In this document: one piece after another, positions 1 to 64,000 of the stretch
How the letters are laid out: the number at the start of each line of letters is the position of its first letter
Numbering within the stretch: position 1 is the first letter of the stretch
Assembly (NCBI GenBank): GCA_030704615.1
Contig: CM060731.1
Span: 6,262,001-6,326,000 of the forward strand
Source of the DNA: Takakia lepidozioides
Taxonomy: Eukaryota > Plantae > Bryophyta
Length of the DNA: 64,000 bases
Direction of reading: 5' to 3'
Notes under the pieces: model-generated
What the model was told of the DNA's origin: nothing
The model's input: the letters and a program-made list of their open reading frames with translations, nothing else
The model's database searches: none
Made by a program: the position numbers and the translations under genes

Positions 1-903
1 GAAGTGAATACTTAGAAGGTTGAGTCTACTTTCAATCCTAGCTCCCCAGGGTTCAACTTGCCTCATGTTGGCAAGTTTCCCTGCAAACAACTCAACCTAC
101 TAACACTGGGCAATATACTAATATTGTGCAGGTGAGTCTTTGCCACCACATACTCCAAGAGTGGAACCTTCTACAGGTGACTCTGGGTTCAAATCCGGCT
201 ACCTTGTTGAGTGTGGTATGATCTTCCTTGGACGGTGTCCCATGAGTCCTATGCAGCTCCCTGCATCATGGCTGAAAGAGGTTACTTTGTCCTCTCCCTA
301 TAATTAAGGGGCCTCTTGAGTGTATCCCTTTAAAAAAACAAAAAAGACCTTTTGTAAGAGCTTGGGTGGCTCATTATGCCAATACTGAGGAGGACCACCT
401 GGCAGAATCATGTGCCACTGCTTCCCATTCTGCATGCGGATTGCGCTCTCAACGTGAGGGAACACAGACCTAACTTAGAAACTCCAGGGAACTGAGCAGC
501 CCTGTCCTTTGTCCTGCTCGGCTGAACTTTTCGGGTCAAGCATTTTGGTCAAGCCTCGTCTCACCAAAAAGCTCTGCCACCACCTTCCCCTAATACCAAG
601 AAGCTAATAAGGTTGTTGGTAAGGTGGAAACTGGAAACTTACATGCTCTCCAAGTGCTCAACTGGGCATTCAACCAGGATACTCTAACATTTTACTTGTG
701 TATCTGCACTGTCTCCTGCAGTTAGAGTGAAACCAGGGCTGTCATAACGTCATCGCATACTGAATTACAGCGTGGAATGGAAGGTGTGTAGAAGCGCAAG
801 ATTGGTTGGTAACTGACACTGCAGAATTTCAGCTCAAGATGGTTTGCATAGCTTCTATTTTAGGGTTTGCCGCCCCTCCTCTTAGGGTTACAGCCGCTGC
901 GAT

Positions 904-990
904 CTAGAACCTTCATCCCGCCCATCCCATGGGATGGCATGGGATGGGGACGGGGATGGGGATGGCCGGGGCTTCTAGAATGGTCTTCCC
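904..990. promoter_or_regulatory. Candidate heat-shock elements upstream of the HSP70/110 gene
   Basis: GAAccTTC at 907-914 and TTCtaGAA at 973-980, about 0.5 kb upstream of the ATG at 1447. Only two-unit matches. Confidence 0.4.
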
Positions 991-1446
991 AAGTGAGATT
1001 CGGAACGTGGCAGACCGTGCCTCCTTCATCCTACATTTACGGGTCCACGTCGGCACACGCGGCAGATGGTGCCTTCTCTTCATCCAACATTTCCGTGCCT
1101 GCGTCGGCACGTTTTAGCTAGTTGTCAGGATGTGGATGTTTTCCGTCGATGAAAACCAGAGAATGGACGACTGTTACAAGGCGCTGGTTTTTTGCATCCC
1201 GATGTGCATCCATGTGGGGCCATGGATGGATGGATGGCATGCATGGAGGGGGGAGGGGGCAAGCTGGGAGGAGAGAGAAGGCTGCTGCGAAGGGATTCAG
1301 CGAGAGTGCTGTGCTGATTCTTCGATCGAGGAGGTGGTGGTGCAGGAAGCTTTGGAGATTGGGAGTTTGTTTGTGGGATCCGGGTGTGGCCGTGCGTGCC
1401 TCTTGCGCATTCTGGCCGAGGGCTTTGGCAAGGGTGGCAGTGCAAG

Positions 1447-4400
1447 ATGAGTGTGGTAGGGCTGGATGTGGGAAATGAAAACTGTATCGTGGGGGTGGCA
1501 AGGCAGCGGGGCATTGATGTGGTGCTGAATGATGAGTCGAAGCGGGAGACCCCCGCCATGGTTTCGTTTGGTGACAAGCAGCGGTTTATTGGTATCGCTG
1601 CAGCCGCATCAATCACCATGAACCCTACGAATACAATTTTCCAGATGAAACGTCTGATTGGGAGAAAATTCAACGATCCCGAGGTGCAGAGAGATCTGAG
1701 GCTATTCCCATTTTCTGTTTCGGAGGGACCGGATGGTGGCGTGCTGATAAATGTGCAGTATCTTGGTGAAACGCGAAGTTTCACGCCCACTCAAATCCTG
1801 GGGATGATTCTGTCAAACTTGAAGACTATTGCAGAAAAGAATTTGGGAACCTCTGTTGTAGATTGTGTCATTGGAATACCTGTCTATTTCACCGAGCTCC
1901 AGCGCCGTGCATATCTAGATGCGGCTCAGGTTGCTGGCCTTCGGCCACTGCGCCTCATGCACGAGACTACAGCTACTGCTCTCGCGTACGGAATATACAA
2001 GACAGATTTGTCTGATGCTGAGCCAATTAACGTTGCCTTCATTGATGTCGGGCATGCATCCATGCAAGTGTGTGTCGCTGCCTTCAAGAAAGGTCAGCTC
2101 AAGATTTTAGCTCACGCCTTTGAGCGTAATCTTGGTGGACGGGATTTCGACGAAGTTTTGTTCAATTACTTCGCGGAGAAGTTTAAGGAGGAATACAAGA
2201 TTGATGTTACAGCGAACGCTCGCGCAAGTCAAAGGCTTCGGGCAGCTTGTGAGAAGCTGAAGAAAGTACTAAGTGCTAACGCGGAGGCCCCACTTAACAT
2301 TGAGTGTTTGATGGATGAGAAAGATGTCAAGGGGTTCATTAAGAGGGAGGAGTTTGAGCGGCTATCTGCACCTATATTGGAGCGAGTAAAGGGACCTTGT
2401 GAGAAGGTGCTAGCGGAGTCCAGTCTGAGTATAGACAAGATTAGTTCGGTGGAGGTGGTTGGATCTGGCTCTCGCATACCTTCAATTCTTAAAATTCTTT
2501 CCTCAGTTTTTGGAAAGGAGCCAGGCCGTACTCTCAACGCCAGCGAATGCATTGCCCGGGGATGCGCCCTTCAGTGCGCCATGCTGAGTCCAACATTTAG
2601 AGTCAGGGACTTTGAGGTACTTGTCGTATTTATTTCTCTGTCTCTGTTGTGTGCGACACTGAGAGCAGTCTGTGAAATGTGTTGTGTAGCACACAGATAC
2701 TTGTTTTATGCTTGCATATCAATTTATATACTTTGACGATGGCTTCAAACCTTTGTGAATGTCAGGTGCAAGACTCTTTCCCTTATCCGATTGCCCTATC
2801 ATGGAAGGGATCCGCTCCAGAGTCTGAAGGTGGGGAGGAAACCTCTTCAAACAGTATTGTGTTCCCTAAGGGAAATCCTATCCCAAGCACCAAGATGTTA
2901 ACTTTCTACAGATCAGGGACTTTTACTATTGACGTTTTATATGCAGACACAACTGAATTGCCCCCTGGCACTTCCCCAAAAATCAGCACATTTACTGTAC
3001 GTATTTATTCGTCGAGATCTTTGCTTTCAGTTTGTGATTCTGATTGAGGGCATTGCAACACTTTCCCGATGTAAGGTAGAATTGCAGCTCGCATACACTC
3101 AGCATTTATTGTTCTGTTCTTGGTTTGGTTAAATTTTTCTTTGCAATGTGTCACCACTTCCATCTGCAGTTGATGAAATGGCCAGCCATTATGTGCTCCT
3201 TCAGTCCAATTAGAGGAGGTCATTTTCTTCTTGCGGCAGGGCCTTGAGTTTTCAAGTAAATTGGTTTTTTTTCAAAACCTAGTTTTAGAGGTAATGACCA
3301 TGTTCTTTCCAGTGTGGAGTGAATTGCAGTGTTATCTCGAGATGAAGTTGTGCTGTTTTCCTGATGAGGTATCTACTTGCCTGGATTCTTTCCCAGATTG
3401 GCCCCTTCAGCCCTTCCAAAGGAGAGAAGGCAAAGATCAAAGTGAAGATTCGGCTCAATCTGCATGGAATTGTCTCGGTGGAGTCTGCCACTGTAAGTAG
3501 GGGTGTTGCATTTCATCTCAAACTTTTAAAACATGTATTCTGGGATGTGAAAGCCTAATCTTCTGTGAGGAGTACCACTGATAGTTGTCATCCTACTTGC
3601 AGATGATTGAGGAGGAGGAAGTGGAAGTGCCTGTCACAAAGTCAAACTCCCAAGATGCCAAGGACGTTTCTGCAATGGAGACTGAAAAGGATGTTGGTGC
3701 AGGCGGGGAAAATTCCTCAGAGGGTAAAGATGCTAAGATGGAAGAGGCGGATGCCACTCAGCCTGGGGCTAGCAGTGGTACTGACAATGGTGTACCCTCA
3801 GCTGATGAGAAGACAGCCAAGATGGACACAGAACCCCCTAAGGTAGTTCACTAACCAAAAGCCTTTGTCAGCTTGTATCCTGTGCTGCTCACTGGACCTG
3901 TAGGAGGAGTGTATCCTTGTGTGCTGAACAGTTCATCGCCGGGTTTTACTCCTCAGCCCTTTGCAAGGGCAACATTTTGTTCTGTTACAATTTCCATAAA
4001 CTTTTTAGTGTTCTAGGTACCATCTGCTGCTTTTTTTAGTTGCATATCTAGTGCAGCTAGACTTGACCCAAATTGCCTGTTGTATTTCCTGCTGTTGGCT
4101 CAAATGAGCATGTTTGAAGGTGAGTGTTGGCAATAGATAGTGCAGGCTATTCTGCGATTCTGTTAATTGTCAGACTCTTGTGCAGTTTGTAATTATAGCT
4201 TGTTGCATGTGTCCTGTGAATATGATGACTAGACAGTAGGTGACCACGGGGAAGGTAGAGTTGCCATGTTATCTTTTGTAGGAATGCTGCTGACTAATGG
4301 TTCACGGGATGCATTATTTGCACCTTGGAAGTGACTGAGATAAAGATGGTTAGATGTCCATGCTTATGTTCTTTGCCACATATTGGATGGCAGGTGGAAG

Positions 4401-6506
4401 TGTTGAAAAGGAAAAAGACAAAGAGGACAGACATTCCAGTCGCCGAAATAGTGGTTGGAGGATTGCCACAACCAGAGTTGCAGAAGGCTGTGGAGAAGGA
4501 GTATGAGATGGCACTCCAAGATCGGGTTATGGAAGAGACCAAGGAAAAGAAAAATGCCGTGGAAGCTTATGTATATGATATGCGGAACAAGGTATCCTCA
4601 TTGCATTTGTGTCAGAAGTCACAGACGGTGGTAGGGTCTTGGTTTAGATGGATATGGAAGGTACTTTCTGTGTTGATTGCTTGAGGAATCAAAGTAGGTT
4701 GCAGTCAGAATGTTTCTTACTCTTTGCTGTGGTGTTTGTGTCCGACTAGTTCTTTTGAATCTTCCACCTACGCTGAACCTTTGGGGCTTAGTCTGTCCTC
4801 TGAAATGGCACTACATTCATTCCTGCTAATTATAGTGGAAGTGGTGTACTTAAAATAAAAGTATTTCTCTTTCGTGCAAATGTACAACTGTCTCGATGAT
4901 TTTTGACACTTCCTGAATGTATGTTGTGTTCTTCAATCAGCTGTATGAAAGACTGCAAGAGTATGTCACCGATCATGAACGGGAAGCATTGTCTGCAAAG
5001 CTTCAAGAAACGGAGGACTGGTTGTATGAGGATGGGGAGGATGAGATCAAAAGTGTTTATGTCGCCAAGCTGGTAGAACTCAAGAAGGTAATTGAGTAAC
5101 CTCTTAGGTTTCATCAGTGGGACAGTGTTTTTCTTTTCTAGAATGTTAGCTGCTGTCATGTCCTTGATCTGCTGGGCATGTCATGCACATGGTCTTTGAT
5201 TATACAAGGCCTTATTGCTTATGAGGTGCAAACACCAATGATGATAGTCTGTTGGCATCTGCAGCTTGGTAACCCAATAGAAGAGAGGCAAAAGGAAGAG
5301 GAGGCTCGGGTTCCTGCAATTTCAGAACTCAATTATTGCATCAACAGTTTCCGTGAAGCTGCCCAATCCAAGGAGGTCAAGTATGACCATATTGATGGTG
5401 CTGACAAAGAGAAGGTCGTTCTTCTACTTGCTCTCTCTAGGTCATTCTAAAAGAGTCAATTTTTGCCTATGAGGATTTCGTCCTGTAGTCACTATCAAAT
5501 CTGAAGACGCTTTGCTTTCGGCCTGAAAAGTGTTGCATACACCAACTATGTGATTTATTGGTCCCTTCAGGTAGTAAATGAGTGCAACAAGGCGGAAGAC
5601 TGGTTAAGAGACAAGAAGCAACAGCAGGATGCGCTTCCTAAATCAGCAAACCCAGTGCTTCTCTCAGCTGAAGTAAAGAAGAAGACAGAGTTTCTTGACA
5701 GGTACATATCACCAGTGTCTCACAACGCCCACTTTAGTTTACAAGTTTCACACTATCTAATAAAAAAAGACGTTTACAACAATTCATGACCATCATGTGT
5801 GAATCCCAGTACTGTTGTCTGCAACTTAGTGATGTCATTCCTTCTTGACATCATTGCCAGAGGCTTGTTTATCAAAATCTTTTTTGGTCCTCGACACTCT
5901 ATGTGACTGTTAGTTGGAACCTTGTGAAGACTAATTGGATTTTGCAGAAGATATTGATGTTGGAGATGCAGTGATAGTGACATTCGAAGGACAAGATCTG
6001 TTTGTAGGTTTCCCGCTACACTTGTTTTAGGAACAAGTAATGTATTGCTGTTCCTAGTAAGAAGATAGATTGGCTTCATCTATTTCTTCTTGAATTAAGG
6101 ACTTCTCGTGGCTTCAATGCTGATGTAAGTAATTCAGCGGACTGAAAAGAAAGAGCAACTTCCCTCCCATGGGGCTGGTCTTAGCTGTGTTATACACTTG
6201 TCCTCAACTCTTACACCTGGGAGTGAATGTATTCATTTCCATATGCGAATGCTCATGCAGCAAGCCGATGTGGGTGGATGATGATGGCTGAACAGATTTT
6301 GCAAACCAATCATGACGAAGTCAAGGCCACCCCCACCAAAGCCAGCCTCGACCACAGAAAACAAGGCTGCAGAAAACAAGGCCACTGAGCCCAAGGACTC
6401 GGCAAATGGACACACTGCAGCTAGTGGAGAAATACCTGTCGACGAACCCATGGATACTGACACCAAGTCATCTGCACCTGATTCTGACAACATGCAGACA
6501 GAGTAG
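1447..6506 (+). CDS. Cytosolic HSP110/SSE-type heat shock protein 70 (HSP70-14/15-like), 9 coding exons
   Basis: N-terminus MSVVGLDVGNENCIVGVARQRGIDVVLNDESKRETP and later KKNAVEAYVYDMRNK and EDWLYEDGEDE. GT-AG exons 1447-2616, 2766-2996, 3397-3492, 3603-3842, 4394-4591, 4941-5087, 5265-5414, 5571-5701 and 6296-6506 join in frame. Confidence 0.95.
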
Positions 6507-7699
6507 ATGGACTGGAGGGAGCCTGACGGCATCCTTGTCTATGCTCATGACTAGGCATCTGCCTTCCCTCCTTTCCGGGCACGCTTCATCATTAAGACTT
6601 GCATCTTTTCGACATTCTTCCTGGTGTTTCACTGGGCCTTTTGGGATGGCTGTCATACAAGGCAGTGGGTGATGTGATCATGTAAGTTAGGCCAAGTAGA
6701 TACAGTGAGGGATGTGCTACAGGTACAGAAATGATAGTTAGTGGAATGAACGTTTGATAACAGTGAGGAGGGAGCTCTGGAGGGACGCAGCCACATATTT
6801 GGCTCTCATCAGTAATCTGTGCATGTGGTGATGATTTGAACGACCACAGTAAAGCAACAAAAGTGACGATCTTTTTTTGGGTATCTACTGTGCAGGATTC
6901 CGGTATTGGGAATGTATGTGGCACTACTAGCTCACACCTTTGCTGCTTTACTTTCCAATTCTATGTCACGGCCTTTGCTGTAGAATGGTCTTCCAAATGT
7001 TAGACCTGGTAATTGTCTTCTTGAGACTGACATTGATGCCAAGTTGTCAGTGTTTGCCATTCAGAGAAGTCAAGAATTCATCACCGAAAATCTGAAAAGT
7101 GGAGTTGAGGAGGTCCCATGATGCCATTACCGATTCCATTACCATAGAAGCCAGAAGTGGGGTTATTTAGGTCCTAGTTTGATGATGCCACTCCTGATTG
7201 ACTTGTAAATAATGTAGTTGATTGTAATTGCAGTGGCCCTCACTGCTAGTGAGGTCACCTATCATGGTCATGATGTAGGCTCTTTCAGTTGGCTCTTAGC
7301 AAATACATAATTTCCGTGAGAAGAAGAAACAGGCAAGGCCCAAACACCCAACAGTTGGGCCGCGCGCTCTAAGTGCTGAACGACCAATGATTTATAGAGC
7401 ACAACAGAGTTCATTGCGGTTCTTTGCGGTTTCTTTTTAAGGCAATATCCCTGAGAGCAAGTAACTGCTCACAAATTTGGGTCTTACAAGAAAAGAGAGA
7501 AGGAAATAACCATAAGGCTTGAGGGATACTCGCCTAAAATTCAAACCCGTATGTCAATACAATGAGGCAAGAAGGTTCGAACCCAGAATCACCCCGAAGC
7601 ACATTAATCACTACAATGACGCGAGATTTTTGTGCCACGGAGTGAGTCAGGGTTCGAACATTACCCTATATTGCTACAATGAGGCTAGAAGGTTTGAAC

Positions 7700-8446
7700 C
7701 AGTGTTGGGCGGATCTTGCATTTGTGAAGGAACCTTCGGTTCCTTCCGGATCTGGTTCCGGTTTTTTTTTATTGAGCCAGTTCCGGTCCGGTTCCGGATC
7801 CAACTTTTAAACATGGGGGCGGTTCCGGTTAGTTGCTGATAAAAACAATCGGTTCGGTTAGGTTCCGGTTTTATTTTTAAAATATATTTGTTTAATTTAA
7901 TTAGATTTAAAATATTTTATCAGTCCGGTAGATTAAATAGCAGTGTATTCACATATTTGAACTAAAATCCAACGATTTTGTTAGGTTTCACTAAACACAA
8001 AAAAACAAACAAAAATACTCTAAATAAACTGGTAGAAGAAAATGGGTAAAATTTTATGGGTTGAAAGTACTATTCAGCTACGTGGCAAGTATTGGCATCT
8101 TCAAACATTTTATTAATGAACTTAGCTAGGATATCATGGAGCTGGAGATTGAACCCAAGATCTCATGGCGCTGAAGCATTGAACATAGAATCTCATGGCC
8201 TTCAAGCATTGAACCCAGGATCTCAGGAGCTTGAGAGCATTAAATAAGTTTTTCCCTGGGCCCACCAGCCCCACCTAAGGGGTCAAGAACCGGAACCTCT
8301 TTTTATACCCCTGCGCGCCCTGGTTCTCACACCCAGCAGGAACCGCCGGTTCGGTTCTGCGCGGATCCCCGTTGGCAGGTTCCGATTCCGGGTCAGGTTC
8401 TGTACGGCGGTTAACCTGGGTCCCGGCGGGTAACCGCCCAACACTG
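7700..8446. mobile_element. Non-autonomous hAT-family element (MITE-like)
   Basis: 13-bp TIR CAGTGTTGGGCGG (7700) / CCGCCCAACACTG (ends 8446); 8-bp TSD GTTTGAAC at 7692-7699 and 8447-8454; many subterminal GGTTCCGG/CCGGTT motifs; AT-rich core with a 3x ~30-bp tandem repeat at about 8149-8240. Confidence 0.88.
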
Positions 8447-9455
8447 GTTTGAACCCAGAGTCACAAAGAGAGAGATGAGAGTGAATAAGTGAGAGAAGAT
8501 GGAGTAGGTGAAGAGTGAAGAGTAGTTGGAGATAGAATCGCAGAGGGATGTGCAGACAGTAGTATGAAGAAAATCTTCGAGGAAGCAAGCAGCCTGAGAG
8601 TCTGCTAACAAATTGCGATGCACACACTTACATATCTGATGCTGGTATTAACAGCATGCTACCCATGCGATTGCTTCAACGACTTTTACAGATGTCAAAA
8701 ATGGTTGGCTCTGTCTTCACCGAAGAAGTTGGAATTCTTGGTCAGTCAAGTGTGGGGATGCAACTAATTAAATGTAAGTCAAGTATGATCTTACGTGCTT
8801 ACCATTGATATTAATTCGTGAGAAGCATTCTTCTTCCTGTGACAATTCCAATACATAACAGTGCCAAATGGAGAGCTGTAAACCTTGGTTAGAGCAAACC
8901 CTTAGTCACCAGCAGGAAACCTTGGATGGAGCGAGTACAAGTGTGCATGCGACTTCTGCAGACTACTGAAGGGCAACTAGTTTTTCTGCTTGCACTTATT
9001 TTCGGTATCTCACATTCACTGAGCAGAACAAGAACTGGCAAAGATAGATTCAGTTTTCCATTTGATTGATCATCTGAAACTTGGAGTCTCCACGGGAAAA
9101 ACATCCTTGGGGATCAAATTTTGAGGGAAATGATATCTGGAATTGACCTTGACATTAAAGAATTGACCGTATACTTGAAAACAAGCTTCATGATTTGCGC
9201 TCATATCAAGTACATATAAATTGTTTAGTTGGCACTGGTCAACGTTTGATGGAACGTGCCCATTTCTCGCACTTCCTGGATGCACTAAACTGGTCATCTG
9301 ATGCAGATATGTGACTTCAGGATTGCCTTCTAGAGAGAACTTTTGAAGCTAGAAAGGGTAAGTCTTTTGCAGTTCCGCTCATATGCAGGGAGAAATATCT
9401 GGCTGAATCCTGTTTCCGTTGTCGGATTTTCTGGCACGAAGGTCTACAGTGGAGC

Positions 9456-12400
9456 ATGGAGCAGAGCTGGCATGAGGTTTTTAAAGATCCTTCACAATGT
9501 TGGGACAACCACAATCTTAAGGTGTGGCTTTCTTAATGTGAAGAAGTCTGTCTGTTCTGAGAATGTGGCTCTTCCTGTCAGTATCACGATTTGGCATTTT
9601 TCCTGGTGTTTACTAGGTACTTGGGAGGGTCAGCTTGGTCTTAGGAGGCCGTGCTTAAATCTATGGCTGCTCAGCTGCACCGTGGTGGTTCTCACAGACC
9701 AATCCAAGATTACCTGACTACAAACACAAGCAGCGCGCACAAGAGGCCCTTTTGTGATGATGGTCGGTTGAATATTCCGTGGGTGAAAGAAAAGCTAGCT
9801 GCTTTCATGACACAAGGTCAAGGACAATGTGGTGAGGGCACCTTCTTCGACACATTTCAGCCTGTTTTGCCCTTATCAGTGTCATCCCTAATTTTTCATT
9901 TTGAATTCTGCAAGTTAGCTGGTTGGGTGCATCTATGGCAGTTTGGATTGATTTTGACTGTTACTTCCAATGTGGCAACAGGAAAGTATCCAAAAACAGA
10001 TAACAGAGAGAAGCCTTGGAGTGAACATTCTTCAGACCCCAGTCAATGGTGGGCCAATCAAGGCAAAAAGGTGAATTCCTGTTAGATTACAGAGAGAAGC
10101 AGACAACAAGATGCAATGCAAAGCTTTGTTGGAGATTGTCATCCTCTCACTCCCCAGCACATTCTAAAGTCTTGGGAGCATTCAGCATAGGAACTAGGGT
10201 GTGTGATAAGTAGGGTTAGGGTGTTTGCTAGAACAAATCTAGGCTGTCATTGTCAGCTACTAGCACCAAGGCGAGGATCTATACATGATTTGTGCAGAGT
10301 GAGGATAGCTGAAGGGGCAGGGATAGAGTGTGGGTCCAGATTCATCCAAGAGGCCCAGATTTCAAGCACAAAATTACCTATGATTCCCTGTGGATCGATA
10401 GCTACAAAAAACCTGCATGGGTAGATGGTCAACTGGAAGCAGCAGCAGCAGTGGCACAGTTGATAAAATCAGGCACCTCAACCATGACCACAGCTTCCGA
10501 AGGAGGACCAAGAGAGGTAGTCCACAACGCCTCTTCTGGCACTTCTGGGCATGTGAGGATGCTATGTGAGGGAGGGCGACTGGAAGAGGCTCTACAAACT
10601 TTAAACCAAGGAGCCATTTCAGCAGATTCAGATACTTACGTTTGTCTCTTGCATAAGTGCATCAAGATGAAAGGCCTGGAAGCTGGAAAGCAGGTGCACG
10701 CTCACATTATCCAAAGTGGATTCAAGCCAAACGTTTTTCTACACAATACCCTTCTCAACATGTATGTTAAGTGCGGGAGCATCATGGATGCTTACCAGGT
10801 TTTCAACAGAATGCCTCAACGATGTTTGATCACGTGGAATATAATCATGGCAGGATTTACCAAGCATGGGTATGGCAGGAACACTTTGGAGACATATGAG
10901 CAAATGATGACAGAAGGGGTGAAGCCCAACCACACCACGTTTGTTTGCGTTTGTAATGCATGTGCAAAATTAGCAGCCCTTGACAAGGGCAAAGAGGTCC
11001 ATGGTGACATCGTCAAAGGTGAAATTGTACCAGATGTCATTCTGAACACTGCCCTGGTGGACATGTATGCCAAATGCGGGAGCATTGAAGATGCAAAGGG
11101 AGTGTTCAACAATATGGCTGAACGAAATGTGGTCTCATGGAGCGCGATGATCGCAGGATATGTGCAGCATGGGTGTGGGATGGAGGCTTTGGAGATCTAT
11201 GAGCAAATGATGCGAGAAGGGGTGAAGCCCAACCACATCACGTTTGTTTCCGTTTGCAATGCGTGTGCAAGCCTGGCAGCCCTGGAAAAGGGCAAAGAGG
11301 TCCATGGTGACATCGTCAAAGCTGGATTTGTACCAGATGTCATTCTGAACACTGCCCTGGTGGACATGTATGCCAAATGTGGGAGCATTGAAGATGCAAA
11401 GGGAGTGTTCGACAACATGGCTCAACGAAATGTGGTGTCGTGGAATGCGATGATCACAGGATATGCACAGCAGGGTCACGGGATGGAGGCTTTGGAGGCC
11501 TATGTGCAAATGATGCAGGAAGGGGTGAAGCCCAACCACATCACGTTTGTTTGCGTTTGCAATGCGTGTGCAAGCCTGGCAGCCCTGGAAAAGGGCAAAC
11601 AGGTCCATGGTGACATCGTCAAAGCTGGAATTGTACCAAATGTCTTTCTGAACACTGCCCTGGTGGACATGTATGCCAAATGTGGGAGCATTGAAGATGC
11701 GAAGGTAGTGTTCGACAATATGTCTGAACAAAATGTGGTGTCGTGGAACGCGATGATTGCAGGATATGCACAGCAGGGGCGCGGGATGGAGGCTTTGCAG
11801 ACCTATGAGCATATGATGCGGGAAGGGGTGAAGCCCAACCACATCACCTTTATATGTGTTCTCTCTGCATGCAGTCACGTTGGCCTGCTGGATGAAGGAA
11901 GACGCTACTTTGAGTCCCTGAGTCAAGATCATGGTGTCACTCCGACAGTAAAGCACTTTGTCTGCATGGTGGACCTTCTTGGACGTGCGGGCCGATTGGA
12001 TGAGGCAGAGGACCTCATTAATAAAATGCCGATCAAACCAGACGCTGTGGTGTGGAAGGCCTTGCTTGGTGCCTGCAGAATCCATGGCAACTTGGAGATG
12101 GCTGAACGTGCGGCAACATCTATTCTCAAGTGGGATGTACAGGATGCCGCGACTTATGTGTTGCTATCAAACATCTATGCTGCAGCTGGCAGGTGGGACA
12201 ATAGTGCAAAGGTGAGAAAAATGATGAAGGTCAGAGGGGTTAGAAAGGAGCCAGGTCGCTGCTGCATTGAGGTGGGCAACAGGGTGCACACCTTTGTTTC
12301 AGATGACAAAATGCATCCCAAAAGTAAGGAAATCCATGATGAGCTGAGACGATTGTCTGGGCAGATGAAGGAGGCTGGGTATGTGCCTGACACGCGCTTT

Positions 12401-12658
12401 GCAATGCATGATGTGGGGGAGGAGCAAAAGGAATTTTCCCTTTGCCACCACAGTGAGAAGCTGGCCATTGGTTTTGGGCTGATCAGCACGTCCCCTAGGA
12501 CGCCTATCCGTCTCATCAAGAATCTTCGGGTGTGTGGTGACTGCCACACCTTCACCAAGTTCATCTCAAAGATTGTTGGCCGAGCAATTGTTGTACGGGA
12601 CGCTAACCGCTTTCACCACTTTGAAGATGGGGTTTGTTCTTGTGGGGATTACTGGTGA
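9456..12658 (+). CDS. PLS-class PPR protein with E/E+/DYW deaminase domain and N-terminal OSB-like PDF motifs (organellar C-to-U editing factor)
   Basis: Main exon 10340-12658 has PLS triplets, PG box (PGRCCIEV), HSEKLA, CGDCH and terminal DYW. Upstream GT-AG exons 9456-9521, 9698-9816 (1-nt frameshift/stop at 9755) and 9982-10070 encode W..F.DPSQWW...K/NPR.PDFKHK motifs. True start uncertain; ATG 9807 gives an open spliced frame. Confidence 0.88.
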
Positions 12659-13539
12659 AACGATGTTTTTCTGGAAAAATGTGAGTGTCTTGCTTCATTC
12701 ATTGATCTGCCTAGCTACTCCGTTCCTCCACCATTTCCTGAGAATGTCGATCATGGTCTTCTGTTGAGGGCATATCCACAGGAAATGGTAGTGGGGTCTA
12801 CCCAGCATAAGTGGGAAAGTCAGCCGATAATTGCAATTGACTGGAGCAGGTGGTGACAGTAGAATGAAATCAGAGTGCTGTGCTAATTCTGGTGTGGATG
12901 GTGGAGCTTCTTCAAACCTTAAATATCAAAGGGAATATGATTCGTGATCACTAACTTGCATGAATGTTGTCAAAAGCTAGCCTTAACCAACCAAGATCTA
13001 ACCCCATCGTGGCCACTCAAAAGTTTGCTGAGTGACTGTAATTGTATTCGCGTATTGCTTGAATCATGAATTGGATGTCGCCTTTCACCCAAAATACTCT
13101 TCCATCCCTGTCTCTACATAGAACTCATAGCAGAGCTCATACAACTCGTACAACATACAACTTCAACACGCAGTACACAGAACACTTTGAGAGTACCTTG
13201 TCTGTCTCCTTGAGAGAGTTTATAGAAAGTTAGCTTGGAATGATGAGGTGTGTTGAGGTGCCTGTCCCCACCATACCTTAGCCATGGACTAAATGGGTTG
13301 TGCATTGATTCGAGGGAGAGTGCGAGCAAAGCTGAAGAGAGAGAAATGTGAGAGCGTGGAGATGATGGATAGGATCGAGGAAGTTGAGTCACGGGTGGCT
13401 GAAACCTTGCATCGGGGTCGCACTGCCAAAACATACGTTTCTGGCTCTTTCTCACTCACCGGCGGAGACGGCAGCGTCTTCCGCGTTCAGCAAAGAAGTA
13501 AGAAAGCGCACGGGAGCGTTAGACAAGGCCGAGCTGGAG

Positions 13540-13610
13540 CATGAAACAGCGCTGGCAGGAGTTCTTTAAAGATCCTTCACAATGGTGGGACAGTAGCCTT
13601 GACGAGATGA
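13540..13610 (+). pseudogene. Isolated PDF-motif exon remnant, paralogous to 9451-9521
   Basis: Translates MKQRWQEFFKDPSQWWDS; shares the nucleotide block tttaaagatccttcacaatg with 9480-9499. Confidence 0.6.
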
Positions 13611-14723
13611 GCTTTCTTCAGGTAGGATGTGAAGGAGTCTGAGAGAGTTTGACTGAATTCCGGTATCATTCTGTGGATTGGATTGAGTGAAGTCAGGATT
13701 TCGCTTTGCTCTGCAAAAACTGGTTTGACTGTCCGTATCGGAGGTTGTTCTGGAGCAGGGCATGAAACGTCTTTGCCCTCGAGGTTACAAGGCACTCGGG
13801 AGTGTGGAGACTGGCTGCTCAGCTGCTCCCCGGTCGTTTCCACAGACCACTCCAAAATCTCCAGACATAAGCTTGTTTAGCATCTGTGTAAGTTTGGAGA
13901 TGTTTGTGTGTTCCTCACAGTCCAATGCAGCCTCTCTTTCGTACGCAGTAGAAGTCTTCCGATTCGGTTGGTGGAGTTTTCCTCTTTCCAATGCTTGAAA
14001 GAGTCTCTTGAGAAGCTGTCCCACGAATATTTGTATCTTCAAATTCGCAATCGGAAACGTCAATCTAGGACGCCCCTTTCATAGCCGTAGTTACACCACC
14101 TGACTCATCGTGAACAGTCGTGTAACGATTGCCTTCGGTCTTCTTCTGCACTTGTCCATATGTAGCGCCAGATTCAGTGTGGAAGGGCTACAAGATTCGT
14201 CACTAGTGGAGTCCTCGCAGGATTCTCGCTGGTGGAGTCGCAGGATTCGCTACTGGTGGAGCAGCAAGATCCAACGCCTTGAGCGGGTCTCGTTTGCTGC
14301 CATGCTGGAAAGCACTCGGCATACTCCCTACATCGATCTTTCCGACTGTGAGTCTGAAGAAAGAACTGGCCGGTATTCTTGTCAGCTGCAGGTTAATCTT
14401 CCTTCACATTCACAGCGCACATGATACTTTGCTCACTCCCGTTAGCCTGGCGAATTCGCTAGCGTCGGGCCCCACCTCAAGGGAGCGAAGCGAAGCCTCG
14501 GACCTGGCACATGCAGCGAACGGTTCTTTGGCCCCGCTGCTTTGGTCTTTTTTGTGCTGGGGTGAAGCGAACCAAGGGCGAAGCGAATTTGTGGGGCGAC
14601 CGCCCCGCTGACACGCCCTGGCATGGCGAATTCGCCCCTCTGACAGGCGAATTCGCTCATGTGTAGGTCCTTTGTAGTCGGAAAGATTGATGTAAGAAAT
14701 ATGTCGCACACCACCACTAGTTG

Positions 14724-14750
14724 CATCATCATCATCATCATCATCATCAT
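14724..14750. repeat. (CAT)9 microsatellite
   Basis: Direct reading of the sequence. Confidence 0.95.
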
Positions 14751-15537
14751 CTTCTGCATCAACAGTGTGCAAACGGACTCCTTTCTACCTTTCTTCATCG
14801 GCTTGCTCAATCGCGTCACTGCCCACGAATATTGGGCACTTGATTCCCCACTTGAAAGCTGAATTTTTTCCTCTCCTAATTGTGAGCTGTCCGAAGGAAG
14901 AAACATGAACAGCGCATATTTCTATCTCGAGGGCAGCAAACGAAGATGATCCACGCAACCCCATTCAACATGGCTTGCCTTGGATGCATGGACAGCGTGC
15001 AGTCCTTCGCGAGACGCAAGCCCACAGAAGAAAGAATGAGCAGACTTGGGGCACCTGTGTATACAAATCTCAGTCCAAATCTACATAGGCTTTGAATTCA
15101 TCCTGGCTGCTGCCCACTCAAAAGTCAGTTGACGCCAAGGATACTGATCAAAAGACCCATGGGCCTCATCTAGCCAATGCATGACAATTACTGCTGTTTG
15201 AGCAACTTACCAAGACAGGTGCAGGAGGCCAAGGTTTGTGTGCAAATTCATCCCCTTCAGGGAGGATAGTATGAATTAATTACATCAAACAAAAGCATGG
15301 AATATCCATCATTCCCATTGTAGCTATGAGGGGAACAATTGCTAAAATACATCTGGGCATACTTCGAGAATACGTAATCATCTTCAATCCAACAACTCCA
15401 TCCTTGTTGAGCTGGTGACGGTTGTGAAGCCCTTAATATCTGAGAAGATAGCTCTAAGGCAAAAATAACCGAAAGGGCAGCACTCACAAGTAAGGAGTAG
15501 TAAAGAATATAGGAAATTTCAGACCAAAGGCACATAA

Positions 15538-18500
15538 TCACACTTCTAAATCCACTGCCGAGTTGGAAGAGATGCTTTGCTCCTTTTTAAGCAACTCGCC
15601 GAAAAGTAAACTGTGGTGCATGCCATACACAACATACACCACTACCCCCAGAACCAGCCAGATTGATACACGAAGCCATGTGGACAGCCTGCCAACACTT
15701 TCACTTGTGAGTGACACTTGTGAAGTGTGCTTTCAATTGAAATAACAGTGCTGCTTTCTAACAGGTGCCAACTCAAACAACTGCAGTTGTGCCAAAGTGC
15801 ATCAAGGGTTGCTGCAGCTGGCTGTTGACATTAGGAGGCAGGTATGCAACACCCTCAAACAAGAAGTTCACCATGTGTAAAATGGAGAGTATGAGCATTA
15901 CATCACCCAAATATTAGCACCCAACGACATAAAACATATGTTTAATGATCTCACGCTTCCAACATAATTGTCTGCCAGAGCTACATGCAAACAGAAGATT
16001 GTAGTCGGGAGAATCATACCCAAGATTCACCAGCAAATATACATTGACAAGAATGCTTGCCAAAGGCAGTGCTGGAACCCACGGACAATGAAAGCCTGCA
16101 CGCAAGAAAAGCATCAGTCGGCACTTCTCCTTCGTGGTTTGTCACTCTGTATGGGTGCACTGTATGGGTGCACTTTTGCTATTTCCCATAGAAATTCAGC
16201 TTGCCCACAATACGTGTTCCTAACTTGAAATCATGGCCAAGGACAAACCGTCACATAACGTCTTTAGTTCTACAAGGGCAGGTGGCAACAGGCGACAACC
16301 TCTTTGAGGCAGTTCAGGTAAGCCTAGGGATGCCACAACGGCTTTGTTGTGAAGCTGCTTCAAGAACTTGGATATGATGGAAATGAACGAAAGAAATGAG
16401 TGGAAGCGTTCCAAGAAGTGAAACAAACCTCCTGCTTGGCCGAATTTATGACGCCCTTCATCTTGCTCAATCAGAAAAAGCACTGTTGATGCAGGCACAA
16501 AGAATACTGTGCCTATTGATCCCAAAGTCCATCGTAAGGAGCTGGAAGCCCATCAAGCACAGAACACAGTATTCAATACCAACAAATGCACCTGGTGGCT
16601 TCCTTAGCCATTAGGGACCTGCATCAGCAAACTATACTTGTGCCAAGTTGGCAGTAAGTCTGCTTTTCCAGTCCACAAGGTTTTCATACAGAAGTCTATA
16701 GAGTCTATAAGGAAGTGAGAAGATACATTGTGACAGCTCTTTGCACATGGTGCCACATTGTCTTCAAAAGGTATCAGATCCTCCTTACCTTGGAAGACCT
16801 TCAGCAGCAGCAGCCAGGCCAACAAGGACAACACCGACACAGACACCAGTGATGCCTAACACTGCTGCCCAACGCCTTGCTTCCTCTTTCCCTGCCTCTA
16901 TAGCAAGCCATTTGATCAGGTTAGATACTTCACGGGCAAGTGAACAACACAATAGAGTCCCTCCCAATTGGTACACAGTCAAAGACCATCCTTCAGGCCA
17001 AGGGCATGTTCTCTTAAACAGTGTGGTGGTCGTTAGCTTGTCTTCTCCTTTTACCTCATTCCCTTCTGATTCCATTCCGCATGCACAAAAACCAGCACCA
17101 TCGACCTGTCTATCCATCCAGTATGTTGTATGTCAAGCAACAGTATTGAGGCTCATCAGGTGCAAGGGGGTGCTTGGGTCTGTGTATCAATAGATTCCAT
17201 GCAGGAGCCAATCAAAGGCAGGTTCTAAGAATCCCAACTCAAAGTGCTCAAGGCAAACTCAAAACAGAGTGAATAGGATACAGCAAAGGTACCGATTGTT
17301 GTAGTCTGATCCACCATCAGCAATGGATCATGAAGAGCCACTTGGAGAGAGCGGGGCGAATCTGGGGCCATGCCCTCCTCCTGGTCACCGGGGTCCTCCT
17401 TTAAGAAAGACCCGGTGCTACTTACCGATGATGCACAGTCACCTTCAATGCCGCCAGGCAGTGTTTGCAAAGATGTATCTGAGAACAGTGACAGCACTGG
17501 GGAGAACACATGTGCTTTGCTATACACAGGTTGTGATGGTGAAATGTGCGCAGAGGCAGGATGCATATCAGCCGAGGGCACAGGGATGGCTGGTCTGGCA
17601 GCCTCATTGGGTGGCACATATCTAAGAATTAGAATAGAGATGCCAACAATTGTGAAGGCCAATAAAGTTCCCACACTCACCTGTGTGCACCACAAACAAG
17701 CAACAATTATCAAACTGCAACAAAATTTCCACTGCGGGAATCGCCCACCCTTCAAACACCTTGTTAAATTTACACGACTGCCCCAGCAGCATACCACCCA
17801 CGGACACCAAATAGGTATTCCTCAAAACAAGTTAGCCCCCAACAAATGCAGCCTAAAGGTGGAGGTATGTATGTCTGCACAATATTTGTCTCCTCACTAT
17901 TGAACTAAAGGAGAAGGAGAGTACTTCCTGACATGTTAGATAAAGAGGTTTCTAGCTGCTAGGTACAAGTGGATGGAACTTGCACATGAGGATATCTAGA
18001 ATCCACTCCCACAACAAGGCATGCAGAAAGCATAGCTGGCCATGACTGTGATCCAATCGCGAACTTAGCGAATCAGCGAACTTAGCAGATGCATTTCAGA
18101 ATTTTTCTGCTTCATTATCACCAAAGTAAACACAAATTACATTACCGTACATACGTTCTCTTCCTTGTGGGATACCCACTACTCCAGTGACAGCAACTTG
18201 TCATCCAAAGACCAAGGAAATTACCATGCCTGCCAGCTGATCCACATCCATGGAGAACGCCATGAGTGCTGCCACCAGGCCAGATACCACCGTGCTGTTC
18301 ACAGGCACTGCAGTCGTGGGGTGAACTGTGGAGAAGAAGGGTGGAAGTAAGCCATCACGTGCCATTGCCATCAATATTCTGGGCTGCCCACGAACAGCAG
18401 ACTGAGTCCCAAATACCATTCTGGTATGCCAGAGGAAGCCTCAAAGAATGCCAATAATTCTCCTACTGCCTATCTTAGCTGCCATTTGCTGGACTACGTC

Positions 18501-21500
18501 TTTCAAAGAATACAAAACCCACTGATAAACAATTTACTGATCAAAATAAGAGAAGAAGCCTCTAAAACTTGGAGATACATCTCTAAGTGGATGCTGGTGA
18601 GTGTCATAGCCTCTCCCAGAGAGACCAAAACCTGGGGAAGCAGGGAGCCCATGAGCGTTGTGGACAAAGCCGCCACTGCACCTGCTGCCACCATGTACCT
18701 GCATGTGCACAATGCCCTTCGTCAGGATCAAGAGGAGTCAACTCGTACATCTTTGCTGTCTCTAGGGACAGCAAACTGATCGGATCCACCTTCTGCAGCC
18801 CTAAACCGTATGGAAATGAGCGCACCCTGGAAAACTAGAGCCTCACAGACATTCAAGGTTGTGCAATCTCTGTCCCTGCTGCAAAGCAGGGCATTTGATT
18901 CTGAGTCATCAAAGCCTCACTTCAACCATATGTGAACAAGAACATAAGCAAAAACTTGCAACATCAAAGACAATGCTATGACAAGTGAGAAAGTGGCAGG
19001 TGGATGCAAATTGCCGTCTAGTTGCTGCTGCTGCTCTCAGCGCCCCCCCCCCCCCACCAAAATGTATGTGAAAGAGGAGTGTTACATGGCCCAGGGCATC
19101 CCATTGTCTGAGAAGGCAGTGGCCATGGGTGTGTCAGGGTCCATCAAGTTGAAGGGGACAAGGCCTACGATAACTCCCGAGACCATCATGTACAGGCTGG
19201 CACAAATGAACAGTGACAATCCAATGCCTAGTGGGAGGTCCCGCTGAGGATGCTTGACCTGTAGAAACACATCCAAACCTGATTGCTTAGCCAGTACAAG
19301 GCCTTGCCGATTCAGGCCAACACAAGCTTGAACACAACCCTGTTCACATTACACAACACCAACCTCTCTTGTACTACGTGGTATTAGTGATGGGTAGATG
19401 CAAGCCCAAGCACCATGTTCTATAGTTAAGAGTGATTTTAAATGAGGATTGTTAATCATTGAGCCACTCCTTATATCCTGAGCATGGACAACCCTTCCCA
19501 CCTTGCCAGTCCTATGAGCTCAGACAGCCTACTTCTTCACTAAGAACATCAGACCACATACTGCTTCGACAGGAAATTGCAAGGAAAAATTATACAACAA
19601 TTGGCTCATGGACTGAACTAGAAGAGCTTAGACAGTCGTATTAAAGCTGCAGACTTCCAACTGATGGCCTCAACTTTCATACACACCTCTTCAGCTGTAC
19701 TGGCAACTGTGTCAAACCCAATGTAAGCGAAGAAAAGTGTGGCTGCACCTCCAAGCATTCCATTGATCCCAAAAGGTATGTACCTGATATGTGGGTCCCC
19801 AACATAACCAGACAAGTCTAAGAACAATATTTACAGTGCCAGCTGATTTAGTGACTTAAGTACCTTTCCCCTGATATCAGTCTGCTCCCAAGACTTGTGA
19901 ATGTGAAGCGCTTCCAGGCCTCCAGTTATTCAGTTGGAGGCCGAAAGCACTTAGCAGATGCCACCTATGCAACTGTGGTGGTGACTTGCAAATATTGGAA
20001 ACTACCTCCAAGTGCTGGATAATAACAGTAATGCATGAATGTTAAGACAGCAGAGACAGCTCACCCTTGGTCCTGCTTGTAGCCTTGCCACCCAGTGCTA
20101 AACCCAGCCCAGGAGCCCGCCACCACCACAAACAACAGCACAGCTATGTTGATACCCGTCATGCATGCCTGCACCATTGCACTCTGCCAGCCCAACCATC
20201 CCCTCTCTTTCAGCAACTTTACTGGGTCCATGTGCATTAGGTGTCTGGAGCATGAGTCATGTTTGTATTTGGGGACTCTGGGACTTTGGTGTTTGCATAT
20301 ATATTGATGGAGCAGCTTATGCAAAGCATCATCATTGAAGTATTGTGTGAAGTATGGTGGAAGCTGCCAGTAGAATCACTTCCGCCTCTCTATTTCTTTA
20401 TTACAAAACCAATGCGTCATGTTGAGGTAAACAGAAGGTGGAGAAAGTAGGCTCAAAACCTCACGTATGCCACCACACAGGAGAGCCGTTACCAGCAGCA
20501 CCAACAGAGCTGCACACGGATCCACTACGACATCAACACCAGGAATAGTTCTGCGTGTTAGCCAGCCTGGCAGATTCTCCATTCCTCCGAAAAAAATTCC
20601 CTGCCACCAGCAACAATTTGCTGATAACAGCTCATCAGTACGTGAAGGTAAAAAAAAGTGCTATGAATGCAACCAGAAGCTGCATTTGTACAAGCTTCCC
20701 TACTTTTTCCAATGTTTTTGAGACCAATACATGCCTTCAGTCCTTCCAATTGCCAGAGGAATGTACCAGATTTGGAGAAATACCGCGTGCCACTGTGGAC
20801 CCGCCCACGGTGTACTCCAATATGAGAGCCCATCCAATGATCCAGGCCACCCTGGCACACACCACACATAAGTTGAGCTCGTCATTCTTATCCTCCCACA
20901 AACTGCTTGGGGAACGTTGTGCTATTCGGTCACTATGTGGAGCTCAAGATCACATACTCACAAAAGCCCTCAGAAGTACCTCTGACTCCCCTACTCTGGG
21001 CAAGCACAAGCACTGCTTCAAATTCAAATCACATTGGACAGCCGTTGCTGCAGCAGAGACAAGCACGGGGGTGGGTGTGCAGGTAAGGATGCACAGCCCG
21101 TGTACATACCCCTCACCAACACAAATGTAAGCATAATGGTAGGCGCTGCCTGCAGACGGGCATCGACTGGCCAGCTCAGCATAGCAAAAGGCCGACAAGG
21201 CGGCAGCCACACCCGCAATAAGAAAGGACAATGTCAACGCAGGCCCTGCCTTCTCCCTAGCCACGGTGCCCACGAGTACGTACACCCCGGCGCCTATTGT
21301 TGATCCTATGCCTGCGATGCCATACCAAAACACCTCCCCTCTTTCAATTTGGATTCCGCCATTCTACCCATCTACCAAACAAGCCCCCAGAATAGCTGAC
21401 CGAACCTGCCTCTTGGCCAGTCAAGGGGCACCTACACAGTCACGAGGAATGGGGAAAGAGCTGCTTGATGTGCTTCCTCAGCTGGATATGAAATCAATCC

Positions 21501-21851
21501 ACCAGGGAGATGTAATTGGTAATATGCGACAGCACTCAGTTACGTCCACTTCAGCTGCAAGTGGAGTCATCTACATCCAAGAACTGTGGAGATTCAAGAG
21601 AAACTGTAAGGAATTCAGACGGTGGGTGTCCCACAAAGCATCTATCAATTCAATAATCTTTCAAGCCCAGCACTCATGCCTCAACCAGCAGACCACATAG
21701 TCTCAAGAAACTTTTCCTTCCACAGGGGGCACAAAGAGGGAGGTTGCAAACCAATGGGCACCAGCTGCGCCACTGTGAGAGTCTTCGCCAGCTGCGGCCC
21801 GTTCCGCCGCGGCTGCTTAACCTCTTTCCGCCTCCACAACGAGAGAGCCAT
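15538..21851 (-). CDS. Cationic amino acid transporter, CAT2/3/4-like (APC superfamily), about 14 exons
   Basis: Exon 1 [13 protein letters not shown]...[13 protein letters not shown] (ATG 21851). Then [74 protein letters not shown] and [11 protein letters not shown]. Stop TGA at 15538-15540. Some internal exon edges are approximate. Confidence 0.9.
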
Positions 21852-24800
21852 CGTGGTGAGCTGCCTCTATCTCTCCCTCTCTTCCTACACCCTCTCCAGA
21901 TCACTTCTGTCACACACTGCCATTCCTGCGATTGCCCAACAAACCAATCCGACTTCCCTCCTCTCAGATCCCACTACCATGCTTCCCTTGCAAGACAACG
22001 CGTGGATGCAGAGGCTCGATAGAGATGAGATGAGAAACAGCACGCGTGCACACAGCGAGGGCCTCGCCGGCACGCCATTGACCAGCCCAACAACAACAAC
22101 ACAGGTTTCTCGTGTCCGAGCAACTCTGCTGAGCTTACCGTTTACTCAATCTGCCGCTTCTCTCTCGCACGTGCCTTCTTCGGAAGTTATTAAGACTTTC
22201 CTGACCTACTTGTTTTAGTAAAAGGAGGACGGTATTAGTATATAGCAGACTAACTATTGCCTGGCTCTGCGGGAACATAAACTGCTTGAGGCTCTTGAGC
22301 TGCCTGTGACAGCTGCTGGCGTACTCTTTCTTATTATTCTTTGCATGAGCTGTTATGAGCCTATGCTTTCTGTCCTTCGTTCGGGGCCAGTCTAGTCCTG
22401 TGTCTTCTCTGTTAATGCGCACATAGTTCCTTCTTGATGCTTGTGGTGATTAGCAGCTTACGTTTCTCTGCTCTGCAACTGGCGCCATAAGATATCCAAC
22501 ACCATGTCCGTCATCCTCACCCATTACACGCTGGAAGTGTAAAGATTAAGCAGAGATGGGAGGAAAAGGTACTTGTTGGAGGTGCATCTAGTGCATTCGT
22601 CTCTATTTCCATCGTTTCACCCGGCGATTTCAGAGGTACTAGCCCACTTCCAGGCTTCGCAAATGCACTGGAGGGACAAGGATTGTATTCTATCAGCTGT
22701 GAGTACTCAGCGGAGGGTGATATCAAGGGTGCGCATCCCTTCATAATCTGTCTGGTTGGGTCGATCGATTCATGTCTGCCACCTTTGCATATATCGGTGG
22801 AAATAGTGATAAATGCACTAGGCTCCAGTTATAAGTAACTTTTCCTCCCATCCGCGTTCAATCTTTCAAGTCGTACTTTTGTATATAGACCTCTCAAAGC
22901 TCTTTCGGTATGTGACTGATTTCTTCTAAGCTGTTGGGATTTGTGTGAGCTCTAGCTTCTTAGCAGTTTGTCATGACCAGGTTTTCAGACAGCTTCATTA
23001 GTGATGTGTGTGACCAGGTTAAATGTTTCTTGCGCGTCAGTAAAGAACCTGCATCCCCGCCAATGGTTTACATTTTGTTCTTTTGGCTCAAAGCATCGTC
23101 GATGTTCAGTTTTCCTATATCTGGCTCACAGACTTGCAAGTTCTGTACCTCGAAGTGCCATCATAGGGTTGTGTGGTGATGGTATTTTAGTAGGGAGAGA
23201 AAGCTGGAGTGCAGAAAGGGATGTAAACGAAAAGATCCCATTGCATGCAGTTCATGAATGTGAAAACTCGCCCTGAAAGTTGAAACCTTCTTGTTTCTTT
23301 GAGTTTCAATTTGATCTCTCTTAAAGTTCGCCCACCTTCACGTACTAACTTACTTGCAGGAGGGCAGGAGAAATTCGGAATCAGGTTCCAGGGTGGGAGA
23401 TATGAGGAGCATGCAGCGCTTGTCAAAATAAATGGCATCACTTCAACGGGGCCTGAAGAAGAGGAAGTGATGCAGGACCCTTTTGTAGTCACTGTCCCCC
23501 CATCATGATTCCTACTTGCATCGATCCTGAATTGATTACCTCAGAATTTGCAAACCAGAGATTTCCTATTTTGTCAGCTACAGCCATGATCTGAATCCCC
23601 AGATGGAGTACTAGCCAATAGATGCTTATGAAAAACTTGAAAGTCATGTCCTGGCAGATCTATTCTCTTATTTGTTTCTGTAGAAGATCCTGAAGTTTTC
23701 TTGTCAGCGACAGTGCAGGCTCTGTGCAGGCTTGTGGGCCAGCACCCTTCAATCAGATTCTGTTGGCCAAGCAAGCTCCAGTGCCTCCTCCCGTGTTGAC
23801 AGAGGCTTCTCCACCTGTGTCCTCCAGAAGTGTCTGCTCCAGAACTCCAGGCCGCACTCATGGTATTGGCTTTCGTGCAAGGCCTGTAGTTGTTCATGTT
23901 CCAGTGGTGTGCATGTCACAAGAGACGCTCAGACAGGTTAGGGCCTTCACGGTGTAGGACGCTTCATCGGACCTAAGGGTTCAAGGAGGGATGCCGGGCA
24001 TTGGACCGGATAGACTTGGGTATGAGGTTTACAAGCCAGAGAAGCCAATCCTTTTGTGGGCAAGGTAATGGTCACCCCCCCTTCAAGTTTTTGCTGTAAT
24101 TCTTGGGTTTCCCATGCTATGTTTCCAAGCTCTCTTCTGCAGTTTCGAAAACTCGTAGGCGCATGTTCATTCTTTTCAATTCTGTATGGAGGAAAAAGCC
24201 CAGTCCTGATGTCTATGCATGGCATGTATGGAAGAGCAGAATGGGCACACTAGCTGACAGTGGAATAGCCTGTGCGGAATGAGAGCCTGATGCATGAGCT
24301 CTTACTGCAGCAGAATGTGCCCTGATGCAATTTCCACCAGTCCAAGTGTTGTGGTTTGGGTGAATGTCAGCCTTAGTACTAATTCTCATGCACATGTATG
24401 AGTGCCAGTACAGATGACAATTGTGAATGATTAGGTTTGTGTATGAGACTCAATCACATGATCTTTTCATCATGTGCAGTGCTCAAGAGTAGAGGGTCCA
24501 AAAAGCGGCCAATCTTTCAGCTCGGAGAGAAGAGAATAACACCCACCCATCACATTGCATATATGCTAGTCTTTCACTCATAAATGACCCTGAACAAATT
24601 CAGGATCAAAGTACGCATTCATGGACACTTGCTAATACATCAATCCAAATGTTTTGCCAAAAAAGGCTTTATCATGTGACCAGTTTCCTCATTGCCATCT
24701 GAACACCAAATTAATTCACTCTAAGATGTTACTAAACTCTCACCTGCTAAACCAACCATGACACTTGGCTAAGAAGGATTGGCCTGAAGCAATTTGCCTC

Positions 24801-25309
24801 CTGCTGCTAATAACCCTAATCCAATGCATTCCTGCACAATGACAAGACAGTCCATCGCTTCTGAGACAAACCTTCAATTTGTATATGCAATGGCATGCCC
24901 TTTGTGAGCCAAGCAGAATTCTCCTGCAGCACACACACATGAAAATGGATCTTGATGTTACCTTTGCATTAAGTCTGTACTGATAAATCAACTATGCCAC
25001 CTTCCTCTATATCAAACACTATGCTCTCTGATCAGGTCTGAATGGCACCATTTTTGGCTCTGAGTCACCATAGTGGCAGTGCTAGTATCAGAGACCTACA
25101 AAATAAACAAGTTAGAAGACGCATGCATATCAAGCCATTGATTGATACCATCAAGTGCACAGCCAGCAACTGTTCCCTCAATGAGGGCCTGCATCAGTGC
25201 ACAGTCATCTAGCAGGTGGCTGCTGCGGGTGTTCACGAGAAAAGCACGTGCTAATGGCCTTATTCTTCATCGGTGGGCATCATTGCACATAAATCCGCAC
25301 TTCCTACAC

Positions 25310-26909
25310 TTACACAATAAAGATCTCTGGCACAAAAGCTTGGTTATGGACATGATGAATTGTTCACATGTCGTCTTTAAGCTCTTTTCAAGCTCCTTCT
25401 TTGCATCTATTTGATAGTCCAAAACACGGGGTGAAAAGGTGCCAGCCAGGGACTGACTGCTCCATAATGATGACTGACCTCTCAAAATGCGGCGCAAATG
25501 CTCCAGCAAGTGTGTGAAATCTAGCTACTTGTGTGTTACAGAAAAATCTATGTCAAAGGGTGTGATCTGTTCCCGGAGTATACGCAGATGCTTGATGAGA
25601 AAAAGTTGTCCATCCATTTGAGAAGATCGCCTCTCTATCAATTTGCTCGCGCGTTGAATGGATGCAGAACACATACCAATAGTATCATGTGCAAGACCAG
25701 TAAAAATTGCAGGCTCCAGACAGCGGTACAGCTTGGAGAGAGCCGATAAAGTTTTCTCCAACGGTGGGCACCAGGTTGCATACAAAGCTCTACCCTCCTC
25801 CTCATTCCCAGAGGCTGATGCAGCACTTTGCTCCAGTTTAGAAGGAAGTCAAGATCCTTAGCTGATGGCAGGTAGTAGGCAATCTCATCCCGCATGTGTG
25901 TCTGGGCTGTCGCCATGTAGCCTTTCTTGTACATCCGCAAGGGTTCGTAAGATAGTCGGATGCACCCCTGCCACCGATTCTCGCCGCCTCCCCAAATGCT
26001 CATCAAGCAACTCTGCTTTCAGAATATCTACAACCTCACAAAGTCGATCTAAGTCTGCCTCATGGATAAACTGTGCCCGCAGAGTGTCATAGAGCACCGT
26101 ACACAGGGGTCAACAAGTGGGGCCAGGTTAGAGGGTTCAGAAGATGAGACTGGGAAGAAGTGATCAAACAGTTGATGCTCTAGCTGGCATACCTGCATTA
26201 GGTGAGCACAGCCCGATCTGGTCAACGCAGCCAATGGCTCCTCCTTTGCATAATCACCAATCCGCTGCGACACGCCCCTTGTACCAAACCAACACGCTGC
26301 ACAATACAATGAATAACAATCTGTCAGAACTTGACTGTACTCCTTCCGCGACGCTCTGCTCTCGATCTCTTCCATCAGTGCTTTCAGCTCACTTGCAGCA
26401 GCTTTGAAGCGCACATAGAGTACAGACTTGTTTGACCCTTCCGCGATGGAGATTCTGCCGTTTCCACCTCAAACTTTCTTTGACAGCCGCCTGGACCTGA
26501 GCTGATGCATGCTTCAGAACTGTGAGTACATGTGTCCGCACCATGGCCAGTGCGCGCGATTGAATATGTTTGAACTTGACAAGATATACACTGGAATCTG
26601 CATACTGTGGATTGTTGGCTACATAGGATATGCCTTCATCAAGTCTCTTCAACAATGGTAGGAAATGGCCACTCCCAACACCCATAGTTGCCGCATAAAA
26701 CTACGTCGCTATATTTTCAAGTTCATCAAAGTAGTTGAGCTTTCTTCGGAGTGCATCAGCAAACTCGATCAGCCTCTCCTTCTCCATCACCAATCGCTCG
26801 CAAGCATCATGCAGCATTCTTGTTTTGGCGGCTCCGGCCTGATGCTGGGCTTGCAGATCATCGAACCTACCCAGTGTGCCATCCAGATGAACCAGAATCT
26901 CATCACAGG
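25310..26909 (-). pseudogene. COG3: Intronless, truncated COG3/Sec34 (conserved oligomeric Golgi subunit 3) pseudogene
   Basis: Colinear peptides TCDEIL...[85 protein letters not shown] and [16 protein letters not shown]. Several frameshifts, an in-frame TAG, no introns. Confidence 0.85.
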
Positions 26910-26911
26910 TG

Positions 26912-27083
26912 CTAGTTGGCTCCTAAAACTGCAAGTGTGTCTAGTGTCTACCACTACTCGTGCTACGTTTAGTCCTCTCCGTACACTCAATCATAGATCT
27001 TGCGATTCCAAGAAAAAATTCCGGCCACTCGCGGAATCAGCAGTGACTGAAAATCCCTCGCTGCACTAAAGCTTGTGCTTTAG
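26912..27083. repeat. Left part of a ~290-bp dispersed repeat (continues at 33700-33815 after the MULE; second copy at 57276-57563)
   Basis: Near-identical sequence ctagttggctcc...gcactaaa..gtgcttt(a/g)g|ggagagaagctt...ccgccttcagcagcggtg in both copies. Confidence 0.9.
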
Positions 27084-27939
27084 GCCCCGCGTTATTCATA
27101 ATCTAGGATTAGCTTCTGGAGAGCCCTTGTCCCTACCAAGGCAGGGCACATTAATATGAGTCACTAATGGGATTCTGCCATGAATGCCAAGAGCCAGCCC
27201 CATGCCCGGGCCCTACCATTTCCCTCGCCATCCCCCTTCCTCGCCATACTCCTCACCGTGCATGCGCACCCTACCATGCTCTATGAGCTCCCCCAAGCTC
27301 CATGCGAGGCCCCATCCTGCATGCTCCATGGCATGTTTGGCATCCATGGATGAATTTGGGGGATAACTTCAAAATGGATGAGGTTAGGGTCTTTTAGAGT
27401 GGCGGCTGGTTTAGGGTTTTGTTTGTTTGGGGCGACGGCTGGCTTAGTGAGTTCTTGGCAAACTAGGTGAGTTCTTTTGATTATGTTTGCATTGTGAAGA
27501 TATTACATGTGAGTGTGAATGGATTATTGAGCATGAATGGTGGATGCAAATCGCATGCATTGAGGCATTGAAGCATTCAAACATTCAAACAATCAAGCAG
27601 GTAACAGCTCATTCTTTGAAGCATTTTCAAGTTTTTGTTTTCTCTTCTTTCACACATAACTAGGGAAAGCGCATTTGTGTTTTCTGCCTTGGCTTGAAAA
27701 ATGAACATGGTCATTTGCTCAATGAACAGGGAAGGCACAGTTGTGTTTTTTGGCATGGCTTAGAAAGTGAACGTGACCACTTGCTCAATCAATAAGCAAA
27801 GCACACTTGTGCTTTCCATGGCTTCCAATTTTTGATGTAAATACACACATGGCACCATGGATTCCATATTTTTCATGCTTTTGTTTGGACTTAGTCTAGA
27901 TCCATAATCTCACTGACATATCACTTAATACCTTAATAT

Positions 27940-28440
27940 GTTTGGAGGAAAGCGCAATCGAGGTTTCTCTGGTATACCACTTGAATGATATAATATGTCT
28001 GGAGGAAAGATCCGTCGAGGTTTCCCTGGTGTTTAAGTGATGATATATTTAAAAGAAACCGTGGTCAAGGTTTCTCTGACATCATGGTATACCTTAATAT
28101 GTCTGGAGGAAAGTCCGGTCGAGGTTTCCCTATATCACTTGAATGATGTAGCTTATATGTTAGGAGAAAATATCGGTCGAGGTTTCCCTAGCATATCACA
28201 AGATATGTTTATAGGAAACTGCGGTCGAGGTTTCTGTGACATGTATACTGTCTGAAGGAAAGCCTGGTCGAGGTTTCTCTGGCATATCAGTTGAATGATA
28301 TAAGATATGTTTGGAGGAAATCTCGGTCGAGGTTTCCTTGACATAATGGCCTTAATAAGAAAACCCGATCGAGGTTCCCCTGGTGCATATCACTTGAATA
28401 AAGCTTAATATGTTTTGAGGAAATATCGGTTGAGTTTCCA
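27940..28440 (+). repeat. Array of about 10 copies of GGAAA-N4-5-GGTCGAGGTTTCY with variable spacers
   Basis: Counted by eye; period about 40-60 bp. Confidence 0.85.
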
Positions 28441-28477
28441 ACTTGTATACATTTGGTTGTTTGTGATAGGATTTTAC

Positions 28478-29629
28478 ATGGAGTATGCTAGGGAGGGAGA
28501 GCATTACTCTTTTGATCATGAGACTAGAAGGTGGAAGTGTCTAAAGTGCACAAAAGACTATGGAGCCAAAAGTAGCTTGAACAACCACATGGGTCGATGC
28601 GGACAACCTCCGTTGCCACATGGAGAGTATGGTCGTCCACGAACCGTTGCAGTTGCTTACGATGGAGCGATGTCTGAGGCCCGTAGCCTCCAAATGATGC
28701 GTTCATGGTGTGTACGGTATAATTTGTTGCGTTCCAAAGCAATTGTCAGGTACACGAAGAAAGCGAAAACAATATGGAAGAATGATCCCAACAATCTGCG
28801 GAGCTTGGGGAGGTACTTATCATGATTATCTCTTAAGTACTTTGTTCTTCTTTTGCTATACTTGCTATACTTTGTTCATTTAGACTTATAATTTTTTTGG
28901 CTTTCACAATGGTGTAGACAGCAAGATGAGTTCATCACCGAATTCGTTGACAATGTCATGTCCAATTGGTTTGCGAAAGATGGTGAACGCATTGAACAAT
29001 GCAAGGTGAAAGCCCGCGAGTATAGGTTGATCAAAGGAGTGGCGGAGAGCAATGATGATGAAGATGATGAGAACAATGATGATGGGGAGGATGATGGCAG
29101 TGATGAGGATGGAGAGGATGATGAGGACGATGAGAATGTGGACGATACTGATGACGTCGAAGATACAGATGATGATGAAGATGCAGAGGATTTCCATGAG
29201 AGTGACGATAATGCTGGAGAGCAGATGGAGCAGTTATCACATCATGGAAACACCCCTCCTCATGTTGACACTGAGTCATGCGATGACGACAATGAGGTCT
29301 TGGAGACATTTTACAATGAGACTCGGTTATCACACCATGGGCACACTCATCCTTCTGTTGAGGCTGAGTCAGGCGATGACGACAATGAGGTCTTGGAGAC
29401 ATTTTAAAATGAGACTCGGAGGCACGCAATGTCATCTTTGCCTCATACCCCTGTTGAGGGTCCATCCACTTCCCGTAGACTTCCTCGGACAGGTATCACC
29501 CCTTCGCAGGAAGAGCTTCGACGATTGGGCATCACAAACTCAACTCAGTTCAGAGCTGCAATCTTGGGGGATTCTGTGGCTGATCGCATCGTTCGTCGTA
29601 GGATGGGACATGATCGCAAAGCACGTTGA
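28478..29629 (+). CDS. MULE passenger/accessory gene: N-terminal zinc-finger-like motif plus D/E-rich tract (probably spliced, degenerate)
   Basis: WKCLKCTKDYGAKSSLNNHMGRC (28415 ORF); probable intron about 28813-28918; acidic tract and duplicated HHG..P.V..ES.DDDNEVLETF unit (28958 ORF). Confidence 0.5.
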
Positions 29630-29829
29630 TGGAACAACTTGGTATCTATGTTTTGAATCAAGTTAGCAACAAAGTTCATGGACTTTGATTTACACTGCTA
29701 TACTTTTGAACATGTTTTGAATGTTCATACTCGGAAGATGCATAAATGTCTTGATATGATATGTCAATGTATATTGGGTGGTGTGTTGGTGAAATTGCGA
29801 CAACAACTTAAGATATTAAGCGATCTGTC

Positions 29830-30690
29830 AGCGAAACCTCGACCACGGATTCTTCCAAATATGTTAGTATATCACTTATGTCAGAGAAACCTCGACCGAT
29901 TTTTCCTCCAAACATACTAGTTCAATCTCGGTTCCCATTCATTATGAAATTGATGCATCTCAAGGAAACCTTGATCACAATTTCAAGGAAACGTCGACCG
30001 TGGTTTCCACTATATGAATGAACATCGATCACATTTCCAGTAACCCATTTAAAATGTGTTCATTCATGAGCATAAAATACACATGTTACTTAAGGAAAAC
30101 CTCGACCGTATTTTCCACCAACAACCTTGACCGCGGTTTCCACTACATGAATTAAGTGGTGCATCATATCATATATGCCATTTGCTTAAATCAATCCTTC
30201 ACCGCAATTTGCACTTAACACTTCCTAGCAGGGAAACCTCGACCGCGGTTTCTCTTAACAATTGGTAGAAGGGAAACCTCGACCACGGTTTCCTACCAAG
30301 ATATTGAAATATGGGATGTATGCTCAATGGAAACCTCGACCACAGTTCCCACCCACATGATATTTCAATATGAGAGACATATGCCTAAGGCAACCTCGAC
30401 CGCGATTTTCACTACGTGCAAAAAAGTAAGTAATGCACATTATCATATATGTCATTTGCATAAAGGAAACCTGCACCACGGTTTCCACTAGCAATTGATG
30501 CCAGGGAAACCTTCACCACGGTTTCCATGATACAAAATATACATGGGTATATGTTCATGCCCTAGAGAATTGATGCCACACCATATATTTATTTTACCAA
30601 GTATATTGTCAACCATTCAAGTATTAGATGCTTCCTGGAAACCTCGACTGTAATTTCCATCGGTCTAGGGAAACCTTCATCGCGGTTTCA
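29830..30690 (-). repeat. Array of about 15 inverted copies of the same motif (GGAAACCTCGACCRCGGTTTCC on +)
   Basis: Reverse-complement of the motif in the 27940-28440 array. Confidence 0.85.
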
Positions 30691-30836
30691 TCCACACCAT
30701 ATTTCACAACGATCTGAATTATTGCATGCAAAGTGAATCATTTATTGCTATTTCATCCAAGCATTACAATTACCTCCAATGTCATGAAGCTTACGTGAAT
30801 GTCATCAATATGCCAAAACAATTAGAATTTCGACAT

Positions 30837-32773
30837 TTAGAGTTTCTGAATTTTCTTGCGTTTCGATTTTATGCTCCGCTCTAGAAAATCTTTCATACGA
30901 ACGATAGAATTACCGCACCCATCATCAACTATTTGAAATGTTTGGGCAGGATGCATCATGTCCTCCGTCACATTTGCTCGTAGTGATCTTAGCTTCCCAT
31001 GCACTGACTTCAGCAATGACAATGCATGCATACGAAGACTAAAATCACCTTCAGCAATATCATGCATAATAGCTGTCATTGTTTCTTGGACACATGCCAA
31101 CTCTCTCTTGGTGATGTCTTCATCACTTCTTGGTTTTTCTGATGAATGTAATGAGCTCACTTGCTCCTCATATTGTCTGCATAAAACTGACATTATAACA
31201 AATATGTCTCATTTGTAGGAAACCACAAGTCTCATTTCCCTATGATCTCATATTATGTAAACAAAGCATATATTGAACAAAACATTATATTGAATACAAA
31301 ACATGTATTGAAATAGACATTGTTGTATGTTTTGAATAAAAAAGGTAGAGAGTCATATAACATACATTCATCCTTGTCCGAATCTTCAGGTTGAGCCAGT
31401 ACATCATTTAAATCAATACCCGTTTAAAAAAAAGATTGAATGTCACCACGTGCACAGTCGTACTCTGTACCACAAGCTAGAACAATTCGAGGCTCGGATA
31501 TATTTTTCAGTAATTGGATGACTTTGATTTGATGTTTGCAGAGATTTCCTCGTTGTGCCCATTCGCAATGACTTTGTAGTGCACTCATCCATTGTTGCAA
31601 ATCACAAGCCCTTCCTCGGCTTGTAATAGCCCAAGCAACTGGAATACCATTGTAGTGCTTATCAAACACAACAAGTGTGAACAATTGGAATTTTTGATCA
31701 TTTGTTCCAAAAGTTGCATCACAAGCAACGGCACCTCCATGACCTCTGTCAAGCATTTTCATTATTTGATAAGGGGTTTGAATGCCCAGAGTGAAAGGAA
31801 TGGTGTCATCCACCAATTCATGTTGTTGGTAGAAGAAGACATATTCCGGATGTTCTCGTACCCACATCTTCACACTTTCCGCTAGATTAGGAGCACGTTT
31901 GAAAGACTCTTCCGCTAACCGAGCCGCAATGTTTCTAATATCTTGCATTTTTAAAAAATCATCCCTAGTGGCCAACTCCCCCATGTCACTTCTGGCCTGC
32001 CATATCCTCTTGTGTTCTTTAAAAACTTCCATTGGCGAGGATCCACAATCAAGACGTTTAAGTATCCAATCTCTCAAATCTTGGGATATCCAAGGAGCAA
32101 ATTGTGATTTCCGTAACAAAGATTGAGGATCTTGTGTACCATGACAAACCTCGCCATTGCGGTCAACATGAGATCTCTCATAATAAATCAATTCAGCCAC
32201 ATCTTGATACATGAACAGCCTCTTGATTGCGAATTTGCATAAACAACCTCTAAGTTTTGTTTTGGAGTGAGCCTTTCGATCACGTCTACTACATGGTCCT
32301 TTCTTTGGCTTTGGAGTTGTGGTGACATTTCTTTCTTCAATATTCCGTCGGTCATCTCGTGGACCCCAAACACAATGATACCTGCAAACATATCACAAGG
32401 AAACCAAAATATAGGTTTAATTTTATGTGGGCAGATAGCCATAATTTCCAGAATTATTCAAAACACCTATAGTTCTCACAATCCCAATACAAAAGTAGAG
32501 TGAAGCATACCACTTTTGACCAATGTGGCTGTCAAAACAAGTCTGATCCAACTTAGATGAACCTGGCACACTCTTGACAATCTTGAACTTGGTTGGTGCA
32601 GATTTATTGTTGTTTTCTCCTTCCAAAAAATCTGGAACTCTTGTCCAAGGAATCCATGCCACTTTACATATGCATTCTGATCCTCTTACTTTTATGATGT
32701 GTGGCAGCCATACCAGATCATTTGCATCAAATGGACTTTTGATAGGGCTTTGAATCTCCAGTTCCTTCATCAT
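30837..32773 (-). CDS. MULE transposase with SWIM zinc finger (spliced, internally deleted)
   Basis: ACDATFGTND.KFQLFTLVVFD..YNGIPVAWAIT (MULE DDE first Asp) is followed almost directly by CEWAQRGNLCKH (SWIM), which implies loss of part of the catalytic domain. N-terminal IQSP...DLVW...WIPWTRVPDFLEGE block is present. Confidence 0.8.
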
Positions 32774-34426
32774 TGATGTTCCTCACATTTTGCACATATC
32801 AGGCATCTCCACCTTTCTGTGTAATCAGAAAAAAATCAAATAACACAGTTGAAACTTGAGACTATTATCCTTATTCAAACCCTAATATGCATTCATGAAT
32901 TTGTAATTAGTTTGAACCTCTATTACATGGCCTACTATATAAACTATTTTTCTGAACTTCAACCAAAACAAAAGCATGTTCAAAAACCGCGATTTTAGTT
33001 TCCCCGTCTTAAGAAATTGTGTTTCAGAGCACATGATTGCTCTATCCATTTGGATACCCCATATATGAACGAAGAATCATGCAAACAACAGAAGAGCACA
33101 TGTAAAACACACATACCATTTACATAAACATAAGTCTTCCTTGCTGAGATATTTCCACTTAGTCCACATTGTCTTGTCCATCATCGTATCACACTATAAG
33201 CTTCTTTAACTGCTTCAGCTCCTTCATTGAATCTCTTAAGCGCCTTGCACCCAACAATTCACATCAAGTGTTTAGTGATCCACAAGCTCACTTCACTAAT
33301 CTAATCTACACATAATTGCATCCACTAATCCATAGAACCCGTTGCTTGCTTTGGGAGCCAAGACAAGCTTGAACAGCCGTCACCCTAACCTCATCCCTCA
33401 CACCTAACCTCATCCATTTTGACCACATTCATCCATGCATGCCAAACATGCCATGGAGCATGCACGATGGGGCCTCGCATGGGGGAGCTCATAGAGCATG
33501 GTAGGGTGCGCATGCATGGTGAGGAGTATGGCGAGCAAGGGGGATGGCGAGGGAAATGGTAGGGCCCGGGCATGGGGCTGGCTCTTGGCATTAATGGCAG
33601 AATCCAATTAATGACACATATTAATGTGCCCTGCCTGGTAGGGACAAGGGCTATCCAGAAGCTAATCCTAGATTATGAATAATGCGAGGCGTGCTTTAGG
33701 GAGAGAAGCTTACGAATTGGCCAGGGATCCCCTGGCCCCGCATATTTCATCTTCAAAACCGTACTTAGCTCCACATGACATGCTACATTAGTCCGCCTTC
33801 AGCAGCGGTGTATCACGCAGGACGTTATATGTACCCCTACGAGCTCTGCTCGCTGCCATCTGTCGGCGGTCTTTCCGTGCAGGGTGGGCAACCCATCCCT
33901 TGGCTCCATGGACCGCACAGTCAATGTCGCCACAACCGCGTCCATGCAACAGTCGTAAATGGGCATAATGGACACTCCAATACAATCAGTTTTTCTCACA
34001 ATCACATGAATGTTATTGTGTCGGTGCCAGTGTGGCAATTGGTCTATGAGCTATGATATTAAATATAACTCGTGCCAAGCACATATGCTCTACACGCCAG
34101 GAGTGTGTTGCACAATGGTGAATCAACGAAGTGCATACACAGAGGGCACCTGATATCAGGCTCGGACACAAATTCCACGGCGGCATGATGGGTGTCTAAA
34201 ATGCGCACCAACCGTGATTGCACCAAAATACGAAAATCGGGACGTTGTGGTGTGGTGTGAAGAAAGGGGCAAAACATTTCCCCACGACATTCACTTCAAG
34301 TCACCAGAGTACCATTCCGTCCCACCCATGCCGCAGCGGAAGAGAAGACATAGGTAGGACACACATCCTCATTTGATGGAGTTCATGGATTTGATGTACT
34401 TCAGCGTGATCTTATTGCTTCCATAC

Positions 34427-34856
34427 TGTCACGGACGAGATAGTACCAAGCAAGAGATCCGAGTAGAGAGGACTCAATAGAAACTCAATGGATAGAAGTG
34501 TAATCTTTATATATGGTAGAACAAGAACACAAGATGTTGGACTGGAACTAGAGAATACCTCAAGATTGTGTTGGCGAGACTGAGGGGTCATCTATCTCGC
34601 CTCCTACTTATACCCCATATTCTAGTTCTCTAAGGATCCTTCCGGAGAAGCTTCCTTGGTGCTAAGGAAGTTTCTCGGGAAGTTTCCTAACCGCTTATAG
34701 ACGAAGCTTCTTAAGAAGTTTCTTTATTTTGCATGAAGTTTTTTGGGGAGTTTCCTAGCTAGCTTAGGGATCTTCTAGAAAGGTCTAGAATGAAGTTTCT
34801 AGAAGTTTCTAAGAAGGTCGTAGATATATGGTGTAGTTTTATTTATGTCTGTGACA
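34427..34856 (-). repeat. 3' LTR of the chromovirus
   Basis: Direct repeat of 51932-52378, adjacent to the PPT. Confidence 0.95.
34792..34809. promoter_or_regulatory. Perfect 4-unit heat-shock element in the chromovirus LTR (also at 52314-52331)
   Basis: GAAgtTTCtaGAAgtTTC, and GAAgtTTCtaGAAgcTTC in the other LTR; further GAA/TTC half-arrays nearby. Confidence 0.65.
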
Positions 34857-35718
34857 TCATCCCCTCCTCAAGCACCGAGTTCCTCGAGAGGCGGTGGCGT
34901 TCAGACTCGCAAGAAATCGAAAATACGACGCATGGTATTCGACAAATATTCGGCTCTTCGATCGTAACTTAAATGGTTCATTGGTCCTTGTAGCCAACGA
35001 TAATGTCCCACGCCAGGGACCTGAGACCATGCAGTAATTGGTGCATTGTTGTTCTCGAACACGCCTTCGAAAAAAAATTCGTTTGGTCCCGCAAATGATG
35101 GTTCCGTCTCCAGTAAGATGTGTCAAGTTAAATAAGCACAGTGTGAAACTAACTAGAATAAAGCTAGTTATTTGTATTTAACACTTGGATTTAGGTCAAG
35201 TGTTAAATCTGGTGTCAAGTTTAGTTTGACACCTGAACTGTCTTATCTTCACGAGAGCGTCAGTCGCGCAGCTCATCTCTCTCAAGTTGAGCCTACGCGA
35301 TCGAGCTCCTTCATCGTTTAGAACTGAGTGTGCTTATGATGGGAGGATAGGTTGTTGTGGGGTGGAGTCCCCATAGCTTGGGGTGCCCCTAGCTCGACTT
35401 CTGTTTTAAAGAATGATGCTGTTGGATTCATGTTGTTTCTTATGTCAACACTATGTTTTAAGCTTTCTTATCACTCGAGAGAGATGAGCTGTATCTAGTT
35501 TTCTAGTGCTAAGCTAGATGTGACGTTTTTGTTTTTAAGCACTATTATAATATAGCTTGGTCACGAGAGCCGGTAGTTAGACTGGCTATGTGTGCCTAGT
35601 GGAGCATAACAGGAAGGCAGAAACCACTCGAAGTGTCGCTGCAGCAGTTCTAACCTCCTGGGAATGTAGCGGGTCCAAGCTTTTTACAACAAGTAGGTGG
35701 GCTGGACCTGCTATTTGG

Positions 35719-36462
35719 GTCTAAGAAGACTGGGTCGGCGGATAGGCCTCTGTGGTTCCCAGGTGCAAAGGCCCCGTCTTGGGCTGGATAGATCTGTGGT
35801 TGGTGACTACGGTTTCGATCCACTGTCCCTGGGAAAATCTCCAGAGTATCTGCAGTTCGAGCTGGATTCACTGAACCAGAACTTGGCTAAGAACCCTGCT
35901 GGAGTCGTGATCGGAACCCGTCTTGATAAGAAGAAGGATATCAACCCCACTCCCTTCCGACCGTACAGTGAGGTGTTCGGCCTCCAAAGGTTCAGGGAAT
36001 GCGAATTGATCCACGGTAAATGGGCAATGCTTGCCATTGTTGAGCGTTGTCTATCGAGACGTTCACTGGCGTGACATGGCAAGATGCTGTAAAGGTGGAA
36101 CTTGCTGATGGTCCCTCTTACTTCGGTCTCTCGTTGCTGTTCAGCATCTTTGCTCTTGTCTGGATTGAGACTCTTGTGGTAGTTCCAAAGGAATGCCGAG
36201 TTAGACCCAGAGAGGCGTCTGTATCCTGGTGGCAAGTACTTCAATCCCCTCGGACTGGCAGCTGACCCCGAGAAGAAAGAGGTTCTAAAACTCGCCGAAA
36301 TTAAGCATGCAAGGTTGGCCATGGTTGCTGCTTTGGGTTTTGCTGTGCAAGCTGCTGCTACAGGCAAGGGTCCCTTGGACAACTGGGCCACGCACCTGAG
36401 CGATCCACTCTCACTTGCCTGCTGAAAGCACCCAGCAGCTTTCTTGAAAAAAAAAAAAAAAA
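35719..36462 (+). pseudogene. LHCB4: Lhcb4/CP29 chlorophyll a/b-binding protein retrocopy fragment inside the retroelement
   Basis: [85 protein letters not shown] and [14 protein letters not shown]. Frameshifts, no intron, A16 tract at 36447-36462. Confidence 0.9.
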
Positions 36463-36526
36463 CTATTGGCCTTGTCAGTCTTGTTCACCAAAATCACTGG
36501 GACGTGTAGGCATTACCAAGGCACCA

Positions 36527-36820
36527 GTGAAGGTTGTTGACTTTACCAAGCGAAGTGTGGTAGAGGGCGAGAATGTTGTCATTTGCCACAACGTTATGTT
36601 TCCTTCGGCTCTCTACTACTGCCATCATGTCATAGGAACCAAGGTGGTGCAGGCGTCGTTGGCAGCTGTAGATGGATCAATCATTCACGCAGTCGCCATA
36701 TGTCATTTGGATACCAGTCTCTGGGCATCAGAGCATCCTGCCTTCACGGCTCTCAACATTATTTAGGGAGCCGAAGCATGCCATTGGTCAACTCAGAATG
36801 ATCTCATCTGGGTGCCCTCC
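36527..36820 (+). pseudogene. BURP-domain C-terminal fragment inside the retroelement
   Basis: Four CH dyads with BURP spacing: VICH..MFP.ALYYCH...AVAICHLDTSLW..EHPAF..L.I*GAEACHW...DLIWVP (in-frame TAG). Confidence 0.8.
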
Positions 36821-37664
36821 CACTGATGAGGTCCGACCTCTGCTCTCGTTGCTACCGTTTCCAAGTAGTTCTGGGGATCGTAAGGTCAGCTCAGTGGAAA
36901 GTACTCTTGCCTATTTCCCTGCCAATCGCCCTTTAACCTGCAACGGGCCTCTTGAATAGGCACATATATCAACCATCAGCAACAATTTTTGCATGTGTAC
37001 CTACATAGGCTTTCGGTGTTGATGCCCAGACACAAGGAATTTCAATTTGCTGTAAAGTGTTAGGCTGTAGCAGTCTGTCTGCATGACTTCTCAAAATCTG
37101 TCGCTGATGTAGAGCTGAAAAGCATGTGGAAATGCCTTGAGATTGTGTCGGAGATCATCAATCTCGGATGCGCTTAAGCCCAGGCGCTCGAGCTCTGCCA
37201 TTGTCCCCAATTCGGTGATGAAGGGCAATCCGTTATCGCACGCCTGCTGCTCCAGGGTGTGATACCCCATCCATAACTGAGGTCGAGTCTTGGAGTTGGA
37301 GAGTTCTTGGTGCCTGGAGAAGCCTGGAGGGGAACGGCCTCGGGAACCCATAGATAACCTGGGAACAGGTTGTAATGGCAAGAACGTTTTGGTGTTAAAA
37401 AAAAAAAAAAAAAACCTTTCGATCTAATTTAAATGATTTAGAGCCTAATTGGTCATAACTTTGTCAGATGGACTTCGTTTGACTCAGTTTTTGGGGGGAT
37501 AGCTGCAGAAAGGGGAAATCTACCTATCTGGGTTTAGTTTTTGGGACTCTGCTAAAAATCTATGGAATTTTTAGAGTGTGAGTGTGCCATGAAAGATCCA
37601 CAATTCTGTTTCTAGAACCTGTTCTGGTCTACATGAGAGATAAATCTGGGGATGTACTCCTTGT

Positions 37665-38408
37665 ATGGATGGGGGAAATGAGGACGTTATTGAAGGGCAG
37701 GTCTCTTCTCTTAGCCTGTGCACACAAGGGGACAGGATTTATGTTTCCCAAGGAACTCATACTGATTTGAGTGGAGAACAGTTGGACGAGTTGATTGCAT
37801 ACTGGGAATCAAGCATTAGCAGTAGACAACAAACTGCTGTAGTTGGCGTTGAGGGCCTCAATATTGCTTTGGACAGTCAGAACTCTGTTGGAGCTAGCAG
37901 TTCTGCAGCTGTAGGTGAAATACCAAAGTGGGTGAAAGCTAGGCTTGGAACACAGCCAAAGACAGCCCCGGGGACCAAGGTGTTCAGCCACAAGGCCGTG
38001 GTGTACTGGAGCAGAGGAGCAGGAGCTACACAAGTTTGTGCAATCAGACATGGTTGCCGCCGGAGACGTTCTGCACAAGGCAACCACGAGCGGGGGTTCA
38101 TTAGCAATGACAAGTTTGTTCTGCGTGAAGGAGATGCAGTCATTCGTAATGAGGACACCCGCAACCGTCTCAAAGCTTTCGAATTGAGAGACTATCAGAC
38201 CCTACCTTTGTTTTCTTTAGTGTTCAGTGAGCGAGAGATAGGGGAGTATTGCTTTGTCTCTACCTGGCAGAAAGAGGAGGAGGGTTGGTTAGAGCGAGCT
38301 ACTTGGGACAAGGTTAGTGGCAGGTTTCTGGACATAGATATACCTCCTACACCTTACCATCATGCAGAGCGAGGCACTTTGAGAGAAGTCTGGCAGTTGA
38401 TAGCATAG
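37665..38408 (+). CDS. Extra ORF upstream of gag, 247 aa, unknown function
   Basis: ATG-initiated uninterrupted ORF with protein-like composition; no recognised domain. Confidence 0.4.
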   Translation: MDGGNEDVIEGQVSSLSLCTQGDRIYVSQGTHTDLSGEQLDELIAYWESSISSRQQTAVVGVEGLNIALDSQNSVGASSSAAVGEIPKWVKARLGTQPKTAPGTKVFSHKAVVYWSRGAGATQVCAIRHGCRRRRSAQGNHERGFISNDKFVLREGDAVIRNEDTRNRLKAFELRDYQTLPLFSLVFSEREIGEYCFVSTWQKEEEGWLERATWDKVSGRFLDIDIPPTPYHHAERGTLREVWQLIA

Positions 38409-41400
38409 ATCAGGATTAGATCTTGCTTGGTCGAGCTTCTATTCTTCCCCTCCATCTCTGTACTATTCTCATTACCTTGTACTTGTAGTTGCCAAAGCCT
38501 CTCTTGGTGGAGGCCAGTCAGTCCGGGGTTGTGGGCTGGGATATTCTGTAGGATCAGCATTGCAGCTGGATTTTGGTGTGGGGGTGTTGATGTTTTGATT
38601 TCTTGTGTTTGGATCCCCCCCAACACCTGCATGCTTGACTGTGCACCATGTTGGTTTTGTGTGGGCGCTTGCTTTCATAGGGATTAGGTCGGATTTGATC
38701 ACCGGTCAATCCTAGAGTATGCTGTCGGTGGTGAGGCTGGAGTGATGACCAGCAAGACCACCAGTGTTTCTTCTATGGTGAGACTGGGTTGATGACCAGC
38801 CAACCATAGGAGTTCTTGCGGTGGATGCAGGTGCAGGTGCCCTGAGCCACTGGGATATGACCCTTAAACTGCAACAGGTGCCCACCCGTGTCACTATTAG
38901 AATTAGTACTAGAGCCTTATAGTGTCACGTGGGGGAGGTGCACATTGTGAGTGTCATCACGGAGTTACCCAAGGGTTCTGAGGGGAGTACGGCTACAGGC
39001 AGTAGCACTGAGAGTGGGTTCACCAGACAAGGTATTCGTTTCAGACCACCTCCACCTCCACCCTCAACTAGTGCAGAGTCAGACACAGACTCGGAGGCTT
39101 CATCAACAGGTGTGCAGTTTCATTCGCCATTGTTGTGGGACGACATGGAGGAGATGTATGGAGCTACCAAGGGGCCTCGTAGGTACTCTGGAGCTGTGGG
39201 CACAATCGAGTTGGATGACTTTATCCAGGAGTTTGACAGCTGGTGTGATTTGCAGCAGATGCGCAATCCACAGCTATTCATTCCATTCATTGCGTGGAAG
39301 GGACTGTTCCAGCATTTGGAAGGCCCGCCTATGGACGATTACCACGAGTTCAGGCGAGGACATGAAGCAGAGATTGAGGAGTGAAGGATGTATTGGTCAC
39401 CTGACTACGTCTCCATTACTCGAGGCACGACGCGATCAGTAGCTGCATCAGTACCAATATCTCCCACTGCCAGCACTAGTAGTGGAACAAGTAGTGCCGG
39501 TACTTCTGCAGGTGGTACCAGTTCAAAAGGTGCTACTACTCCTTCTGCCACGGCTACAACACATGTGCCTAGATTCAACCCGGTGGTGGAGTTCTTCCAG
39601 GAGTTGCGGATGAACTACTAAGGTGTACGGACAGAGAAGCTGCGAAGTTTGCAAGACTTCTAGCGCAAACCCATTGAGAGCATGCGAGAGGCGTACACTC
39701 GTATAAGGCGCTTGATAAGTGTGACCCAAGGGGTTACTGAAGCTCAGGCAATCCAGTTTTGGTATGGAATTCTGGACAAGGAGCTCAAGAGAAGGGTGCG
39801 AGATGCAACCCTGTTACAAGCAGCCCAACCCACATTAGCATATGTGTTTCTGCTGGCTGAGCGGATTGAGCTCAACATGGTGGAGGAGCGAGTTGTTACC
39901 ATTGGATTTGGCAAGGTCATGCCTGCACGGGGCACAACTGCCAGCCCACAGGCACAAGGGACTGCCCAACAGCGTGGTCAGGGGGGCAAGGTTTCCCAAC
40001 CCAAGTTCCATGGAGCTTACAGGGGACCTCAGGTGCAAAGGCCCATGGTATCTTTTGCAGGCCACCAGCAACCAGGGGTGATATGTTGGACATGTGGAGG
40101 ACCCCATGTCAAGAGAGATTGCCCAGAGAGTGGCAAAAGGCCGGCACAAGCACAGCCTGCACAGTTGCAGTGTGGGCATTGTGGCAAGTATGGGCATGGA
40201 GATGCCCAGTGTTATGACTTGCATCCTGAGTTGCACCCAGGCCAGTTCCAAGGGAACAATGGTGGCCGGGGGCGAGGTGGACCAGCCCAGAGAGGACGAG
40301 GTGGTTGGGCACGAGGTGCAGGCCAAGGGCAAGCTCAACATGGACAAGGACGCGGAGGTCAGGGTGTTGACCAAGGCATGGCCAACCGGCTTCAGCAGCT
40401 AGAGCAGAGGCTCGCTGCCATGGCCACAGCTCAGGCGGTACCGGCTCCCAGGCGGGATGGTCCACCTCCTGCGCCTGAGGGAGGAGATATGGGAGGCATG
40501 GTATTCATGTGCGGAGCAGCGCTACCACTAGAGTAGGTGGAGTCTGCTGCAGCCGTGACTCGAGGAGCATCACGAGTTCCTGAGCCACGAGGTGCAGAGG
40601 TGGAATTGGATCCACAGCGTGGGGAGGCAAGCCGTCAGGCGAGGCTTCCTCAGTCATTCACATTGGTGGAGACAGTGTCGACGTCATCCATGGCACCTAG
40701 TTCTTGCCCGACTGTTACCGAGGCGGAGGTTACTATGCCATTGGGGAGAGCTACACGTGCAGCACTGACACCTGCTACCAAGGCTAGTGCAGCCGGTGTG
40801 TTGTTGGGGGCAGCCACCTCTGTGTGTCAAGCCCCACTGTTCTCGGCAACCATGATTGCGACGCCGGGGGTAAGACCAGCTGTAGTGTTCAGACTAGTAG
40901 CAACACTCTGTGAGAGTGGGGAGGTCACTTCATCTTTTGCGGAGTTAGTGGAAGGTGTAGTGGCAGAGGGATCCTCGGATTTGAGGGTCAAGACTGCCAC
41001 GGCTGCGCCATGGCAAGCTGCAGCTGTCAGGTTGACGGAGCTGCCAGCTAGGCCAGCCTTTGAGCGCGCCATGGTGACACCTGGAGTTGTCTTGTTAGAC
41101 AACCAGGATGGCATTTTCACTTTGAGTGGACCGACAGGCAAGAAGTACCGGCCACTACGGGTCTTGTTGGAGTCGGGAGTTCAGCCACTGATGTTAGGCA
41201 GAGCTGCTATTGCAGGTTTGGGCCTCATGGAGGCGGATATGGAGCCTTGTCTTTTCTAGATACATACATCTCTGGGAGGATCAGAGCAGGCTCGGGGCAT
41301 GACACGGCGTGAGTTGGCTATTGGACTACAGCCGGATCATCCTGTAGATAGCTCAATGATGCGAGCCAAGGCCATTGTGACAGACGCGGTCTCTTACGAT

Positions 41401-41880
41401 GTCCTCGTTGGTGGGGCAGTGTTATATCCCATGGGCTTCACCCTGGACTTTTGGGAGGAGTCAGCATCCTACAGGCCTGGATGGCAGTCAGGGGATGGTC
41501 GTCGTGCACAGCTCCTTGTGACATTCATTGGGGGTATTGCGGCTGCCCAACGGGGCAAGACGCCAACACTAGCCGCCTTTACAGCTACAGTTAGTTGGCC
41601 TAGAGAGTTGCTGGAAGGCAATGCCCATGCAGAGGATGTGCCACCTCCAGCAGAGCAGGATGACATGCATGGTATGGCGGAGTTGCCTGCCATGGTTGCT
41701 CACACTCCATTGTGGGGTACGAGCAAGGATTTGCAGCAGGTTGCTGATCGACGGGTGCAACAAGCCTGGGTAGAGGCTTTTGTACCGTCAGGAGAGGAGG
41801 AGAGTGCAGGTATTGTACCAGGACCACCTCAGTTGTCACCATTGGATACCACACCTATTGTGTGGCAGTATCCGGATGAA

Positions 41881-42830
41881 GCCATTTGCCTTCTGGACTT
41901 GTTTGGCGGGATCAACACCGGATTGGCTGCTGTGCTACAGGCAGGTGTGCGGGTAAGGCGTTACTTGTATGTGGAGAGGGATGAGACTGCACGACGCGTC
42001 TCACTGCGCCATGTTGCTCAGTTGGTACAACAGTACCCTGCTTTGTTGCCAGTGTCTGCAGTTCGTGGATACCAACAAGCCTTGCCAGCAGACATTTCGT
42101 TGCTGGGGGCGCCGGATTTGGAGCAGGTTGGCTCCATTGATCTGGTAGTGGCAGGTTGGCCCTGCCAAGGGCATTCATCAGCTGGGCATGGCAATGGATT
42201 GCGAGACTCGAGGACGGGTCTGTTTTGGGAGATGGTGCGGATTTTGCGCCACTTGCAGCTTCATCAAGCTGTATCGCCAGCATACATCTTGGAGAATGTG
42301 CCACTGATGGACGATTCTCGGGCCAGGGTGATGGCCAGTGTGCATCAAGTCCGGTCGCGGCTTGGGTCAGCAGTGCTGCTGGATGCAGCTGCAGTGGGAT
42401 CACGGGCTCATCGTCCACGGCTATGGTGGACTAACTTGATGTCACCCGCACTGCTCAAGCGTGCATTTGATGGGGTGCAGCGGCCAACACACCTCACAGT
42501 GGACAGCATTTTGGACACAGGGAGGCAGTCTCAATGTGTGAGACACGATGACCGTTCGCCTTTGGCAGTGGTCAACAGGGTGGGTCAACCACGAGCAACA
42601 TTACCTACACTGCTCAGCTTCCCAGGATCCCATGCTTTTTGGGATGGTGGACCTGGCCTCATGTGGGATGCTCAGTTGCAGCAGTTAGTGGAGCCTAATG
42701 CTGACGAGCGAGAGCGGGCTATGGGGTTTTCCACTGGGACCACAACGGTGCCTTCTCTTTCTGAGGCATCACGTCGTCAGGTGTTGGGGCAAGCAATGGA
42801 TCTCAATTGCTTGACCTGGATTATCAGCTT
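41881..42830 (+). CDS. C5-cytosine DNA methyltransferase domain of the polyprotein
   Basis: Ordered motifs I LDLFGGI, II YVERD, III ADI, IV GWPCQGHS (Cys codon 42163), V GLRDSRTGLF, VI YILENV (ENV at 42292), VII DAAAV, VIII HRPRLWW, IX ERERAMGF, X RRQVLGQAM. No stop inside the domain. Confidence 0.92.
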
Positions 42831-45800
42831 GGCTATGGCTGAGCAATGTAGAGTGCGGAGTGCACTTCCCTTGATGGTCTCTCTGCCTACCGAGACGGTA
42901 CAGGCAGCGAGTGGGGGCGAGCCGGTGAGGACCACGGGGTGTAGACATCCATGGCTAACGTAGGAGGTGCTTGAGGTTCAGAGGAAGTTGGCAGCCAAGG
43001 CAGCTGTGATGGATGAGGTTGGGGATTCTTCTCGGGTTGATGAGGTCCTCAAGGATGAGATGATGGGGCAGGATGAGGCCTTGTCATTGACTGAGCAGGT
43101 AGGGAGTACTGCTCAAGAGGTTGCGGCATAGCAACCACGGGACGCGTCCTCTACCTCTAAGCCCATTGGACTTAAGGTTGCAGTTACGGAGGACAATTGG
43201 GAGCCTGACATTGGACCCATTGTCACCGAAGGAGAGAGACGACGTATACGGTGGTTCCTAAGGGCTTACAGGAATTGCTTTGCCTTCAGTTTGAAGGACT
43301 TAGGAGCACTGAAGGGTCAAGAGATTCGCATTGAATTGGCTACTGACACGCCAATCTTTCGGAGACCCTATAGATACAGTGACATGGAGAGGTCCTTGAT
43401 TCAGATGAGAACTCAGGACCTTTGGGAGGCTGGTTTGGTGGAGCTATCTGGGGGAGAGTATGCTTCAGCCACAGTGATGCCAGCCAAGAAGGATGTCTAT
43501 GGCAATTGGACGGAGAGACGTATGTGCGGTGATTACCGGCCTGTAAATCGTCAGACCAAGTCCGATAGGTATGCCATGCCGACACCAAAGGAGATCTTTG
43601 ATGCCATTGGGCATGCCAAGGTCTTTAGCACGTTGGATTTACGATCCAGATATCACCAGTTGCCGCTCAAGGAGGCGGATAAGCAAAAGACGGCATTCTG
43701 GGGGATCAATGAGCACGGGAAGGATTGCCTATACCAGTGGCGGTTCTTACCATTTGGGCTTAAGAACGCTCCGGCAGAATTTCAGAGAGTCATGGATAGG
43801 ATTCTAGCTGGGGTGGAGTTTGCTCGGTGCTACATAGATGACATCATCATTTTTAGTGTTATGGTGGAAGAGCATGAGAGACACCTTCAGGGGGTATTTG
43901 AGCGCTTGAGGGCGTACGGATTGAAGTTACATCCGGGAAAGTGCAAGTTTTTCCACAACCAGATTGAGTATCTGGGTCACATGATATATCCTGGAGGATT
44001 GGGGGTACAACAGACTAAGGTAGAGTCCATTGCACAGGTTCCACGCCCCACGGATGTGAGCCGAGTTCGAGCTTTCATGGGGTTAGCAAACTATTATAGA
44101 CGGTATGTTAAGGGATTTAGTGCCATTGCAAAGGCTCTAACCAAGCTGACCAAGGTGGACCAGGAGTGGCAGTGGGAAGATGAGCAAGAACAAGCTTTTC
44201 AAGAGCTCAAGGCGAGGTTGACCTCGGCGCCCATCTTGAGACGACCTATCAGGGGGCGTCATTTTCAGCTGCATACAGATTGGAGCATGCTGGGGCTTGG
44301 AGCGGTGCTCACACAGGTGGATGATGAGGGAAGAGAGTTCATAGTGGCTTATGCTAGCTGCTCGAACAACGTTGTAGAGTCTAAGTATAGCTCATATAAG
44401 GGAGAATGCTTAGCTGCAGTGTGGGCCATGGCACACTTCAGGTACTATCTATACGGCAATCTCTTTACCCTTGTCACAGATCACCAACCACTCAAGTGGT
44501 TGATGGAGTCAGACAAGCTTACGGGGAAGCTTGCACGGTGGGCACTCATCCTTCAAGAGTATGACTTTCAGGTGGTGCATTGACCGGGTTTGGTCAATCG
44601 CAATGCAGATGGGTTGAGTCGCAATCCATGCACGAGCCAGCAAGATGACACTGGAGCTCGGTGGCATGGTGAGACGGACGAGGAGATGGTGCCCGGATGG
44701 CATGCATCTGCATTTCTGTGTATCTTGGCAGCGGAAGGCCAGGTTGGACCTGCAAGAGGGATGACTGTAGATCAAGTGTCTGAGGACCCTGAGGCCAGCA
44801 ATGAGCAGGGTGGCACCAAAGATATACATGAGGATTCAGTTGTGTTGGACTACCTCCGCACTGGAGACACTGCAGCCACTGTGACTGCCAAGGAGAGGGA
44901 TCGGATCCTACAACGAGCCAAGAGGTTCAAGTGGGAGGGGACACACCTGCTCCGAGTGTGGGAGGATGGTCGAGTGAGGATTGTGCCTCACCCAACACAG
45001 CGGGCACGGTTAGTGCGGCATGCCCATGAGGAGTTGGGGCATTTTGGGGTGCGACGCACTCATAGTCTACTGCAGGGGCAGTATTGGTGGCGTGGTATGC
45101 ACACAGAGGTGCAACAATTTGTGGCTAGGTGCATGGTGTGTGACAGGGTGTGTGCTTCATTCAACGCCCCTACTCCACAATTGCACCCTCTTCCGATCAT
45201 GGGATTGGGCTACAGGTGGAGTCTTGACTTCGCAGGGCCGTTGCCACTGACCATGCACCATAACAAGTACGTGTTGGTGATGGTGGAACACTTCTCCAAG
45301 TGGATTGAATTGGTTCCATTGCCTGATAAGGCTAGTGAGGGAGCTGCGTATGCATTCTTGGATTGTGTGCTTAGCCGATTCGGTGCTCCTGCTGAGGTAC
45401 TCACGGACCAAGGGAGAGAGTTCTTGGGGGAGTTTCAGGCTTTGTGTGACAAGGCCTTGATAGACCACCGCACCACTTCTCGGGATCATCCTGAGGCCGA
45501 TGGCTTGGCAGAGAGAGTTGTTCAGACAGTAAAGAGGGGTTTGCACAAGTATGGCTTGCAGAAGGGACACCTAGGAGATTGGGACCTTCAGTTACCCTGG
45601 TTAGCCATGGGCTACAGGTTCAGCAAGCAAGCATCACTTGCCTCATTCTCGCCATACTTTCTTCTCTTTGGCCGAGAGCCGGATTTGCCTACATCCATTC
45701 GCAGAGAAGCTGCTACAGTTCTTAACCTTGACGATCCGGACGTGTGGGCACGTGCATGTGAGCAACGTGCAGAGTTATTCAAGAAAGTCATGCCCATGGC

Positions 45801-46122
45801 TTTCGAGAACCTTGCCATTGCACAACATCGTGATACGTTGAGGTATGCTACCATACGTGGTGGGGGCTATCGTCCTGGGGTTCGGAGATTCAACCCTGGT
45901 GACTATGTTTATCTGTAGCAGACTGCTCCTATGACCTTGGATGTGACTGCAGGACGTGTTATTTTGAGGGTTCGAGAGGTCTTGCCCTTAGGCGTCTTGG
46001 TCTTGGAGGGTCGGGATGGCATAACTTGGAAGGACCATGTGCGTAATTGTGCGCCATGTCACCTTCCGAATGTCGATGGCGGGATTGACCCAAACCTGGC
46101 AGTGGTATCTGCAAGTTTGAGG

Positions 46123-46262
46123 TGCATGTTGTGTGGGCTAAAGGGGCAGCCACCATGCTGGTGTGTGATCGATGCTCTAGAGGTTGGCATATGGGATGCT
46201 TGACTCCACCTCTTGAGATGGTTCCGGATGGGGATTGGTTATGTCCGCATTGCATTGGATAG
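46123..46262 (+). other. PHD finger (C4HC3) at the integrase C-terminus
   Basis: CMLCG /frameshift/ MLVCDRCSRGWHMGCLTPPLEMVPDGDWLCPHC*. Confidence 0.88.
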
Positions 46263-46518
46263 TGGGAGTGGATACAACCATGGGAGGCTAACAAAAAAAG
46301 CAAAGCCAAGCTACTAGGAGACCTTGAACACACGAGATCCTGGCTCAAGTACATTGCAAGACGGCGACTAACGATGGGGCTACTCTTGTACCCGGCCTCT
46401 TGGTCTACAGAGTTTGAGTACAACAAGGCCAGTGATAGAGGACTTAGTACGGCTGTGGCTATTACATCTTGTAGCTATCTGGAGTTAGAGGGACCTATCC
46501 ACCAGCTAGGGGGGCGAT

Positions 46519-46957
46519 TGTGGCAGACTACTTTATTGTGCATATATGTGTGGTGTGGTTTGGACAGCGATGTAGTTGTGTAGCGATACGTATGCGCACG
46601 ACAGCTGTCAAGTTAAATAAGCACAGTGTGAAACTAACTAGAATAAAGCTAGTTTTTGTATTTAACACTTGGATTTAGGTCAAGTGTTAAATCAGGTGTC
46701 AAGTTTAGTTTGACACCTGAACCGTCTTATCTTCACGAGAGCGTCAGTCGCGCAGCTCATCTCTCTCGAGTTGAGCCTGCGCGACCGAGCTCCTTCATCG
46801 TTTAGAACTGAGTGTGCTTATGATGGGATGATAGGTTGTTGTGGGGTGGAGTCCCCATAGCTTGGGGTGCCCCTGGCTCGACTTCTGTTTTAAAGAGTGA
46901 TGCTGTTGGATTCATGTTGTTTCTTATGTCAACACTATGTTTTTAGCTTTCTTATCA
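46519..46957 (+). repeat. Complete LTR (A + GC + B) of the DNMT element, followed by a second copy of A (46959-47043)
   Basis: Starts TG just after the PPT and ends TATCA; the B part matches 35121-35473 with few differences and a 1-nt indel. Confidence 0.85.
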
Positions 46958-47392
46958 TTGTGGCAGACTACTTTATTGTGCATATATGTGTGGTGTGGTT
47001 TGGACAGCGATGTAGTTGTGTAGCGATACGTATGCGCACGACAGATGATTAAGCATCGCACAGGTTTGACACGTCCTCGAATGGGGATCAGAATTTGTGA
47101 GAATACTTCTCACTCTGGTGGTTCCCCCTCTTGCGATCGTCTTCGTCGTCGTGAAGTCAAAGGCTGTGACAACTGGGCTGGTTTGTCCGGCAGTTGAGCA
47201 AATGAAAGTTCTTATGGTTCTTGTGACGAAAAGGTAATGTCTGTTAGTGACAACTCCACCACCTCAAGATATCTATTTGCTTGGTGCTCTCTCTTTCTTA
47301 TTGTGCGCCAAAGGCGGTGGCTTCATCTTCAAGTTTTGACGGCTATTAATGTTGGACGGTCTAATAATTCATCGACGCGTGGCTCGAGGTTT

Positions 47393-50300
47393 TTAGGGGT
47401 GTTGGTGATGGAATTCTTGAAATTTCTGGGATGCATGAGTGATATTGGATGATGGTTCCCACGTTCGTTCATTGACATCATATCCACGCCAATGGACCAA
47501 ATATTCCAAACATCCACAACATAGTCGAGAGTCTAGGATTGCTTCGACCTCAAATTCTTCTTCGCCATCAATTTCTATTGGTGGAGGTGGTTGAACTTGT
47601 CTTCCAGGAATGATAGATTCACAAAATGGTTCAAGAATCAATACATGAAATACTGGATGGATTTTCATAGAGCTTGGGAGTTGTAGCCGAAAAGCAACTA
47701 GATTACCTGGCCAATGATGGTGAATGGCCCGAGTCGTCGATAATCCAGTTTCTTTGAAGGCCTTCTTGATTGTAAATCTCGACGAAGTAATTACCAAACG
47801 CGATCTCCAATTTTATAGGTTGGGTGTGGTGCGAGGTGACGGTCAGCTAGATCTTTATAACGGTCTTGGGCCTCTTTCAATTGTTTTTTGAGGTCATTCT
47901 GAATGTTGATCAATCGTTCTGCAAGACTTATAGCAGCAGGGTTGTTTGTTTTTCCGAACGCGATAGTATCGAACCTCGGGTGTCGCCCATAATTTGCAAA
48001 GAAAGGCGTGTGTCCAAGGCTCAAGCAATGCATGATATGTGTTGTTATACGCAAACTCGGCTAGAGACAAGAGGTCTACCCAATCATCCTGATGATAGTT
48101 AATTATACAACGAAGATATTGTTCCAATACTTGATTTACTCTCTCGGTTTGTCCATCTGTTTGAGGATGATTGGCCGAAGAGATGTTGATTTGTACTCAT
48201 AGAAGTTTAAATAGTCCCTTCCAGAAACTTGACATGAATTGAGGTCCCCGATCAGACACAATATTTGATGGCAAGCCATATTCTGTAGACATGCTTGAAG
48301 AAAAGCTTTGACGTTCCTTCGCTTGTGACAGACTTGAGGGTTGGGATAAAATGCGTAATTTTTGTTAGGCGGTCGACCACGACAAGAATAGCGTCGAAAG
48401 ATTCAGAACAGGGGAGATCTGTGATGAAGTCCATAGATAATGATGACCACGGGCCCTCGGGAATAGGCAATGGCTGCAGCACACCATACGGATGGTGATG
48501 TGGTGTTTTTGCTCGGGTACATGTATCACAAGTGCGGATGAATTCTTTTACCAACTTCCACATTCGTGGCCACCAAAAATCCCTTGAGATAAGCTCGATG
48601 GTTTTAGTTACACCAAAATGACCAGTTGATGGAAGGTTGTGTCGTGCTTGAAAAACATGTAAGCGAAGTGGTCCTGGTGGTACATAAATGAGTCCCATAT
48701 AGTGGATAAGGCCTTCTGACTCCTGAAATTCGCAATCTTCGTTCGATCTTTGACATAGACGTCGTCTTATATCCTTCGCAAAATGATCCATTTTCAGACT
48801 TCCACGAATCTTTGCAAGAAACTCGTATCAATAGGAATTTTACTTTCTATTGACATGAGATGCAATTGTTCTGGTTTCAGAAGGATGGACTTCTGTTGAT
48901 CGAATGCAACATCTCCTTGTTTAGAGGCCAGATATGATCGGCGTGACAGTGCATCTGGCTTCCCCTGTTGGCTTCCTGGACGATAAGCAATGATAAATTC
49001 AAAGTGAGATAGAAACATACACCATCTGGCTTGTCGACGATTAAGTACTCGAGCATTCATAAAATATTCGAGATTCTTATGGTCGGTGTAAACTATGACC
49101 GTATGCCGAGCTCCTTCCAAAAAATGTCGTCATTCTTCGAAAACTTCGATGATTGCTAAAAGCTCTTTATCTTGGATTTCATAGTTGATTTCTGCCGCCG
49201 AAAACTTCCTCGAATGGAATCCCACAGGATGTAGTCGTCTGTCGTCTCCATATTGTGACAATATAGCACCAAGTGCAAAGTCGGAAACGTCTGCCTCAAG
49301 AAAAAATGGTTTGGTCGGATCTGCATGGATTAAAATGGGAGCTGTAGTAAAAGCGTTCTTCAATCTTTGGAAGGCTTTTGAAGCATTGTCGTCCCACTTG
49401 AATTTATCCTTTCCTGTAAGTCGTGTTAGGGGTGCGGCAACCTTTGAATAGTCCTTGATGAAGATCCGATAAAAGTTTGCAAACCCCAAGAAACATTGCA
49501 CGTCCCAAACCGAAGAAGGTGTCTGTCAATCGACAATGGTTTGGACTTTCTTAGGGTCCATTGAGATTCCATTATCGGAGATGATGTAGCCCAAGAATTC
49601 AACCTTCGACTGGTGGAAAAGACATTTTTCTAGCTTTGCATATAGTCATTTCTCTCGTAATTTGTCGAGGACGAAATAGATGTGTTTTTCATGGTCTTCG
49701 AAATTTTTGGAGAATATCAAGATGTCATCTAAATATATGACTACAAAGTCGTCAAGAAATTCTCTAAATATGTCGTTCATCATATGCTGAAAATTTGTCG
49801 GAGCATTTGTAAGACCAAATGGCATGACGTTGTATTCAAATGACCATACCTTGTATGGAACGTTGTTTTCCATTCGTCGCTTTCTTTAATTCGTACAAGG
49901 TTGTAGGCGTCCCGCAAATCGATCTTTGTGAAGATTGTGGATTGACCAAGTTGTTCTAGAAGCCCTGAAATCAGCGGTAACGGATAGTGATTTTTTATCG
50001 TGATTTTGTTGAGACCACGATAATCCACGCACATTCGTAGAGTTCCATCTTTCTTTTTTACAAAGAGTATTCCCGTGATTTAGAATGTCGTAAGAAGTTT
50101 TTCGAAATATTTTCATCGATGTAGCTTCGTAGCTCCGTCAATTCATTTTGGGAAAGGTTGTAGATGGATCCAAATGGTGGTTGAGCTCCTTCTTATAGTT
50201 CGATTGCACAGTCATAGGGTCGATGCTGTGGCAGCATGTCAATGTTCTTCTTTTCGAACACGTCCTTAAAATCATGATACTGTGGCGGTAGTGTTTCTGT

Positions 50301-51878
50301 GATTTTGTCTTCCATATTTTTTGCAGGCGCCGCATAGATCATGAAAGATGTACCTGTCTTCGTAGCTTGTAGAAATGTTCTTGCCCCAATGAGTTTTGGT
50401 CGAATGAATCTCCGTCCTTGGCGTTGTTTAGTCCTTGCGAATATTTTTCTTGTAGACCAGTCGATATCTGGATTGTGTAAGTTAAGTCAAGACCGCCCCA
50501 AGATTATTGGGTTCGAAGATGATTTGATGATGTTGAACACAATATTTGACACAAATTCTTCGTGGTGTACTTTGAGAGGTTGAGTCTCCTGAGTCACGTC
50601 TCCTGGAGCGAGGATACGTCCGTCGATAACTTCACAAGTTGCAGGGTTTTCTTTCTTCATCAGCTCCAGATATTCTTGTGAGCAAATTCTTTGTCGATGA
50701 AACATGTTGTAGTACCACTGTCTACTAAAGCTTCTATATGTATTATGCGTCATGTGATATGTATATCTATAGGGATCGTGAAACTTGATACAGGGTCTGG
50801 GGGTAGGAATAGACCCTTTGTCTTCCTTTGATTCGTATTGGATAGCCGCAATGCCCCTATTGGGGCTGGACAACCTCGTTTTCCGCCTGGTCTGCTCCGT
50901 TGGTAGTAGCTATGCTTCGAACCTTGTACCGTTCTTTTGTTGTGACAATTGGATGTAAGATGTCCAGGTTCTCCGCAATATAAACAAAGTCCTAGCAGTC
51001 GGCAACGTTATTTTTCTTCTGGCGTGAGGGGTTTGAATCGCACAACATCAATCTGCATAGGTTCGTAATCTCTCGTTGAACTGCTGGGTGTCGTTTGTGG
51101 AGTGGGAGGTAGGGCCATTGTTGGGCGTCCAAAGGATCTGAGTCTTTTTTCTTGTCGTCTTTCATATAGTCGATTGTCGCAGGCGATGGCTTGGCTAGTG
51201 AACTCGCTCAAAGTAGCCACCTTTGGCATGGTAAGCATGAGATCTTTTACATCATTTCGAAGTCCTCAACGAAATTGGCTATTGTAGTTGTTTTCATTCC
51301 AATTTACATCGGATGCTAACTGTCAAAATTCTGCAGCATAGGTTGATGCAGGGCGAGCTCTTTGTCGTAGAATTCGAATTTTTGTATCGGCAACTCTTTC
51401 ACGATCAGCTTCATCAAACGTTGCACTAAACTCCGCAAGAAAACTTTCAAAGTCGTAGAGCAATGGTGAGTTTTTTTCGAGCAATGGTGCAAACCATGAC
51501 AAGGCGGTTCCTGAAAGTAAGGTCCCTATCAATCCAACCTGGGAGGCACTGTCAGGGTACCGGTCATGCTGCATGAGGAGCCGTACTTGTTGAACAAACC
51601 CTCGAAACTTTGACCTCGTTCCATCAAACTTTTCAGGCATGCTGACCTTTGGTTCTTTTGTTTGTAGTTGTATTGACGTCGCGGCAGTACTAGAAGTCCC
51701 CGGGCGGTCTGTACCGGTTTCACGTAGCTCTTGAATTTGTCATTGGAGATCTTGGACAGCCGGAGCTAAAACTTGAGGTCGATCGGCTTGGAATTGGAAG
51801 TTTGTCTCTTGAAGTTCTTGAAGTTGTCGTTGAAGATCATGCATCATTGCAACGATCGCGGCAAGAGATTCTTCCATA
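47393..51878 (-). pseudogene. Degenerate gag-pol of the chromovirus including the chromodomain
   Basis: EEFEVEAILDSR...YLVHWRGYD..E.TWEP (47393 ORF); integrase, RNase H, RT, protease and Gag fragments broken by stops and frameshifts. Confidence 0.92.
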
Positions 51879-51931
51879 ACAAATTATGAGACACACGACA
51901 AAAATGAAAAAAAAAAACAGTCTCGTCAAAC

Positions 51932-52378
51932 TGTCACGGACGAGATAGTGCTAAACTACAAGCAAGAGATCCGAGTAGAGAGGACTCAATAGAAACTCAA
52001 TGGATAGAAGTGCAATCTCTATATATGGTAGAATAAGAACACAAAATGCTGAACTGGAACTAGAGAATACCTCAAAATTGTGTTGGCGAGATTAAGGGGT
52101 CCTTTGTCTCGCCTCCTACTTATACTCCATATTCTAGTTCTCTAAGGATCCTTCCGGAGAAGCTTCTTTGGTGCTAAGGAAGTTTCTCGGGAAGTTTTCT
52201 AACCGCTTATAGACGAAGCTTCTTAAGAAGTTTCTTTATTTTGCAGGAAGTTTCTTGGGGAGTTTCCTAGCTAGCTTAGGGATCTTCTAGAAAGGTCTAG
52301 AAAGTTATAGAATGAAGTTTCTAGAAGCTTCTAAGAAGGTCGTAGATATATGGTGTAGTTTTATTTATGTCTGTAACA
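51932..52378 (-). repeat. 5' LTR of the chromovirus
   Basis: Direct repeat of 34427-34856 with small indels. Confidence 0.95.
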
Positions 52379-52379
52379 C

Positions 52380-53590
52380 ATGCGGGCTAAGATGCAGAGC
52401 CCTCCAGATGGTATCATCAACAAGGTGGACCTACAGTGGACTCCACATGTGACTGTAGGACGTGGACACTACAAAGACACTTGTACCGACATCATACCAT
52501 GGCATCGTGTGAAGGGGAGCAGAACAATCATCAATTTCCTACTAGTTTCACCAAAGAGGTCATGAAGAGAAATGCTCCTCGATCTATCACCCACCCACGA
52601 CAAACAATAGCACTTTGCTTGTGAGGTGAGCTATCAAGTGCACTATCAAAACTGTCATTGGAACTCAAACTTTGTGTTTCAAACAATATTGCATCTGATA
52701 TATATATATCTGGAATTTGTGAACATATATCATTGCTGTTAATATGGCCCTAAAGACTATAGAAGTCCATTCTCAACTCTTCCAAAGAAAGGCTCGAAGG
52801 ACGGCGAGTTGATTGGTTGATTTATCAGTTGGCAGGTGATGTAGTCGCACATTATTGGTATCATGTACAATGCAAAGCATTTGGTTTTGTGCGCAACAAA
52901 CGCCAAGAGGGTATTGTTTTGTAGTACTGTTCTACGTGTAAGAAGCATACCTACAAATGACCAGGTTGTTGCGTATGTGGCTTCCGTAAATAACCCACCT
53001 TTGGTCTGGACTGTGCACGCACCCGAAAGTGAATGGATCCAGTGTGACTATCTTGTTGCCTCACTGGGATACATTTGCAAATACGTTGTGAAGGTATTCA
53101 AGCTCTTGCACCCGGAGGATGGGTCCATAATTCATTTGGCAGGCACTCTAAGAGGTACAAAATATGGAGGTTTGAATCTCATTTCAAATCAAGGCATGCT
53201 CACTCCAATGAAAAATGAGGGAATTGTTGGAGACGATGTGCTGCAGGCGCATAGGCAACACCTCGGAGTATAAGACAAAGTCCTTCAGGTCTTGGTAATT
53301 TCCCAAAACCGTGTGACGAAAGGCCATACATGAAGTTTTTGAACAAATACTGCAAGTAGCATGTGAAAATGATGTATTGCAGGACCATGTCTTGTCAGAC
53401 TTGAAAGCTCTTAGAGGCAAACAACAAGATAGCTAGAGGCATTACAAATGTAGAACACCCAATAGCACCAGCACTTTTCCCTGTGGCAGAGGATGGTGAC
53501 AAGTGACTGAAATGTCGTAGAGGCATTCTTGAGGGGATCGCACCCAAGATCACCAATCGGCAGGAATGGGCTCGTAAGCGCATTCTCATA
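52380..53590 (+). pseudogene. Second, decayed SWIM/MULE transposase-like copy; the chromovirus inserted at its 5' end
   Basis: MQSPP...DLQWTPH...IIPWHRV..EGEQNN..FPT.F aligns by eye with the 32423-32773 ORF; degenerate SWIM WIQCDY.VASLGYICKY; C-terminal DGDK*LKCRRGILE resembles DGCGNSIVRMKDFLE. Confidence 0.7.
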
Positions 53591-53959
53591 TAGGCTAGAC
53601 AAATGTCCTTAGTAATGCCAGCTTCTGTATTGCATGCACATGGACGTTGCTCAATAGTGTCAAGAAGTTATGTTCAGTACACCAGAACATGTGTTTTCCG
53701 TTCTGCTTTGAAATTTGTATTTTCCTTCACATGCTACATGCAGTATCAAGCAAAGTATTCTCAGGTACAAATTCACTTCTTACATGTTATTGTTTTACTG
53801 GTGTGTGCTCATATTGTATACAGCTACAGTATTCATGGTGGTGTGTGCGATTATGTGGAATATTTTATATGTGTTGCTATATTGTGATGGTTCTAAGTAT
53901 TCATATAACAAAGCCCATGATAACCACATCTACTGGCATGACATAATAGGTTTACTTGG

Positions 53960-54453
53960 CACATATTGATTTTGTCACGGTCTAGATAGGGCTCTCCTAT
54001 TGCTCTACCATAGACTTCAGTGCAATACTTGCTCACCTTGTTATTGCTCTGCAACATAGTTTGGTGCAGTACTTACATTATTTGCTGTGCTCTACAACAT
54101 TATTTGCTGCAATGCAATAGGGTCATGTTTATTCTTCCTGTCAAGTATACGGATAACAAAGCCCCTGATAATCACATGCAGTTTGCTTGGGGGCAGAACA
54201 TCAAATACACATTCAGTGTTGGGAATTCAAGGAGTTAGGCTTTTAATAAGTACTACTATGTACACATATTGATTTTTTCACGTTCTCTAGGGCTCTCATA
54301 TTGCTCTACAATAGACTTCAGTGCAATACTTGCTCACCTTGTTATTGCTCTGCAACATAGTTTAGAGCAATACTTACTTCTTTGTGCATGCTCTACAACA
54401 TTATTTGCTGCAATGCAATAGAGTCATGCTTCTTCTTCCTGTCAAGTATAAAG
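53960..54453. repeat. Local direct duplication of about 190 bp (53960-54153 and 54263-54453)
   Basis: Shared text cacatattgatttt...gacttcagtgcaatacttgctcacc...cttcctgtcaagtata. Confidence 0.85.
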
Positions 54454-55266
54454 ATGCCACTAGAGTGTGACCTAAGCAGGATTGCAATAGAGACAGTTGT
54501 TACGGAGGACTGCCCTGCCAAACAACATTTGTAGTCAAGCATGAATAAGTTCGAATAAGTTCAAATGAAAGCTGGGTAAGTTGTAAAGACAAAGAACAAT
54601 AGTAACATGAGGATGTAGGCATGGATTTCAGTGTGCATAGATAGATTCTAAAGATCATAAACAATGTTGTGATTGTCAAAGTTCAATGAGAGGTTCGAGC
54701 TCCCTCGCATTTGTCTTCTCATGGGGCATACTGAACAAGACATTTACTAAACTAGGGTGTGAGTCCAGGGACGGTATGTCGATCAATGATTGCTGTGGCC
54801 GTGCGCACATGAGACATGAAAACAACATTTTGGGGTGTTGTGAAGCATTGTGGACTGTAAAGTTCCCTTCCAGAGAGATGAAATTCCCCCCTAATGTTGA
54901 GCTGACCCGATTTTGGAGGAAGAAGAAATCGTGTCAAGAGTTTTAAGCACATGAATAATGCAAATGGATGACTTAGGGTACCATGAATGATTGCAATATG
55001 CAGTGTACTCAAGACTGCCTCCCAAGACCACACCCACAGTTCATCTGAGCAAGCACAGGGGCAAAGAAGGGGAGCCAAAGAGAGTTAGAAGTAGAATACA
55101 ATGTGTAGCTGCTAATCTTCGTCTGGCTGTTGACCCTTAGTAGCTCTTCCAGCGCTGTTTGCAGCTTCTGTGCTGCAGTCATCGGACCCCAGGCACCTTT
55201 CACAAGCTTTCAGTCCACTGTCATCACCCAAAATTGTTTGAAACAAAAACTTCCACATCCCAAAGC

Positions 55267-56481
55267 CTACGTACTGGCGCCTACACAAAACTTTCCTGTC
55301 GTTGTCGTCCCCGTGCCCCAGTCCAATCCTGACGCTAGTGGTCTCACATCAAACAACCACGACTCTTCACGACATTCAAACACCAACGTCCCTTCTTTCT
55401 TGAGGGCCACGAAGACTACGTGATCGCTCCACCCTTGCACATGCCACGTGCAACCTCCGCTATAGCGAGCGAGCAACTGTTTCAAGACGTCGCGAGGAAC
55501 TTTGGGCAACTTCCTCCATTTTCGAGTGGAAGGATTATACTCCCACAAACTCGGTACATAAAAATGATTAGGGACCTTCGTCAAGCAATTCAGCTTAACC
55601 AGCGTCAGAAGGCCTCGATTCTCCACCAATTTTACGACTACCGTATCAATTCTGGGAAATAGTGTTGTCGGAACCTCCGCCCATACTCCAATCTCGATGT
55701 CATAAGCGAAGAGTCGAGGGTCGGATATCATGGGGTAAAGCAGTGCGTAAAACACTTTACCGCATTTCGCAATCCTCGTCCACGGACGTCCGCTTAGGGC
55801 GAGAGGAATAGGCACACGTTGAGTCTCGTTCCACGAGTTGGAGATAGAGTCGTACACCAAAGTCATATGCAATTTGCCATCCACTATCCACAATTTGTAG
55901 TTCCCCGTCATGTTGTCCACCACCAACTCCTCTAACATGAGCCTGTGGCGATGGTGCGACTCATATGTAGCAGGCACCCTCGGCAATTGTCTCCAACACT
56001 TCAAGATGGGGTTGAACACAGTGTAGTAGGCACGCTCCTCAGGATGGAGATTAGAAGTTGATTTGATACAAAACAGACCTCCATCTGCAGAACATAAACG
56101 GTGACTTACATCGCTCATCTCTAGGCCAGGCAAATGAGGTGCGAGGAAAGAGAGGTCCAGCGTGTGTGACAGTCTCCTTGAAATATCAAAAAACTTCATG
56201 ACACTTACTACCCCACTAGGTAAGAAAAAAATGAATAAAGGCTCCAGTTGATCAAGACTAAGTTTGTTACGGAGATCCATAAAACCCGAGGTTGTCTGCA
56301 AGGATTGCCACCGCTTGCACACCATCCGTACACGGCAGAGATCTGAGCAAAGTAAGCATGCCAAGATTTTGTCCAACAACTCCGACGGCAGCCTACTCCA
56401 CACCCGCTCGTCCATGGGCTGTGGTGTATCATGGCCTACAATATCCGAACAACCACCCACCCTCCGCGTACATAATTCCAT
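55267..56481 (-). CDS. F-box protein with kelch-like beta-propeller, intronless
   Basis: MDERVWSRLPSELLDKILACL...RVRMVCKRW F-box; SADGGLFC, VFNPILKCWRQLP, VYDSISNSW and AYDIEIGVW repeats; intact 404-aa ORF. Confidence 0.88.
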   Translation of the reverse strand: MELCTRRVGGCSDIVGHDTPQPMDERVWSRLPSELLDKILACLLCSDLCRVRMVCKRWQSLQTTSGFMDLRNKLSLDQLEPLFIFFLPSGVVSVMKFFDISRRLSHTLDLSFLAPHLPGLEMSDVSHRLCSADGGLFCIKSTSNLHPEERAYYTVFNPILKCWRQLPRVPATYESHHRHRLMLEELVVDNMTGNYKLWIVDGKLHMTLVYDSISNSWNETQRVPIPLALSGRPWTRIAKCGKVFYALLYPMISDPRLFAYDIEIGVWAEVPTTLFPRIDTVVVKLVENRGLLTLVKLNCLTKVPNHFYVPSLWEYNPSTRKWRKLPKVPRDVLKQLLARYSGGCTWHVQGWSDHVVFVALKKEGTLVFECREESWLFDVRPLASGLDWGTGTTTTGKFCVGAST

Positions 56482-56537
56482 GGCCTTGCTCCACTGAAAA
56501 CTTGTGTGGTGGCATCAACCACAAAATACAACTCCTG

Positions 56538-56665
56538 CCCCCAAGGGCTTCTCTCTCCTCTCTCTCTCCCCCAAGCTTAAATGGTGGCACCGGGTCGCCT
56601 CGTCTTCAATGTGATGCCACCATTTAAGCTTGGGGAGAGAGAGAGGAGAGAGAAGCCCTTGGGGG
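56538..56665. repeat. Near-perfect inverted repeat, arms 52/51 bp, 25-nt loop
   Basis: 56538-56589 is the reverse complement of 56615-56665 apart from one C indel. Confidence 0.92.
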
Positions 56666-56829
56666 GTCGGGGTCGCCCGTCTTTTCATCCAGGGAATATC
56701 TCCCAGGGATGAAGTCGGATGAAAGAAGTTGCTAAACGAAAAAGGTCGCTGCCAGCGAGCTCTACACGCTGGACTTTACGGCGGCCGAAAACGAGATCTA
56801 CAGCGACGTCGGGGATTTTTGCAAGTGAC

Positions 56830-57165
56830 AGTTAGAAAGTATGCAGGGTGCTGCATGGAGGTGGACAACCAGGGGCGTACGTTGATTGTAAGTGACGAGT
56901 GCATCCACAAAATGAGGAATCAATGCTGAGTTGAAGAGATTGTTTGGGCAGATAAAGGACGCATGATACGTCCCTAACTTGTGTTGTATTGCATGATCCA
57001 GAGGAGATCAAGGATTTTCTCTTTGCGACCGTGAGAAGCTGGCCTTTGGGCTGTCTGCATCACCAACAGTTTTGGGCTCTGACTCCACCTGCGCGGACAG
57101 CACCGACCTCTCGCGGGAGAGCCAGTTAAGGACAAACTGTGTAATGTGTTTGGTTTGGGGATCAG
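56830..57165 (+). pseudogene. Decayed PPR E+/DYW fragment, paralog of 63605-63990
   Basis: Shared text gctgcatggaggtggacaaccaggg.cgtac.ttgattgtaagtgac...gaggagatcaaggattttctctttgcgac.gtgagaagctggc. Confidence 0.8.
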
Positions 57166-57275
57166 CTTTGCACTCTTAAGCGACCTGGGCAGGTGTCAAG
57201 CAAGCGGTACTAGTCACGTTCGCCGAACCCATTCACTAATCTGGGGCTGACTTCAAGGAAGCAATGGCAAGCTCA

Positions 57276-57563
57276 CTAGTTGGCTCCTCACTGCAAGTGT
57301 GTCTAGTGTCTACCACTACTCGTGCTACGTTTAGTCCTCTCCGTACACTCAATCATAGATCTTGCGATTCCAAGTACAATTTCCGGCCACTCGCGTGTCG
57401 ATCAGCAATGACTGAAAATCCTTCGCTGCACTAAACTTGTGCTTTGGGGAGAGAAGCTTATGAATTGGCCAGGGATCCCCTGGCCCCGCATATTTTATCT
57501 TCAAAACCGTACTTAGCTCCACATGACCTGCTACATTAGTCCGCCTTCAGCAGCGGTGTGTCA
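57276..57563. repeat. Second copy of the ~290-bp dispersed repeat, lacking the MULE (empty site)
   Basis: Colinear with 26912-27083 joined to 33700-33815; single GTGCTTTGG at 57439-57447. Confidence 0.9.
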
Positions 57564-57861
57564 CTGTTTGCGCATGCCATTCAGTTTCAGTAATAGTCTT
57601 GATCCCTCGCTCTTCCCAGTCACAGTTTTGAGCACCTCCAAAAGTGGACCTAAACAGAAATATTCGTTGGCCAATTACGCCTTGAGAGCGCCTCACATTT
57701 CAAATCTTTCAAACCTGGGGCTTTCCCTTGATGAAATCTGGCTGAAAGGCTAGACGGAATCACAAAAGCTATTGAGTGTTTAGGCAGGCTTCATAGACGA
57801 AGTAGGATAGGGGTGGACGAGAGGAGGAGTGTGAGGGTTTTAGCAGGAAACAGTGTGGGGG

Positions 57862-58150
57862 TCATGTGTGGATCCTCGCCTTGCTGCTAGCAGCTGACAA
57901 TGACAGCCTAGATTTGTTCTACGCACACCCCAGCCCTAGTGAATTTCTCCGAAGACTTCAATTTGTGCTGGGTCAGAGAGGATGACCGTTTCAAACAAAC
58001 CTTTGCATTGCATCCTGTTGTCTCCTTCTCTCTGTAATCTAACAGGCATTCACCTTCTTGCCTCGGTTGTCCCACCATTGACTGGTCAGCAATATGTTCC
58101 TTCCAAAGGTGGGTTGTAACCAAAAGTGTTTTCTGCTTTCCTCTTGATTC
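57862..58150 (-). pseudogene. Inverted paralogous fragment of the PDF-motif exon and following intron of the first PPR gene
   Basis: LWKEHIAD/SQWWDNRGKK|gtgaat matches 9982-10075. Intron blocks gttagattacagagagaag and tagaacaaatctaggctgtcattgtcagct match about 10081-10130 and 10229-10258. Confidence 0.8.
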
Positions 58151-60335
58151 CGGCTGGAGATGGAAGTGTGTTCCTGCATTCTCCCGAGCGCACATGTGGA
58201 TTCTATACTCAAGGCATCTTCTTGAGGCTTCACATCATGCAGGGTAGTAAGGGGCTGGTCTATGGAGCTGAAATCAGCAGCCCTCTTGGTGTTACTTAAT
58301 TAGCATTCCTGAATGTGTGGGAGGGATAGCCACCCGGTCGCAAGTGACTCATCCCTTGGCACAGCATTGTGTGAAAGGAAGTGCTCTCGAGTGGAATCGA
58401 TAATATGGGGCACTGAAGGACACCCTTTGTTAATTGCATTGCAAGAGACGGTGTTACAACATGCTAGAAAACAGGCTTGATTTTAGTGTCCTTGACAGGG
58501 GTGGAACTGTATAGTTTCCTATTTGAGTTGCCCATCCAGCAAAGTGGACTACCTATGATGCACATGGCAATTTCATTGCATACTGCTGTTAACAATGTAC
58601 TATATAAGAGCCTGGGACTCTTGCTTTCGTGTACAGCATTGTGTGAAAGGAAGTGCTCTCGAGTGGAATCGATAATATGGGACTGGTTTTTAGTGTCCTT
58701 GATGAATTTCTGGCCATGAGTGCTCTGCTGTGGTGTGCAAACTCAGGGGCAATAGTCTCGAAGAGCTGTTGTATGGTGCACAGTACCATTGAGAGCTAAA
58801 CCACAGACTGTACTTTGAACATTAGAGTGCAATTGCATCACAGATGATTGCTGAGGGGCATTGTCGAGGTGCCTTTCACCCATCATGTGAATGGATTTGT
58901 AGGCATGAACGATTGAAGGTGGTCTCTGTGCAATGCCTTTGCTTCTGTGTTGTTGTGTATGGTTCCTCTGGAAGGAATCTTAGCAAGCCATCTGACATTG
59001 TTGGTATGGTTGGGTTTGTAGAAGTGCCTCTGGCCACTGTTTAACAAACAGCTGTGCAAAGCAAACAAAGTCCTGAGAGAAGGAGCACGTGAAGATGAGG
59101 AGCACATGAAAGAAGCACCAGAAGTACAAGAAGGTGCTCCTGTTTTATCAACAAAGTTGTCCCGTACCAGTTACCTTTGCATGTGTACTGGGTACTGAAA
59201 ATCATATGATGGCGAATGTTGTGGTAACTGAAAGGAAGGGAGTTGTGGTGGGGGGAGCAGCATGGTGAGACGAAGCTGCATCGAGAAAAGTTTATGACCC
59301 CAACTGAGGCTTCAATACTGAACTGAGGGTATGCTTACATCCCAGTTGATGTCTACGTTAAGGGTCTATGGCACCGCCACGGTCAGACATCAATGGCAAG
59401 CACCATCTATCTACTCTTCCTTCACAATCTCCATGCTTCTTATTTACACGTTCATATCGAGGATTTTCCTTTGCTAGTGTAGTGGTCATTGGAAAGCGAG
59501 CTAGTAGAGGTCTTTCCCAATTGTAGACTACTATTCAAGATTAGTGTGTGTAACAGTAAGTTTTTGGATTGTTTGTAACAGTTTGAATGAAACACTAAGC
59601 AAAATGCCACTGCAAATAAAGAGTTACTTCTTGGGAGTCATTATACAATTGTACACTAAAGAAATATGCACCAACAGCACCAGCCATTGCCATCATGGAC
59701 ACTGGATGGTAGCCATGAGCATTTTTTCATGTAAGGACGTCATTTGGCAGGCAGCCTTAACAACCTAAATGAACAACACCAGATATCCCCACTACCCTTC
59801 CAAACACCTGCTCTATAGGCTGGCAAGGTAAGTCCTGCTCTATATAGGCAAGGCAAGGTAGTTTGACCACCGGTGCAAGCCATCAAGTGCAGTAGATACA
59901 CATTCTCAGTTGTCGAGCATCTGAATGAGGACAGGTTGAGTAGAATGTAGTTGGTCACTTCTCCTTCAATGCTTGAATGGTAGTGGAGTATTCAATGTTC
60001 TGCCAGAGGTAAACGCTGATCATGTAGGCTTACACCACAATCTGTGACTTCCTTGACGGATTCCGACGGTTTGCCAAGTGCCATCTCCCACCGAGGCCGG
60101 GTTCCGGGAGTGTCCGATGCACATGGATGACAAATACGGCACCGCATTTCCATCCAAAGGATGAAAATGCAATGTGACCAGCACTCTTCTCTGTCAGCAA
60201 TGATCATCCGTCCATATCGAATGAAGACGTACTTTTTTTCAAATCGGAATAAGGAATGCCAGTGCCTCCAAACCCGCAGAGGACAAGGGCATATCCCTGC
60301 GTCGGGAGTTTCCGAACGTTTTTTCGCTTGGTAAC

Positions 60336-60431
60336 GGACGCCCCCAGTGTTTGCAGCTTTGGCAACAACGAGAGTTTGAGGGACGGACGCCCGCAGTGTT
60401 TGCAGCTTTGGCACCAACGAGAGTTTGAGGC
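60336..60431. repeat. Tandem repeat, 2 x ~49 bp
   Basis: ggacgccc.cagtgtttgcagctttggca.caacgagagtttgagg occurs twice. Confidence 0.85.
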
Positions 60432-61833
60432 CTTCCGTGGCGCTGTCCATCCCCCTCCTTACCCCTGCATGCCACTTCACATTCTCTTCTTCTGCTTCCC
60501 TGGAGGAGGACTTGCGGGCGATGCAACGATCAACTGACGGTGAAGAACTTGGCCAATAAATTTCGACCTGTGTTTGGGATGATGCGAAGCTGTCACCTCT
60601 TGCAAGATGGGGTTCGTTCGACAGTCACGTCATCCGGGGATCCGCCGTCCTTGCAAGACTGGCCCTCGGTTGAGATCTTCCGGAAGGTATGGGCTGCACT
60701 CTCTGTTACCTCCTCTGCATTCTCGCAACTGCATTGCGTCAAGATTTGTATCAGACAGTTTCGGTCGAATTGTGGGGCGGTGGAGACCATTGGAGGACGA
60801 GAAGTTTTGCGGAAAGGGGAACAAGCAAGCAGGTATAGGGAGATCTGTCAGTGGCCTCATCCTCCTTTGGTCACATTCTGCGAAGAAATTGCCAACACAG
60901 TGCAACTAGTTGGCCGTAAGAGTCGTGACACGGAGATGAAGTGCTTCAATACTCGGGAAGTTTTGGCGAGATCCAACCTGGCTGTCCCAAAGACTGATGC
61001 TGAAACACATGTTCCGAGTTGGTATGCTATTTCAATAAACCTCTCTACCAATGGTGAGTAAAGAGAATGTGCTCATAAGACGTTGTTTGCCGTAGCCATG
61101 GGAGTAAAGAGAGATGAAGTACAAGGGTTCCTGTTACACGTGGTAAAATAGAAAGCAGAGTGCAGAATAGGAAGATCAAAGTTGATTTTTGTATTGCTGA
61201 CTCGCATCTTCCCAGTTAGGGATGGTGATTCCCACATGTCGGTGTCTCACTAAAGATCACCGAGGTTGAGTCAGTCCATGCAAAGGACAGTAGCTATTGG
61301 GGATGGGTTGTCCAAATGGTGTTGTCATTGTTGATGACAATGGCGGGACAGGTTAAATGGATACATGATAAATTCCGTTCACTGTTATCTGAACTCCATT
61401 GCCACTCTTTGTTGTACAAGAAAGTGGATAAAGACCATGTTGGGATGGCAGTTGGGATACTTTGGCTGAGAGTTCAGGGCACCATGTGAAGAGTGTGGAC
61501 ATGATTATCTCTCTGGATTAGTTGTATGGCGTGTTCTGATTAGTACTCTCATCATGAGGGGAGACAGTGAGCCACCCATTGCATATTCCCTGAGAAAACA
61601 TTATATTGCAGTGCATGACACTGTTGCCAGACACGGGTCTTGGCTATTACTGCATACAAGGACTGAAATAATCGTATTGCAGCTTAAATTTGAGTTGGTA
61701 ATGTGCTGCAAGCATGTGATGTAGAAAGGTATTTGGGGTGTAGCAAGGAACTTCTCCTCATGCAGAGATCTTTCTTTGAAATATGGAGGAACTCTGAGTG
61801 TCAAGATTTGAAACTGAGGTTGGGTCATGCAGG

Positions 61834-63540
61834 ATGCCAGGGTCAAATCAGGCATGGTTGTTTACATCAGGCACCTCCACTGTGACCAATGTTTTTGAGA
61901 GAGGACGAAGAGAGGGAATCAACAAGACTGACACGTGTCGGTATCTGAGGATGATATGTAAGGAAGGACAACTGAAAGACGCACTGCACATTTTGAACTG
62001 GGAAGACATTTCAGTAGACTGCACTACTTATGTCTGTCTCTTGCAAGAGTGTATCAAATTGAAAGGCCTAGCAGAGGGAAAACAGGTGCACGCACACATC
62101 ATCCAAAGTAGGTTCAAGCCCAACATCTTGCTATTCAACACCCTTCTCAACATGTATGCAAAGTGCGGGAGCATGGTGGATGCACGACTAGCATTTGACA
62201 AAATGGCTGTACGAGATGTGTTTACATGGACTACAATGATGGCAGGATATGCAAAGCATGGATGTAGTAAGGAGGCTTTAGAGATCTTTCAGCAAATGAT
62301 ATGGGAGGGGGTGAGGCCCAACAAAGTCACATTCGTTTGCATTCTCAATGTGTGTGCCAGCCTGACAGCCCTGGAAATGGGCAAAGAGGTCCATGGTGAC
62401 ATCATCAAAGCTGGAATTGTGCCAAATATCATTCTGGAAACTGCTCTTGTAAACATGTATGCCAAATGTGGGAGCATAAGAGAAGCATGGCAAGTGTTTG
62501 ACAATATGGCTGAACGAAATGTGGTCTCATGGAGCACAATGATTGCAGGATATGCCCAGCAAGGGTGTGGTAGGGAGGCTTTTGATATGTATAAGCAAAT
62601 GATACAGGAGAGGGTGATGCCCAACAGGGTTTTGTTCACGTGTGTTCTCACTGCATGTGCCAGCCTGGCAGCGCTGGAGAAGGGGAAAGAGGTCCATGGT
62701 GACATCATTGCAGCAGGAATTGTGAAAGATATCATTCTGGAGACTGCTCTTGTTGACATGTATGCAAAATGCGGGAGCATGACAGACGCCCGTCAAGTGT
62801 TTGACAATATGGATCGACGAAGTGTGGTCTCATGGAATGCAATGATGGCAGGATATGCTCAGTTTGGGTCCAGTAGGGAGGCTTTTGAGACGTATAAGCA
62901 AATGGTACGGGAGGGGGTGATGCCCAATCAGGTATCTTTCACTTGCATTCTTAACGCTTGTGCTAGCCTCGCAGCCCTGGATAAGGGGGAAGAGGTCCAT
63001 GTGGACATCATCAAAGCTCAAATTGTACCAGATATCATTCTGTGGAATGCCCTTGTTGACATGTACGCAAAATGTGGGAGCTTGCAGAATGCTCATAAAT
63101 TGTTTAACAAAATGGCTGAACGAAATGTGGCCTCATGGAATGCCATAATTGCAGGTTATGGTCACCACGGGTGTGGTCGGGAGGCCCTTCAACGATTTGA
63201 AGAAATGCAACAGGACGGGTTCAAGCCAAATGGCATCACCTTTATATGCGTCCTCTCTGCATGTAGCCATGTGGGCTTAGTTGAGGAAGGCCGTCACTAC
63301 TTTGATTGCATGACTCAAGATTATGGGCTCGCACCTACAGCAGAGCATTTTGGCTGCATGGTGGACCTTTTTGGGCGTGCAGGGCGATTGGATGAGGCAG
63401 AGGACTTAATTCACAAAATGCCAATCGAACCAGATGGTGCGGTGTGGGGAGCTTTGCTTGGTGCCTGCAGAACTCATGGCAACATAGAGATAGCAGAACG
63501 TGTTGCAAAATTTTCTGCCCAGGACCCTGCAAGTTTGTGA
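61834..63540 (+). CDS. PLS-class PPR protein, paralog of the 10340-12658 gene, truncated in the E domain (possible pseudogene)
   Basis: PLS triplets and PDGAVWGALLGACRTHGN; the ORF stops at 63540 and a frameshifted E+/DYW relic follows to the window end. Start uncertain; upstream exons are possible. Confidence 0.82.
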   Translation: MPGSNQAWLFTSGTSTVTNVFERGRREGINKTDTCRYLRMICKEGQLKDALHILNWEDISVDCTTYVCLLQECIKLKGLAEGKQVHAHIIQSRFKPNILLFNTLLNMYAKCGSMVDARLAFDKMAVRDVFTWTTMMAGYAKHGCSKEALEIFQQMIWEGVRPNKVTFVCILNVCASLTALEMGKEVHGDIIKAGIVPNIILETALVNMYAKCGSIREAWQVFDNMAERNVVSWSTMIAGYAQQGCGREAFDMYKQMIQERVMPNRVLFTCVLTACASLAALEKGKEVHGDIIAAGIVKDIILETALVDMYAKCGSMTDARQVFDNMDRRSVVSWNAMMAGYAQFGSSREAFETYKQMVREGVMPNQVSFTCILNACASLAALDKGEEVHVDIIKAQIVPDIILWNALVDMYAKCGSLQNAHKLFNKMAERNVASWNAIIAGYGHHGCGREALQRFEEMQQDGFKPNGITFICVLSACSHVGLVEEGRHYFDCMTQDYGLAPTAEHFGCMVDLFGRAGRLDEAEDLIHKMPIEPDGAVWGALLGACRTHGNIEIAERVAKFSAQDPASL

Positions 63541-64000
63541 TGCTGTGACACCTCTATGCTGATGCTGGAAGGTAGGAGACTACGGTAAAGGTCAGAAGAA
63601 TGGAGGAGAGAAAGTATCCAGGGTGCTGCTGCATGGAGGTGGACAACCAGGGACGTACATTGATTGTAAGTGACAATTGCATCCAAAAAGTGAGGAAATG
63701 AAAGCTGAGTTGAGGAGATTGTCTGGGCAGATAAAGAAGGCCTGATATGTCCCTAACTTACATGATGCAGGAGGAGATCAAGGATTTTCTCTTTGCGACA
63801 GTGAGAAGCTGGCTTTTGGGCTCATCAGCAAACCCCTCAACAACTCTCTGCATCACCAACAGTTTTGCAGTGTGTGTGGCTCTGACACAGGACCACCAAC
63901 TCATGCTGCCACAGCCATACCTGAGTGGACAGACCGGAGATCTTTCTCCAAGAGCCACTTGAGGACAAGTGCGATGTGTTCAATTTGGTGATCATCATGT

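Follow-up and report, generated by a model that had tools for sequence, protein, structure and literature searches.

The PDF-PPR-DYW locus and its surroundings

The window, i.e. the whole stretch of 64,000 nucleotides of Takakia lepidozioides DNA that was analysed, contains a spliced Hsp70 gene, retrotransposons, an F-box gene, and two PPR genes. One of the latter carries on the forward strand, 5' of its PPR tract, two tandem units of 54 residues each that match the PDF motif of OSB proteins. Unit 1 starts at ATG 9456 with an N-half exon (9456..9521), followed by a phase-0 GT-AG intron within the unit (9522..9697) and by the C-half exon (9698..9831). A phase-1 GT-AG intron (9832..9981) separates the two units. 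Next come an exon with a linker and the N-half of unit 2 (9982..10070), a second phase-0 GT-AG intron within the unit (10071..10339), and an open exon of 772 codons (10340..12658) whose first 34 codons (10340..10441) encode the C-half of unit 2. An earlier, sequence-only reading had described two such units, both interrupted by a phase-0 intron at an identical position, with the second unit continuing in frame into a PLS-E-DYW exon. We recovered this whole arrangement; the split lies in both units five codons before the Pro of PDF or PDY.

Behind the C-half of unit 2, the long exon encodes a linker, a PLS-type PPR tract (PPR_2, E 1e-74), an E motif (12083-12271; E_motif, E 1.5e-17), an E+ motif (Eplus, E 1.9e-6), and a full-length DYW deaminase (12377-12655; DYW_deaminase, E 6e-43) with HxE(x)nCxxC and the terminal DYW. 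About 740 residues come after the PDF motifs, i.e. the motifs are N-terminal to the PPR tract. Neither the long exon nor the frames 9334-9714 and 9645-10082 gave a Pfam match to an SSB domain in a scan from 9334, and no transit peptide was found before 9456. The PPR tract is built of triplet repeats of 101 residues. Three consecutive 303-base PLS triplets (10829-11737, forward strand) are 84-91% identical as DNA, which points to a recent duplication or conversion within the tract. The E-DYW end is 61-64% identical to that of loci that we call Sphagnum-type after their resemblance to a protein attributed to Sphagnum compactum, a level consistent with a moss origin.

Two relics of PDF exons lie elsewhere in the window. 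The one at 13535..13866 (forward strand, 22.4 bits on the PDF profile) corresponds to the exons of unit 1, with the N-half, the intron end, and a broken C-half, and no PPR exon was seen behind it. The other, at 57862..58106 on the reverse strand, is a cut-off N-half exon of unit 2 with the start of its intron. The second PPR gene (61798-64000, forward strand) is of the same PLS type, has stops and frame changes in its E and DYW parts, and has no detectable PDF half upstream.

PDF motifs of the OSB type

The identification of both units as OSB-type PDF motifs is supported by a profile of 39 motifs from 25 SSB-domain proteins (28 of 32 SSB-bearing proteins entered the extraction, 4 of these 28 lying under the Pfam cut-off). 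Both units align over profile positions 1-54, unit 2 with 67.2 bits and unit 1, with an X at its break, with 49.0 bits; the maximum among 400 shuffled sequences is 9.3 bits. The C-half of unit 2 contributes 47.9 bits, a score that is partly circular because this half was the query that fetched the proteins of the profile. Unit 1 and both N-halves were absent from the query and are hence outside that circularity, and the N-halves alone score 20.0 bits in unit 1 and 13.9 bits in unit 2. The query, the 36-residue C-half of unit 2, matches 126 proteins at E <= 0.001 among 1.84 billion representatives; 32 of them have a Pfam SSB match (E <= 0.001) and three have PPR repeats. One SSB-bearing match carries the source name OSB1-like.

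Searches of Pfam, PHROGs, and PDB sequences returned no family for the motif itself, and word-index searches with the PDF C-half gave no matches. Many of the matching proteins (P0003, P0005, P0006, P0008, P0015, and others) have up to 12 PDF motifs and no Pfam domain of any kind. Phage gp49 clusters, proposed as relatives by the ESM Atlas, were set aside with scores of 0.76-0.82, below the lead level of 0.9, and a scan of viral contigs confirmed the motif in none of 55 stretches.

Splicing in the RNA of paralogues

Two sequencing runs from the same species are presumed to be RNA: their contigs match the exons of Hsp70 without differences and skip its introns. For this gene (1318-6813, forward strand), the match covers the downstream exons and the junctions of six introns. 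At 80% likeness, 1488 contigs of one run and 601 of the other align to 9200-10560, and the peaks of contig depth fall on the PDF exons. Taken together, the contig counts and the peaks imply that many paralogues have these exons. Contigs at least 99% alike to the locus number 141 of the 1488 and 53 of the 601, and each of the 16 long contigs listed differs from the locus at 18-38 letters.

Three junctions had been predicted from the letters. Equivalents of two of them are present in paralogue contigs: 9521/9698 in two contigs of one run and one of the other (from 9516 to 9696, with three letters between), and 10070/10340 in a single contig. The third, 9816/9982, has to be moved. Its donor 9817 is absent among the 15 joints listed, with 112 others existing, and the middle intron instead uses the donor 9832, with a GT..AG joint 9830->9981 seen in four paralogue contigs of each run. 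The two donors keep the same reading frame. Some paralogue contigs read through the third intron, and some joints skip an exon, which would be out of frame at this locus. The essential part of the prediction, namely that the PDF exons are joined to the PPR exon in RNA, is seen in paralogues and relatives, including the spliced copy L017 described below. Other paralogue contigs join sequence like the relic at 13535-13603, or sequence like 9505 and 9872, back to 9439-9453, which suggests that further partial PDF exons lie upstream in other family members.

A decaying copy

The locus had been read as a DYW editing factor with PDF motifs. Its architecture stands, whereas the soundness of this copy does not: there is a frameshift, two key residues are lost, and the motif scores are low. 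The one-nucleotide lesion announced for unit 1 is present. The frame changes at the T run 9750-9753, TGA TGA follows at 9755-9760, and the product of the four exons stops after 41 residues. A set of 77 other motifs has 17 columns that are conserved in 85% of them or more. Unit 1 departs from these columns five times, counting the break, and unit 2 twice, through the loss of Asp17 (kept in 77 of the 77) and Arg19 (76 of 77). The 21 Sphagnum-type motifs, at 72.5-88.7 bits, all outscore both units. In paralogue contigs, the letters found most often encode Phe at two positions (9477 and 10030), Trp at 9500 and at 9755, and Asp at 10054. Of 40 differences listed (536 more exist), 19 fall in exons, four of them silent, and the rest are intronic.

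Could the frame break be a mere assembly error? It falls in a run of four Ts, but two arguments favour real decay. First, the conserved positions just named differ in both units (five in unit 1, two in unit 2). Second, the neighbouring Hsp70 exons agree with the contigs of the presumed RNA runs at every letter. The locus is thus a decaying copy of a PDF-PPR-DYW gene. Judging from its frames, it could still yield a protein with one PDF motif in either of two ways: a skip from 9521 to 10340 gives a whole motif in a frame of 794 codons, since both cuts are in phase 0, and a restart at the in-frame ATG 9807 opens one of 810 codons. Neither form was seen in the RNA contigs, and neither has a transit peptide.

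A family of PDF-PPR genes

PDF, PPR, and DYW recur together elsewhere in intact genes. We scanned metagenomes with an alignment of C-halves and analysed the best 80 of 481 confirmed stretches. In 56 of these 80 loci, PPR repeats lie directly behind the motif, in 13 an SSB domain lies ahead of it, and 11 have neither; at 90% identity they form 33 clusters (22 PPR, six SSB, five neither). No SSB match was counted in any of the 22 PPR clusters. Fourteen of the 22 have a DYW match, and in seven the frame stays open all the way from the motif through the DYW domain. The other 15 comprise eight clusters in which DYW was not matched and seven with DYW behind a break; these are E-type or truncated, or their frame is interrupted by a mutation or an assembly error.

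The clearest intact member is L017, the spliced, eight-block copy of the gene L018. It has a single frame of 788 codons with a Ser/Arg-rich N-terminus (20 Ser, 12 Arg, and four acidic residues in the first 100), a whole PDF motif, PPR repeats, E, and DYW. Among proteins of 754-2400 residues, 11 match the three motifs of P0004, nine of which, counting the query, combine PDF and PPR. Those with names come from Adiantum capillus-veneris, A. nelumboides, Ceratopteris richardii, and Sphagnum compactum; Diphasiastrum complanatum has a protein with PDF and PLS-E. DYW is not among the domains listed for the fern and clubmoss PDF-PPR proteins. Most family members have a single PDF motif. The linker between the motif and the first PPR repeat is about 12 residues long in Sphagnum-type and clubmoss genes, and longer and variable at this locus and in fern proteins. 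Three genomic Sphagnum-type genes (L015, L016, and L037) have no intron inside the motif, possibly through intron loss or as retrocopies, and L037, whose spliced copy is L028, has a stop at the first Trp. From these data, the PDF-PPR genes appear to be a large family of predicted organellar PLS-E-DYW editing factors with an OSB-type PDF motif on their 5' exons.

Selection, origin, and predicted fold of the motif

The PDF-PPR architecture is real and under selection. For 18 genes taken together, dN/dS is 0.14 in the N-half, a region outside the scan pattern, and 0.22 in the part of the C-half behind the pattern; a value of 0.25 was obtained for the first 60 PPR codons. These values are rough because about 55% of the synonymous sites differ. 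W5 is conserved in 18 of 20 genes, and F9, P12, WWD, and R19 in all 20.

These figures bear on the idea that the exons are passengers, i.e. that a founder PPR gene took an OSB-like promoter, transit peptide, and 5' exons, and that the motif then spread without a function. The decay of both units at this locus beside an open PPR-DYW exon would fit that idea, as would the two cut-off relics and the PDF-less PPR gene within the same window, and PPR families are reported to grow by dispersed duplication (PMC13386178). Yet it is strained by the selection signal at such divergence, by the nearly invariant residues, and by the same-species paralogues, in which the commonest letters encode the canonical Trp, Phe, and Asp. 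We hold it to be very unlikely.

The intron five codons before PDF is present in 17 of the 22 PPR clusters and in four of the six SSB clusters. This phase-0 position, shared by PPR and OSB genes, indicates copied OSB exons, and we infer that the two PDF exons were copied from an OSB gene. In a tree of 55 columns, the closest neighbours of unit 2 are moss-like OSB motifs (67%; branch 92/90, without a star), and those of unit 1 are Sphagnum-type PPR motifs (57%). This hints at separate origins of the two units by a second capture, an idea that was dropped because the data do not reject a common clade (p-AU 0.40).

Modelled on its own, the motif of L017 gives a compact predicted helix-strands-helix unit (pLDDT 88.6, pTM 0.71). 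A Foldseek search with this model in the PDB and BFVD gave no match with E under 0.001, and the best structural match has Z 3.0 and an rmsd of 2.9 over 46 aligned residues. Such a lack of a clear match does not indicate a new fold.

Relation to known systems

The closest known relatives of the units are the OSB proteins (Arabidopsis OSB1-OSB4), which were reportedly described by Zaegel et al. in 2006. They share with the genes studied here a PDF motif of about 50 residues (PMC6963530, PMC4166229, PMC6451138), present in one or more tandem copies, and the phase-0 intron five codons before Pro-Asp-Phe. In OSBs, the PDF motifs come after an SSB-like OB domain, at the C-terminus, and there is no catalytic part. 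At the present locus, by contrast, they precede a PPR tract and a deaminase, and the scan detected no SSB domain. The long exon, in turn, resembles PLS-E-DYW editing factors such as moss PPR56 and PPR65 and Arabidopsis OTP86 in its PLS repeats, E, E+, and DYW domain with the HxE(x)nCxxC signature (PMC7611903) and the terminal DYW. Unlike these, the gene has an additional N-terminal PDF module on separate exons, and no transit peptide was identified in this copy. Other accessory domains have been reported on PPR editing factors, namely RRM, MORF, and RanBP2 zinc-finger domains (PMC13386178). What sets the PDF fusion apart is that it characterises an entire expanded family and not just a few genes.

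The sequence-only reading had known of no functional description of this architecture, and we too found none in the full-text literature (subscription papers aside). The terms 'pentatricopeptide' and 'PDF motif' co-occur there in one review (PMC6963530), which, in its accessible text, treats the motif only in OSBs. The main text of a kingdom-wide survey of editing-factor fusions from 2026 (PMC13386178; supplement aside) has no mention of PDF or OSB. Such surveys can miss the motif because there is no model for it in the Pfam copy that we scanned and because an intron splits it. PDF-PPR-DYW proteins are thus apparently an undescribed variant of PLS-DYW editors, represented here by a decaying copy.

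Possible roles of the PDF motif

The reading that we prefer, to which we give about even chances, is that the motif in intact members is a sequence-independent ssDNA tether keeping the editor near nascent transcripts. Intact members would be imported into the organelle, where the motif would grip single-stranded DNA without reading its sequence; this grip would hold the editor at the nucleoid, beside newly made transcripts, whose RNA the PPR tract and the DYW domain would then edit in the usual way. Three points favour such a tether. First, the PPR-borne motifs are as OSB-like as those of the OSBs, with medians of 83 and 87 bits, respectively, on the OSB profile. Second, OSB1 and OSB2 are reported to prefer ssDNA over RNA (PMC4166229), and the PDF motif of OSB1 is said to suffice for ssDNA binding (PMC6963530). 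Third, nucleoids are reported to contain transcript maturation factors (PMC3555230). The grip may be weak, since most members have one motif, whereas OSB2 binds as a tetramer according to the review cited above (PMC6963530).

We know of no report of a PDF-type motif in PPR56. This moss factor is described as editing faithfully in E. coli (PMC10482289), and a tether would therefore not be needed for editing as such. A bolder version of the proposal would see in these genes old, repeatedly refreshed PPR editors of seed-free plants that are anchored on organelle ssDNA by captured OSB exons and couple editing to transcription, with the DYW members also deaminating the displaced DNA strand and thus writing edits into the genome. 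We regard this full version as a long shot.

A rather unlikely, although serious, alternative is that the motif holds on to the single-stranded RNA on the 5' side of the PPR site, independently of its sequence, and keeps the target open in the manner of the ORRM and MORF cofactors. PPR tracts bind RNA in an orientation that places an N-terminal motif on the 5' side, and in Sphagnum-type and clubmoss genes the motif abuts the first PPR repeat, hence would lie just there. The reported fusions of PPR proteins with RRM and MORF helper domains (PMC13386178) would fit such a role. Nevertheless, the binding preference reported for whole OSB proteins is for ssDNA (PMC4166229), and at this locus and in ferns the linker to the first repeat is longer and variable.

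It is more doubtful that the motif has lost nucleic-acid binding and become a protein-docking or oligomerisation module, joining editors to each other, to OSBs, or to nucleoid proteins. Several invariant Trp and Pro residues would also suit a peptide-binding surface, OSB2 is reportedly tetrameric (PMC6963530), and E-only members would require a DYW partner in trans. However, the PPR-borne motifs retain the basic and aromatic residues of OSB motifs and score as high as these on the OSB profile.

The last alternative, that PDF-PPR-DYW proteins deaminate cytosine in organelle ssDNA, with the PPR tract as guide and the PDF motif as loader, is highly improbable: an ssDNA-binding motif and an intact deaminase do share one frame in seven clusters, and designer PPR proteins are reported to bind ssDNA (PMC9508816), but the motif is also kept on proteins that have no DYW, the DYW active site is described as gated (PMC7611903), titles and abstract openings yielded no report of DNA editing by a plant PPR-DYW protein, and DNA-directed deamination is the least supported part of the original proposal because the whole PPR track separates the motif from the active site of the deaminase. 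Between the two, we consider RNA editing with a nucleoid tether the likelier function.

If the motif does tether editors to nucleoids, organelle DNA and RNA editing would be linked within one protein in the lineages that edit the most, and co-transcriptional editing would become testable through one module of 54 residues. The same module would, moreover, offer engineered PPR editors a small and portable component, and would be grounds for checking such editors for DNA off-targets.

A retrotransposon with a methyltransferase domain

Elsewhere in the window, a Ty3/Gypsy-type element (39664-45918, forward strand) has a single reading frame with five internal stops. Between its gag-like part and the RT-RNaseH-integrase part lies a C5 cytosine methyltransferase domain (Pfam DNA_methylase, E 3e-13). 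Retrotransposons carrying a methyltransferase are known in algae.

Follow-up and report, generated by a model that had tools for sequence, protein, structure and literature searches.

The window, a 64,000-nucleotide stretch of contig CM060731.1 of Takakia lepidozioides, contains an 11.9-kb Gypsy element, now decayed, from a land-plant family that is abundant and encodes its own cytosine methyltransferase of DNMT3 type (Table 1). A literature search found no report of such an element family in land plants. Three features, as read from sequence, are new here: a conserved stop of apparently leaky type (TAG/TAA-CAR-YY) between the methyltransferase and the reverse transcriptase (RT), a predicted Tf1-like self-primer, and a putative polypurine tract (PPT) before repeat B together with a candidate internal palindrome, GACA-NN-TGTC. 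The window copy is itself dead, and probably represents a family in which the DNMT3-type enzyme ends the Gag-protease ORF, with likely readthrough, methylation of the cDNA and integration through the palindrome. More tentatively, we suggest a Gypsy clade spanning the green lineage, from chlorophytes to liverworts and mosses, whose route would be one undescribed for DDE-integrase retrotransposons, combining self-priming, a split LTR, a cut at an internal palindrome, and cDNA methylation by a DNMT3-type methylase supplied at capsid stoichiometry via the leaky stop.

Table 1. Features of the element and its surroundings, in window coordinates
Feature	Position	Strand	Remarks
Older Gypsy with chromodomain	34422..52378	-	host of the nested element; LTRs 34422-34856 and 51927-52378
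Left target-site duplication GATG, 4 bp	35117..35120	+	same letters at 47044-47047
Repeat A1	35121..35473	+	starts TGTC; element's 5' end; 343/352 aligned letters identical to A2
Self-primer site in A (predicted)	35269..35287	+	complementary to primer-binding position; predicted transcript 5' end
Primer-binding position (predicted)	35473..35491	+	directly 3' of A1; complementary to A; not tRNA-type
Lhcb4/CP29-like fragment (presumed)	35721..36410	+	broken, intronless; in leader of window copy; no Pfam match
Extra 254-codon open frame	37644..38408	+	5' of gag; in the family's high-depth part
Gag-like region	39145..40236	+	two CCHC zinc knuckles (40081-40236); three decay stops; from position, motifs and relatives
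Aspartic protease region	41149..41460	+	broken in window copy
C5 cytosine methyltransferase domain, DNMT3-type	41878..42840	+	motif order unpermuted; PCQ and ENV present
Conserved in-frame stop TAG + CAA-CCA	43129..43137	+	end of Gag-PR-DNMT ORF; CAR-YYA readthrough-type context
Reverse transcriptase and RNase H	43354..44580	+	PF00078, PF17917, PF17919
Integrase zinc-binding and DDE core domains	44992..45492	+	PF17921, PF00665
C-terminal PHD finger	46089..46262	+	PF00628, 41 bits; frameshift-split near 46136-46139
Polypurine tract (putative)	46508..46516	+	directly 5' of B1; position shared by related loci
Repeat B1	46517..46603	+	GACA at its end; 87/87 identical to B2
Internal palindrome GACA-GC-TGTC	46600..46609	+	B1/A2 junction; predicted integrase attachment site
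Repeat A2	46606..46957	+	
Repeat B2	46957..47043	+	GACA at its end; element's 3' end
Right target-site duplication GATG	47044..47047	+	

The initial annotation placed the element at 38929..46262, which is too short; its corrected extent is 35121-47043, and it is bounded by split direct repeats rather than ordinary LTRs. These follow the layout A-coding-B-A-B with outer ends TGTC..GACA. Complete A-B-A-B repeats were also found in L032, L044, L046, L049 and L055, and 4-bp target duplications flank five of the six complete elements, the window copy included. B precedes A1 at none of 24 distinct 5' ends (here and below, the cross-assembly duplicates L029/L032, L034/L035, L043/L046 and L050/L051 were merged before ends were counted), thus the element lacks the two full, identical terminal LTRs of a canonical LTR Gypsy. 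Split-repeat elements of the PAT/Ngaro type have the same repeat layout and a tyrosine recombinase; no match to that enzyme was found in any scanned ORF, which instead matched rve and H2C2, so the element is not of the DIRS, PAT or Ngaro type. The Gypsy domain order PR, RT, RH, IN is present, with a DDE integrase.

The single frame proposed at first to run from Gag to integrase does hold for 7.2 kb, and RVT_1, RT_RNaseH, Integrase_H2C2 and rve (Pfam) all lie downstream of the methyltransferase in its frame, but this frame contains nine in-frame stops (39382, 39619, 39661, 40534, 41257, 42961, 43129, 44581 and 45916) and a late frameshift, where other copies have extra letters. The Gag-like region is 50–70% identical to relatives and has no Pfam match. 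The protease active-site motif is degenerate in the window copy; the protease stretch of the intact locus L021 matches PF13650/PF13975, below cut-off. The PHD finger was not named in the initial annotation.

The ordered C5-methyltransferase motifs first noticed from the sequence alone are all present: LFGGI (41899-41913), GWPCQG (42154-42171), ILENV (42286-42300), RAHRPR (42403-42420), ERERAMGF (42706-42729) and LGQAMD (42784-42801). The domain matches PF00145 at 50–52 bits (cut-off 22), and there is no stop within 41260-42960. UBA, chromo and BAH domains gave no Pfam match and the motifs are unpermuted, in agreement with the original view that this is not a captured DRM, CMT or MET1. In a profile comparison against the PDB, DNMT3A scored 87 bits, DRM 37–42 and M.HhaI 37; the predicted structure (pLDDT 85) found DNMT3A by Foldseek (E 2e-18), and structural alignment gave Z 26.1 to DNMT3A (rmsd 2.5, 261 aligned) and Z 21 to M.HhaI, at an identity to DNMT3A of just 22–25%. 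The modelled domain has the DNMT3 fold, is intronless and unpermuted and keeps the key residues, and its methylating activity is putative. It shares this fold with DNMT3A/B and plant DRM2 and its motif order with DNMT3A/B, but is unpermuted unlike DRM, and the element has no PWWP, ADD or UBA domain.

We somewhat favour a role for this enzyme in which the protease frees it and it methylates new double-stranded cDNA, such that the insert would arrive pre-marked. It is less probable that the methyltransferase of the same element acts not on free cDNA but on host chromatin, together with the PHD-bearing integrase, marking the insertion site or neighbouring copies. This would accord with the PHD finger found on the integrase of nearly all relatives, and with the fact that the largest group of relatives (41/150 clusters) has the order RT-RH-DNMT-IN, with DNMT flanked by RNase H and integrase; however, the window's sub-lineage has DNMT on the Gag side of the stop, where it would be fused to integrase only by readthrough. 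CpG depletion (0.47–0.52 in the element, compared to 0.95 in the surrounding element) was considered as a sign of self-methylation and rejected, because related loci contain three other repeats with values as low (0.30–0.54).

TAG or TAA followed by CAR-YY occurs at the homologous codon in 27 of 30 close loci (an unmerged count, in which L003/L004, L011/L015, L029/L032 and L034/L035 look like the same copies repeated), compared to 4 of 326 decay stops, and in L021 an ORF of 1369 codons is followed, after one stop, by an in-frame ORF of 1047 codons. Position 43129 therefore holds a stop that is not due to decay, the methyltransferase does not share one open ORF with RT, and the enzyme is part of the Gag-protease ORF. 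The continuous polyprotein of the initial annotation is thus replaced, in the window's sub-lineage, by Gag-PR-DNMT and RT-RH-IN-PHD, parted by the conserved stop. As a point against readthrough, the context is CAR-YY-C/T and not the full CAR-YYA, a consensus given in the available part of PMC2194720, in 23 of the 27 conserved stops. It is quite likely that ribosomes would mostly halt at TAG-CAA-CCA, giving methyltransferase at the level of Gag and RT-IN at a few percent. We consider it improbable that the stop is a true end, with RT-RH-IN-PHD coming from a separate transcript, a spliced one or reinitiation. Such an arrangement has a parallel in Tca2, where, in the part of PMC2194720 available, a similar in-frame stop with a weak junction promoter gave no measurable readthrough in reporter tests, which counts against our proposal, and most Sphagnum-type copies have an in-frame ATG after the stop. 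However, this ATG is absent in the window copy, L019, L021, L028 and L064, the frame is kept across the stop, CAR-YY is kept over ~50% protein divergence, and one contig of a presumed RNA run crosses the stop gap-free, a weak indication. A conserved RNA structure 3' of the stop was rejected, z being inconsistent among six sequences (-0.35 in the window to -3.2). In a distant subfamily such a stop occurs in 0 of 29 members, 13 of which have an open linker, and none was found when a conserved stop was looked for upstream; Gag-level dosage is therefore not needed for retention of the domain. DNMT and RT share an open ORF in that subfamily and in single-ORF relatives, e.g. P0295 and P0320.

Transcription would very probably start ~150 nt into A, with the RNA 5' end pairing just after A1 in Tf1-like priming. 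Exact complementarity to the primer-binding position covers 15 nt in A1 and 19 nt in A2 (0/300 shuffles), and the self-primer region folds as a terminal stem. The sequences differ between three subfamilies and each complements its own A over 12–19 nt, a self-complementarity reached in 0 of 300 shuffles for the best repeat copy of all six elements. A TATA-like box lies shortly 5' of the self-primer site in the two Sphagnum-type subfamilies; the window's A has no clear TATA box. With similar confidence, plus-strand synthesis is predicted to begin at the PPT before B, which would make B+A the working LTR. The internal palindrome matches both element ends, and GACA-NN-TGTC is likely to be cut by integrase in a staggered manner, which would create two CA ends with 2-nt overhangs mimicking processed LTR ends, the substrate being over-length linear or end-joined cDNA. 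An integrase cutting a palindromic junction has precedent in the available part of PMC1180852. Against this, the proposal gives no reason why the copies of the B1/A2 palindrome are cut and the palindrome itself is left intact; hemimethylation as the cause of this polarity was rejected because the palindromic site is symmetric. It seems as improbable as a true end at the stop that a symmetric 2-LTR circle, cut at either of the palindromes, is the integrating form, or that the split repeats remain from recombination of tandem copies. The A2/B2 joint does run exactly from A end to B start, like a 2-LTR junction, and A-coding-B forms occur at 7 of 19 3' ends (excluding L077, where B is interrupted, and L025 and L027, where B does not follow the PPT), including L016 with a 4-bp duplication. 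However, a circle predicts A-B-A-coding-B equally often, compared to 0 of 24 5' ends with B before A1, although such forms could have escaped notice through short-read assembly or through later A-by-A deletion, and chance recombination is ruled out by the duplications that bracket the entire A..B unit in three subfamilies.

Relatives are present in Marchantia, Calypogeia, Riccia, Sphagnum, Closterium and chlorophytes. Homologues numbered 64 and 217 (top named matches Calypogeia 74%, Marchantia 72%, Sphagnum 65–67%), with 598 clusters at E<=1e-30; among the best 150 50%-clusters, 105 have RT, RH, IN or PR within the same protein as DNMT. A viral collection gave only partial, weak matches for 30 loci (best E 2e-15). 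In accordance with the early suggestion that the domain is an integral module of a Gypsy element and not a chance insertion, it is long retained and shared by copies: methyltransferase read depth equals RT depth, and of 80 related loci, 59 have RT <=700 bp downstream. It evolves under purifying selection rather than neutrally, with pN 0.20 and pS 0.75 between the window and 11 close loci, and omega 0.10 among L019/L021/L028; comparisons between lineages gave an omega of about 0.07 (saturated) to 0.10. The domain follows the RT tree, and DNMT and RT distances are correlated across 85 elements (r 0.81, 0/999 permutations). Sets of decayed copies gave omega of 0.35–0.51 for the domain and 0.29–0.49 for RT; this match is expected from decay after insertion. 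Algal element domains (30–50% identical) resemble the window's domain more than DNMT3A does, evidence against recent capture of a host DNMT3; the DNMT trees included neither host DNMT3 nor KnitGypsy-Dnmt3 DNMT sequences, and the tree quoted here is a quick tree. A one-off capture of a host methyltransferase, a neutral passenger or algal contamination is scarcely credible despite the broken window copy and the omega of decayed sets, since RT shows the same omega values, the clusters are many, identity to DNMT3A is low, and the element is nested in another element within land-plant DNA, flanked by PLS-type PPR genes with E, E+ and DYW domains. In run X1 depth was ~1e6 over gag-pol and 100–600 on unique stretches, depth being no copy number, and contigs from two presumed RNA runs span parts of the element.

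KnitGypsy-Dnmt3 of Klebsormidium nitens, a Gypsy with a Dnmt3-like domain (de Mendoza et al. 2018, PMC5890265), shares the Gypsy domain set, the intronless unpermuted Dnmt3-like domain, DIRS-like A-coding-B-A-B repeats and purifying selection, but its host is an alga rather than a land plant, and its DNMT lies in the ORF of RT (PMC5890265 and its review file). Given the stop between the two, the window element is a variant and not the published family itself. The text searched on KnitGypsy-Dnmt3, a part of the source, does not mention a self-primer, PPT, internal palindrome, 4-bp duplication or PHD. Two named K. nitens RTs (45–50% identical; possibly those of KnitGypsy-Dnmt3) fall among DNMT-bearing relatives, outside the window's clade. 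The Klebsormidium domain was inactive in yeast, a result its authors call inconclusive, while that of SymbioDIRS-Dnmt3 methylates CG in yeast (PMC5890265). The latter element shares the repeat layout and Dnmt3 domain, but has a tyrosine recombinase where the window element has a DDE integrase, PPT and 4-bp duplications. According to the available part of PMC6317226, self-priming also replaces the tRNA primer in Tf1/Sushi and the plant Tcn1 chromoviruses, which have ordinary LTRs and a chromodomain in contrast to split repeats, PHD and DNMT. The stop-codon readthrough signals of MuLV, SIRE1 and TMV, in the part of PMC2194720 available, likewise place an in-frame stop in CAR-YYA context between two ORFs, but the window element has its stop downstream of both the protease and the methyltransferase and upstream of RT.

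How a retrotransposon benefits from encoding a cytosine methyltransferase was not settled by de Mendoza et al. 2018, and relatives in Marchantia polymorpha, where genome editing and methylation mutants are available, make the question testable in a land plant. Repeats are derepressed in Mpmet mutants of Marchantia (10.1101/363937). The relatives include Mp4g09160 and Mp8g17980, unannotated genes with whole Gag-PR-DNMT ORFs; such gene models could be taken wrongly for methyltransferases of the host. The conserved stop yields a prediction for enzyme dosage, and, as a concrete substrate, the internal palindrome bears on how a DDE integrase may serve a DIRS-like repeat layout. If the proposal is true, high-copy families could supply RdDM-independent de novo methylation in bryophytes.

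Two further features lie 5' of gag. The extra open frame has no Pfam family, no match in the 80 loci and Atlas scores <0.9. The broken fragment in the leader, which we take from its translation to be Lhcb4/CP29, has low read depth and is therefore not family-wide.

From 38923, the element reads in a single frame through Gag, two zinc knuckles, protease, C5 methyltransferase, RT, RNase H and integrase, with a PHD finger as its last domain. The initial annotation had proposed one continuous frame from Gag to integrase; the frame is indeed unshifted up to about 46136, but it contains nine stops and a late frameshift splits the PHD finger. The annotated C5 methyltransferase motifs were confirmed, being complete and in unpermuted order in a stretch with no stops, whose PF00145 match exceeds the cut-off. 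Against solved structures the single sequence matched DNMT3A (E 6e-10) and DRM (1e-4), and a 21-sequence profile scored 87 bits for DNMT3A, 37–42 for DRM and 37 for M.HhaI. A structure model of the domain (pLDDT 85) had DNMT3A/B as best match in both Foldseek (E 2e-18) and VIA-align (Z 26.1, rmsd 2.5, 261 aligned; M.HhaI Z 21).

The known kind of Gypsy element with a Dnmt3 domain comes from Klebsormidium nitens, according to the accessible text of De Mendoza et al. (PMC5890265), which is cited for 'streptophytes' as hosts in the accessible parts of PMC12344493 and bioRxiv 2026.05.21.726589. No land-plant report or Marchantia gene ids (Mp4g09160, Mp8g17980) were found in the accessible literature, although trees in bioRxiv supplements might include bryophyte sequences. 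The window's element extends this kind to land plants and adds signals, open to testing, that bear on how it is translated, primed and integrated. That the window comes from a land plant is shown by its genes: an Hsp70, an F-box-Kelch gene, and PPR genes of PLS type with E, E+ and DYW domains. The PPR-DYW genes speak strongly against algal contamination of the contig, which had been raised as an objection. Judged by the nearest named relatives the source is likely a bryophyte, another spore plant being less likely.

Homologue searches returned 64 longer and 217 similar-length sequences, with named hosts Calypogeia fissa, Marchantia polymorpha, M. paleacea, Riccia sorocarpa, three Sphagnum species, Closterium, Chromochloris and Monoraphidium. 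Other copies carry the domain: scanning 600 metagenome stretches gave 311 relatives, of which 80 were kept, and RT lies within 700 bp downstream of the methyltransferase in 59/80, the remainder being mostly interrupted by contig ends or deletions. Of four sequencing runs, the three that cover the element broadly give the methyltransferase a depth similar to that of RT and far above that of unique flanks. A profile search yielded 598 clusters at E ≤ 1e-30, and in 105 of the 150 best the DNMT shares its protein with a retroelement domain, RT-RH-DNMT-IN being the commonest order. In trees the window's DNMT falls in a group of 13 rows together with sequences from Calypogeia, Marchantia and Sphagnum (SH-aLRT 100 in a quick tree, FastTree 1.0), and its RT joins RTs of Marchantia and of the Sphagnum type. 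Across 85 elements, DNMT distances are correlated with RT distances (r 0.81), which shows long co-inheritance and not co-adaptation, since shared descent by itself would produce this. In chlorophyte-type relatives (proteins P0040, P0043, P0058 and others) the same DNMT lies between RNase H and integrase, and within one lineage the domain has moved. A more divergent DNMT stands before RT in Tetraselmis proteins P0344/P0352. Many stop-free copies occur in loci L021 and L028 and the clusters of P0017 and P0280; some of them bear a cyanobacterial label in public bins, which probably contain eukaryotic DNA.

Substitution patterns indicate that purifying selection acts on the DNMT domain between lineages (pN 0.20 vs pS 0.75), with omega among three intact-looking loci of 0.10 for DNMT, 0.04 for RT and 0.02 for IN. 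Among sets of decayed copies, the domain behaves like RT in these measures.

One of the window's stops, at 43129 between DNMT and RT, is followed by CAA-CCA. At the homologous codon, 27 of 30 close loci have TAG or TAA with CAR-YY (full CAR-YYA in 4; C or T at the last position in 23), the other three being deleted or shifted there, whereas among 326 decay stops of the same loci CAR-YY follows four and CAR-YYA none. CAR-YYA is a plant-virus readthrough signal (PMC2194720, accessible text). In L021 a single conserved stop lies between an open frame of 1369 codons and one of 1047, and most Gag-PR-DNMT-type database proteins terminate 74–168 residues past the domain; the conserved stop was found in 0/29 of the distant subfamily. 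These contexts suggest that in the window's sub-lineage the methyltransferase is made together with Gag, most translation ending at the conserved stop, and that RT-IN would come from readthrough.

GATG borders the element on both sides, and 5/6 complete elements have a 4-bp duplication. The full A-coding-B-A-B layout of split direct repeats recurs in L032, L044, L046, L049 and L055, which belong to two subfamilies (about 63% and 41% DNMT identity), and is shared with KnitGypsy-Dnmt3 of K. nitens as described in the accessible text of PMC5890265. The LTRs of the surrounding older Gypsy are identical at 414/435 positions and the inner element's repeats have diverged less, as expected from nesting. 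Locus L016 (5991-14630) has an A-coding-B form that shows a 4-bp duplication of its own, attributable either to B-by-B deletion or to integration via a cut at the internal palindrome.

In 6/6 complete elements the sequence right after A1 is the complement of a stretch of A about 150–165 nt into that repeat. Each of three subfamilies has its own version of this sequence, and the two Sphagnum-type subfamilies have a TATA-like box a short way upstream. The arrangement is consistent with self-priming, as known for Tf1/Sushi and Tcn1 (PMC6317226, in the part available). A polypurine tract directly precedes B1, and B+A is therefore what would be duplicated during reverse transcription. The element's ends, TGTC and GACA, are the two halves of GACA-NN-TGTC, the sequence at its internal junction, which L021 and L028 have as well. 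A staggered cut at this junction would leave a pair of CA ends competent for strand transfer, and a palindromic junction is cut in comparable fashion by foamy virus integrase (PMC1180852, accessible text). We favour as integration substrate an over-length cDNA, its A|B joint copied from RNA running into B2, which would be cut at the outer palindromes and spared at the inner one. A symmetric 2-LTR circle is less favoured, because the mirror form that it predicts, A-B-A-coding-B, was seen in 0/24 distinct 5' ends, while B1 is the last unit in 7/19 3' ends.

The fold, the intact catalytic motifs, the selection and the Gag-side position, together with the analogy of SymbioDIRS-Dnmt3 of Symbiodinium, which has CG methylation activity in yeast, lead us to infer that the enzyme may methylate the element's cDNA. 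The Klebsormidium domain had no activity in the same test (PMC5890265, accessible text), and the element's CpG content gave no discrimination as a sign of methylation.

Features of the window and their positions
Feature	Position	Strand	Remarks
Methyltransferase element	35121-47043		A1, coding, B1, GC, A2, B2
Older chromodomain Gypsy element	34422-52378	-	hosts the methyltransferase element as nested insertion
Two PLS-type PPR genes	10313-12658; 61798-63540		one with full DYW domain
Further DYW-like fragment	about 56800-57050
Lhcb4-like fragment, broken	35721-36410		within low-depth leader stretch
Second leader piece	36516-37119		matches contig of possible RNA run
A-runs	near 36447 and 37398		leader
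254-codon open frame	37644-38408	+	upstream of gag; ~40% of gag-pol depth
MULE/SWIM-like frame	31424-32392		reported with repeat blocks 27928-28442 and 29809-30521 around it

The leader has a low-depth stretch at 35554-37261. Its pieces are host transcript fragments captured by the window's copy. No family matched the 254-codon frame. The two repeat blocks consist of degenerate 40–60 bp repeats with common GGTCGAGGTTTC, in opposite orientation between blocks.
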